From positions 45,271 through 109,270 of IMG/VR virus record IMGVR_UViG_3300035682_001186: a stretch of 64,000 nt of DNA; one strand, written 5' to 3'. Below, piece after piece: positions 1 through 64,000 of the stretch; positions within the stretch are counted from its first letter, which is position 1; each line of letters begins with the position of its first letter. This DNA comes from a virus. A model generated the notes under the pieces. It made no database searches, was not told where the DNA came from, and worked only from the letters and a program-made list of their open reading frames with translations. A program made the translations under genes and the position numbers.

Positions 1-897
1 AGTTGTTCCAGTACTACTAGTAGACCATGATGTTGCACCATTGTTACTAGTGATTTGAATTCCATTATCGCCAGCTGATACCAATGTAGGTATAGTTGAT
101 ACAGTTGCCAACGTAATTGTATTAAGATTTTCAACAGTTCCACTAATTGATGATGTCCATGTTATACCATCAGAACTGACAATTACTGTACCATTATTTC
201 CAGTTGCAATATAATTGTCACCATCAAATACCACGCTATTTAAATTATCAACAACTCCACCATCTTGGATAATCCAATCTATTGCGTCTTCACTTAATAA
301 TATTGTACCAGCATTACCAACTACAACATATATACCATTGTCTACATCATAAGCAATACCACGTAAATTTTCTAATACTCCAGTAGCCTGTAAAGTCCAA
401 GTAATAGCATTTAAACTAGTTAATATTGTTCCATTTTCACCAACCGCAACATATAATCCAGTAATATCAGTATAATATACTCGTAATAAATTTTCTGTTG
501 TTCCGCTTGTTTGTACTGTCCATGTAGTGGCAATATTACTACTTGTGATAATAGTACCATTATCTCCAACTGCAATAAATCCTAATGGTGTTGGAGTTAC
601 TGAATTTATTGGTTGATTAACTGGACTAGTTTGATTACTGTAATTTATTCCATCTGTACTGTAAAAATATCGTAATGGTGTACCAAATATTACCCATGTA
701 CCGCTATTATAAGCAATTGTATCTAGATTATTTGTGGCCGCAAATTGAACTGCGCCTGGTGGTGGAGCCGCAGTTCCACCGGATCCTAAACTATATAGTT
801 GAGTAAAGTTTTCATTAATCTTTTCAAACGCAAGTCTTAGAGGATCGCCATTACCATCGTTTGACGAAGCTCCAATGTTAATAATTTGTTGTGCCAT
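1..897 (-). CDS. Baseplate/tail-fibre-associated protein with T4 gp9/gp10-like N-terminus and beta-propeller repeats (runs off the window edge)
   Basis: Not in ORF track; manual translation from ATG 897 gives MAQQIINIGASSNDGNGDPLRLAFEKINENFTQLY (gp9/gp10-type DGxGDxLR..F.KIN.NF motif), then repeated WTxQxxG...VG.NGTI units; late-promoter motif at 918-925. Confidence 0.75.
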   Translation of the reverse strand, partial: MAQQIINIGASSNDGNGDPLRLAFEKINENFTQLYSLGSGGTAAPPPGAVQFAATNNLDTIAYNSGTWVIFGTPLRYFYSTDGINYSNQTSPVNQPINSVTPTPLGFIAVGDNGTIITSSNIATTWTVQTSGTTENLLRVYYTDITGLYVAVGENGTILTSLNAITWTLQATGVLENLRGIAYDVDNGIYVVVGNAGTILLSEDAIDWIIQDGGVVDNLNSVVFDGDNYIATGNNGTVIVSSDGITWTSSISGTVENLNTITLATVSTIPTLVSAGDNGIQITSNNGATSWSTSSTGTT

Positions 898-917
898 GCT
901 TTATCCAGTTATAGTAA

Positions 918-925
918 TATTTATC
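918..925 (-). promoter_or_regulatory. T4-type late promoter GATAAATA
   Basis: tatttatc on + strand, 20 nt upstream of ATG 897; gp55 encoded in window. Confidence 0.65.
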
Positions 926-986
926 GTATTATATTTAAATTAATCGTCAAAACTAGGGTCCCATGACTTATAACATAAATATTATA

Positions 987-1304
987 ATGCTAAAACAACA
1001 ATCTATCAGACCCATGTGTAAAGAATGTAATAAATTACCATCAAGACCAAATGGTCGTAGTGTAAGTGGATATCAGCGATGGCATACTTTATGCAATCAT
1101 TGTGCAAAATTAAAATATACCAAAAAGAAAAAAGATTCAAAGTGCAATATATGTAACTTTGAATCAATTGATAGTTGTCAATTATGTTTGATTAATGGAG
1201 AAACTATCTGCCAAAATTGTAACGCCCTCAGATTGAAAAATATCAAAAAGAGGGCGGAATTAACAGTGGATGCCACCATTGATTGGAGTAATATCAGATT
1301 GTAA
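987..1304 (+). CDS. Cys-rich Zn-finger protein resembling a degenerate HNH endonuclease
   Basis: Four CxxC pairs (CKEC, CNHC, CNIC, CQNC); HNH catalytic segment absent; start placed at ATG 987, 5 nt after CATAAATA. Confidence 0.6.
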   Translation: MLKQQSIRPMCKECNKLPSRPNGRSVSGYQRWHTLCNHCAKLKYTKKKKDSKCNICNFESIDSCQLCLINGETICQNCNALRLKNIKKRAELTVDATIDWSNIRL

Positions 1305-2768
1305 TTAGTCTAAATCAACAACCCAACCACCAGTTTTAGAATCAAAATTAGCCATTAACGTATTACCAGATGCAAATGGAGATGAAACTTTCATAACCGG
1401 ACGTCCATAATTATCTAATGTAATGCTACCAGCTTGAACTGTCTTCATACCTAACTGTTGACCAGTTCCACTATTGATAAAGTTAACTTCAATCTCACCA
1501 TTACCATAAGTTTCATTCATTTGTTTACTTTCATATTCAGGTTTACGAATATCTTTTGTTGGATAATCAATATCATCATTACGTGACTGATGATCATCAG
1601 GATCATAATCTTGATAACCTCTACCACGACGACCTTGTTCACCCTTACGCATTGAATGATCAGTATAACTAGAATTTCTAGCTCTAGGTGTCTTTTTATC
1701 TGTTGGTGCACCTTGTTGTATTTTTCCACCACGTGCTAAGAAATCTTCTACATCACCTTCATTAAGACCAATATATGTCATAAACTTTCTACTATTAAAA
1801 CGTGAATTATTACTTTCAAAAATCTTACAGTGACGCTTAGCTAAAATCTTACGATTATTTTCAGGTAATGTTTTGAGAATATCAGCTACTTGACGAAATT
1901 TGTTAAGTCTAACACCTTCTGCCAATGCACCTTTCTTCAAATGAGCAATAAAAGATTTTAATGTTCCTTCTGGATTACTAGTCTTATATTTCTTGTAGTT
2001 TTTTGCAAAATTAGGATGTTTTGGATCCCATTTATCATATCCTTCATCACTGTCACTGACAGATTTTTCACGAGTAGAAGAATTCCCTTCACCAGACTCT
2101 GACAATTTATCTTTACAATCAGCTACCATTTGTTTTAATTCGGCACGATCACAATCAGGATGCATTTTACAAATTTCTGCTACAGTTTTTCCATCTTTAC
2201 ACATTTTTTTAATATGTGCCATTGATGGTAATTTTCCAGTTTTAGATTTTACTGATTCAAATTGATTGCTACGTGTATTACTATCAGATTCTTCATCGTC
2301 TACACCGTTAATATTGTCCCAGTATTCTTCTGCTTCTTCTGAGCTCAGAAAAATCGCCCCGTTGCGTCGCATCGCATTTGCAACAAAATCATCTTTCTCC
2401 ATAGACATTGCTTGATTTATAAGCCAACGCTTCATAGCGCCTTCATCTAAAGTTTGTGAATTATCGTCTTCCATATTTTTATATTCAAACATGACATAAT
2501 CAGCAAAAATCTTTTCTACAGTTATACCATTTTCTCCACTAAAGAACATACCAGCTGGACCACCATCTGTAATTCCAAGTTTATCTTGAATATATGCGGC
2601 AGCGGCATCAAGTGCTTCTTCAGCTAAACTTTCTGGATCTTGATGAGTATCTTCTACATCTTCAGATACTTTCTCTTCAATACTTTCATTTAAATTAATT
2701 TTTTTACCTTGATCTACTGACTCAATTAAATCTAGCATTGATCTCATACGTGTTTGATTGTCTAACAT
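1305..2768 (-). CDS. Putative head-internal modular protein (487 aa)
   Basis: Late promoter (2791-2798) and AGGA SD; downstream of capsid gene; many LxE motifs; N-terminus duplicated in 2813..3142. Confidence 0.6.
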   Translation of the reverse strand: MLDNQTRMRSMLDLIESVDQGKKINLNESIEEKVSEDVEDTHQDPESLAEEALDAAAAYIQDKLGITDGGPAGMFFSGENGITVEKIFADYVMFEYKNMEDDNSQTLDEGAMKRWLINQAMSMEKDDFVANAMRRNGAIFLSSEEAEEYWDNINGVDDEESDSNTRSNQFESVKSKTGKLPSMAHIKKMCKDGKTVAEICKMHPDCDRAELKQMVADCKDKLSESGEGNSSTREKSVSDSDEGYDKWDPKHPNFAKNYKKYKTSNPEGTLKSFIAHLKKGALAEGVRLNKFRQVADILKTLPENNRKILAKRHCKIFESNNSRFNSRKFMTYIGLNEGDVEDFLARGGKIQQGAPTDKKTPRARNSSYTDHSMRKGEQGRRGRGYQDYDPDDHQSRNDDIDYPTKDIRKPEYESKQMNETYGNGEIEVNFINSGTGQQLGMKTVQAGSITLDNYGRPVMKVSSPFASGNTLMANFDSKTGGWVVDLD

Positions 2769-2790
2769 GTTAGTATCCTATATTATACTG

Positions 2791-2798
2791 TATTTATC
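2791..2798 (-). promoter_or_regulatory. Late promoter GATAAATA
   Basis: tatttatc upstream of ATG 2768. Confidence 0.65.
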
Positions 2799-2812
2799 TT
2801 TTTTAATAATAT

Positions 2813-3142
2813 TTAAAAATCGTCATTAGGTGGTGCATCACCATTATGTTGAGCATCAACTTGATGTTCAATATACTCAACAAAAATGTCAAGTACTGTT
2901 TCAGCATTTTCGTCACGAAAATATTCATAAGCAATTTCTTCATCTTCTTCAGATACTTCTAATGCATCTTGAATGTATCTTACTGCTGCACTAAGTGCTT
3001 CTTGTGCAAGTTGACGAGGATCAGAACCACTATCTTCAGATAATTCTTCACCAATACTTTCATTTAATTTGAGTTTTTTACCTTGATCTACTGATTCAAT
3101 TAAATTTAACATTGCTCTCATACGTGTTTGATTGTCTAACAT
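2813..3142 (-). CDS. Acidic paralog of the N-terminal part of 1305..2768 (putative head-internal protein)
   Basis: MLDNQTRMRAMLNLIESVDQGKK nearly identical to neighbour; shared DP..LA.EAL.AA..YIQD.L module. Confidence 0.7.
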   Translation of the reverse strand: MLDNQTRMRAMLNLIESVDQGKKLKLNESIGEELSEDSGSDPRQLAQEALSAAVRYIQDALEVSEEDEEIAYEYFRDENAETVLDIFVEYIEHQVDAQHNGDAPPNDDF

Positions 3143-3164
3143 AGTAGTATCCTATAATATATAA

Positions 3165-3172
3165 TATTTATC
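3165..3172 (-). promoter_or_regulatory. Late promoter GATAAATA
   Basis: tatttatc upstream of ATG 3142. Confidence 0.65.
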
Positions 3173-3189
3173 TTGATTGATCATATTTG

Positions 3190-3218
3190 TTGACATTTAA
3201 TGAATGACAGTGTATAGT
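3190..3218 (+). promoter_or_regulatory. Sigma70-type promoter upstream of HNH gene
   Basis: TTGACA-N17-TATAGT. Confidence 0.55.
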
Positions 3219-3265
3219 TAAAGATTGAAAAGTAATATTAGTAACAGCGAAAGATAAATAAACAT

Positions 3266-4054
3266 ATGAACCAATTTAACAATACAAAATATACACGATG
3301 GTACTATGGTATCATCCAAAAACGAGCCATTTTAGATAAAGATTCTCGTGGTGAAATACATCATATTATCCCACGTAGTATGGGTGGCAATGATTCACCT
3401 GAAAATCTTGTCAAATTAACTGGACATGATCACGCTTGGTGTCATTGGCTCTTGACTAAAATGACTACTGGATCAGCCAAAGTATCAATGATATATGCCT
3501 TTAATATGATGGGTGTCTCTGGAGAACATATGGAACGTCAGTCATCATATGCTATTGTCAGAGCGTATGAGAAGAACAGAATAGAGTGGAGTAAGAATCA
3601 TAGTGAAACTATGAGTGAACAATTTATAAATGGTCGAGAAATTTGGAACAAAGGTCGTAAAGAAGATCGTCCTGAAGTTTTAGCCAGAGTAAAAGAAGCG
3701 GCTCAGAATAGACCAAAATTAACAGATGAAAAATTAAAAGAAAAAGTAAGAAAGTCAGTTGACACAATGAAGAAAAATGGTACGGATAAACGATCTCAAG
3801 AAACAAGAGATAAGCAACGAGATTCTATGATAGGGTTAGTTCGTGGGCCGATGAATGACGTTCATAAGAATAAGATTGCCATATCTTGTCGTAAGCCTAA
3901 ATCAGAAGGACATGGTGACGCTGTTGCTGCGGCTAATCTAGGTGTTGTTAGTATTAATAGAAACGATGTCGAGAAAAAAGTCAAACAAGATACACTTCAA
4001 TCTTGGATAGAACAAGGATGGCAACTTGGTGGTAGACCACGTAAGAAAAAATAG
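3266..4054 (+). CDS. Free-standing HNH homing endonuclease
   Basis: EIHHIIPRSMGGNDSPENLVKLTGHDHAWCHWLL HNH motif; basic NUMOD3-like C-terminal region; antisense to the head operon. Confidence 0.9.
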   Translation: MNQFNNTKYTRWYYGIIQKRAILDKDSRGEIHHIIPRSMGGNDSPENLVKLTGHDHAWCHWLLTKMTTGSAKVSMIYAFNMMGVSGEHMERQSSYAIVRAYEKNRIEWSKNHSETMSEQFINGREIWNKGRKEDRPEVLARVKEAAQNRPKLTDEKLKEKVRKSVDTMKKNGTDKRSQETRDKQRDSMIGLVRGPMNDVHKNKIAISCRKPKSEGHGDAVAAANLGVVSINRNDVEKKVKQDTLQSWIEQGWQLGGRPRKKK

Positions 4055-4057
4055 ACA

Positions 4058-4086
4058 ACAAAAAACCCGCCGAAGCGGGTTTTTGT
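4058..4086. terminator. Bidirectional rho-independent terminator between HNH and major capsid genes
   Basis: aaaaacccgc-cgaa-gcgggttttt; UUCG loop on minus strand. Confidence 0.9.
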
Positions 4087-4125
4087 TTTACTATATTCAA
4101 AAAGTTCTTGAATAGTGGTAAAATA

Positions 4126-5322
4126 TCACTGAAACGATATATTAGTTACCGCGATCTCACCAACGTAGTCAGCAGCATTACCAAAGCTGGATGCTGTGTT
4201 TGTCAATTCCACGTAGCCGTATCTCGTCATAAACGAAACGACTGGTTCGAATGTTGACGGATCTAGAACAACACCACTGCTCATCAACGGAATGTATGGG
4301 CAATAGAATGCAGCTGCGTCTGTTTCTGAAGAACCCTTATAACCAACTAGAACTGGTGTTCCACTTGGAGCATATGAGTCAACGAAAACGCGCATTGCGT
4401 TGTTCAATGTACCGACTAATTTTGTATTAGTAGGTGCTTCGAATGTACCTTCTGTAGTACGGGCAAAAGCTGATGTTGTAGCAGACTGAAGAACAGTCAG
4501 CATTTCTGAAGAAACAACACACCAGTTACCAGCGCCACGACGAGTACGTTGGGCGATTAGGTTAGCAACACGGTTAATTAGAACAGCTAAAGCAGCGTGT
4601 TCGTCACCAACGTATGTAGCGGTACCAGAAACGGTAGCTTGGTTATATGTAAACTCAGTAGCAGCCAATTGACGTAATGAAAGAAGAATTTCTTGGTCGA
4701 TTTCAGCAGTAATTTCTTGTGCTAAAGCGGCCATGATTTCGGCTTCAACGTCGATACCATGCATTGATTGTGCGTCTTGTGCAGCTTCGAATGTCCAACG
4801 AGCTTGTAACTTACGGCTCTTGGCTTCGACAGCTTGACGTAGAATCTGTACAGAGATTGCTTTTCCGCCGTTACCTTCAAGAGTAGCGGTTGGAGCTGCG
4901 GTATAACTGTTTGCTGTATTATCGCTAGACTTTGTACGTGAATACGCTTGAGCGATCAAGAATGGTGATAGAGCTTCGTCACCAGCCACAACCGAAGTTT
5001 GAGCTGCTGAATTGTCTGTCAAGTTTTGAGCATAGCGAACACGTAGTGTATGAATCTGTCCAACTGGACCAGTCATTGGTTGAACACCAATTAACTCGTT
5101 AGCGATAACAGTAGGCATAACACGGCGAATAACTGGAAGAATGACACGATTTAGTGTGGCAATATTACCAGCGGTTGTAGTTCCAGCATTACTTTCAGAA
5201 AGTAGTTGCTTTTTGGTGTTTTCTAAAATAACACCCATTGATGAGCGGCGGACGCCTTTGAGACCTTCAAGGAGGGCTTCTTTGGTTTCATTCCAGCGGC
5301 TCTCTAATAGTACTTTTGACAT
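4126..5322 (-). CDS. gp23: Major capsid protein (T4 gp23-like)
   Basis: LIGVQPMTGPVGQI, VEAKSRKLQARWTFEAAQD..HGIDVEAE, FYCPYIPL, SFMTRYG; AGGAG SD. Confidence 0.97.
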   Translation of the reverse strand: MSKVLLESRWNETKEALLEGLKGVRRSSMGVILENTKKQLLSESNAGTTTAGNIATLNRVILPVIRRVMPTVIANELIGVQPMTGPVGQIHTLRVRYAQNLTDNSAAQTSVVAGDEALSPFLIAQAYSRTKSSDNTANSYTAAPTATLEGNGGKAISVQILRQAVEAKSRKLQARWTFEAAQDAQSMHGIDVEAEIMAALAQEITAEIDQEILLSLRQLAATEFTYNQATVSGTATYVGDEHAALAVLINRVANLIAQRTRRGAGNWCVVSSEMLTVLQSATTSAFARTTEGTFEAPTNTKLVGTLNNAMRVFVDSYAPSGTPVLVGYKGSSETDAAAFYCPYIPLMSSGVVLDPSTFEPVVSFMTRYGYVELTNTASSFGNAADYVGEIAVTNISFQ

Positions 5323-5351
5323 TTAATTATCTCCTGTTAATAGTATGTCGA

Positions 5352-6455
5352 TTAAAGCCCTGCCAGACGCTTGATATCAATCACGTTATCACGTTCTTGG
5401 GTCTCAACTTCTGTTTTCTTGGCAGATTTATCACCAGTAATTGCTACACTTTCAGAGATCATTTGTTTTTTAGCAACTGGTCTTTGTTCTGTTAATGTAT
5501 TCAATACTGCTGGTAGATACTTGTCGAATGCGCCTTTCAATTTTGGTGTTTGGACGCTTTCTAGTAAGTTCTTCATTACATGGGCTTTGTCTTCATTTAG
5601 TGTTCCGAGTAATTCACTCATAGTACGTTCACGAAGGTTACTTTCTTTAATAATGCGAACTTCACGGTTTTTACTTTCTACTAAACGTTGTGATTGTTTA
5701 GCAGTTTCGATAGATTCAGCTAATTGTTGATCTTTTTGATCTAAGATTGCTAGAAGTTTACGTGTCTCTGCTTTTTCGTTCAAGTGTGTTGAACTAAATT
5801 CAGCGGCAAATGCTTCAAACAAACGACGACCAAATGTGTTTTCATTTGCACTTTGGATGTCTTCTTTCAATTGACTGATTTCGCCTTTTAAATGTGTACT
5901 GATTGCTGAACTAACTTTTCTTGCACTTTCAGCTACAAATTTAGCTTTAAGTGAATCAAGTTGGTGTTTAGCTTCTGCAACTAATTTGACCTTGGCTTCT
6001 ACTACAGCACGTTTGTCAGTTTCAAATTCGCCAATTTCACGGGCTAGAGCATTTACTACGAATTGTTCTAGTTTACCACGGGCTTCCATTTGAACTTTAC
6101 GATCATTACGTAATTCTTTGATTTCTTCGGCTAGTTTAGTAACCATAAATTCATTGAATTTTTGTACATTTTCACGTAATTTAACTTGTGCTTTGACACG
6201 ATCTTCATTCATTGCTTGTCTTTCTGTTTGAAATTCTGTAATTTCACCAGTTAGACCTTCAGTAACCATCTTATCAAGGGCTTCTACCATTACGTTCTTG
6301 TCATGCTCATATTTCTGTGCGAATTCCTCTCGGAGTTCTGAACGAACTTGTTCGCGAGCTTCGTTTAATTTTACTTCCCATGCCTCATTAATGGCTTGGG
6401 CTGTATCTTCAGTAACGATTCCGCTTTCAAGTAATGGTTTGATGGCATCAAACAT
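5352..6455 (-). CDS. gp22: Prohead scaffold protein (gp22-like)
   Basis: Coiled-coil, many LxE sites, lies between protease and capsid genes as in T4. Confidence 0.85.
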   Translation of the reverse strand: MFDAIKPLLESGIVTEDTAQAINEAWEVKLNEAREQVRSELREEFAQKYEHDKNVMVEALDKMVTEGLTGEITEFQTERQAMNEDRVKAQVKLRENVQKFNEFMVTKLAEEIKELRNDRKVQMEARGKLEQFVVNALAREIGEFETDKRAVVEAKVKLVAEAKHQLDSLKAKFVAESARKVSSAISTHLKGEISQLKEDIQSANENTFGRRLFEAFAAEFSSTHLNEKAETRKLLAILDQKDQQLAESIETAKQSQRLVESKNREVRIIKESNLRERTMSELLGTLNEDKAHVMKNLLESVQTPKLKGAFDKYLPAVLNTLTEQRPVAKKQMISESVAITGDKSAKKTEVETQERDNVIDIKRLAGL

Positions 6456-6467
6456 TGATATCCCCTT

Positions 6468-7109
6468 TTATAATTTCAATTCCTTGATAAGACGAACTAC
6501 TTCATCTTTCAAGAATTTTTGAACTCTAGCATCCTTGTCCAAATTTGTACCTTTTAAGTTTTCTAAAACACGATGGCCATTTTTCATGTTCATCAATGAT
6601 TCATAAATTGCTTTTGGGTATGCATTTGGAGCACTGGGTTGTGCCACGATGTCCACAGTAACTATTTCAAAGTCACTGACTTTGCCTGTAGCTTCATCAA
6701 CGTTACCGCTGCCTCTACTACTAACGCCGAGTTTGACTCCATTCTCCAACATGGTGGCAGCTAACTGTCCCATGGGAGTTGGAATAATTTTTAATTTACC
6801 GAAACCATTAGCGCCATCCATCCACATTTCTGTAATGATATGACTAACTCTATCTAAATTGATTTTTAAATCATCTGGGTGATCGATTTCACCCAATACT
6901 GAGTTACCGCTTCGGATTTGTTCGTTTAAGGTTACTACGGCTTGTTCAATTTCAGGAACGGGGTAAACACGCTCATTTGCGTTCTTCACCCCACCCTGGA
7001 TAAAAATTCCTCTCATATAAAGAGATTTTTTATCACCTTCTTCCTTAACTGATTCGACTATGAGGTTCGCTCTGTCGAATGTTAAGTTCTCTCTAAGATA
7101 CAAAGCCAT
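6468..7109 (-). CDS. gp21: Prohead protease (gp21-like)
   Basis: GIFIQ..KNANERVY, LGEIDHP, INLDRVSH, LGVSSRGSG, DIVAQPSAPNAY. Confidence 0.95.
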   Translation of the reverse strand: MALYLRENLTFDRANLIVESVKEEGDKKSLYMRGIFIQGGVKNANERVYPVPEIEQAVVTLNEQIRSGNSVLGEIDHPDDLKINLDRVSHIITEMWMDGANGFGKLKIIPTPMGQLAATMLENGVKLGVSSRGSGNVDEATGKVSDFEIVTVDIVAQPSAPNAYPKAIYESLMNMKNGHRVLENLKGTNLDKDARVQKFLKDEVVRLIKELKL

Positions 7110-7123
7110 TTATACCTTATCCT

Positions 7124-7951
7124 TTAAATTCTACGCTTGGTAGTGCGACGGCTTTCTGGAACCGCACTGCGCTCATTTGTACCACTAGCCTGTGTTTTAG
7201 TTGGCTTAGGAGCACTTTCACCTTTACCTGAACCGTTGCTAGCATCGCCACCAACTTTGTTCTTGAATGATCCAGCACCTTTAACTTCTGTTTCGCCTTT
7301 AGCGCCATAATTTGTTGGCTTCTTTGGGCTAGTAGGAACTGATTCTGAACTACCACTAAAATTAACTGGCTTTGATGCCATACCTTTTTGACCACTGTTA
7401 GCATCTACTGTACTTTTCTTTGATGAACCATCGGCGCCGTCAGTGTGTGTTACTGAAACCTTTTTTAATTCAACGGCTTCCATAACGTCACTTTCTTGGT
7501 CGTCTTTATCATCCATTTGACTACCAAATTCTTCTTCGTCACCACCGAATTCTTGTTCAAATTCAGCCATTAATTGGTCAAGTTTGTCTTCAAGATCAAC
7601 AACACGATCTTCAAGTTCTTCTTCTTCGTATTCTTCACCTTCTTCATCACCGTCTAGTTCAACTTCATCGTCAAACTCATCTTCTTCACCATCAGTATCA
7701 TAGTCGCCGTCCATTTCTTCATTATCCATGAATTCATCGTCGTCTTCCATCATTCCTTCCATTCCAATTTCTTCACTACCCATTTCATCAGAAACTTCGT
7801 CCATCATACCTGTTACTTCATCTTCACTAATTAATGATTCATAAATATCACGAGATTTTTCAACTACAATCTCATGAAATAATTGTTCTGCTCTTTCATT
7901 GTCTTCATTGATAATAAGATCAATAAGTTTTTCAAATTTTGCTGTAGACAT
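7124..7951 (-). CDS. Highly acidic prohead core protein (gp67-like position)
   Basis: D/E-rich centre, basic C-terminus, between portal and protease; GCTAAATA at 7986-7993 and AGGAG SD. Confidence 0.6.
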   Translation of the reverse strand: MSTAKFEKLIDLIINEDNERAEQLFHEIVVEKSRDIYESLISEDEVTGMMDEVSDEMGSEEIGMEGMMEDDDEFMDNEEMDGDYDTDGEEDEFDDEVELDGDEEGEEYEEEELEDRVVDLEDKLDQLMAEFEQEFGGDEEEFGSQMDDKDDQESDVMEAVELKKVSVTHTDGADGSSKKSTVDANSGQKGMASKPVNFSGSSESVPTSPKKPTNYGAKGETEVKGAGSFKNKVGGDASNGSGKGESAPKPTKTQASGTNERSAVPESRRTTKRRI

Positions 7952-8058
7952 TTAAAATCTCCTTATGTAAATGGCTTTGTATTAATATTTAGCGAATAGC
8001 CAAAAAAATAGCGTAATATGTACGCATTTTATGGGTTTTTTAAATATATAGTATAAAT

Positions 8059-8283
8059 TTACAAACCGCCGCTCTCGGCTGGTGGGGCACCATATTGTTT
8101 TCTGATGTTTTTTAAATCAATCGCTCGTTCATAACTTTGAACTTCGTTCATTTTACGAATCTTGGATATCATACCAAGTGTTAATTTGGTTTTGCGTGAC
8201 TCACCCCATTCTGGTTGAGATTTATCATCTTCAACATCTTGATATCCTTGAGGTGCATGTGAGTAAAATTCAAATAGCATCAT
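8059..8283 (-). CDS. Small head-module protein
   Basis: AGGA SD and late promoter at 8305-8312; N-terminal MMLFE. Confidence 0.65.
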   Translation of the reverse strand: MMLFEFYSHAPQGYQDVEDDKSQPEWGESRKTKLTLGMISKIRKMNEVQSYERAIDLKNIRKQYGAPPAESGGL

Positions 8284-8304
8284 GTTAATTAAAGTCCTTT
8301 ATGT

Positions 8305-8326
8305 TATTTATCAAATTTGATAAATA
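8305..8326. promoter_or_regulatory. Back-to-back divergent late promoters forming a perfect 22-bp palindrome
   Basis: TATTTATCAAATTTGATAAATA = GATAAATA on each strand. Confidence 0.75.
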
Positions 8327-8385
8327 CTATTGTAGTTCGCGGTGATCAGACCCAACTACTCTAATGCTTATTAGGAGCAATCAGC

Positions 8386-18203: not shown

Positions 18204-18240
18204 GGTAATACTTATCTCTTTATTGTTAAATTTAAATATT

Positions 18241-20328
18241 TTATACTGTTGTTTCTGTAGTAGTTTCATATGATGTGAAACCACCTTCTTTAATAACTTT
18301 AAGTACGCTAGACACTCTATTTGTTAGTTCATCTCTATGTGATACAAGCCAAACTGATTTGTTACGTCTACGTGCCATATCTTTGAGTAGTGCAATACTG
18401 TTTTCAACACCAATAGTATCTAAACCATTATCAATCAACTCATCAACAAATAATACATTGATAGGACTGTATAATGATTCGTATACATCTCTGAATGAAA
18501 AGGATAGCCCAAGGATCAGTCTATTACGCTCACCACGACTTAGATTATCAAAGTCTAACTCACGTCCTAGCTCAGTGATTTCAACTGTTAAATCATTCTG
18601 AAATACAACTGTATGTGGTAAACCCATGGAATCCAAATAAAATGATAGACGACTGTTCAAATAAGTTAAATTTTGTTCAATAATCTTTTTACGAACAAAA
18701 GATTTTTTGCTTGTCAATAAGTCTAACAAGTATTCCTGATGTTGCATAAGTCTAGTCAATTCATTAATATGATCAAATGATACAGTTTGAATGGCTTCAC
18801 GTTCCATTTCAGAGATTTGATCTATATATGGATCAGTTTCGTCATGTTTGTTGGAAATTTGATCCAACAAACTCTCAACACGACTACTATGTTTGATAGC
18901 CTCTGATTCAGTCTTATAGTGTGTGACTGGTTCTTCACCACATACAATCTCGCTCTCAGAAATATCCATGATCTGTAGAATGTATGGGTCTTCCGCTTGA
19001 CGCAAGTTCTCAATCTCTATCTTTAAGTTTATGACTGTGTAGCTATGTTTAATGGCTTCACTCTCTGTCTTGTAGTGTGGAACTGGCTTGTCATTAAGTT
19101 CAACAATCAATTCTTCTACTCTTTTTAATTCATCTAACAATTGATGTTCACGATCTACTGATGAATCATATGCTTCGTTCTTTGCCAGCAATACCGCACT
19201 GTGACTGTTATCATGAAAATCTTGACCACAAGCATAGCATTTGTTCTCATTGAGCGTCATCATCTCTTTGCCTAGTTTCAAAGTGATATTTGATTGTTTG
19301 ATCGTCTCGTTGTGAATACGGTCTATTTCTTTTTTTAACGCTGTCTGTTCAACGTTCTGTTGATTGTACACAGCAAGGTCTTTATGAGATTGTAACTCCA
19401 TCTCAATATCAATTGCATTCAAGACTTCAAGTCTCTCTCCTAACGCTTTGATATCATTGACTCGTGTTTGCTTCCATATCTTTTGTTTTGCAACAAGATT
19501 GTCGTAATTATTTTTTTTCTCTAAACAAGATAGATAAATGGAACGATCTTTATGTGACTGTAGTTCAACAATAATATCAATCTTGCTTAATTCATCGTAT
19601 TCGTTGACCAGTTTGTTCAAATCTTCATCATGCTTTGTTTGCCATAAACGTTGACGGCGTTTGAGATTCTCAATCTGCTCGCCAATTCGTTTATTGGCTT
19701 CTTCAAGCGCACGTATACGATACTCTTCTTGTTGAATATCATCTTTGGTCTGTTTGTTCAGTATCTTAATGGCATCAGCCTTTTCAGATAAGATAGTAAC
19801 ACCCAATAACTGTTCAATGATAACACGTTGATCATTGGCTTTGAGTGATAGAAATGGTTCATTATAAGTATTCAGACCAACAATGTGTCTAAACATGTCA
19901 CTACTCATATGTAAGACCTTTTCAATAGCGTCCTGAGTTTCACGACTGTCACCTTGACTATCATTGGTCTCTTCACTAGCCATTTCTTGATCATTTACAT
20001 AAAATTTCAAAAATGTAGGTTTACGTCCACGTTCAATTCGGTACTCAATATCATCAACTGAGAATGACAATGTAACAACCATGGCTTTACCATTGGTTCT
20101 GTTAATCAAATTGTCTTTCTTGATATTATTGATACCGCCACCAAACAAGGAATATGATAATCCCTGTAAGATACTGGTTTTACCAGTACCATTCTTAGCA
20201 CCATCGCCGCCCAAGTCTAGATTTTCACCTAGAATCAATGTTAGGTCTTGATTATTGAAATTAACTGTTTGGGTAATCGCCCCAATAGATAGAAAATTCT
20301 TAAGAGTTAATACGCCTAGTGTAATCAT
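18241..20328 (-). CDS. gp46: Recombination endonuclease ATPase subunit (gp46/SbcC/Rad50-like)
   Basis: LKNFLSIG, Walker A NGTGKT, Zn hook CYAC, signature LSRGE, Walker B LFVDE, SH loop. Confidence 0.95.
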   Translation of the reverse strand: MITLGVLTLKNFLSIGAITQTVNFNNQDLTLILGENLDLGGDGAKNGTGKTSILQGLSYSLFGGGINNIKKDNLINRTNGKAMVVTLSFSVDDIEYRIERGRKPTFLKFYVNDQEMASEETNDSQGDSRETQDAIEKVLHMSSDMFRHIVGLNTYNEPFLSLKANDQRVIIEQLLGVTILSEKADAIKILNKQTKDDIQQEEYRIRALEEANKRIGEQIENLKRRQRLWQTKHDEDLNKLVNEYDELSKIDIIVELQSHKDRSIYLSCLEKKNNYDNLVAKQKIWKQTRVNDIKALGERLEVLNAIDIEMELQSHKDLAVYNQQNVEQTALKKEIDRIHNETIKQSNITLKLGKEMMTLNENKCYACGQDFHDNSHSAVLLAKNEAYDSSVDREHQLLDELKRVEELIVELNDKPVPHYKTESEAIKHSYTVINLKIEIENLRQAEDPYILQIMDISESEIVCGEEPVTHYKTESEAIKHSSRVESLLDQISNKHDETDPYIDQISEMEREAIQTVSFDHINELTRLMQHQEYLLDLLTSKKSFVRKKIIEQNLTYLNSRLSFYLDSMGLPHTVVFQNDLTVEITELGRELDFDNLSRGERNRLILGLSFSFRDVYESLYSPINVLFVDELIDNGLDTIGVENSIALLKDMARRRNKSVWLVSHRDELTNRVSSVLKVIKEGGFTSYETTTETTV

Positions 20329-21341
20329 ATGTTTCTATAAATGTCTAATAATAACTTCTTGTCAAATGTCCCTACTTCCAAACTTTCAATTTGTGTTTGA
20401 ATAATTGTATCTACACTTTCAAATTGAGTATTTGTATTATCTGGATTATTGTCTGTAAAATCTCGTTTGATTGGTATTAATGTAAGTTCTCTAAGATGAT
20501 GTTCTGGCATTAGTTTTTCACGAATGAAACTTGCCTCTTCAAATGAGATATCAATATCTAAATTGATTTTAACATAACTATCAGGTAATAACAAGCCAGC
20601 TGGATCATCAAGTACATCACTTAAATTATATACACGATATTTGGGAGCATTAGGCCAACCAAAATACATTGGTTCTTTGTCCCATTCTAACATCATCATA
20701 CCACGTTTATCATCACCAGCATCACTATAGTTATGAGGGAAAGCATTTCCAATATAAGTAATGTTATTTTTCTTTTGACGTTTATGAAAGTGACCACTGA
20801 ATACGGCTTCATATCCATGTAAATGTTCACTTTGAATTTCTTTATAATCTGGCATTTGAATCATGGCATTCATAAAGAAATTTGGAAGTTCTAGATGAGA
20901 GAATACATATTTCCCTTTCATCTTTTTAAGACGTTTCCATTCATCTCCAACGATCCACGGAATGATAGATACATCTCCCTGTGTGAACCATTCATCTATA
21001 ATAATGACATTTGGAAGATGTTTTGCCCATTCTACTGAATGAGTATCTCTTTTATCTCTATAAAACATATCGTGATTACCCACGATAAAGTATATTTTAT
21101 CAAATGCCGCACTTAACTTTTCAAGACCTCTAAGACTAAACTGTAGAGTTTGAATGTTAATAGCGGCACGATTGTGATGCCAATCACCTAGAAAGAAACA
21201 GGTTTCACAGTTTTGTTTTTTAGCAGTTTCAATAAACCAATCAACAAAGTTTGTACAATCCGTATTATGTTGTATTGAATTGTTTTTCAAACCCCAATGT
21301 ATATCAGTGAATGCAGCTGCTTTTTTAAATAAATTTGTCAT
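20325..21341 (-). CDS. gp47: Recombination endonuclease nuclease subunit (gp47/SbcD/Mre11-like)
   Basis: TDIHWG, LGDWHH, VGNHD, SGHFH metallophosphoesterase motifs; overlaps gp46 start. Confidence 0.95.
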   Translation of the reverse strand: MTNLFKKAAAFTDIHWGLKNNSIQHNTDCTNFVDWFIETAKKQNCETCFFLGDWHHNRAAINIQTLQFSLRGLEKLSAAFDKIYFIVGNHDMFYRDKRDTHSVEWAKHLPNVIIIDEWFTQGDVSIIPWIVGDEWKRLKKMKGKYVFSHLELPNFFMNAMIQMPDYKEIQSEHLHGYEAVFSGHFHKRQKKNNITYIGNAFPHNYSDAGDDKRGMMMLEWDKEPMYFGWPNAPKYRVYNLSDVLDDPAGLLLPDSYVKINLDIDISFEEASFIREKLMPEHHLRELTLIPIKRDFTDNNPDNTNTQFESVDTIIQTQIESLEVGTFDKKLLLDIYRNI

Positions 21342-21347
21342 CTAGTG

Positions 21348-21376
21348 ATTATACAGTATGAAAATTGATTAATCAA
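21348..21376 (-). promoter_or_regulatory. Sigma70-type promoter for gp47-gp46, leaderless geometry
   Basis: TTGATT-N17-TATAAT-cactag-ATG on minus strand. Confidence 0.6.
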
Positions 21377-21390
21377 TATTTTCGGAGTGA

Positions 21391-22332
21391 TTAACCAATA
21401 TTACGTCTTTTTTCTCTTTCGCTATCTAAACTATGTTGACGAGTGAAACTGGGATTTAACCCATTAGATTCCAAAATATCATCTCTAATGTTTTGAACAC
21501 GTTTTTCTGTATTAAGAACACGACAGAAACTATTAGTAATAGCGGCTGTATAGTAGGCAAATGGATTTTGTGATTTAGCTTCATTGAAACGTAAACCAAC
21601 GTATGTTAATTGTAAAATGGCTGCCCCACGCATTTCATCTACATAGGTATAACCACGCCAATTGAATCTTAATGAATACTTTTCACATAGTTTCAAGTAC
21701 ATGTTAGCCAATTTATTTGTAATTTGGCCATGATCTTTTGAAAAATCTCCAGTTTTCAAATCACCAATCCAATGACTTTTACCAACACAAACTAGTGAAT
21801 TTTTATCATTGATTTTGAAATGTTGAAATGGAGGGAAGTTTAAACGAACGTGAACCATATTATCTAGACCCATTTCTTTTGCTAAACCTTTGTCTTCCAA
21901 ATCTTCAAATAGAATATCTTCTGTTGGTTCAAAATCAAAGATTTCTTTTGCTGATTTTGGTTTGGAATTCTTTCTTGGTTGTTTTGGAGCCACTGGTATA
22001 TGATCCCAAGTCATGACTCTAAAGACCAAATCTGTAGTTTTAATGGTTTCTGGATCAATTTTTTCTGTTTTGATCTTGACACCATCTGGACCAACTACTT
22101 GGCTCAGTCTTGCGGCACGATTTTCTTTAGCTTTTTGAATAGTTTCTGGTTTACTGGTATATTCTAAACTACGTTCTAGATTATTATTATCTTCGTAGTC
22201 TACAATAAAGTCATATTGATGATCATCTGGTATTTCAAATTGACAATATGAATTTTTACTTGAATGTATTTCTTTTAAAATATCTTTATTGTTTAGATAG
22301 TTCTTTTTTGCTGGGGTTTTTATTGGGATCAT
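21391..22332 (-). CDS. gp55: Late-transcription sigma factor (gp55-like)
   Basis: NYLNNKD; NWRGYTYVDEM; FNEAKSQNPFAYYT...F.R...EK; start placed at ATG 22332 downstream of its promoter. Confidence 0.9.
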   Translation of the reverse strand: MIPIKTPAKKNYLNNKDILKEIHSSKNSYCQFEIPDDHQYDFIVDYEDNNNLERSLEYTSKPETIQKAKENRAARLSQVVGPDGVKIKTEKIDPETIKTTDLVFRVMTWDHIPVAPKQPRKNSKPKSAKEIFDFEPTEDILFEDLEDKGLAKEMGLDNMVHVRLNFPPFQHFKINDKNSLVCVGKSHWIGDLKTGDFSKDHGQITNKLANMYLKLCEKYSLRFNWRGYTYVDEMRGAAILQLTYVGLRFNEAKSQNPFAYYTAAITNSFCRVLNTEKRVQNIRDDILESNGLNPSFTRQHSLDSEREKRRNIG

Positions 22333-22358
22333 ATGCTCTTTAAGGTTAATATGTTGCA

Positions 22359-22387
22359 ATTATACAACGTAATGTTGTGTAAGTCAA
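22359..22387 (-). promoter_or_regulatory. Sigma70-type promoter for gp55
   Basis: TTGACT-N17-TATAAT on minus strand. Confidence 0.7.
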
Positions 22388-22481
22388 GTGAATTTGGAAG
22401 ATTGGTGAAAAAATACGACTATTATTCTACGCTAAATAGTAGTAGAGGTATTCTATTTAGGGTAATACCGGAGACAACTAT

Positions 22482-24311
22482 ATGGCCACATCACCGACCG
22501 AAAAAACTGCACAATACTTGAAATTTAAAACAGATGCTCAGGCTGCTAATGATGCTCGCAATAATATTGTAAATAGTGACAAATATAAAGAACTTACGAC
22601 TCAAGTAAAGATTCAAGAAGAGGCCGAGAAACTTGCATATGAAAAAGCAGATGCTCTACAAAAATCAAATGCATCTGTAGAAGAAACTTATCAGGCAAGA
22701 GTTGCGTTGCAACAGGCTACTGATGCTCTTAAGGTCACAAGAAGTGAATTGGATCCTTTAAATAGTCAAGCAACGGATTTAAGTGTACAGTCTTTTAATT
22801 TTAATCTGGCTGCCAGACAAGTTCAACAGTCTCCGCAAACTACTAGTCCTCTTCCAACAGAACAACAAGTAGAGGCTGAGGCAAAAGAAGCAGGATCTGC
22901 AGCCGCAAAACAGCCAAGTCCAAATCCAGCGCCAGTTCTTACTTCAATACCCACGGAATCTAATATTGTTCCAACATTAGATACTCCTGTACCAGCAGAC
23001 AGTCTAGCAGCCGGTGGACCCACAGCGGAACCTACTAAAACAACACCGAACGACGAACCAGTATTTGTATTCAATCAACGTCAATTAAATTTTTTGGAAT
23101 CATATAATCAAAGTTTAATTGATGGTGGAAATCCACAACTTATTATTTCTGATTTGACCAGTACCGAAGCACTAAATCTATTAGCAGAACAAGGATTGAT
23201 TCAATCAGATGAAGACTCTCCGACTGATCAACAACCAACTGAAGGGTATACTACAGATGGAGGACTTGTAGTAAATATACGAGGAGTTGGACAACGAGAA
23301 ATTGTTGAATACGAAGAATTTCAGTCTGTTGATCCTGGTTTTGAATCTGGTTTTCCAGAAGAACAAATAACAGTTGACAGTTCAGATAGATATGTAGCTA
23401 CATTAGATTTAACTGCAACTGATGATCCACTTGGAGATAAAATAGCAGAACTTCAGGCTGGTCAGAATACTGGTACATCTACGTTACCAACTAGAAATCA
23501 ACAATCTGGTATAGGATCACCAAAAGATTGGCGTTTTAGAATAAGTTTGGCTCCGGGAGCAACTTATTTGTATAAAGATTCAAGTCCAGGAATATTAAAA
23601 CCTTTAATGGCCACAAATGGAGTTATTTTTCCATATAGTCCACAGATAAATCTTGCATATACTGCTAATTATAATGCGACTGATTTAGTTCATACTAACT
23701 ATAAAGTTTATAATTATAAAAATAGTAGCGTTGAAAATATTAGTATAACTGGAGATTTTACAGTTCAAGACAGCGCAGAAGCAAATTATGTATTAGCAGT
23801 AATACATTTTTTTAGATCAGTTACTAAGATGTTTTATGGTCAAGATCAAAATCCAGCTAGAGGAGTTCCACCACCATTGTGTTACTTAACTGGATTTGGA
23901 CAATATCAATTTGATATGCATCCAGTGGCTATTACCAGTTTTACTTATACTTTTCCAAATGATGTAGATTATGTTAATGCTTATCCGACAAACAATAGTG
24001 TATCTATTGGTGGACAAAACATGGCACCATATATGCCTCAAATAGCAAGTTTTTTTAGTCCATTAGATAGATTACGAACATTGGCTGGTAATATTGGAAA
24101 AGGTGGATTACCTCCTCCTCCGACATTTGTTACTAGTAAAAATATTAATGAAGTAACAAGAGTACCAGCAAAAATCACTATTCAACTATCTTGTATACCT
24201 ATTGTATCTAGAAATACAATGAGTAATCAATTTAGTTTAAAACAGTATGCAAATGGTTCGTTATTAAAAGGAACTGCAAACTTTTCACGCACTGGCGGAG
24301 GACTTTGGTAA
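22482..24311 (+). CDS. Baseplate tail-tube cap/initiator (gp48/gp54-like) with long N-terminal extension
   Basis: C-terminal domain GVIFPYSPQI...HFFRSVTKMFYG...PPPLCYL.GFG; GCTAAATA at 22431-22438; GGAG SD; precedes gp53. Confidence 0.6.
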   Translation: MATSPTEKTAQYLKFKTDAQAANDARNNIVNSDKYKELTTQVKIQEEAEKLAYEKADALQKSNASVEETYQARVALQQATDALKVTRSELDPLNSQATDLSVQSFNFNLAARQVQQSPQTTSPLPTEQQVEAEAKEAGSAAAKQPSPNPAPVLTSIPTESNIVPTLDTPVPADSLAAGGPTAEPTKTTPNDEPVFVFNQRQLNFLESYNQSLIDGGNPQLIISDLTSTEALNLLAEQGLIQSDEDSPTDQQPTEGYTTDGGLVVNIRGVGQREIVEYEEFQSVDPGFESGFPEEQITVDSSDRYVATLDLTATDDPLGDKIAELQAGQNTGTSTLPTRNQQSGIGSPKDWRFRISLAPGATYLYKDSSPGILKPLMATNGVIFPYSPQINLAYTANYNATDLVHTNYKVYNYKNSSVENISITGDFTVQDSAEANYVLAVIHFFRSVTKMFYGQDQNPARGVPPPLCYLTGFGQYQFDMHPVAITSFTYTFPNDVDYVNAYPTNNSVSIGGQNMAPYMPQIASFFSPLDRLRTLAGNIGKGGLPPPPTFVTSKNINEVTRVPAKITIQLSCIPIVSRNTMSNQFSLKQYANGSLLKGTANFSRTGGGLW

Positions 24312-24610
24312 TGTTATATCCACAAACTAGCCCGTATTTCAATTCAGATATTGTCAATGGAATATTTTTAGATGTAATGATAAACAGACCTATACCATCA
24401 GATCCAACTGATGTTTATTGGGAAATTACTTCAATCTATAATTTAAGACCTGATTTATTAGCCAGTGATCTTTATAATGATAGTAGATTGTGGTGGGTGT
24501 TTGCTCAAAGAAATCCAAATAAATTAAAAGACCCATTGTTTGATTTTGTTCAGGGTGTATTTATTTACATTCCTAAACAAGATGTAATTGTTGCTTCATT
24601 AGGATTATAA
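24311..24610 (+). CDS. gp53: Baseplate wedge protein (gp53-like, LysM-like fold)
   Basis: YNLRPDLLASDLYNDSRLWWVFAQRNP. Confidence 0.85.
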   Translation: MLYPQTSPYFNSDIVNGIFLDVMINRPIPSDPTDVYWEITSIYNLRPDLLASDLYNDSRLWWVFAQRNPNKLKDPLFDFVQGVFIYIPKQDVIVASLGL

Positions 24611-24611
24611 T

Positions 24612-27104
24612 ATGACCTTTAATTCAAATAAGTCATCCGATGACAGTGCTCCATCGGGTACGAATGCGGCCCCATCCTCAACTTCAGGTCAAAGTAATAC
24701 ATCCAGTACACAAAATACAGGACAAAAATCAACTAATAGTGCTGGTTCTGATTTTTCTAACAATCGCACTGATAATCCACTTAATAATTTTAGTAGTTAT
24801 ACATATTCAATTGTATTATATGCTATTAGTCCAGAAGACGCTAATACATATGCAGAAACAGGACAAACTCCAACAGACAGATCAAAATATTATATTGTTG
24901 CTCAATCAGGAGGAATAAGTTCCGCTGATAGTCGTGCCATAACTAGTAGTGGCAATCCAGGCCCAAATCAAATGGGATTAGATTATTTTATTGATTCATT
25001 GGAATTCAAAACAACTATTCCTAATACTGCAGCAACCTCTGTTGCTCAAGGGTCTAGAATTAAATTAAAAATTATAGAACCATATGGATTTAATTTTACT
25101 GAAGAATTGAAAAAATTGGCGTTAAAAATTTCAAAAAAAAGTCCATTGATGAAAGGAGTTACTGAAGATAACTTTAATCATAGACTTATGCGTTATATTT
25201 TAGGTATTAGATATTATGGTTATGATACACAAGGAAATTTGGTAACATCTAAGAGCGGATTTGTAAAAAACTATAGCAATGGATTTTCTGATGACAATAG
25301 TGTAATAGAACGTTATGTTGTTGTTGCCATAAATGATTTTAAGTTTAAAGTAAATGGAAATTCAACTACATATAATATTGAATTACAAGAAGCTGCACCT
25401 CAAGCTTCTCTGGGAACTATAATCGGAGTAACTCAAAATCCCCTAAATATTAATGGTTCAACTGTAGGTGAAGTTCTTATGGGATCAAAAGGTCCAAACT
25501 CTAAATCTTTAGTGTCAGAACTCAATAGTCAGACTAAAAAATTAACAGAATCTTCAAATAAAACTGAACAGTCACATACTTATGAAATAGAATTCTTGGA
25601 CGAAAAAAATAAATCTGATCCAAATGGTCTGATAGCTACGGCAAAATTGTCAGAATCTGATGCTAAAACTAATACTGGATCAGGTGCTTCATCAAATACA
25701 TCTAAATCAAACATTGCGGAACAGTTTAAGCAACAAACTTTTAATAGTAATATAAAATCGGTTGGTTTCAAAGGTGGAACTGAGATTGTACAAATCATTG
25801 ATGATATTATATCTAAAAGTAGTTATGTTTCAAATGCTTTAAAAGTATTAAACAATGAAAAACCAGAAACTGGCAGTGTTAAAAATACATCAAAACAAGA
25901 ATTTAAATGGTTTAGTATAAATCCAATTGTTACAACTAAGTCATTTGAAAAAAAGACAAATTATTGGACTTTTAATATAAAATATCAAATAAAACCATAT
26001 ATTATATATTATATTAAGTCAAATAACGTTACAAATTTTTGTAAATTTAATGGTGCACACAAAGTTTATAACTATTTTTTAACTGGAGAAAATACTCAAG
26101 TTTTAAATTATGAACTTAGTTACAATGCATTATATTTTATTCCAGAAAGTTCAACTCTTAATCAGACTGGGTATGCAATTACGGAATCTAATACTAGTTT
26201 AGCTAAACAACCAATACCAAGCGCAAATCAAGGTGGTTCACAAAGTGGTACAGGGGGAGTTGGAATTAATAATGAAACTGTTCCGCAAGAAAACGTAAGA
26301 GCACAATTATATAGTCCAAATGATGCTTATAAAGTTACAATGAAAATTATGGGTGATCCGGATTGGATTTTAACAAGCACTGGAATTAATGCTGTTGCTC
26401 AATCTAGATTTAAAGCAAATCCAAAAGTAAAATCATTAAGTGGTACAGCAGCTGATTTGGGACCAACAATGTTTGATGGACAATTACTAGTTCAAGTTAT
26501 ATTTAATACTGCTAATGATTATTTAAATACTGGATTAATGGATGTAAGCGATCAAGTATTGACAATGAGCCCAGGAACAAGAAATTTTAATATTAAAGGT
26601 ACAATTTTTACAGTATCGCATGTGACATCTTTATTTTTAAAAGGATCATTTACTCAAACATTAGAGATGCAAGTTGTCCCGTCAAATTTATTAGTTACCG
26701 AAAACTCAAATTCTTCCGCCGATGGTAGAGAATCTTCTACAACACCAAGTGGTACTAATACTGGTACTGATGGTACGACTAGACCAACATTATCTACTGG
26801 TGATTTTATAGCGGCTGATGCGAGAGCAACCACAGATGCGTCTTTGATAGAATCACAAAGTCAATTGGCACAAAATTCTCCCTCAAACAATTCTCAGGGC
26901 GTCATAGTTACTGGACAACTTGGTAGACAAGAATTTGCAAGTGATGATAGAACTTTCACGGCTCGCAATAATAGAGCTGCACTTGATGCGCCAAATACAG
27001 ATAATACGCCTTACGATTATGCAGCCTCAGCTGCCTCGGCGCGAGCAGCAGAAAAAGAAGGACTTGGAGTTACTGCTGACGGTACTCCATGGAGACTTAG
27101 ATAA
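24612..27104 (+). CDS. Baseplate hub protein (gp27-like)
   Basis: Between gp53 and spike; KIMGDPDW and F.KGSFTQTL motifs. Confidence 0.6.
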   Translation: MTFNSNKSSDDSAPSGTNAAPSSTSGQSNTSSTQNTGQKSTNSAGSDFSNNRTDNPLNNFSSYTYSIVLYAISPEDANTYAETGQTPTDRSKYYIVAQSGGISSADSRAITSSGNPGPNQMGLDYFIDSLEFKTTIPNTAATSVAQGSRIKLKIIEPYGFNFTEELKKLALKISKKSPLMKGVTEDNFNHRLMRYILGIRYYGYDTQGNLVTSKSGFVKNYSNGFSDDNSVIERYVVVAINDFKFKVNGNSTTYNIELQEAAPQASLGTIIGVTQNPLNINGSTVGEVLMGSKGPNSKSLVSELNSQTKKLTESSNKTEQSHTYEIEFLDEKNKSDPNGLIATAKLSESDAKTNTGSGASSNTSKSNIAEQFKQQTFNSNIKSVGFKGGTEIVQIIDDIISKSSYVSNALKVLNNEKPETGSVKNTSKQEFKWFSINPIVTTKSFEKKTNYWTFNIKYQIKPYIIYYIKSNNVTNFCKFNGAHKVYNYFLTGENTQVLNYELSYNALYFIPESSTLNQTGYAITESNTSLAKQPIPSANQGGSQSGTGGVGINNETVPQENVRAQLYSPNDAYKVTMKIMGDPDWILTSTGINAVAQSRFKANPKVKSLSGTAADLGPTMFDGQLLVQVIFNTANDYLNTGLMDVSDQVLTMSPGTRNFNIKGTIFTVSHVTSLFLKGSFTQTLEMQVVPSNLLVTENSNSSADGRESSTTPSGTNTGTDGTTRPTLSTGDFIAADARATTDASLIESQSQLAQNSPSNNSQGVIVTGQLGRQEFASDDRTFTARNNRAALDAPNTDNTPYDYAASAASARAAEKEGLGVTADGTPWRLR

Positions 27105-27170
27105 AGATATAAAATGAAGACTTTCTGGCAAAAAGTGATAATTACAAATAATGGTAAATAGGAAAATAAA

Positions 27171-30100
27171 ATGGCAATAGATGCACCAAAAGAAGGCACC
27201 CCAGCAAACTTTGAAAGTGATCGTGGCGGACAATCAACTTTAATTAAAGAACCAGTTATTGGAATTGTTAAGAACAATGTTGATCCCACTCATAGTGGGG
27301 CAGTATACGTATATATTGCAAAACTAAGTTCATCTAGTTCACCAAATGATGGAGGAAGTTGGATTAAAGTTAACTATCTTAGCCCATTTTGTGGTTTATC
27401 AGGAGTAAGTGGAGTAGCAGGATCAGGATCAACAACCGATGGATATGGTAAATTCGTAGGAAATCCTCAGAGTTATGGATTCTGGGCAAGTGCACCAGAT
27501 ATAGGAACTCAAGTTCTTTGTATATTCATTAATGGTGAACCAGAACAGGGTTATTATATAGGATGTATACCTCAAATTGGTTTATTAAGTATGACTCCAG
27601 CTATAGGTAGTAGTAAAGTAATTGTTCCTAATGATGGAGAAGCTAAAACATATGGAGGAGCTGACAGATTACCAACTGGAGAAGTAAACTCTACTAATCC
27701 CAATCTTGCTAATAGCGGTACGATAGTAACTGATCCTAAACCAGTTCATAGTTATCAAGCTGCAATTTTATTTCAACAAGGTCTAATCAGAGACAATGCA
27801 CGCGGAGTTATTAGTAGTAGTGCTCAACGAGAAACTCCGAGTAGAGTATTTGGTATGAGCACTCCGGGCGGTCCGATATTTCAAGGAGGTTATAATAATA
27901 GTAATATCAAAGCCGCAGCCACTGGATCAACTGACCCTAGTAAACTAACAATGATTGGCAGAACCGGTGGACATAGTTTTGTTATGGACGATGGTGATTT
28001 ACAGGGACAAGATCAATTAACAAGAATCAGAACATCTAGCGGTCATATGATAATGATGAATGATAGTTCTCAATCATTGTTTATCATTCATGCTAATGGT
28101 CAAAGTTGGATAGAATTGGGTAAAGAAGGTACAGTTGATATGTATGCTAGTAACTCAGTTAATATCAGAACTCAAGGTGATCTTAACTTACATGCAGATC
28201 GTGATTTGAATTTACATGCTGATAGAAACTTTACATTGTATGGTAAAAATCTAAACATGGAATCTGATAATGATATGAATATCAGAAGTGGTGCCAATTT
28301 TAGTCAATATGCTAGCACAAGTTATACAGTTAAAAGCGGTAGTGATTTGGCATTGTTTGGTGGTGGTTCTACTAGTTTGGCTGGTAGTGGATCCACATAC
28401 ATAAATGGAAAAAAGATATATTTAAATAGTGGCAATAGTGGTACAACACCGGCTGAGGTACCAGTAATACCAAAAGTTAATCACCCAGATACAACTTATA
28501 GTACAGAAAAAGGATGGATGTATCCAAGTCCACACGCTTTACTATCTGTTACTAGTAGAGCGCCAACTCATATGCCTTGGATTGCAAGCGGAAAAGGTGT
28601 AGATGTTAGTGTTTCTAGTAGTACTAATAGTAGTCTGCCAACAACTACACCGGCAGTAGCACAAGTAAATAACGAAAGTGCTAGTGTTCCAACTCGTCCT
28701 ACAAATCCTGCAACTATCAATACAGTAACTACACCAACTGGATTTGATAATTCAGTAGAAGGTATTAATGCACAGACATTAAGAGCTCTAGTTGGTCAAA
28801 ATGCTGAGTCTAATAGCACAAAGGCTGCCGGCGGGCCACCAGCACGAGCAATTAAAGGAACTGGAACATCAGCAACTGTATCACCAGTTTCATTAATGTT
28901 TGGATTAAATTTAACAATAACTGAAGGTGATATTACAGTTACACCTTACTCTGCACCTGCAGATACTAAACGTGGTGAAGGAATTCTTGATGGACCAGGA
29001 GGATTGACATTAGAACAAGCTTGTGGACCTGGTATGGCAATAAAACCAGGTTCAAAAGATTTACTTCAAACAAGATTGGCTCAAGGTATGCCAATGGATA
29101 AAGCAATACAAGGTTTAGTAACTGGTAATCTTGGTGCCACTGATCCTATTAAATTGTTAACTGATGGTAAAGTTCAAACTCAAATTATTGCTGGCAGTCT
29201 CAATAATGCCGCTAATAGTTTGGTAAATTCTGGAATATTAACTGGTGCAGAATCTGCAGGTCAGGCAGGAGGATTAGTATTAGCTGCTTCTAATTTTGGT
29301 GTTAACGCTGTTACGGGAGTAGTTAATGGAGTTCTAGGAACAGTTACTGGAATTGCACAAGGAGTCACTAATGTGGTAACTGGAACAATTGGTGCAGTAA
29401 CCAACATTGCAAGTGGAATTTCATCAGGTGTCAGTAAAATATCAGACATGATGGCCGGAGGTAAATTTGCAGGTCAACTAAGTGATAGTATCAGTAATGG
29501 AGTTACTGGATTAGCCAATAGTATTAAAGGTGCAATTTCAACTAGTGTTGATAGTTTAGGTAAAAGTTTGGCTGGTTTAGTGACTGGACTAGAAAGTACA
29601 TTAAGAGGCGCTTTTAAAACGGTAGAAGCTTCATTTAAGAATCTTACTGCTAATACTCCAAATATATTAGGTGGTAAAGGTAATGCAAGTAGTGTCACTG
29701 ATTTGACAACTCCAGGAGCAAAATATCAATCTTCACAGGCGGCATTGGATATTGCACAATCTAAATTTGATGATGCTAGAACTGCATATAGAAATAATCC
29801 AGATGATATAAATTCAATTGCATTAAGCTCAGCTGAATCGGCATTATCAGATGCTAGAAAGAAAACAGCCGGTGCATCATTAGATATTATAACTGGTGGT
29901 GTAGATTCTGTTATATCTGGAGTTAGTAATGTGGTCAAATCTGCCACCTCTACAGTTTCTAATTTATTTACTGGTCCTGCAACCACGCTTAATAGCGGAA
30001 TCAATGCATTGCCTGGAGGTTCTGGGTCAATGGTCAATACTGTTACAACTGACAGTGGCACAAACATTGTTAATAATGTTAAGAATAGTATTACTTCTGC

Positions 30101-30956
30101 TGCCAGTACTGGGGCGGTTGCTGGAGCGGCAGTCGCTGCAAATTCATTATCTAGTCCCACTGGTTTAGTTGGAAATTTAGTTAATAATACTACTAATGCC
30201 ATTACTGGAGTTGTCAACGGTGTTGTCAACACCGCTACTGGACTTGTTACTGGAGTTATAGATACTGCAACAAATTTAGTAACTGGTACAGTGAATGCGG
30301 CTGTAGGTTTAGTAAATGGAGTTCTTGCTTTACCTGGTCAAATTATTAACTCAATAACCGCAACAGCAAATGGAATACTAAGTAGTATTCAAACTGCTCT
30401 AGCGAGTATTGGAAACATGGGTGGACAAATTAAATCAGCGATTCAGGCGGTTGAAACATTTAGTAAAACTGATTTGACTTCTAAAGTTGGTACAAATATG
30501 GGAGATTCAAGAATACCAATTCCATTGACATTGACTAAATCTCCAACTCCACAAGTATCAGAATCTGGACTTACTTCAAATGATTCAGCATCAGATCAGC
30601 AGGCTAAAGTATTGGCAAAAATTAAAGACCTTGAAGAACAAATACGTCAGAATATTGCTTTGATTAATAAAGAACAAAGAGAAAATGCTGGACTTTTTAC
30701 AAAAATATCTAGCAGTGCTAAACAATCTAGATTAGAAAGAGATTTAAAAAAGGCAAATGAAGAATATCAAGCGTTAGTATCTAATCAGAATCAAGCGCCA
30801 CCATCGCAATCTCCGTCAACTTCTACTTCAGAAGTTACTACTACAACTGAAATTGACAATTATGGAAACAAAATAATTACTACACGAGGTGGTGGAACAA
30901 GCCGATTCATACCGGTGGCAGAAGCAATAGCTCGCAGAGATTCAACAAACAGATAA
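27171..30956 (+). CDS. gp5: Central baseplate spike (gp5/VgrG-like) with long repetitive C-terminal extension
   Basis: OB-fold (IGIVKNNVDP...SYGFW..PDIGTQVLCIF), RT..GH..MDD, beta-helix repeats, then G/V/T/N-rich 11-mer repeats. Confidence 0.8.
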   Translation: MAIDAPKEGTPANFESDRGGQSTLIKEPVIGIVKNNVDPTHSGAVYVYIAKLSSSSSPNDGGSWIKVNYLSPFCGLSGVSGVAGSGSTTDGYGKFVGNPQSYGFWASAPDIGTQVLCIFINGEPEQGYYIGCIPQIGLLSMTPAIGSSKVIVPNDGEAKTYGGADRLPTGEVNSTNPNLANSGTIVTDPKPVHSYQAAILFQQGLIRDNARGVISSSAQRETPSRVFGMSTPGGPIFQGGYNNSNIKAAATGSTDPSKLTMIGRTGGHSFVMDDGDLQGQDQLTRIRTSSGHMIMMNDSSQSLFIIHANGQSWIELGKEGTVDMYASNSVNIRTQGDLNLHADRDLNLHADRNFTLYGKNLNMESDNDMNIRSGANFSQYASTSYTVKSGSDLALFGGGSTSLAGSGSTYINGKKIYLNSGNSGTTPAEVPVIPKVNHPDTTYSTEKGWMYPSPHALLSVTSRAPTHMPWIASGKGVDVSVSSSTNSSLPTTTPAVAQVNNESASVPTRPTNPATINTVTTPTGFDNSVEGINAQTLRALVGQNAESNSTKAAGGPPARAIKGTGTSATVSPVSLMFGLNLTITEGDITVTPYSAPADTKRGEGILDGPGGLTLEQACGPGMAIKPGSKDLLQTRLAQGMPMDKAIQGLVTGNLGATDPIKLLTDGKVQTQIIAGSLNNAANSLVNSGILTGAESAGQAGGLVLAASNFGVNAVTGVVNGVLGTVTGIAQGVTNVVTGTIGAVTNIASGISSGVSKISDMMAGGKFAGQLSDSISNGVTGLANSIKGAISTSVDSLGKSLAGLVTGLESTLRGAFKTVEASFKNLTANTPNILGGKGNASSVTDLTTPGAKYQSSQAALDIAQSKFDDARTAYRNNPDDINSIALSSAESALSDARKKTAGASLDIITGGVDSVISGVSNVVKSATSTVSNLFTGPATTLNSGINALPGGSGSMVNTVTTDSGTNIVNNVKNSITSAASTGAVAGAAVAANSLSSPTGLVGNLVNNTTNAITGVVNGVVNTATGLVTGVIDTATNLVTGTVNAAVGLVNGVLALPGQIINSITATANGILSSIQTALASIGNMGGQIKSAIQAVETFSKTDLTSKVGTNMGDSRIPIPLTLTKSPTPQVSESGLTSNDSASDQQAKVLAKIKDLEEQIRQNIALINKEQRENAGLFTKISSSAKQSRLERDLKKANEEYQALVSNQNQAPPSQSPSTSTSEVTTTTEIDNYGNKIITTRGGGTSRFIPVAEAIARRDSTNR

Positions 30957-30975
30957 AAATTAAAAGGAAAATATA

Positions 30976-31428
30976 ATGCCAACATTTAAAGGATTTTCAA
31001 CAGTCGGTGTCAATCAATCATTGTCATTAGTTAGACCTGGTGTATATGGTGGAGTAGGATCCACAACCGTTCAGCCAAGAATAGGTAGAAAATATGCACT
31101 GTCAGATCAAAATCTAGTAATTAGAGATTTATTAAATGCATTAAGTATTAAACAAGGTGATAAAGTTGGACAACCAACGTATGGAACTATATTATGGTCA
31201 TATATATTTGAACCAAGTACACAGGAAACTCAACAAGCAATAGAAGATGAAGTAAGACGAGTTATAAGTTTAGATCCTAGAATCATATTAAACAGTGTTG
31301 GTATATATATTCAAGAAAATGGTGTATTATTACAGATAGAAATGGCATTTAGTCCATTTAATAATGTTATAAAAACAGATTTTTTCTTGAATAGATATAA
31401 TGGAAGTATTCAACAACTAAGTCAATAA
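30976..31428 (+). CDS. gp25: Baseplate wedge subunit (gp25-like)
   Basis: DLLNALSIKQGDKVGQPTYGTILWSYIFEP...DPRI. Confidence 0.9.
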   Translation: MPTFKGFSTVGVNQSLSLVRPGVYGGVGSTTVQPRIGRKYALSDQNLVIRDLLNALSIKQGDKVGQPTYGTILWSYIFEPSTQETQQAIEDEVRRVISLDPRIILNSVGIYIQENGVLLQIEMAFSPFNNVIKTDFFLNRYNGSIQQLSQ

Positions 31429-31480
31429 CTTCAAAATACAATGATTTTTTAAGAATAAATATAGTATACGGGAAAAAAAC

Positions 31481-34400
31481 ATGGTTACTAGTTCAAGACA
31501 AAGTGCATTATTTGGTTTACAAGATTGGAAAAGAATCTATCAAACTTATAGAGAGGCTAATTTCATGTCTTATGACTATGAAACTTTGCGTAAAAGTTTC
31601 ATTGATTATCTGACTATATATTATCCAGAATCATTTAATGACTATATTGAAAGTAGTGAATTTGTTGCTATTCTAGATGTTATGGCATTTATGGGTCAAT
31701 CACTGGCATTTCGTGGTGATTTAAATGCTCGTGAAAACTTTATTGATACTGCAGAACGTAGAGATTCAGTTATTAAATTAGCTAACTTAGTTAGTTATAA
31801 TCCAAAACGTAATACAGAAGCCAATGGTTTAGTAAAAGTCACTTCAATCAGTACTACTGAAAGTATTTTTGATATTAACAATGTAAGTTTGGGTAATACT
31901 ACTGTGTTGTGGAATGATGCCGCAAACAGTAATTGGCAAGAACAATTTAATACTATTTTAAATGCTACATATGTTAATAGTCAAAGAGTAGGTCTTCCAG
32001 GAAATAAACAAGATATTTTAGGAATTCAAACTGAAGAATATACTATTAATTTACCATCGGGATATAACCCAGTAGTTCCGTTTTCCACTCAAGTAAACGG
32101 TGATTTGGTTAATTTTGAACTAGTAAGTGTAACTAGCGCCAATAAAGATTATCTATATGAAATATCTCCCGCACCTAATAGTCAATTTAACATGGTGTAT
32201 CAAAATGATAAGTTAGGATATGGTAGTCCAAATACAGGATTCTTTTTCTATTTTAAACAAGGTACCTTGCAAAGTTATGATATATACTTTTCAGAAAAAA
32301 TTCAAAACAATTTTCAAAATATATTTATAGAAGGAATCAATGAAACTGATACTTGGTTATATCAATTAAATAGTAACGAAACAATAAATCGTCAATGGAC
32401 TAAAGTTGATAATCTTTTTACCACTAGTTATAATAGTCAAGGAAATAGTGTTAGTTCAATATTCAGTGTAGTATCAAGAACCAATGATCAAGTAAGTTAT
32501 GTATTTGGTGATGGAGTATTTGGAGAAATTCCAATTGGAAATTATAGAGCTTATGTAAGATCGGGAAATTCATTAACCTATAGTATTGATCCAAGTGAAA
32601 TGTCGGGAATCGTAGTCAGTATTCCGTATATTAGTCGTCAAAATACAAATGAAACTTTAACTATAACATTTAGTTTACAAACAGTTAATAATACCGCACA
32701 ATCTCGCGAAAGTATACTTAATATCAAAGAACGTGCACCCGCTCGTTATTATACTCAAAATCGTATGGTTAATGGAGAAGATTATAGTAATTTCCCATTT
32801 ACTTTATATAATAGTATTATCAAAAGTTCGGCTCTTAATCGTAGTAGTATTGGAGTAAGTAGAAATATTGATCTATTAGATCCAACCGGAAAATACAGTA
32901 GTACTAACGTATTTGCAGATGATGGTGCATTATATACTGATCAATTACCTAAAAATGTAACATTCTCAACACAAAATATTAATTTTGCTATTGAATTTTT
33001 ATCAATAACTTTACCATCATTTTTAAGCAGTTCACCAACTATTCAATATTATCAAGAATATTATCCAAGATATACTGGATATTATCCAGGAACAGAATCT
33101 GTTGATCATAGATGTTACTGGAATGAAACTACGCTTGATGGATCAAATGTAACTGGATATTTTTATGTAAAATTATCATCTGGTGTTAATATACCAATAT
33201 CACTTGGCGCATTTAGTACATATTCAATGAGATATATTACTCAAGGTGCACAACTTAAATTTGTAAGTCCACCTGGATTTTATTTTGACGTTAATAATAG
33301 ATTACAACAAGGTATACCAAATTATTATAATGGCGATCATACCAGTATATGGGTTGGTGTCAATGGTGTAATTGGAGATGGTTATAATTTTGGAGATGGT
33401 AATTTATCTACAGGAGTTGGACCAGTTACTCTAAATTCATTTGTACCAACTGGCGCATATTTAGATCCAGATCAATCAACACCAACTGGAATTATTCCTC
33501 AATTTGATAATACTTTCAACAGTGTATTAACTACACAAATTCTTGATTTGATAAATCTCAAACAAAATTTTGCACTTAACTATGATAATAGTATTTTAAT
33601 TAATCTAGAACGTTGGTCTATTGTACAACCAATACCTACAAATCCAACGCCAACTGATTACTTTGTTAAATTTGTCAGTGATAGTATTAACAATTCATAT
33701 CTGGTTACCATTAACAATGTTAACTATTATTTTGCATCTGTAGATCAAGTTAGATTTACATTTGATGGAACACAACGAGTATATGATCAACGTAGTGGAC
33801 AAGTGTTTTCTGATTTTGTAAATATCTTTAGAACAAATTCTAATTCTACTAATACTAGTACACTTGGCGAAGATTATATTTTAAATGTAACTGGACAACC
33901 AGCACAAAGTGATGGAATGCCAGATGATTATCAAATCACTGTCAGTAGTATTAATCTAATCAGTGGATATACATATGATCCAGATTTTTTTAATACTATA
34001 GTTGGGACAAGTTCAACTGCTTATGTATTCTTTAGAATATTCACTGACATTAATGATCTATATAGAACTCAAGTATTACCAGTTGGAACAGTAATATATG
34101 CATATCCAACTCAAAATCAAGTTCTAAATGTTATATATGAGTATCCTGCTGAAACACTATTCTATTGTATTAATGGAAGTGTTACTAATCCAGTACCAAC
34201 ATTTTATCAATCGGCTGTTGTTCCAGGAACACAACCAACAGTTCTTATTTTAAATGATGTTACTTCATCGTACGCAGTTACTAGAGGTCGTGGTGGAATT
34301 AACTTTCAATATCGTCATAATAGTGATAATACTACTAGAATTGATCCAGCTACCACAAACATCATTGATTTGTATTTGGTTACACAAGCATATTATACTC

Positions 34401-34915
34401 AATTTCAAAATTGGATCAATGATAGTACTGGAACTGTTCAACTACCACCAAAACCAACTATTCAAGAACTTCAACAAGCTTATGGAGAATTAGATAGTTA
34501 TAAAATGATCAGTGATAGTGTGATTTTAAATAGTGTCAACTTCAAACCATTGTTTGGATCTAAAGCTGCTCCAGCACTGCGAGGAACAATCAAAGTTATT
34601 AAGAATCCATCTACAGTAGTTAGTGACAGTCAAATTCGCAGTAGTGTGTTGGCTGCTCTTAATAGTTATTTTATAATTAATAATTGGGATTTTGGTGATA
34701 CTTTCTACTTTAGTGAACTGACTGCCTATCTACATATGCAATTAGGATCATTAATAAGTTCAGTGGTATTAGTACCTGCTGATCCTACTCAATCATTTGG
34801 TGATTTATATGAGATTTTAAGTACACCTAGTGAGATTTTCTGTAATGGTGCCACAGCTAGTGATATTATTGTAATTAGTGCATTGACTCCATCAGCCTTA
34901 CAAAGAACGATGTAA
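31481..34915 (+). CDS. gp6: Baseplate wedge protein (gp6-like)
   Basis: FNDYIESSE...ENFIDTAERRDSV.KLA..VSY.PKR; FGDGVFGEIP; RESI..IKERAP..YYTQNRMVNGEDY. Confidence 0.9.
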   Translation: MVTSSRQSALFGLQDWKRIYQTYREANFMSYDYETLRKSFIDYLTIYYPESFNDYIESSEFVAILDVMAFMGQSLAFRGDLNARENFIDTAERRDSVIKLANLVSYNPKRNTEANGLVKVTSISTTESIFDINNVSLGNTTVLWNDAANSNWQEQFNTILNATYVNSQRVGLPGNKQDILGIQTEEYTINLPSGYNPVVPFSTQVNGDLVNFELVSVTSANKDYLYEISPAPNSQFNMVYQNDKLGYGSPNTGFFFYFKQGTLQSYDIYFSEKIQNNFQNIFIEGINETDTWLYQLNSNETINRQWTKVDNLFTTSYNSQGNSVSSIFSVVSRTNDQVSYVFGDGVFGEIPIGNYRAYVRSGNSLTYSIDPSEMSGIVVSIPYISRQNTNETLTITFSLQTVNNTAQSRESILNIKERAPARYYTQNRMVNGEDYSNFPFTLYNSIIKSSALNRSSIGVSRNIDLLDPTGKYSSTNVFADDGALYTDQLPKNVTFSTQNINFAIEFLSITLPSFLSSSPTIQYYQEYYPRYTGYYPGTESVDHRCYWNETTLDGSNVTGYFYVKLSSGVNIPISLGAFSTYSMRYITQGAQLKFVSPPGFYFDVNNRLQQGIPNYYNGDHTSIWVGVNGVIGDGYNFGDGNLSTGVGPVTLNSFVPTGAYLDPDQSTPTGIIPQFDNTFNSVLTTQILDLINLKQNFALNYDNSILINLERWSIVQPIPTNPTPTDYFVKFVSDSINNSYLVTINNVNYYFASVDQVRFTFDGTQRVYDQRSGQVFSDFVNIFRTNSNSTNTSTLGEDYILNVTGQPAQSDGMPDDYQITVSSINLISGYTYDPDFFNTIVGTSSTAYVFFRIFTDINDLYRTQVLPVGTVIYAYPTQNQVLNVIYEYPAETLFYCINGSVTNPVPTFYQSAVVPGTQPTVLILNDVTSSYAVTRGRGGINFQYRHNSDNTTRIDPATTNIIDLYLVTQAYYTQFQNWINDSTGTVQLPPKPTIQELQQAYGELDSYKMISDSVILNSVNFKPLFGSKAAPALRGTIKVIKNPSTVVSDSQIRSSVLAALNSYFIINNWDFGDTFYFSELTAYLHMQLGSLISSVVLVPADPTQSFGDLYEILSTPSEIFCNGATASDIIVISALTPSALQRTM

Positions 34916-34928
34916 TTTTAAATGTTCT

Positions 34929-34957
34929 GACTAATATAGATAAATTAGTCGTTTTTT
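34929..34957 (+). terminator. Possible terminator after gp6
   Basis: gactaat-atagataa-attagtc followed by gtttttt. Confidence 0.5.
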
Positions 34958-34993
34958 GTAGTGATAAATAGTAGATACAGTAATGGATAATTA

Positions 34994-35695
34994 ATGACGA
35001 TATTTCTTTATAAAAAAACTCATTTGGTGACAGGATTAAATTATCTTGGAAAAACTATATCTAAAGACCCTCATAAATATCGTGGTTCTGGAAAGTATTG
35101 GCTTAATCACATAAAAAAACATGGATATTTAGTAAATACTGAAATATTAAAAGAATGTCAAACATCAGAAGAACTTAAAGAATGGGGATCATATTACAGT
35201 GAACTATGGAACATTGTTAAAAGCAATGAGTGGGCAAATTTGCGACCTGAATCTGGAGATGGCGGGACGACATCTGAAATTCAGAATCACTCAGATAGAA
35301 TTGAAAAAAATCGCCAATCTGCTATAGATATGTGGGCAAACGAAAATCACAAAAAAATGAGAATAGAACGAATGACTATAGGACTAAATCAGCCAGGCGT
35401 TCAAAATAAAAAGTCAAAATCATTGAAAAAAACACTATCTAGTTTGGAAGGAAAAAAGAAAAATTTAGATAGTTTAAATATCGCCAGATCCAGTGACAAA
35501 TGGAAAGAAAAAGTTTATGATACAATGTTGTATACATTTTATCATCGCGATGGTAGAATTGTACAATGTACTAGATCAGAACTCATTAATAGATATCAAG
35601 TACATAAAGGAAATCTATCTAGTGTAATATCCAGAAAATCAAAATATAAATCAGTTAATGGATGGAGTATTACTCCAATGGAATATAAAAAATGA
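34994..35695 (+). CDS. Free-standing GIY-YIG (Seg-like) homing endonuclease, paralog of 8386..9087
   Basis: IFLYKKTHLVTGLNYLGKT...YRGSGKYW...WANLRPESGDGG...KSVNGW; GATAAATA at 34963-34970. Confidence 0.85.
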   Translation: MTIFLYKKTHLVTGLNYLGKTISKDPHKYRGSGKYWLNHIKKHGYLVNTEILKECQTSEELKEWGSYYSELWNIVKSNEWANLRPESGDGGTTSEIQNHSDRIEKNRQSAIDMWANENHKKMRIERMTIGLNQPGVQNKKSKSLKKTLSSLEGKKKNLDSLNIARSSDKWKEKVYDTMLYTFYHRDGRIVQCTRSELINRYQVHKGNLSSVISRKSKYKSVNGWSITPMEYKK

Positions 35696-35729
35696 ATTAT
35701 TTTTACAATGATATTAATGGAATAATGTA

Positions 35730-38700
35730 ATGGCAACAAAAATTCGGTCACTTGATTTTCTTCCTGAAGTTTTTAGAACTGACAGTAATGCTCAGTTTCT
35801 TTCTGCCACATTAGATCAGTTGGTTCAACAACCTGATCTACGTAGAGTTGAGGGATTTATTGGTCAAAAATATGGTTATTCTATTAACCCAACTGATCGT
35901 TATGTAGTTGAACCAACTAAAGTTCGCTATGACTATCAATTAGATCCTAGTGTTGTATTCTTAAAAACTGAAACTCAAACTGCCAAAGATTTTATCAATT
36001 ATCCTGGTCTATTAAACGCATTACAAAATAATGGCGCAATTACTAATAATAATGATAGACTGTTTGAAAGCGAATACTATAGTTGGGATAGTTTTGCTGA
36101 TCTAGATAAGATCGTAAACTATAGTCAATACTATTGGTTACCGTATGGCCCTGATGCTGTAACAGTATCAACTAACACAATTTATCTATCAGATAATTAT
36201 AATATTACATATAGTGATACTGGATATACGATTAATAATTCAGTACAAAAAAATCCATCAATAACATTATTACGTGGTGGTACATATACATTTGAAGTAA
36301 ATCAATCGTCGCAGTTTTGGATTCAGGGTGTTCCTGGATTATCTGGATATGGTTTAAGTCCTAATACTAGTACTAGAGATGTATTAGGAGTAGAAAATAA
36401 TGGTGATTCTATTGGTACAGTTACGTTTACTGTACCAGCAAAAGATGCTCAATCAGAATATGATTTGCCAGGAAATAATACTGTTGATCTAGTAACTACA
36501 TTGACATATGCACAAATCAACGGTCAAACCGCTGCATCAATTGGTAACATTGACGGTGTAACTCAGTTAAATGGTAGAACATTAATGTTCTATAATAATG
36601 ATGAAGCCGGTAGTTCTCAGACATATTTTTATTCAATTTCTGTTAATATTAGCACTAATATTGTCACGTTGACTCAAGGTATTGGAATTCCAAACTCTCA
36701 AAAGATTACTGTTACTAGTGGTACTACTTATGTTGGTAGAACATTCTATCGTGATGGTACTGGTACAATTAAATTGATACCATATCTTTCTGCAGTCTTA
36801 GATACATTGTATTATCAAGATGGATCAAATCCACTTAATGTTGGTGTTATTAATTTAATAGAAAATAATACTACTAATAGTATTAACATTGATCAAATTT
36901 TAGGTAAGAAAAATTATACAAGTCCAAATGGTGTTACATTCATTAATGGTCTTAAAGTTATATTTGAAGGAACCACTGTTCCATCAACATATCAAAATAA
37001 TGAATATTATGTTGAAGGTGTAGGTACGGCAATCAATTTACTATTAGTCAATGACTATCGTAGTGTTGAAAGTGATGAACCAGGAACATATTATCCATGG
37101 GATTATTATAATTGGGACGATAAAGAATGGGATCAATCAAATAATGTACCATTATATCCAGATTATTTAACAATCAATAGAAATAGTCGCGATTTAAATG
37201 CATGGTCTAGAAGTAATCGTTGGTTTAATATTCAAGTTATTAATGCCACTATTGAGAAAAATGGACAATTAACGTCAATTATCGGTAATACCAGTACTCG
37301 TGCACAACGACCTATTATTGAATTTTATGGTAATCTTGGTCTTTATAATAGTGGAACAAAATTCTTAGATTTTGTTTCATTATTTGACAATACAACAATT
37401 GACGCTTTTACTGAAATAGTTGGCCAACCAGCCTATACTATTGATGGTCAACCATTACTTTCTGGTCAAACAATTATTTTTAATCATGATGATAATAGTT
37501 TAGTTCGTAAAAACGTATATGAAGTTTCTTTTGTACCAACTGGACCGGGAAATTCAAATGTCATTGCACTTAATATTGTAGAAACTGCACAAGATAAAAA
37601 CCAAGTTACTATCATATCTGGTACAGTACGGAAATCAACTAGTTGGAGATTTAATTCTGTAGATTCTACATGGATTCAATGTCAACAAAAATCAACAGTT
37701 AATCAAGCTCCATTATATGACATATATGATATAAATGGAATATCACTTAGTGATCAATTATATTATAATGGTTCAACATTTGCAGGAACCAAACTATTTT
37801 CATACACTGATGGTACGGGCAAAGTTGATCCTATATTAGGATTCCCAATTAGCTATTCAAGTACAGTTAGTATTGGTGATATTAATTTTACAGTTAATCT
37901 AAATAAAGATTTATTTTATTATCAACAAAGTGATAGTGTTGTTGAAGAAAAAATTAATATTGGTTATGTATATGACTATCTAACCCCTGATGTACCAACT
38001 AAAAAAACTGGATGGGTAACAGCATTTACTCAAAGTTTTCAGTCACAAGTATTTGAATTTACAGTCAATCAAGAAACTCAATCTAGATTTACATGTGATG
38101 TAGTAGTGAAAACTGATACGGTAATTGATCCACATCATGTGTATGTCAATGATGTATCGTTAGATGAGGATACTGCTTATTCACATGTCATTGATCTAAA
38201 TAACAATACTACTACTATTATATTAAATACTCCGGCAATACGTGGAAATAAAGTTACAGTAACATTATTGAGTGATCAAGTTAGTCGTACTGGTTATTAT
38301 GAAATTCCTAGTAATTTACAAAACAATCCATTTAACACCGACATTACTAATGTTGATGTTGGTGATATCAAGAACCAGTATGACACCATATTTGAAAATA
38401 CAGTAGGAGTAACAGGACAAGTATTTGGACCTAATAATGTTTATAATCTAGGAAACTTAAACAGATTTGGCACGGCAATTATTCAGAATAGTGCCAGTTT
38501 AGTATTACCCGGTGTATTTTTACGTAAACCTGGATTTAATTTATTTGAAGCATTACAATTCAACAGTGATCAATATACAAATTTCAAATCATTGTTGATT
38601 AATTTAACTGATCAAAACGATTTCACAGTCTATACAACTCCAGCTACAATGTTGGATACAATTCTTTATCAAATTGCCAGTACAAGAAACAGTACAAATT

Positions 38701-41700
38701 CATTCTTTTGGAGTGATATGTTGTATACTGGAAGTCCATATAGAACCAACAGTTATCCATTTAATGTTTCATTATCTACTATTACATTACCAACATATAG
38801 AACTTATGATTTTACATCAGCGAACTATTATGGTTTAGCTGTTTATATTACTACTACAGTTAATGGTCAACTAGTTACTAATCAATTGATACGTGGTGTG
38901 GATTATGTTGTTAATAATATTAGTCCAAATTTAACAGTAACATATAACATTGTTGCTGGTGATACAATTACAGTTAATGAATACAATCAAACATATGGTA
39001 CATATTGTCCAAACACACCAACTAAACTAGGATTATATCCAAGTTTTATTCCTGAAGTTATCTTAGATAATACTTATACTATCCCAACTTATTTTATTTT
39101 AGGTCATGATGGTAGTTATACAAAACTTTATGGTAATTATATTAACGGTCAGTTAACTGATTTCCGTGATAAAGTTTTATTAGAATTTGAAACTAGAATT
39201 TACAATAACTTAAAAGTTTCTGGTGATATACCATTATCAGCAGATGAAGTTATTCCAGGACAATTTAGAACCACTGATTATTCACAAAGTGAAATATTAG
39301 ATATATATAGAACAAATTTCTTAAAATGGGTTGGTTTAAATCGTATTGATTATAAAACACAACAATACAATAGATCAAATCAATTTTCATATAATTATAA
39401 TAAGAGTACTAACATACTTAACAATGAATTGTTAAAACAAGGTTATTGGAGAGGTGTATATAATTGGTTCTATGATACTAGTGATCCAGCAAATGCGCCA
39501 TGGGAAATGTTAGGATTAACCAGTGAACCAACTTGGTGGACTGATAGATACGGTGCTGCTCCATATACTAGTGATAATACATATATGTGGCAAGAAATTA
39601 GTGAAGGTTATGTATGGAATAATGGTGATAGTTATATTAATCCATTTAAAATCAGACCAGAATTATTAAGTGTATTGCCAGTAAATCCGGCTGGAACATT
39701 ACAATCACCATTACCAATTGTAGTTGGTAATTATGATTCATTTACATTTGAACGTAATTGGATTGTAGGAGATCAAGGGCCGGCAGAAACTGCATATCTA
39801 CGCAGTAGTTCATATCCATTTGATTTAATGCGTATATTAGCATTAACTAAACCAGCAAAATTCTTTAACTTAAATGTTGATCGTGATTTGTACAAATATA
39901 ATAAAGAATTCAATCAATATCTATACAATGATCGTTATCATTTGAATCCTAGAGAGATTCAAGTTTATGGATATGACGAATCCACTTCTCAAGGCGTGTC
40001 CAAGGCATCGTATATTAATTGGGTAGTAGACTATATCAATCAACGTGGTGTTAATGGTACAACTGAAGTTACTACAACCTTGAAAAATCTAGATGTCAGA
40101 CTAACATATAATATGGCTGGATTTAGTAGTAAACAATACTTAAAATTTTTGATTGAAAAATCAACACCGAATACTCAAAATACAACATTGTTAATTCCAG
40201 ACAATAGTTATAGTGTGTTGTTATACGATAATGTACCAGAAGATAAAATTGTATATAGTTCAGTTATTGTACAACGTACTAGTGCGGGTTATACAGTTTG
40301 GGGAAATAGTCAAAGCGATCCATTCTTTACGGTATCAGTACCTAAAGCTGGATTTACAAAAACATTAAGTGTGAATAATCTGTCAGTGACAGTTAGTAGT
40401 GAATTTTATACAGACAAAACTATTACAATACCATATGGTAATTTATATTATACTACTCAGGGAGTTAGTGAATTTATTAAATCATATGGACAGTATCTAG
40501 TAGATCAAGGTATGATTTTTGGTTATGTAATTGATACTATAACCTATGACTGGGATCAAATGATTCGTGAGTTTTTGCATTGGGCAGAACAAAGTTGGGA
40601 AGTTGGTAGTACTATCAATTTAAACCCATCTGCTAAAATTGCCACTGTAAATAGACCAGGATTAGTGGTTCAACCGTTGACAATTCAACAAGATAATTTT
40701 ATTTTAAATCAAAATCTAATACCATTACAAAGTCAAAATGCTAGTATTGTAAGAGAAAATGAAAGTTTTACAGTTGGTGTATTAACTGACGGAGATAGTG
40801 TAGCCTTTACAAATCTTAATTTGGCTAGTATGGAACACGCAGTAGTGTTTGATAATTCTACCATATTCAATGATACCATTTATGATTTAGTTACTGGATT
40901 ACGTCAACAAAGATTGGTATTACAGGGTTATAAATCAGGTGAATGGAATGGATATGTTAATGCCAGTGGATTTATTATCAATGAAGATAATATTCAAGAA
41001 TGGGTACCTAACATCAAATATGCTAGTGGGAAAATTGTAACTTATAAAAATCAATATTGGGTTGCTAATCAATTGATTCAACCACAAGCAGAATTCTTTA
41101 ATGAACAATGGACTCAAACAACATACGATAAAATTAAAACTGGATTATTACCTAATCCAAGTACCAATGCATATGAAAGTTTATATTACTATGATAGTAC
41201 TAGAGCAAACTTTGAACTAGATGCCGATCTATTATCATTTAGTTTGATAGGTTATAGACCAAGACAATATTTGGCTGATGCCGAATTAAGTGATATTACT
41301 CAAATTGGTGTATATAAAAACATCATTAAAGAAAAAGGAACTAACTTAATTGCTAATGCTTTTAAGAGTGCAAACTTAACTCAGGGTAAAATTGATTACA
41401 ATGTAAAAGAAAATTGGGCAATTAAAACCAGTGTATTTGGTAGCGTATCTAACAGTAATTTTGTTGAATGTTTATTACTTCAGAATGAACTAACTGGTAA
41501 TCCAACACTATTAGGATTCTCAGATAATGGATCTGTAAGCGGAGTTCAACAAACAGTATTGATGAATGATATCATCAACTGGAATATGCCACCAACATCT
41601 GCAAATTTCTTACCGCCATTTAATGACGTTTATTCATATGAACGTGGTTTACCAAGCGCAGGATATGTCAATCTAAATGATGTAAAATTTAAAGCGTTTG

Positions 41701-44700
41701 AACTTACTGATTTAAATAATACATTTGATACTACCAATATTGACACGTTGAATCGTGGTGATAATATTTGGGTTGCCAAATATCGTGGAAGTTGGAATGT
41801 ATTTACTCCACAAACAGTAAACACACAAGTAATAAGTATCATTAATAATTTAAATAATACAATTACTGTTAACTTTGGTAAAAATCCAAATTTGGCAAAA
41901 AATGATCCAATTGCAATTAGTAATTTTGATTCTAGAATCAATGGTTATTATGAAGTTCTATCAGTGAATTCATTAACTAGTGTAATTATTTCAAAAGCAT
42001 TGGATAATGCTGTATTACAATTACAAGGTAATGGTATAGCCTTTAAACTAGTATCTAGAAGATTTACTCAAGCTAGCGATCAAGTATATAGTACGGTATT
42101 CAATAGTGAATATTATACCAAAAAATCTTGGATTGATAGAGATACAGACAATCAGTGGGCTGTATGGTCATGTGGTCCAGATTATACTGAGTTTAATATT
42201 GACTCTACAGAATTGAATTTACAAGATTTGGGTAGTAGTGTTGCATACAGTACAGAAATAGGTTATGTTGGGGCCAGTGCAATTGATGGAACAATTTATC
42301 GTTATTATACTGACACTACTGGTCAAACTATAACTCAAACTATATCTCAACCTTCTTCAACATTTGGCACAGCCATGGTTGCAGTAGATGAATACTTGTA
42401 TGTCAGCGATGCACTTAATAATAAAGTTTATGTGTATAAGGTAAATTATCCAAGTAATTTTATCACATTACAAACAATTATTAATCAGATTACCACTGGA
42501 CAAATAACAGTTAGTGCTGATAATCAATGGGTATATATTTCCGATGTGGAAACAAAAACTATTGCAGTTTGGGCATTAATGACTAGTGGTGATTATGAAT
42601 ATGTTAGTACTATTACTGGTCCAAGTACTGCTACGGGATTTGGTACTTCAATCACTACTAGTATAGATGGAGTTAAATTAATTGTAGGTGCACCATTAGA
42701 AAGTTTAGTAACAAGTGGATCAACTCAATTAACTGGTTCTGGCGCAGCTTATGTATATACTAGAAGTGTACAAAGATTCATGTCAAATGGTACAAGTACT
42801 ACATACACAGTTAATGGAACTATTCCTAATGCAATTGCTGATGTCTTAGTTGATGATGTATTAACTAATGATGTATCTGTTTATGCTAATGGTTCAGTGG
42901 TATTTACTATTGCTCCAATTTATGGTAGTATTATTGAAGTAAGTTATGGAGAAATGAATCTTGTTACTCAATTATTAAGTAGCAATCCGATAGTTGGCGG
43001 TAACTTTGGTACTAGTGTATCAACCAACAAATTTGGAGCTCAATTAGTAATTGGATGTCCAAGTGAATTACAAACTGTTAATAATATATCAAACGTTCAA
43101 GGTGCAGTATATCGTTTCACCAATGGTGGTCAACAATATGGTTCAGTAGTTGGATCAGTTAGTGGCACCGCATCTGGATACATTTTCATTGATGGATTTA
43201 AAGTAACTTATTCTGGCACTGCAGATCAAATAGCTCAATCAATTAATACTCAAACTCCAACCAATATTATAGCTGTTGCTAGTGGTAATATACTTCAAAT
43301 TGGAGTTATAAACAATACAGTAGAAACTATTAATAATATTATTGATATTACTGGACCAGAAGAATACATTACTAATTTGGGATTAACATTGTATGTTAAT
43401 ACACAAGTAATAGTTAATCCAAATTTACCAACAATTGGAAGTTTTGGAAAAGTAGTATCTATGGGAACTCGTGACAGTATGGTAGTCAGTGATCCAACTG
43501 CTACAGTGTATGCTGAAACAACATTTGATTATAATATAGTTGACCCAACCGTATGTAATCCTATAGTATCAATTGACAATTTTACTATTTTTGATCACGG
43601 TGCTACGGCGTTTATTGACACATTTGCAAACACTGGAGTAGTATATGAATTTGACTATCTACCAGCTGCGGATGAAAGCATTATTAATCCTGGAAAATAT
43701 GTATTTGGTCAATTTATTCAAAGTATAGATAGAACTGGAATAGCAAATACTCCAAAATTTGGAACCAGTGTAGTTGATAATGATGGTGTAATAGTTGTAG
43801 GTGCTCCAAATTGGTATAGTACTGGTACTGGAAGAATTTTTGGATATGTTAACTATTGTCAAACTAGTAGTTGGTACATAGATAAGAAACCATTACCAAT
43901 GGTCTCAGTTGAACGTTTAAATAATATATCTATCTATGATACTATTAGTAATAATACATTAGATTATCTAGATTATATTGATCCAGTACAAGGAAAATTA
44001 TTAGGTGCAGTTGAAACAAATTTAGATTATATAAGTTCAACTAACCCAGCCACATATTCTGATGGAATAGTGTGGAGTTTTGAACATGTTGGTACTACAT
44101 GGCTTGATACAACAAGTATTAGAATGTTGAATTATAATCAACCAAGTGTGTCATATAACTCTAAAAATTGGGGTAAAGCATTTCCTGGAAGTACAGCCGA
44201 TATATATACTTGGATAGGAAGTTCATTCCCACCAATTCAATATAGTGGTAGTGGATTCGTAGTTGATTTTAATAATTATACTACAGTTAAAAGTTTAGAT
44301 CGCTCAACCAATGCTATTGTTGTTGACTATTTTTTCTGGGTTAAAAATTATAATTTTATTCCACCGGGAAAAACACTAAGTCCATTGACGTTAAGTCAAT
44401 ATATACTTAACCCACTTAATAGCGGAATAAGTTTCTTAGGTGCAATTACTACTAACGTTGTTGGATTGTTTAATTGTGAAAGTAGTATTAATGCGGCCAG
44501 TAGTGCACTACATATTGGTTACAGTATTGGTAATACACCAGATCAAAAACATCAAAGTTGGACATTAATTCAAGAAAATAATGCAACTGATTTCTTAACT
44601 GGATTCCCAACAGAAAGTCAACCAAATCCAATTGGATTATATTCAAAATATTTAGATAGTTTTGCTGGACAAAATCGTCTTGGAATATATATACCAAATT

Positions 44701-47700
44701 CAAAATTACCAATTTTGACTCGTTATGGTATTGATTATTCACAAAGTATGTTTATAAATCGTCCATTGGCACTACAAAATTATATTACATATGCTAATGA
44801 AGTTTTAATAAAATTACCTATTGCTGAAACTCGCAGTTTATATTTCTTAAATCAAGTCGGAGTTGGATATGATACAAGAGATTACTGGTCATATACTGAT
44901 TGGTGGGCAACTGGATATAGTAGTAGTACAAAGATTGTACTTGAAGTAAACACTGTTACTGATCTACAAACACTACAACCAAATCAAATACTTCCAGGAA
45001 CAGAACAAATTGTTATTGGACTATCAGATGGCATCATTGTAAAAGTAAAAGCCAATGCACAAGGTAATAGTGAAACTTGGACATGGTATGCGGCTACTGG
45101 ATGGGACAGAATAGGTTTACAAAACGGTACAATTCAAATTTCAGAAACATTATATAATACCCCAGTTCATTGGGATATTGGTGGTTGGGATATTGGATTA
45201 TATGATGATACAGTATATGAAGAAACTTATTGGATCATTCGTTGGTTAAACGAAGAAGCTTATATAGAAGATTTGTTGATTGAACGTAATAATAGTTTAA
45301 TATTAATGTTTAATTATATTCAAAGCGAATCACTAGAACAACAAAATTATCTTACATGGCTCAACAAAACCAGTTTGATTGATGTAACTCATACTGTTCG
45401 TAAATTATTACCATACAAGAAATTTCAAAGAGATAATCAGGAATTCTTGAGTGGATATTTGAATGAAATTAAACCATTTCACGTTAAAATTAAAGACTTC
45501 TTATATGTATATCCGGGACAAGATACGTTCTTGGGCGATGTAACTGACTTTGATTTACCGGCAAAATTTGTACCAAGTGTGGGACAATTTGAAACTCCAC
45601 AATTAGTATATACTACTCCAGAATTATATACACCAGAATATTTATCTACTAGTACAGTATGGCAATCGCCTGAATATACTCAATGGATTGAAAATTATGG
45701 TTTAAGTATTACAAATGAAAAAGGTCTTTATAATTTAACATCATTATCGGCATATATTACTTCAACTGCAACAATTATACCAGTTAAAAATACATATGGT
45801 ATGCCTGATGCTGGATTTATATATATTGGCGCTGAGAAAATTTCTTACAGTAATGTTGATAAGTTACAAAACGTTTTAACAGATATACAACGAGGAATTG
45901 AATCAACTCCAACTGATCATTATCCAAATGATATAGTTAGTGCCATATTACCAGCGGTAATTGTATTAGATAAAGCACGTGGATATGTAAATCCACCAGT
46001 GATTACTGTTATTAATAACAGTGCTTATCCTGAACCAAGAACTGTTGCTCAGCTAGTTCCAAATATGGTTAACGAATCATTGATATCAGTTCAGGTATTT
46101 AATTCTGGATCTGGTTACGCTACACAACCAATGATTGAAATTGAAAGTAGTTCAATATCTTCTACGTTTGTCAGTACTGATGTTAATATTGTATTCAATA
46201 CTATTACAGTAGTAGATCATAGTTTTGAAACTGGTGATTCTATTAAGTATTCAATTGGTTTAAATACAGTATCTCCACTTGGATTAATTAATAATAGTTA
46301 CTATTATGTAAGAGTTATTGACGTTAATACTATTGCACTTTATTATTCAGTTAAGGGTGCTTATAACATTGACAAAACTAGTTTGATGGATACTGAACGT
46401 GTTCAATTAGAAACACAAGGTTCTGGAACTGAAAATACAGTGGCAGTTACGGCCAGAGTAGCATTACTAACTTCAAGTCAACCTGTTAGAGAATTAATGA
46501 CTACTATTAAATTTGATAGAACAAGTTATGGTAGTTTAATTACTGAATGGATTAGTGGTACTATATATGCAGGAGAATTTACTGATATTGGAAAACTATC
46601 AAGTTCAACATTATTAGCGGCGTCAAGTAGTCCATGGGAATATTTGTCATGGAATGGAACAAATTGGGATGCTGATTTATTAGCATCAGCACAGGGTGCA
46701 TCATTACCTATAGTACAAGTTAGAAATTCATATTCATATAATGGACCAGTAATTGTAGAATTAAATTATGGATATACACCTGTAACTCCAGGACAATTAA
46801 CTGGTCAAAAAATTACTGCCTATAAAGTTAGTTCAGGATGGGATATTAATGATTGGGATGCAGAAGACTGGGATCTTACTTATCTTGAATGGATTGATCC
46901 AATTGATTACTATGTAAAAGTTATTTCTACAACATTAGTAGAAATATACTATGATCCATTATTTAATTTGCCAGTAAAACTTGTTGACTTTAATTACACT
47001 GTTAATGACGTATTATTCTTAAAAGAACCATTTACATTTAGTAAAAGTTTAGTGACATATGCGGGAAAATTATATCAATGTATAGTTAGTAATAATGATA
47101 CAATATTTGACTATAGTAAGTGGGAACAAATTTATAGTAATAATTCAATATTGAATGCTGCTGATAGAATTGCTGCTTTTTACGAACCAACTGCTAATAT
47201 GACGGGACGTGATCTTAGACAGTTAATGAGTGGTGTAGTTTATCCTAACGCTACTACACTTGGAACGCCGTTTAATTATAATGATGGTGAATTATATGAT
47301 TCAGTTGGTTATGGATATTCGTCATATGATGTTAATTCAACAGCCGAAATTGATACAAATCTTCAATCGCCAGATTTTAACTATAATCAATTGACTAACC
47401 CAACTACATATGATGTACAGGGTGGATCATTTAATGACGGTTATGGCCCAGAAGAATTGATTCCTGGTTTAATCACTGATTTCTTAGAATTCAATGTTAC
47501 TACTGATCCAACAACATTAAGTCCGGGTGAATATTTGAACTTTAGAATTCAAGTTGGTAAATTTGGTACAGATTCTGCTTATAACGTTAATCCATATAGT
47601 AATATATACACAACTACAGTTTATAATACTAATCCATATACTCAAACATATTTGACTCAAGATTTTGTCAGTACTAATAGTATAAGTGATGTATTACATG

Positions 47701-48242
47701 TCAATGATGCCAGTAAATTGGTAGCAACAATTGTTGAACCAGTTACCACTGACAGTAATGGAGTTGCATATATTTTAAGTGTGGCACAGTATATGACTGC
47801 ATATCCAATATTAAGTATTCCGAATGCATTTACATATGAATATGTCAATTATAATGATATCAAGTTAACTATTAGCGGTATTACTAGTCCGACATTGTTA
47901 TATGTTACCATTAGTGAAGGTAATATGTTGTTGGTTAATAGCGAATATATTCAATTTACTAATATTGATTTGGCAACTGACACTTTAAGTGGTTTATTAC
48001 GTGGTAGAAATGGTACTATTACTAATGAGTTTATTGAATCTGGTACTATAGTTCAAAGTGTATTAATTAGAGATAGATTACCACAACAATATTACTTTCA
48101 ATGGTGGTATGATTATTATGAAGGATGGGATATGTATGATTGGGAGGCAGAAGACTGGGATATTAATGGTCCATTGAGTCAAACTTTAGATCAAAGCACT
48201 ACAGTTTCTGCACTTTTCTTAAAGAGAGTAGTGGCACCATGA
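35730..48242 (+). CDS. Giant baseplate/wedge structural protein (4170 aa, gp7-like position)
   Basis: Follows gp6; N-terminal LDFLPEVFRT..N.QFLSATLDQL; FG-GAP-like propeller repeats; YLNEIKPFHVKI; Trp-Asp repeats. Confidence 0.7.
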   Translation: MATKIRSLDFLPEVFRTDSNAQFLSATLDQLVQQPDLRRVEGFIGQKYGYSINPTDRYVVEPTKVRYDYQLDPSVVFLKTETQTAKDFINYPGLLNALQNNGAITNNNDRLFESEYYSWDSFADLDKIVNYSQYYWLPYGPDAVTVSTNTIYLSDNYNITYSDTGYTINNSVQKNPSITLLRGGTYTFEVNQSSQFWIQGVPGLSGYGLSPNTSTRDVLGVENNGDSIGTVTFTVPAKDAQSEYDLPGNNTVDLVTTLTYAQINGQTAASIGNIDGVTQLNGRTLMFYNNDEAGSSQTYFYSISVNISTNIVTLTQGIGIPNSQKITVTSGTTYVGRTFYRDGTGTIKLIPYLSAVLDTLYYQDGSNPLNVGVINLIENNTTNSINIDQILGKKNYTSPNGVTFINGLKVIFEGTTVPSTYQNNEYYVEGVGTAINLLLVNDYRSVESDEPGTYYPWDYYNWDDKEWDQSNNVPLYPDYLTINRNSRDLNAWSRSNRWFNIQVINATIEKNGQLTSIIGNTSTRAQRPIIEFYGNLGLYNSGTKFLDFVSLFDNTTIDAFTEIVGQPAYTIDGQPLLSGQTIIFNHDDNSLVRKNVYEVSFVPTGPGNSNVIALNIVETAQDKNQVTIISGTVRKSTSWRFNSVDSTWIQCQQKSTVNQAPLYDIYDINGISLSDQLYYNGSTFAGTKLFSYTDGTGKVDPILGFPISYSSTVSIGDINFTVNLNKDLFYYQQSDSVVEEKINIGYVYDYLTPDVPTKKTGWVTAFTQSFQSQVFEFTVNQETQSRFTCDVVVKTDTVIDPHHVYVNDVSLDEDTAYSHVIDLNNNTTTIILNTPAIRGNKVTVTLLSDQVSRTGYYEIPSNLQNNPFNTDITNVDVGDIKNQYDTIFENTVGVTGQVFGPNNVYNLGNLNRFGTAIIQNSASLVLPGVFLRKPGFNLFEALQFNSDQYTNFKSLLINLTDQNDFTVYTTPATMLDTILYQIASTRNSTNSFFWSDMLYTGSPYRTNSYPFNVSLSTITLPTYRTYDFTSANYYGLAVYITTTVNGQLVTNQLIRGVDYVVNNISPNLTVTYNIVAGDTITVNEYNQTYGTYCPNTPTKLGLYPSFIPEVILDNTYTIPTYFILGHDGSYTKLYGNYINGQLTDFRDKVLLEFETRIYNNLKVSGDIPLSADEVIPGQFRTTDYSQSEILDIYRTNFLKWVGLNRIDYKTQQYNRSNQFSYNYNKSTNILNNELLKQGYWRGVYNWFYDTSDPANAPWEMLGLTSEPTWWTDRYGAAPYTSDNTYMWQEISEGYVWNNGDSYINPFKIRPELLSVLPVNPAGTLQSPLPIVVGNYDSFTFERNWIVGDQGPAETAYLRSSSYPFDLMRILALTKPAKFFNLNVDRDLYKYNKEFNQYLYNDRYHLNPREIQVYGYDESTSQGVSKASYINWVVDYINQRGVNGTTEVTTTLKNLDVRLTYNMAGFSSKQYLKFLIEKSTPNTQNTTLLIPDNSYSVLLYDNVPEDKIVYSSVIVQRTSAGYTVWGNSQSDPFFTVSVPKAGFTKTLSVNNLSVTVSSEFYTDKTITIPYGNLYYTTQGVSEFIKSYGQYLVDQGMIFGYVIDTITYDWDQMIREFLHWAEQSWEVGSTINLNPSAKIATVNRPGLVVQPLTIQQDNFILNQNLIPLQSQNASIVRENESFTVGVLTDGDSVAFTNLNLASMEHAVVFDNSTIFNDTIYDLVTGLRQQRLVLQGYKSGEWNGYVNASGFIINEDNIQEWVPNIKYASGKIVTYKNQYWVANQLIQPQAEFFNEQWTQTTYDKIKTGLLPNPSTNAYESLYYYDSTRANFELDADLLSFSLIGYRPRQYLADAELSDITQIGVYKNIIKEKGTNLIANAFKSANLTQGKIDYNVKENWAIKTSVFGSVSNSNFVECLLLQNELTGNPTLLGFSDNGSVSGVQQTVLMNDIINWNMPPTSANFLPPFNDVYSYERGLPSAGYVNLNDVKFKAFELTDLNNTFDTTNIDTLNRGDNIWVAKYRGSWNVFTPQTVNTQVISIINNLNNTITVNFGKNPNLAKNDPIAISNFDSRINGYYEVLSVNSLTSVIISKALDNAVLQLQGNGIAFKLVSRRFTQASDQVYSTVFNSEYYTKKSWIDRDTDNQWAVWSCGPDYTEFNIDSTELNLQDLGSSVAYSTEIGYVGASAIDGTIYRYYTDTTGQTITQTISQPSSTFGTAMVAVDEYLYVSDALNNKVYVYKVNYPSNFITLQTIINQITTGQITVSADNQWVYISDVETKTIAVWALMTSGDYEYVSTITGPSTATGFGTSITTSIDGVKLIVGAPLESLVTSGSTQLTGSGAAYVYTRSVQRFMSNGTSTTYTVNGTIPNAIADVLVDDVLTNDVSVYANGSVVFTIAPIYGSIIEVSYGEMNLVTQLLSSNPIVGGNFGTSVSTNKFGAQLVIGCPSELQTVNNISNVQGAVYRFTNGGQQYGSVVGSVSGTASGYIFIDGFKVTYSGTADQIAQSINTQTPTNIIAVASGNILQIGVINNTVETINNIIDITGPEEYITNLGLTLYVNTQVIVNPNLPTIGSFGKVVSMGTRDSMVVSDPTATVYAETTFDYNIVDPTVCNPIVSIDNFTIFDHGATAFIDTFANTGVVYEFDYLPAADESIINPGKYVFGQFIQSIDRTGIANTPKFGTSVVDNDGVIVVGAPNWYSTGTGRIFGYVNYCQTSSWYIDKKPLPMVSVERLNNISIYDTISNNTLDYLDYIDPVQGKLLGAVETNLDYISSTNPATYSDGIVWSFEHVGTTWLDTTSIRMLNYNQPSVSYNSKNWGKAFPGSTADIYTWIGSSFPPIQYSGSGFVVDFNNYTTVKSLDRSTNAIVVDYFFWVKNYNFIPPGKTLSPLTLSQYILNPLNSGISFLGAITTNVVGLFNCESSINAASSALHIGYSIGNTPDQKHQSWTLIQENNATDFLTGFPTESQPNPIGLYSKYLDSFAGQNRLGIYIPNSKLPILTRYGIDYSQSMFINRPLALQNYITYANEVLIKLPIAETRSLYFLNQVGVGYDTRDYWSYTDWWATGYSSSTKIVLEVNTVTDLQTLQPNQILPGTEQIVIGLSDGIIVKVKANAQGNSETWTWYAATGWDRIGLQNGTIQISETLYNTPVHWDIGGWDIGLYDDTVYEETYWIIRWLNEEAYIEDLLIERNNSLILMFNYIQSESLEQQNYLTWLNKTSLIDVTHTVRKLLPYKKFQRDNQEFLSGYLNEIKPFHVKIKDFLYVYPGQDTFLGDVTDFDLPAKFVPSVGQFETPQLVYTTPELYTPEYLSTSTVWQSPEYTQWIENYGLSITNEKGLYNLTSLSAYITSTATIIPVKNTYGMPDAGFIYIGAEKISYSNVDKLQNVLTDIQRGIESTPTDHYPNDIVSAILPAVIVLDKARGYVNPPVITVINNSAYPEPRTVAQLVPNMVNESLISVQVFNSGSGYATQPMIEIESSSISSTFVSTDVNIVFNTITVVDHSFETGDSIKYSIGLNTVSPLGLINNSYYYVRVIDVNTIALYYSVKGAYNIDKTSLMDTERVQLETQGSGTENTVAVTARVALLTSSQPVRELMTTIKFDRTSYGSLITEWISGTIYAGEFTDIGKLSSSTLLAASSSPWEYLSWNGTNWDADLLASAQGASLPIVQVRNSYSYNGPVIVELNYGYTPVTPGQLTGQKITAYKVSSGWDINDWDAEDWDLTYLEWIDPIDYYVKVISTTLVEIYYDPLFNLPVKLVDFNYTVNDVLFLKEPFTFSKSLVTYAGKLYQCIVSNNDTIFDYSKWEQIYSNNSILNAADRIAAFYEPTANMTGRDLRQLMSGVVYPNATTLGTPFNYNDGELYDSVGYGYSSYDVNSTAEIDTNLQSPDFNYNQLTNPTTYDVQGGSFNDGYGPEELIPGLITDFLEFNVTTDPTTLSPGEYLNFRIQVGKFGTDSAYNVNPYSNIYTTTVYNTNPYTQTYLTQDFVSTNSISDVLHVNDASKLVATIVEPVTTDSNGVAYILSVAQYMTAYPILSIPNAFTYEYVNYNDIKLTISGITSPTLLYVTISEGNMLLVNSEYIQFTNIDLATDTLSGLLRGRNGTITNEFIESGTIVQSVLIRDRLPQQYYFQWWYDYYEGWDMYDWEAEDWDINGPLSQTLDQSTTVSALFLKRVVAP

Positions 48243-48253
48243 CTAAATATAAC

Positions 48254-48409
48254 ATGAACACAAATAATGCATCTAAAGTAAGTCAAGAACAGAAACTAAG
48301 TTCACCGACTAAGAAACCAAACGAACAAGTAGGGTTTCATTTTAGTAGTTCAATGAAGATTACTGATCCAAAAACTGGAAAAGTACTTTTACAAATGAGA
48401 TGCGATTAA
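48254..48409 (+). CDS. Small (51 aa) tail protein resembling the N-terminus of the next gene
   Basis: Manual translation ...GFHFSSSMKITDPKTGKVLLQMRCD, similar to GFLKIHDPKSGEVF downstream; ACTAAATA immediately upstream. Confidence 0.6.
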   Translation: MNTNNASKVSQEQKLSSPTKKPNEQVGFHFSSSMKITDPKTGKVLLQMRCD

Positions 48410-48420
48410 CGGATATTACT

Positions 48421-49038
48421 ATGAAAACAAATATTACATTCGGAATTGAAGGTTTTCTGAAAATACATGATCCTAAATCTGGAGAAGTATTTTTTGACGA
48501 TCACAATGCAATAAATTACGAAAACATGTCAGAGGCTATGGCTTATACTTTAGCTGATCGTGGTAAAGGTACAATTTATCAAATGGCTTTTGGTAATGGT
48601 GCTGCTAGTATTGATAGTACTGGATTGATTACATATCTTCCACCTAATACTACTGGTCAAAATGCAGCATTATATAATCAAACATACGCTAAAATTGTTG
48701 ATGATACATTAATTTCAAATAATGATCCAACTAGAAACAATATGACAGTAAATCATGTAGTAGGTGAACTATATACTGATATTTTAGTACAATGTTTATT
48801 AGATTATGGTGAGCCAAGTGGTCAAGCCGCATTTGATAATGGTACAGATACAGATAGTACATATACATTTGACGAATTGGGATTATTAGCTAATTATGGT
48901 TTAGATGGTAATGGTAATGTATTAACTAGATTATTGACACATGTGGTGTTTGCACCAATTCAAAAATCACTAAATCGTCAAATTCAAATTGATTATACAG
49001 TAAGAATTCAGACGCTAACTAATTTGGTTACAATTTAA
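48421..49038 (+). CDS. Baseplate/tail structural protein
   Basis: MAFGNGA...FDELGL...LLTHVVF.PIQKSLNRQIQIDYTVRI; tail-module context; start placed at ATG 48421. Confidence 0.65.
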   Translation: MKTNITFGIEGFLKIHDPKSGEVFFDDHNAINYENMSEAMAYTLADRGKGTIYQMAFGNGAASIDSTGLITYLPPNTTGQNAALYNQTYAKIVDDTLISNNDPTRNNMTVNHVVGELYTDILVQCLLDYGEPSGQAAFDNGTDTDSTYTFDELGLLANYGLDGNGNVLTRLLTHVVFAPIQKSLNRQIQIDYTVRIQTLTNLVTI

Positions 49039-49078
49039 GATAAATAAACATATCAGAACTCAAAGGATTAATTAAATC

Positions 49079-49888
49079 ATGGCATATACTCTAACTTATT
49101 CAATTGGCACGATAACTGTCGTTGATACTACTCTTAATACTCAGACAAGTCTGGCCTTGCCTGGCAGAAACTATGCAGGGTATGGTCAACCGGTTGATCA
49201 AAATCAAATCTCTCTTTTAGAGAATTTTGCTAGTTATCCAGTTACTGGTCCAACTAATCCAATTCCTGGACAAACTTGGTATGATTCTAGTACAACATCT
49301 TTTAAAGTTAATACTAGTGCTAATTCAACTCCTAGTTGGCAATCTTTAGTAGTTTCAGGATCAGCCAGCACATCATTTGGCAACTTAACTGTTACAGGAA
49401 ATTTAACTACTACTCATATTACAACAGGTGGAAACACAATTCCTGGTGATTTTACTGGTAATTGGACATTAACTGCTGGAAGTAGACTAAATGCTACTTA
49501 CGCTGACTTAGGTGAAAGATTTGCCGCTGATGATGAATATGAAGCTGGTACTGTTATGGAAATGGGAGGAATTGCAGAAATTACAGCAGTTCGTGATGAT
49601 TTAAGTGATATAGTATTTGGAGTTATTAGTGAATCGGCTGGTGTTACAATGAACAGTGGCGCCGGATCACAATCTACACATCCAACAATTGCAATGACTG
49701 GTCGTGTTCCTGTTAAAGTTATTGGAAAGATCAGTAAAGGTGATAGATTAGTTTCTGCTGGTAATGGTCTCGCACGTGCGGCCAAGAAAAATGAAGCAAC
49801 TCCATTTAACACTGTTGGGCGTAGTTTAGAAGACAAATTAACTAACAGCGAAGGAAAAGTTCTGGCCGCCGTAAGTGTAAAACTTTAA
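49079..49888 (+). CDS. Tail fibre-type protein with C-terminal intramolecular chaperone/autocleavage-like domain
   Basis: N-terminal L.LPGRNYAGYG...LLENFA....P.NPI.GQ.WYD; C-terminal YADLGERF...GRVPVKVIG.ISKGD.LVS; GATAAATA at 49039-49046. Confidence 0.7.
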   Translation: MAYTLTYSIGTITVVDTTLNTQTSLALPGRNYAGYGQPVDQNQISLLENFASYPVTGPTNPIPGQTWYDSSTTSFKVNTSANSTPSWQSLVVSGSASTSFGNLTVTGNLTTTHITTGGNTIPGDFTGNWTLTAGSRLNATYADLGERFAADDEYEAGTVMEMGGIAEITAVRDDLSDIVFGVISESAGVTMNSGAGSQSTHPTIAMTGRVPVKVIGKISKGDRLVSAGNGLARAAKKNEATPFNTVGRSLEDKLTNSEGKVLAAVSVKL

Positions 49889-49912
49889 TATAAAAATACT
49901 CGGAGCAGATAA

Positions 49913-50842
49913 ATGACTTATGCACTAGGCGGATTAATACAAGCAACGGATCTTAATGGATTTGTTAGCACTGGATCACCAAACTTTAATAATATTTGGT
50001 CTACTGGAAGCAGTGACGCTGGATACGGTCAAACTGCAGTAAGTACAGTTACAGCTGGAACAACGGTTTCATTCAATCCATGGAACACATTAATTACAAA
50101 CATGGCAAGTGCCGCCGCTCATCAAGGTACATCTATAACTGCTATAACTGCTCCAGTAGCCGGAAATACAGTTGCTTATTTGTCAGCGTTAAGTACAAAT
50201 TTGACTAGCATTAATAACGGTAGATTAAATGCAGCTGCGGTGGGAACTGATATTACTACTAGTGCTACAAGAACAACAGATTGGGGCACAGCAGTTTCAA
50301 TACCGGTAGTAACTAGTACCGTTACTATTACATTTTCTTCTGCCACAACTGCCAGATACTTTTTTAATGCCGGTGGAACATTACGGATCAGTTGTAGTCG
50401 TACATTAGGATCAGGTAACCCACAAGATTTAGCATGGACTCAATTATGTACTGACATTGGTACATTGGCATTACCTGCAGTTAGCACAGCACAAACAATA
50501 GCAGGAACAAGTTTCACTGGATTTACGAAAATTGGAGGTGGTGGAACAGCCCCATCAACTTATGTAAGAAATGGATATTATAATTTAACCGGTACTCCTA
50601 CTACATATTTTCGACAATATTCCGATAGTGGAGTATATACTGGTGATAATCTATCAATGAATCTCAGTGTAAGTTCAAACATTGTTACTATTAGTGTAAT
50701 ATTTACTGATGTATCAAGTGGCACTGCAACCGACACTGTAACTGGTAGTTTGACAGTCACAGCTACGGCCAGACCACCATCAACTGTTAATATCGCTAAT
50801 AGTTGGGGAACTCCAACCGTAGCAGTAACAGCACCAGCTTAA
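49913..50842 (+). CDS. Ser/Thr-rich virion structural (fibre-like) protein
   Basis: MTYALGGLIQATD.N...GYGQ...ARYFFNAGG; very T/S/A/G rich; GGAG SD. Confidence 0.65.
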   Translation: MTYALGGLIQATDLNGFVSTGSPNFNNIWSTGSSDAGYGQTAVSTVTAGTTVSFNPWNTLITNMASAAAHQGTSITAITAPVAGNTVAYLSALSTNLTSINNGRLNAAAVGTDITTSATRTTDWGTAVSIPVVTSTVTITFSSATTARYFFNAGGTLRISCSRTLGSGNPQDLAWTQLCTDIGTLALPAVSTAQTIAGTSFTGFTKIGGGGTAPSTYVRNGYYNLTGTPTTYFRQYSDSGVYTGDNLSMNLSVSSNIVTISVIFTDVSSGTATDTVTGSLTVTATARPPSTVNIANSWGTPTVAVTAPA

Positions 50843-50878
50843 ATTTTCTAATCTCATGCAAATAGAATAAGTATTTGC

Positions 50879-51187
50879 ATGAATATAGAACTAATCAAAC
50901 AGACTAGTAAAACAAAGTACTTACATAGTCTTGCAAAAATTGCAAATAAAGAAAATCATGAATCATTACTATTAGTAACTATTAGTGGTGGAACATTTCG
51001 ATCCAGTCCAGAATTAATAGCTTTTTTAGATATTGAATCAATGGGTAATACAGTAATACTATTAGATATCTATGATAATCCAATTAGCGTTGATAGAATA
51101 CAATTGTTAGAACTGTGTATTACAGCATATAAAACCACTATGGATAGTTGGCTTAAATGTTCTGAACAAATAAATGGACAACGATAA
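50879..51187 (+). CDS. Hypothetical protein, possible fibre-assembly factor
   Basis: GGTFRSSPELIAFL...ILLDIYDNPI; late-promoter variant upstream. Confidence 0.6.
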   Translation: MNIELIKQTSKTKYLHSLAKIANKENHESLLLVTISGGTFRSSPELIAFLDIESMGNTVILLDIYDNPISVDRIQLLELCITAYKTTMDSWLKCSEQINGQR

Positions 51188-51990
51188 TGTCTAAAGGTAT
51201 ATTATTATTTGCTATTGACACAGATGAAAAATCATATACTGATATGGCTAGATACTGTACAGAGAAAATTAAAGAACATTTAAACTTACAAGTTGCTTTA
51301 GTTACAAACAAAGATATTACGGATTCTTTGTTTGATCATGTTATTAACATAGAATCAGTAGAGACTCAAAGTAGAATCATTCCATCCACTGGTGTTAAAG
51401 AATCATGGAATAACTTTGGAAGATATCAGGCTTATGACTTAAGTCCATTTGATGAAACAATACTAATGGATACAGATTATATATGTCATAGTAATAAACT
51501 ACTAAAGTTATTTGATATGAATCAATCATTCTTATGCCATAAACGTAGAGTATATCTTGGTAGTCAAATTTATACTGATATTGAATATTTTGGAAAACAA
51601 TTAGAAATGTACTGGGCAACTGTGATATATTTTGATAAAAGTAATGAATCCAAATGTGTATTTGAAATGATGAAAATGATTCAAAAAAATTACGATCATT
51701 ATAGCAAGTTATATCGTTTTAGATCAAGTCCATATCGCAATGATTATGCATTAAGTATAGCATTAAACACTGTATATGGTCACTTAATTCCAAAGTCAGT
51801 AGAAATTCCATGGAGTTTAATGAACGTAGAGTTTAATACAGATATAACATTAAAAACTCCTACTAGTTGGGAATTAAAATTTAAGCGACAAGTAGAAAAC
51901 AAAATAATTGACTATAGAATAACAACATATGATCAAGATTTACATATTTTGAATAAAGATGCATTATTTACTATTATTGACAATAAATGA
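51187..51990 (+). CDS. GT-A-fold (GT8-like) glycosyltransferase
   Basis: YDLSPFDETILMDTDY (DxD), YRNDYALSIA. Confidence 0.7.
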   Translation: MSKGILLFAIDTDEKSYTDMARYCTEKIKEHLNLQVALVTNKDITDSLFDHVINIESVETQSRIIPSTGVKESWNNFGRYQAYDLSPFDETILMDTDYICHSNKLLKLFDMNQSFLCHKRRVYLGSQIYTDIEYFGKQLEMYWATVIYFDKSNESKCVFEMMKMIQKNYDHYSKLYRFRSSPYRNDYALSIALNTVYGHLIPKSVEIPWSLMNVEFNTDITLKTPTSWELKFKRQVENKIIDYRITTYDQDLHILNKDALFTIIDNK

Positions 51991-52754
51991 CACAAGGATA
52001 TATTATTCAAGCCATCAATACTGACACAGTAGATTATCAATCTTGTGCCAGAGTATTGACTAAATCGTTACGTGCAGTGGGTGATACAAGACCAATTACT
52101 ATAGTGACTGAAGTTCCATATGATACTGTCAGTAGTCTAACTCATGGCCCATATGCTGATGATTGGCAACTATATCAACAATCTCCGTATGATGAAACGT
52201 TTAAATTAGAAGCAGACATGATAGTGACCAGATCACTGGACAGTTGGTGGAATTCATTACGTAATCGTGATTTACATATAGCAAATGGATGTAGAAATTA
52301 TCTACAACATGAATCTAAATCTAGATACTATCGTCAAGTACTTGATAGTAATCTATTACCTGATTTATATAATGGAATAACTTATTTTAAGAAATCTGAT
52401 CTGGCAAAACAATTCTTTTTAACAGTAAGAGAAATATTTGCAAATTGGACAGAAATAAATGAAAGTTTAAAACATCCAAGTCAATTAATACATGGAGATA
52501 CTGACACTGTATATGCCATAGCTGCACAGATTATTGGTATTGAAAAATGTACTATTCCGAATAGCCCAATTCAGTTTGTACATATGAAACAAAAGATAAA
52601 CAATGGTATGGTTGAAGATTGGACCAGAGAAATGGTATGGGAATTGATTGGAACAGATTTTAGAATAAACACTGTTAGTCAATTATATCCAGTACACTAT
52701 CATATTAAATCATTGGCAACAAAATTGAACAATATATATGACTCACAAATTTAG
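51987..52754 (+). CDS. GT-A-fold glycosyltransferase-like paralog
   Basis: YQQSPYDETFKLEADM, DTDTVYAIA, FVHMK; paralogous to upstream gene. Confidence 0.65.
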   Translation: MTQGYIIQAINTDTVDYQSCARVLTKSLRAVGDTRPITIVTEVPYDTVSSLTHGPYADDWQLYQQSPYDETFKLEADMIVTRSLDSWWNSLRNRDLHIANGCRNYLQHESKSRYYRQVLDSNLLPDLYNGITYFKKSDLAKQFFLTVREIFANWTEINESLKHPSQLIHGDTDTVYAIAAQIIGIEKCTIPNSPIQFVHMKQKINNGMVEDWTREMVWELIGTDFRINTVSQLYPVHYHIKSLATKLNNIYDSQI

Positions 52755-53031
52755 ATTATATTATAATGATGATGGTACTCCAAAGTACTATAGTATGGAA
52801 GAACTTGAAGGTAATTTCATATTCATTGAGCGATCAGTATTTGAATCTAGTCGTTATGATATAGTGGTGATAAATGGTAAAATAAAATCATTAAGTGAAA
52901 ATATTATTTCCAAATATCACTTAGTCACTGAACAATCCAAATCTACAGTAATGTGTGATAGTGAAGATATATCTATTATTGTAGATAAAACTCAATCATA
53001 TAAATTATGGGACTACACATATAGTAACTAA
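52738..53031 (+). CDS. Hypothetical protein
   Basis: Overlaps upstream ORF, same strand as cluster. Confidence 0.55.
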   Translation: MTHKFRLYYNDDGTPKYYSMEELEGNFIFIERSVFESSRYDIVVINGKIKSLSENIISKYHLVTEQSKSTVMCDSEDISIIVDKTQSYKLWDYTYSN

Positions 53032-53039
53032 ATATTCTG

Positions 53040-53984
53040 ATGAATACAGAATCAATCATTGAATATTTAGATGTAGCTGACTTGGATTGTATATATTTAA
53101 GTTACGATGAACCAAAAAAAGAAGAGTTTTGGGTCAAGATTAAAAATATGGTACCATGGGCCAAACGAGTAGATGGCGTTTATGGTAGTGATGCTGCACA
53201 TAAGGCTGCAGCCGAATCATCTGATACTGAAAGATTCATTCTAATAGATGGCGATAATATGCCAGATCAAAAATTTTTTGATTTAACATTAGAGATTACC
53301 GAACAAAATAAAAATGCTCAGTTTCGTTGGAGAGCCAAGAATCATGTAAACGGACTCTACTACGGTAATGGTGGTATGAGTAGTTGGACCAGATCATTTG
53401 TTAATCGTATGAAAACTCATGAGAATACAGACGGCACAGATCAAACTAATATTGAATTTTGTTTTGATCCACTGTACTGGCCAATGCATGATTGTTATAG
53501 TACTACTTATATTAATCATACGGCAAAACAAGCATGGAGAGCAGGATTTCGTGAGGGCGTTAAGATGTGCACTCGTAGTGGAGTAGTGCCGTCTAGTAAA
53601 CAAGAATTCTTAAAATGGGTGTGGCCTAGAAATTTACAGAATTTAAGTATTTGGCAAACTATAGGTCATGATGTTGAAAATGGATTTTGGGCAATTCATG
53701 GCGCTAGATGTGGTACGTACTATCTGATGTTAGAACAAAATTGGAATCATACTGAGGTCAGAGACTTTAATAAACTTGATGAGTTGTGGGAATTACATAA
53801 GAATGATCAAGAATCAGATTCCATTAAAATTGCTCAAGAACTAAATAAACATCTAGGTACAAACATTATAGAGTTTGATGAACAACAAAGCAAATTTTTC
53901 AAAGACTATATCAGTAAAAATTGGAACAATATGGGTCCAATGATTACAGAATTATCAGTGATTAGATCACAAGAGGGTTGGTAA
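53040..53984 (+). CDS. Glycosyltransferase-like protein (GT-A)
   Basis: IYLSYDEP...RVDGVYG.DAAHKAAA...FILIDGDN (DxD)...AWRAGFREGVK; ACTAAATA-N5-ATG. Confidence 0.65.
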   Translation: MNTESIIEYLDVADLDCIYLSYDEPKKEEFWVKIKNMVPWAKRVDGVYGSDAAHKAAAESSDTERFILIDGDNMPDQKFFDLTLEITEQNKNAQFRWRAKNHVNGLYYGNGGMSSWTRSFVNRMKTHENTDGTDQTNIEFCFDPLYWPMHDCYSTTYINHTAKQAWRAGFREGVKMCTRSGVVPSSKQEFLKWVWPRNLQNLSIWQTIGHDVENGFWAIHGARCGTYYLMLEQNWNHTEVRDFNKLDELWELHKNDQESDSIKIAQELNKHLGTNIIEFDEQQSKFFKDYISKNWNNMGPMITELSVIRSQEGW

Positions 53985-54931
53985 TGGAACATAAATATTT
54001 TAAATTAGAACATAGTAATTCTAGTCATAAAGATTGGTTTGTTGTCAACTGGTGTTTAGGAAATACATGTAATTTTGCATGTAGTTATTGTCCTGATAGT
54101 CTACATGATGGATCAATTCGTTGGCCAGAGTTAGATAAAATAAAATCATTCATTGCCAAAGTAGTAGAACAAACTGCACCTAGAAAAGTATACTTTGAAT
54201 TTACTGGTGGTGAAGTTACTTTATACAAATACTTTACTGAAATTTGTCAATACTGTACAGAATTGGGTGCTAAAGTTGGTCTAATTAGTAATGGTTCACG
54301 TACATTACGTTGGTGGGAAGAACATAAACAATATTTTGATCATGTTTGTTTGAGTTTTCATCCAGAATTTGCAGATCCAGAACACTTTATTAACGTGGCA
54401 AAAATTCTACACAATGATGTACGTACACATGTTAACATCATGATGAGTCCGGAAAAGTTTGATTATTGTTATGATGTTGCTAATAGAGTAAAAGATATTG
54501 GAAATTTAAGTATGGCATTACAACCATTGATTCATGATTTTGGTGATACATTGTTTGATTATAATGACTTTCAAAAACAAATATTTGACAATCAACATGA
54601 ATTGATTACTAAACACATTGTGTTTGATAAATCTTTTGACTATTATCGTGGTGCAATGCGATTACAGTTTGAAGATGGAACTAGTCGTATATCAAGTGCA
54701 CATAGATTCATCAGTGATAAAACTAATGATTGGAGTGGATGGAAATGTTATGCTGGAGTTGAGCAAATCATTGTTGATTTAAGAGGATTAATATATCGTG
54801 GTTGGTGTCGTGTAGGGGATACTATTGGACATGTGTTTGATGATAATCTAAGAATACCTACTGATCCAGTTGTATGTGATAAAACAATGTGTCATTGTAA
54901 CTTTGATATTATGAGTACTAAGGAGAAATAA
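53984..54931 (+). CDS. Radical SAM enzyme with C-terminal SPASM/Twitch-like Cys domain
   Basis: CNFACSYC, FTGGEV, ISNG; C-terminal CYAG...GWC...CDKTMCHC; start placed at TAATG overlap. Confidence 0.9.
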   Translation: MEHKYFKLEHSNSSHKDWFVVNWCLGNTCNFACSYCPDSLHDGSIRWPELDKIKSFIAKVVEQTAPRKVYFEFTGGEVTLYKYFTEICQYCTELGAKVGLISNGSRTLRWWEEHKQYFDHVCLSFHPEFADPEHFINVAKILHNDVRTHVNIMMSPEKFDYCYDVANRVKDIGNLSMALQPLIHDFGDTLFDYNDFQKQIFDNQHELITKHIVFDKSFDYYRGAMRLQFEDGTSRISSAHRFISDKTNDWSGWKCYAGVEQIIVDLRGLIYRGWCRVGDTIGHVFDDNLRIPTDPVVCDKTMCHCNFDIMSTKEK

Positions 54932-55071
54932 TGATAGAAGATTGTCGTTTGAACAACATTGAAATAGTGGACAATCATAAAAATGTAAAAATGTATGATG
55001 ATTCTTATTCGGAAATTATAGAAAATTATCAAGAAGTTATAGATTTTATTGAGCACTGTCATAATGAATGA
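54931..55071 (+). CDS. Small (46 aa) ORF in the radical-SAM cluster
   Basis: Manual translation MIEDCRLNNIEIVDNHKNVKMYDDSYSEIIENYQEVIDFIEHCHNE; AGGAG SD; overlaps both neighbours. Confidence 0.55.
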   Translation: MIEDCRLNNIEIVDNHKNVKMYDDSYSEIIENYQEVIDFIEHCHNE

Positions 55072-56296
55072 CGCTAATACTAATAAACAATTCAGAATCT
55101 ACGATAAGACAAAAAAATATATTAGACTGTCAGTGGATGAGACTATTGCTAGAGGGTTAAACAAATGGCAAGACTGGCAATGTAGTGCCGGAACTAGAGG
55201 ATTATATATAGACTTTGATGGTAATCTTTGGATTTGTAATACGGCTAGTGCCAAGTTAGATAGATTTAATTTTGATGGATGGAGATCAATATTAAAACAG
55301 CATAAACCTGTTAACCCAACTGAAGAATGGTGGCCTATACAAAACAAGTTAGGTTTAGAATATCGTAAAACTAAAGACGCATTTAAAAAAGTTTTAGATA
55401 ATACTGATGAAGTTAAAGCGCAATATCCTGGATTTTTGGGAAATATTTTTGATGGTTATGAATTTCCTAAATCTTGGTTCAATTGTCCTTGGGATAGTTG
55501 TGGATGTGGCGCTGATGTTATATTATCCAAATCAAAAACTATAGATGATAAACAACTGCTTTCTGTTACTAACCATCGTTGGGAAGGAAAACAAAAAACA
55601 TCTGACGATTTAGTTGATGTTATTGACGAATCAACTGCAGTTGAAATGAATTTTCCTATTCCATATCAAATATTATGGGACTTGGGACGTAGATGTAACT
55701 ATGACTGTAGTTACTGTTGGACTAGTGTACATAATAGAACTGATGATCATAAAGATTATGATTTGTTAATAAGTACGGCAGATGATCTGATTTATAATTG
55801 GGCTAAAGGTCAGAGTATACGTTGGAATTTTGGTGGTGGTGAACCGACATTACACCCTAGATTTTTAGATTTTTTAAAATATCTTAAAAGTCATAATCAA
55901 TGGACAATGGTAACATCAAATGGAACCAGAGATCATAAATACTGGACAGAGGCAGTTAAGTATATGAATAGTATTAATTTAAGTGCTCACTTTGATGGAT
56001 TATTAGATGAAAAAGATGAAGATCGTTTTGTGAAAAATATTGAATCAATTTGTAAACATTTTGACGAACATAATGATGATCATTGGCTAGAGATTAAATT
56101 AATGGCCCCACCACAATATATAGATAGAGCATTGAGACTTAGAGATAAAATCAAGTCATTGGGCACATTAGATAAACTTGGCGCCAATAATAGAATAAAA
56201 GGTATGATTAGTCTTGTACCAATTAGAGGACTTGGCGATAGTGGTATACTAGTTGAATATACAGAAGAACAATTAGATATTTTTAGGACACAATAA
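55064..56296 (+). CDS. Radical SAM enzyme with N-terminal SPASM-like domain
   Basis: N-terminal WQCSAG...WIC...CPWDSCGCGAD, then CNYDCSYC, GGGEPT, TSNG; start placed at ATG 55064. Confidence 0.88.
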   Translation: MNDANTNKQFRIYDKTKKYIRLSVDETIARGLNKWQDWQCSAGTRGLYIDFDGNLWICNTASAKLDRFNFDGWRSILKQHKPVNPTEEWWPIQNKLGLEYRKTKDAFKKVLDNTDEVKAQYPGFLGNIFDGYEFPKSWFNCPWDSCGCGADVILSKSKTIDDKQLLSVTNHRWEGKQKTSDDLVDVIDESTAVEMNFPIPYQILWDLGRRCNYDCSYCWTSVHNRTDDHKDYDLLISTADDLIYNWAKGQSIRWNFGGGEPTLHPRFLDFLKYLKSHNQWTMVTSNGTRDHKYWTEAVKYMNSINLSAHFDGLLDEKDEDRFVKNIESICKHFDEHNDDHWLEIKLMAPPQYIDRALRLRDKIKSLGTLDKLGANNRIKGMISLVPIRGLGDSGILVEYTEEQLDIFRTQ

Positions 56297-56298
56297 TC

Positions 56299-56988
56299 AT
56301 GAATTTACAAGAAATACATCGACTGATAGACAAGCATTTGCCAATGGTGAGATTTGAAGATTTAAAAGTAATAATTGAACTTTTGAATTATACAAAACCT
56401 AACTCTATTTTAGAATTAGGCACCGGCACCGGCGGGTGGATATTATCTATCAACGAAGCTCTAGACCACGATATGTCCTTTATCGGATATGAAAATTTTA
56501 AATGGGATAGTATTGGTCAACAGTTTACGGATATTAAACAATTAGAAACTCAATTACATCTGATATCAAAAAATAATAAAATTACATTAAAAGACAGTGA
56601 TGTAACTAAGTTAGATAATTTAGAGTTTAATGGTCAGTTATTTGATGTAGTAAGATTAGATTGTTTAGAAGAAAGCAATGATATCGATAGATTATTTTAC
56701 AAAATATTTCCTTACACATCGGATAATTGTATTTTTTTAGTAGATGATATAGTACCAAATAATTGCCCAAATAGATTTTTAACCTACATGAATAAAGTAG
56801 GCGACGGCATATTAAAACCAATCTGGTTTGGTAATAAAGAAGGCGCATGGTGTAAATACTCTTATAACCACAATCCATTACTAGATCATGTAATATTTCA
56901 TATCAAAGATGAGATATCATACAGTGACAATCTCATACATTGGTACAATAAACAAGAAAAATATTTACAGACTAGAGGGTCGATTTAA
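56299..56988 (+). CDS. Class I SAM-dependent methyltransferase
   Basis: ILELGTGTGG motif I; FDVVRLD; FLVDD. Confidence 0.8.
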   Translation: MNLQEIHRLIDKHLPMVRFEDLKVIIELLNYTKPNSILELGTGTGGWILSINEALDHDMSFIGYENFKWDSIGQQFTDIKQLETQLHLISKNNKITLKDSDVTKLDNLEFNGQLFDVVRLDCLEESNDIDRLFYKIFPYTSDNCIFLVDDIVPNNCPNRFLTYMNKVGDGILKPIWFGNKEGAWCKYSYNHNPLLDHVIFHIKDEISYSDNLIHWYNKQEKYLQTRGSI

Positions 56989-56991
56989 AAT

Positions 56992-64000: not shown

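Follow-up and report, generated by a model that had tools for sequence, protein, structure and literature searches.

A candidate head-cargo polyprotein with modules delimited by prohead-protease-type sites in an uncultured jumbo T4-like phage

We have analysed a 64-kb window, the whole of a stretch of viral DNA (positions 45,271 to 109,270 of IMG/VR record IMGVR_UViG_3300035682_001186), and conclude that a 487-residue protein encoded close to its capsid gene is probably a polyprotein of head cargo, similar in kind to the internal proteins of T4, which would be targeted by a leader, cut by a gp21-type protease and retained as small peptides that are co-injected with the DNA. The chain is predicted to comprise a helical leader of 28 residues and seven autonomous modules of 53-82 residues. 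As read from the sequence, each junction consists of a hydrophobic residue, any residue and glutamate, followed by Ser, Gly or Thr, and so matches the known specificity of T4 gp21. Among relatives the modules are swapped, deleted and reordered precisely at these junctions. The T4 enzyme cleaves after L/I-x-E, and the T4 internal proteins carry targeting propeptides of 10-19 residues (PMC9026906; PMC3012670).

Genomic setting and head genes

A sequence-only reading of this DNA had placed a late gene of 487 codons near the capsid gene, and the open frame (P0001) is confirmed, on the minus strand with its ATG at 2768 (Table 1). The source is a 109-kb record with a CheckV completeness of 29%, which implies a whole genome of roughly 350 kb. 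Capsid proteins of the Rak2/PA5oct/GAP32/CBB group of jumbo myoviruses share 63-67% identity with the one encoded here, and T4 gp23 shares 35% over an aligned core of 234 residues. The order of genes on the minus strand is portal, a 74-residue gene, a 275-residue acidic protein, the gp21-type protease, the 367-residue scaffold-like protein, the major capsid protein, an HNH homing endonuclease (opposite strand), a 109-residue gene, the 487-residue gene, a 113-residue gene (opposite strand) and a baseplate wedge gene.

The octamer GATAAATA that precedes the ATG is found at an equal distance before the 109-residue paralogue, the portal, the 74-residue core gene and the baseplate wedge gene, and a gp55-like late sigma factor is encoded at 21391-22359. 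The 64-kb window contains 11 copies of the octamer where 8.9 are expected, no excess over chance, and only the positions before start codons are informative. From this context the 487-residue frame reads as a late-type gene with a box of its own, located beside a T4-type head module.

With T4 gp21 the protease shares 39% identity together with the GE..HP and GVSSRG stretches. The junction motif had been described as abundant in the scaffold and at the N-terminus of the capsid protein of the same phage, and it is found in both (Table 1). The mature N-terminus of gp23 aligns with the capsid protein from two residues after Ser44, and LSE/S43 (here and below a slash marks the bond and the number refers to the glutamate) immediately precedes this gp23-like mature N-terminus. 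The N-termini of the scaffold-like protein and of the protease also carry the motif, as PLLE/S and LIVE/S, respectively.

Table 1. Position of the 487-residue frame, its predicted parts and the associated features in the window
Feature	Position	Strand	Remarks
487-residue frame (P0001)	1305..2768	-	ATG at 2768
Module G, aa 420-487, C-terminal	1308..1511	-	Small beta barrel; pLDDT 92-95
Module F, aa 338-419	1512..1757	-	Disordered, R/D-rich; ends MNE/T419; pLDDT below 50
Module E, aa 285-337	1758..1916	-	Basic helical bundle; ends LNE/G337; pLDDT 90-92
Module D, aa 225-284	1917..2096	-	Ends LAE/G284
Module C, aa 172-224	2097..2255	-	Three helices, four Cys, basic; ends LSE/S224; pLDDT 97
Module B, aa 110-171	2256..2441	-	Helical; ends QFE/S171 (LDE/S in relatives)
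Acidic linker and module A, aa 29-109	2442..2684	-	Helical; ends LDE/G109; AF2 unit 41-103, pLDDT 87-97
Leader, aa 1-28, candidate capsid-targeting propeptide	2685..2768	-	Sites LIE/S16, LNE/S28
Late-promoter-like box GATAAATA	2791..2798	-	23-30 nt upstream of the ATG of the 487-residue frame
109-residue paralogue	2813..3142	-	Same promoter box, RBS and leader; diverged module A only
Capsid propeptide, aa 1-43	5194..5322	-	LLE/S7, LLE/G19, LSE/S43
Scaffold-like 367-residue protein	5352..6455	-	14 sites
gp21-type prohead protease (Peptidase_S77)	6468..7109	-	phrog_207 at 2.8e-60; PF03420 at 98 bits

Junction motif and modular architecture

All eight of the hydrophobic-x-Glu-like sites listed in the sequence-only reading are present (Table 1). 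A further one, IFE/S318, is located within a confidently predicted helix of module E and is IFEN in most relatives. The pattern [LIVMF]xE[SGAT], which was chosen after inspection of the sequence, occurs eight times in the protein compared with 2.3 +/- 1.5 in 5000 shuffled versions (2.3-2.5 in shuffles), an excess corresponding to a z of 3.7 and a P of about 0.001. The density of 1.64 per 100 residues is fourfold that in the other 41 frames of the window (0.41), amongst which only the scaffold-like protein is richer (z 6.5). A profile compiled around every glutamate of the family with no pattern set beforehand is enriched in V/L/Y/M at P3 and in S/G (also C and Y) at P1'; control proteins display no comparable profile around Glu. 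The unbiased profile gives the same motif as the pattern. In T4, used as a positive control, the pattern recovers the sites after residue 10 of ipII and ipIII, 19 of ipI, 65 of gp23 and 10 of gp24, in agreement with published propeptide lengths (PMC9026906), and there are many matches in gp22, gp67 and gp68.

The enrichment extends to 41 of 41 family proteins on 40 viral contigs, with z values of 1.4-6.4 (2.2 or more for 40 of them), although these values are not independent because the proteins have modules in common. The mean z for 97 control ORFs of at least 300 residues from the same contigs is -0.07, and the controls with values above 3 are two scaffold homologues and a 480-residue ORF that overlaps the family gene of L041 on the same strand. 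A 303-kb relative (G006; 86% complete, capsid protein 89% identical) allowed all 293 of its ORFs to be ranked. The scaffold homologue comes first (z 9.0), followed by a 931-residue multi-module ORF (5.0) and the protease (3.8). In its N-terminal part this 931-residue, LxE-rich product has homologues in PA5oct gp278 and CBB gp276, two proteins annotated as structural components of the virion, gp278 with an ESI-MS/MS note in its record (PMC7318152). Elsewhere in G006 a 560-residue ORF begins MRFTEFISE and has five junctions of the form GVAE/G or GVAE/S, and a 670-residue ORF begins MRTNEFLAE.

Predicted domain borders coincide with the sites, as the sequence-only reading would have it. The AlphaFold2 (AF2) model, built on a 107-sequence alignment with correct placement of 102 of 106 rows, contains confident units at residues 41-103, 181-225, about 250-285, 290-345 and 423-487 and a unit of medium confidence at 109-159. 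These are joined by low-confidence linkers (27-39, 104-107, 159-176, 228-243 and 351-421), and the pTM of 0.29 indicates modules that have no fixed mutual arrangement. Glu28, Glu109, Glu171, Glu224, Glu337 and Glu419 are positioned at unit borders and Glu16 is near the end of the leader helix. The exception is LAE/G284, which lies inside a predicted continuous helix where the pLDDT merely dips, to 59; we have counted this against the assignment of the protein as head cargo. Independent structural matches span residues 42-103, 180-234, 283-349 and 418-483, and the coverage of the query by homologues steps at 109/110, about 171, 224-228, 284, 337/338 and 416-419.

Not every junction is canonical. 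QFE/S in the 487-residue protein and E/D or E/L in some relatives depart from the motif, and the two non-canonical junctions were also counted against a cargo role.

The predicted fragments have masses of 5.9-9.5 kDa and, as the sequence-only reading had described, are of very different composition. Modules A and B are acidic, with net charges of -18 and -8, C, D and E are basic (+4, +2 and +8), F is rich in Arg and Asp and G is a beta module. Searches with the whole protein found no family above threshold in Pfam, PHROGs or a PDB sequence search, and the sole match from tblastn against GenBank phages was a 46-residue stretch in mycobacteriophages. Foldseek against the PDB gave no match with E below 1e-3, VIA-align wide gave only generic structural matches, all with Z below 8, and ESM Atlas gave no usable match. 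Individually, the modules all stay below the curated Pfam thresholds, and the yield from ten family members in Pfam was almost nil. Since none of the modules matches a known enzyme or toxin family in Pfam, Foldseek or VIA searches, the earlier suggestion of several small effectors stays an inference.

Module C is the most informative of the seven. About 175 stretches among the retrieved proteins match it, and its consensus, ..LPSMAHIKKMCKDGKSVAEICKMHPDCD.., is approximately 80-90% identical in proteins that range from 49 to more than 1200 residues, in which it occupies varying positions. Amongst 25 distinct copies the protein identity is about 90%, with 94% identity at codon positions 1 and 2 and 73% at the third. 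The C-terminus is nearly always [LMVI]-x-E and then G, S or A. Weak matches to DUF433 (HTH, PF04255) were obtained for 23 of the 25 members, the best with an E of 1e-5; the copy in the window scores 17.4 bits with a gathering cut-off of 23.6. There is also a weak match to the C-terminal part of DarP/YjgA and a generic winged-helix structural match (Z 4.8). Module C is predicted most likely to be a small nucleic-acid binder of the helix-turn-helix type.

The remaining modules offer less. The structural matches to the module E region obtained with VIA are those that cover residues 283-349. The start of module F aligns with the RNAP-binding domain of SutA (SutA-RBD, PF20661) at 19.9 bits, with a cut-off of 29.3 and over 14 residues only (339-352), and a PDB sequence search with this module gave no match. 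Module G resembles Tudor, chromo and SH3-like folds, generic matches with Z about 5.

Leader and cassette exchange among relatives

The idea of an N-terminal capsid-targeting sequence, raised in the sequence-only reading, has gained support from two sources: the leader present in the adjacent 109-residue gene and the T4-like leaders of relatives. The leader is a predicted helix at residues 2-19 (AF2, pLDDT 82-88). Between the 487-residue protein and its paralogue 27 of 30 leader residues are identical, compared with 57% overall; the leader is kept among paralogues while the cargo diverges. The form MLDNQTRMRSMLDLIE/S..LNE/ is common to 17 close homologues, that is, to all of the close ones. 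Distant members of the family have a 15-residue leader, M[DN]FKSLLSQLDQLNE/A, and the leaders of relatives in general are 9-21 residues long and end in LxE/A or LxE/G. Two of them, MKSFSQFLQE/A and MDFKSLLSQLDQLNE/A, are T4-like. The first begins P0227, is near to the T4 leader MKTYQEFIAE/A and is followed by two tandem copies of module E. In P0158 a leader is attached to module G alone.

The sequence-only reading had proposed a search for stand-alone and shuffled modules in related phages, and both kinds are found. Proteins of 50-86 residues consist of module A, C, D or G by itself (for module D, P0181 with 53 residues). The homologues of module A, which have 50-65 residues, are without a leader; such proteins imply that modules also work outside capsids and we have counted them against the head-cargo assignment. 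Excision exactly at the junction bonds is seen for module C in P0005 and P0011 (..NQFE/SGEGNSS..), for module F in P0004 and P0006 and for module D in P0008. Alternative first modules, one of them a glycine zipper, replace the acidic linker of module A in relatives, and close homologues possess three different C-terminal modules. In L042 modules B and D and the glycine zipper are reordered, each beginning directly after E/, and module B is flanked by E/G junctions in both L042 and P0219.

Of the ends of local alignments (HSPs) among these homologues, 20% coincide exactly with a site bond, compared with 3% at random. Global alignments, which force unrelated modules onto one another, show no such signal. 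A recombination signal at the DNA level was considered and rejected, since the codons at the junctions differ; selection therefore acts on the peptide. The capsid protein of L003 shows 98% identity whereas its cargo protein has 400 residues rather than 487 and is 59% identical over residues 1-337, from which it follows that the locus turns over much faster than its surroundings. Lengths in the family range from 346 to 1526 residues.

The gene is not a constant companion of the capsid gene. In most phages with capsid proteins 77-91% identical other genes follow the capsid gene, a search of five large contigs (capsid identity 82-89%) found no module C, and in PA5oct and CBB, which are cultured relatives, the small ORFs at the corresponding position are unrelated. 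The absence from most close capsid relatives marks the gene as accessory, a further point that we have set against a role as head cargo. Five long viral contigs that do carry a family gene have neither a protease nor a capsid gene on them, but as fragments that are 15-29% complete they say little about co-occurrence.

Possible roles and comparison with known systems

Other explanations for a targeted and site-rich protein were considered. It is unlikely, though the best placed of these, that the gene encodes an accessory component of the prohead core or scaffold, targeted and cut in the same manner, with fragments that are expelled or that fill and charge-balance the head and have no host role. 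The density of sites is like that of the scaffold, the pieces of T4 gp22, gp67 and gp68 mostly exit the head, modules A and B are acidic like the tail of T4 gp67, and no module bears an enzymatic signature. Rapid exchange of cassettes at 98% capsid identity would however be unexpected for an assembly component, as would a gene that is missing from most close relatives. The conservation of module C at about 90% across very different phages points rather to a specific conserved partner, and the folded modules are of the size of IPI* and IPII*, which T4 retains.

It seems improbable that the chain remains uncleaved as a multi-domain, tail- or baseplate-linked protein of the virion, for instance a tail-lumen or tape-measure-like protein in which x-E-G/S is a linker habit of the family. 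Such a role would accord with the baseplate wedge gene that follows in the window, with sizes of 850-950 residues, which are common in the group of the L010, L026 and L035 type, and with the neighbourhood in those three contigs, where the homologue is flanked by tail tube or head-completion genes on one side and by a gp5-like lysozyme or baseplate genes on the other. T4 genes 4 and 2, in the equivalent neighbourhood, nevertheless encode head proteins. The range of lengths in the family, with 400 and 487 residues in near-identical phages, is incompatible with a ruler, and AF2 predicts beads and disordered linkers, not long helices. In addition, the leaders are similar to the T4 targeting sequence and finish with a site of the protease type, and outside this family the motif is restricted to scaffold, capsid propeptide and protease. 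The tape-measure or tail-lumen identity, for which a long helical chain of constant length is expected, was rejected on account of the beads and the varying length.

As a separate matter, the tail/baseplate neighbourhood of the module C protein in more distant phages, where it follows sheath, tube and gp4-like head-completion genes and precedes a gp5-like lysozyme, was entered amongst the observations that count against head cargo.

We find it very hard to credit a late multi-domain protein of the cytoplasm that is never packaged and whose motif excess is a by-product of helix ends and linkers, since, although leaderless stand-alone modules exist, the same motif closes modules of helical, beta and disordered type alike, there is no enrichment in the 97 control ORFs or in 290 of the 293 ORFs of G006, and the leader is more conserved than the cargo.

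For a head-cargo polyprotein, the following sequence of events can be proposed. The leader would dock the precursor onto the scaffolding core while the prohead is being built, and the gp21-type protease would strip the leader and then cut all of the junctions. A set of 6-9 kDa peptides would stay in the head, with the basic modules C, D and E probably lying on the DNA and A and B as acidic members, and would exit with the DNA at infection. In this way one leader could load a mix of small proteins at a fixed ratio, and the junction motif could act as a universal joint at which one cassette can replace another and the product is still processed. Alternatively, fragments as small as these (6-9 kDa) might escape from the prohead like scaffold fragments. 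More tentatively, and with rather less than even confidence, we suggest that an uncultured clade of jumbo T4-like phages may use the prohead-protease site as such a joint between freely exchangeable mini-protein cassettes that come after a capsid-targeting leader, giving a combinatorial cocktail of small DNA-binding, membrane-active (glycine-zipper) and host-directed peptides that are loaded from one gene and co-injected, with evolution by exchange of cassettes at the joints. Such phages, though their DNA is double-stranded, would follow a polyprotein strategy and would offer a natural counterpart, with several cargoes, of the engineered T4 packaging system.

If the head-cargo proposal is correct, jumbo phages would pack many small proteins from one gene at a fixed ratio and the protease site would serve as a splice point in evolution as well. 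A large metagenomic pool of dark modules of 50-80 residues may then be injected cargo, and the grammar of leader and junction would provide a sequence rule by which head cargo could be recognised in uncultured phages. Being small and autonomous, the modules lend themselves to expression and to screens for anti-defence or host-takeover activity.

Our literature search did not find a description of a leader combined with freely shuffled mini-modules delimited by protease sites, and several known systems share part of this arrangement. Polyvalent proteins carry 2-15 unrelated domains per chain with domain shuffling, and co-delivery with DNA and processing by peptidases have been proposed for them (Iyer et al., 2017; PMC5512222). 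They resemble the 487-residue protein in the unrelated domains on one chain and the shuffled architectures. They differ in that the proteins are large, have recognisable enzymatic domains (ART, MuF, methylase, nuclease) and are believed to be processed by a zincin-like or fused assemblin-like peptidase, whereas here there are modules of 50-80 residues without a known domain and junctions that match a separate prohead protease. Pfam searches with this protein and ten family members found no hallmark polyvalent enzymatic or anti-restriction domain, no MPTase and no assemblin-like peptidase.

The inner-body and ejection proteins of phiKZ, 201phi2-1 and SPN3US are likewise head proteins of jumbo phages, are cut after Glu, often at several sites, and in those phages are packaged with the DNA. 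Their motif is, however, S/A-x-E, their multiple sites serve mainly to clear propeptides, and their lineage, for which no cassette architecture is described, is unrelated to the Rak2/PA5oct-like group. The T4 prohead core proteins gp22, gp67 and gp68 likewise have dense gp21 sites and are cut into many small pieces, as is predicted here, but these are conserved assembly proteins, whereas the 487-residue gene is accessory, mosaic and without homology to them.

The closest likeness is to the T4 internal proteins, textbook examples of phage proteins that are co-injected with DNA and disarm host defences, and that are seen as single small proteins. No sequence similarity to IPI, IPII or IPIII was found in the Pfam, PHROG and GenBank phage searches, which counts for little because the T4 internal proteins are mutually unrelated. 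The leader of IPI, IPII and IPIII (and of Alt) ends in L/I-x-E before a small residue and has 10-19 residues, compared with 16 or 28 here. In both cases there is a late gene at a hypervariable locus, a gp21-type protease in the same genome, and tandem paralogues with a common leader and diverged cargo, as for ipII and ipIII. The products are about 6-10 kDa and some are basic, features which here are predicted from the sequence. The difference lies in the cargo. A T4 internal protein has a single cargo domain and is processed by removal of the leader only, whereas the protein described here has seven unrelated modules and a site at each junction.

Modules of the probable cargo ORF and of its relatives

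Module E is the only part of the 487-aa modular ORF with a phage match in GenBank (37% over 46 aa), namely hypothetical gp53 of the mycobacteriophages Phrappuccino and Settecandela, and it is also matched weakly by phrog_2922. As judged from these matches, the range of the module extends past the T4-like phages. Module F begins with GDVEDFLARGGKIQ, which gives a sub-threshold match to the Pfam SutA RNAP-binding domain (E 4.6e-4; 19.9 bits, with a cut-off of 29.3). This segment could be an RNA-polymerase-binding peptide, or else the match could be due to chance.

In many relatives a glycine-zipper module, with the sequence IGGALTGGAIGSMVGG.., lies directly behind the leader. Its carriers are the homologous proteins P0003, P0004, P0006, P0011, P0012 and P0015-17 and the family protein of viral contig L042 (aa 596-638), the module of which is matched by Pfam Gly-zipper_Omp (2.5e-7). 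The cassettes potentially include a membrane-active peptide. Distant members of the family (contigs L010, L026, L005 and others) carry behind the leader, at about aa 16-70, a conserved TEKTKTG..HTAEPGGYGRK motif and also an AT-hook-like KGRGRPKK; a calcium-loop-like motif, DMDKDGD/N, is often found C-terminal to the basic three-helix module C.

Three more multi-module ORFs are present in the 303-kb relative G006. Two of these have leaders, MRFTEFISE and MRTNEFLAE, that are very close to the T4 capsid targeting sequence, and in the 560-aa ORF each of the five junctions reads GVAE followed by G or S. The 931-aa ORF has modules in common with L042 and P0019, and shares its N-terminal part with PA5oct gp278.

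Neighbouring genes

The extremely acidic 275-aa protein, which probably belongs to the prohead core and is of the gp67/68 type, has syntenic counterparts in PA5oct gp332 and CBB gp254. Both of these are annotated as structural proteins, and gp332 also carries an ESI-MS/MS note. Further giant ORFs, of 1261 and 1144 aa, lie near that of 4170 aa.

In contigs L026 and L032 a homologue of the HNH homing endonuclease (7151-7909; 50% identity) is located upstream of the module-C gene at a distance of about 1.1 kb, in a setting among tail genes that is quite unlike that of the window. Homing endonucleases may aid the mobility or diversification of the cassette locus.

Coordinates of features in the window and, where stated, in G006
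Feature	Position	Strand	Setting
Start of module F, GDVEDFLARGGKIQ	1713-1757 (aa 338-352)		487-aa ORF
Module E	1758-1916		487-aa ORF
HNH homing endonuclease	3266-4054	+	between capsid gene and cargo genes
275-aa acidic protein	7124-7951	-	between portal and protease
gp55-like sigma factor	21391-22359		
Single 4170-aa ORF	35730-48242	+	
GATAAATA	918-925, 2791-2798, 3165-3172, 8305-8312, 10879-10886	-	
GATAAATA	3253-3260, 8319-8326, 34963-34970, 49039-49046	+	
560-aa ORF	72841-74523	+	G006
670-aa ORF	97355-99367	-	G006
931-aa ORF	36199-38994	-	G006

A candidate late promoter

Nine of the 11 occurrences of the octamer GATAAATA in the window are upstream of start codons, mostly 13-33 nt away; it is these positions that are telling, 8.9 occurrences being expected by chance. 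The octamer is likely to be the late promoter of this phage, recognised by the gp55-like sigma factor. The late promoter of T4 is TATAAATA.
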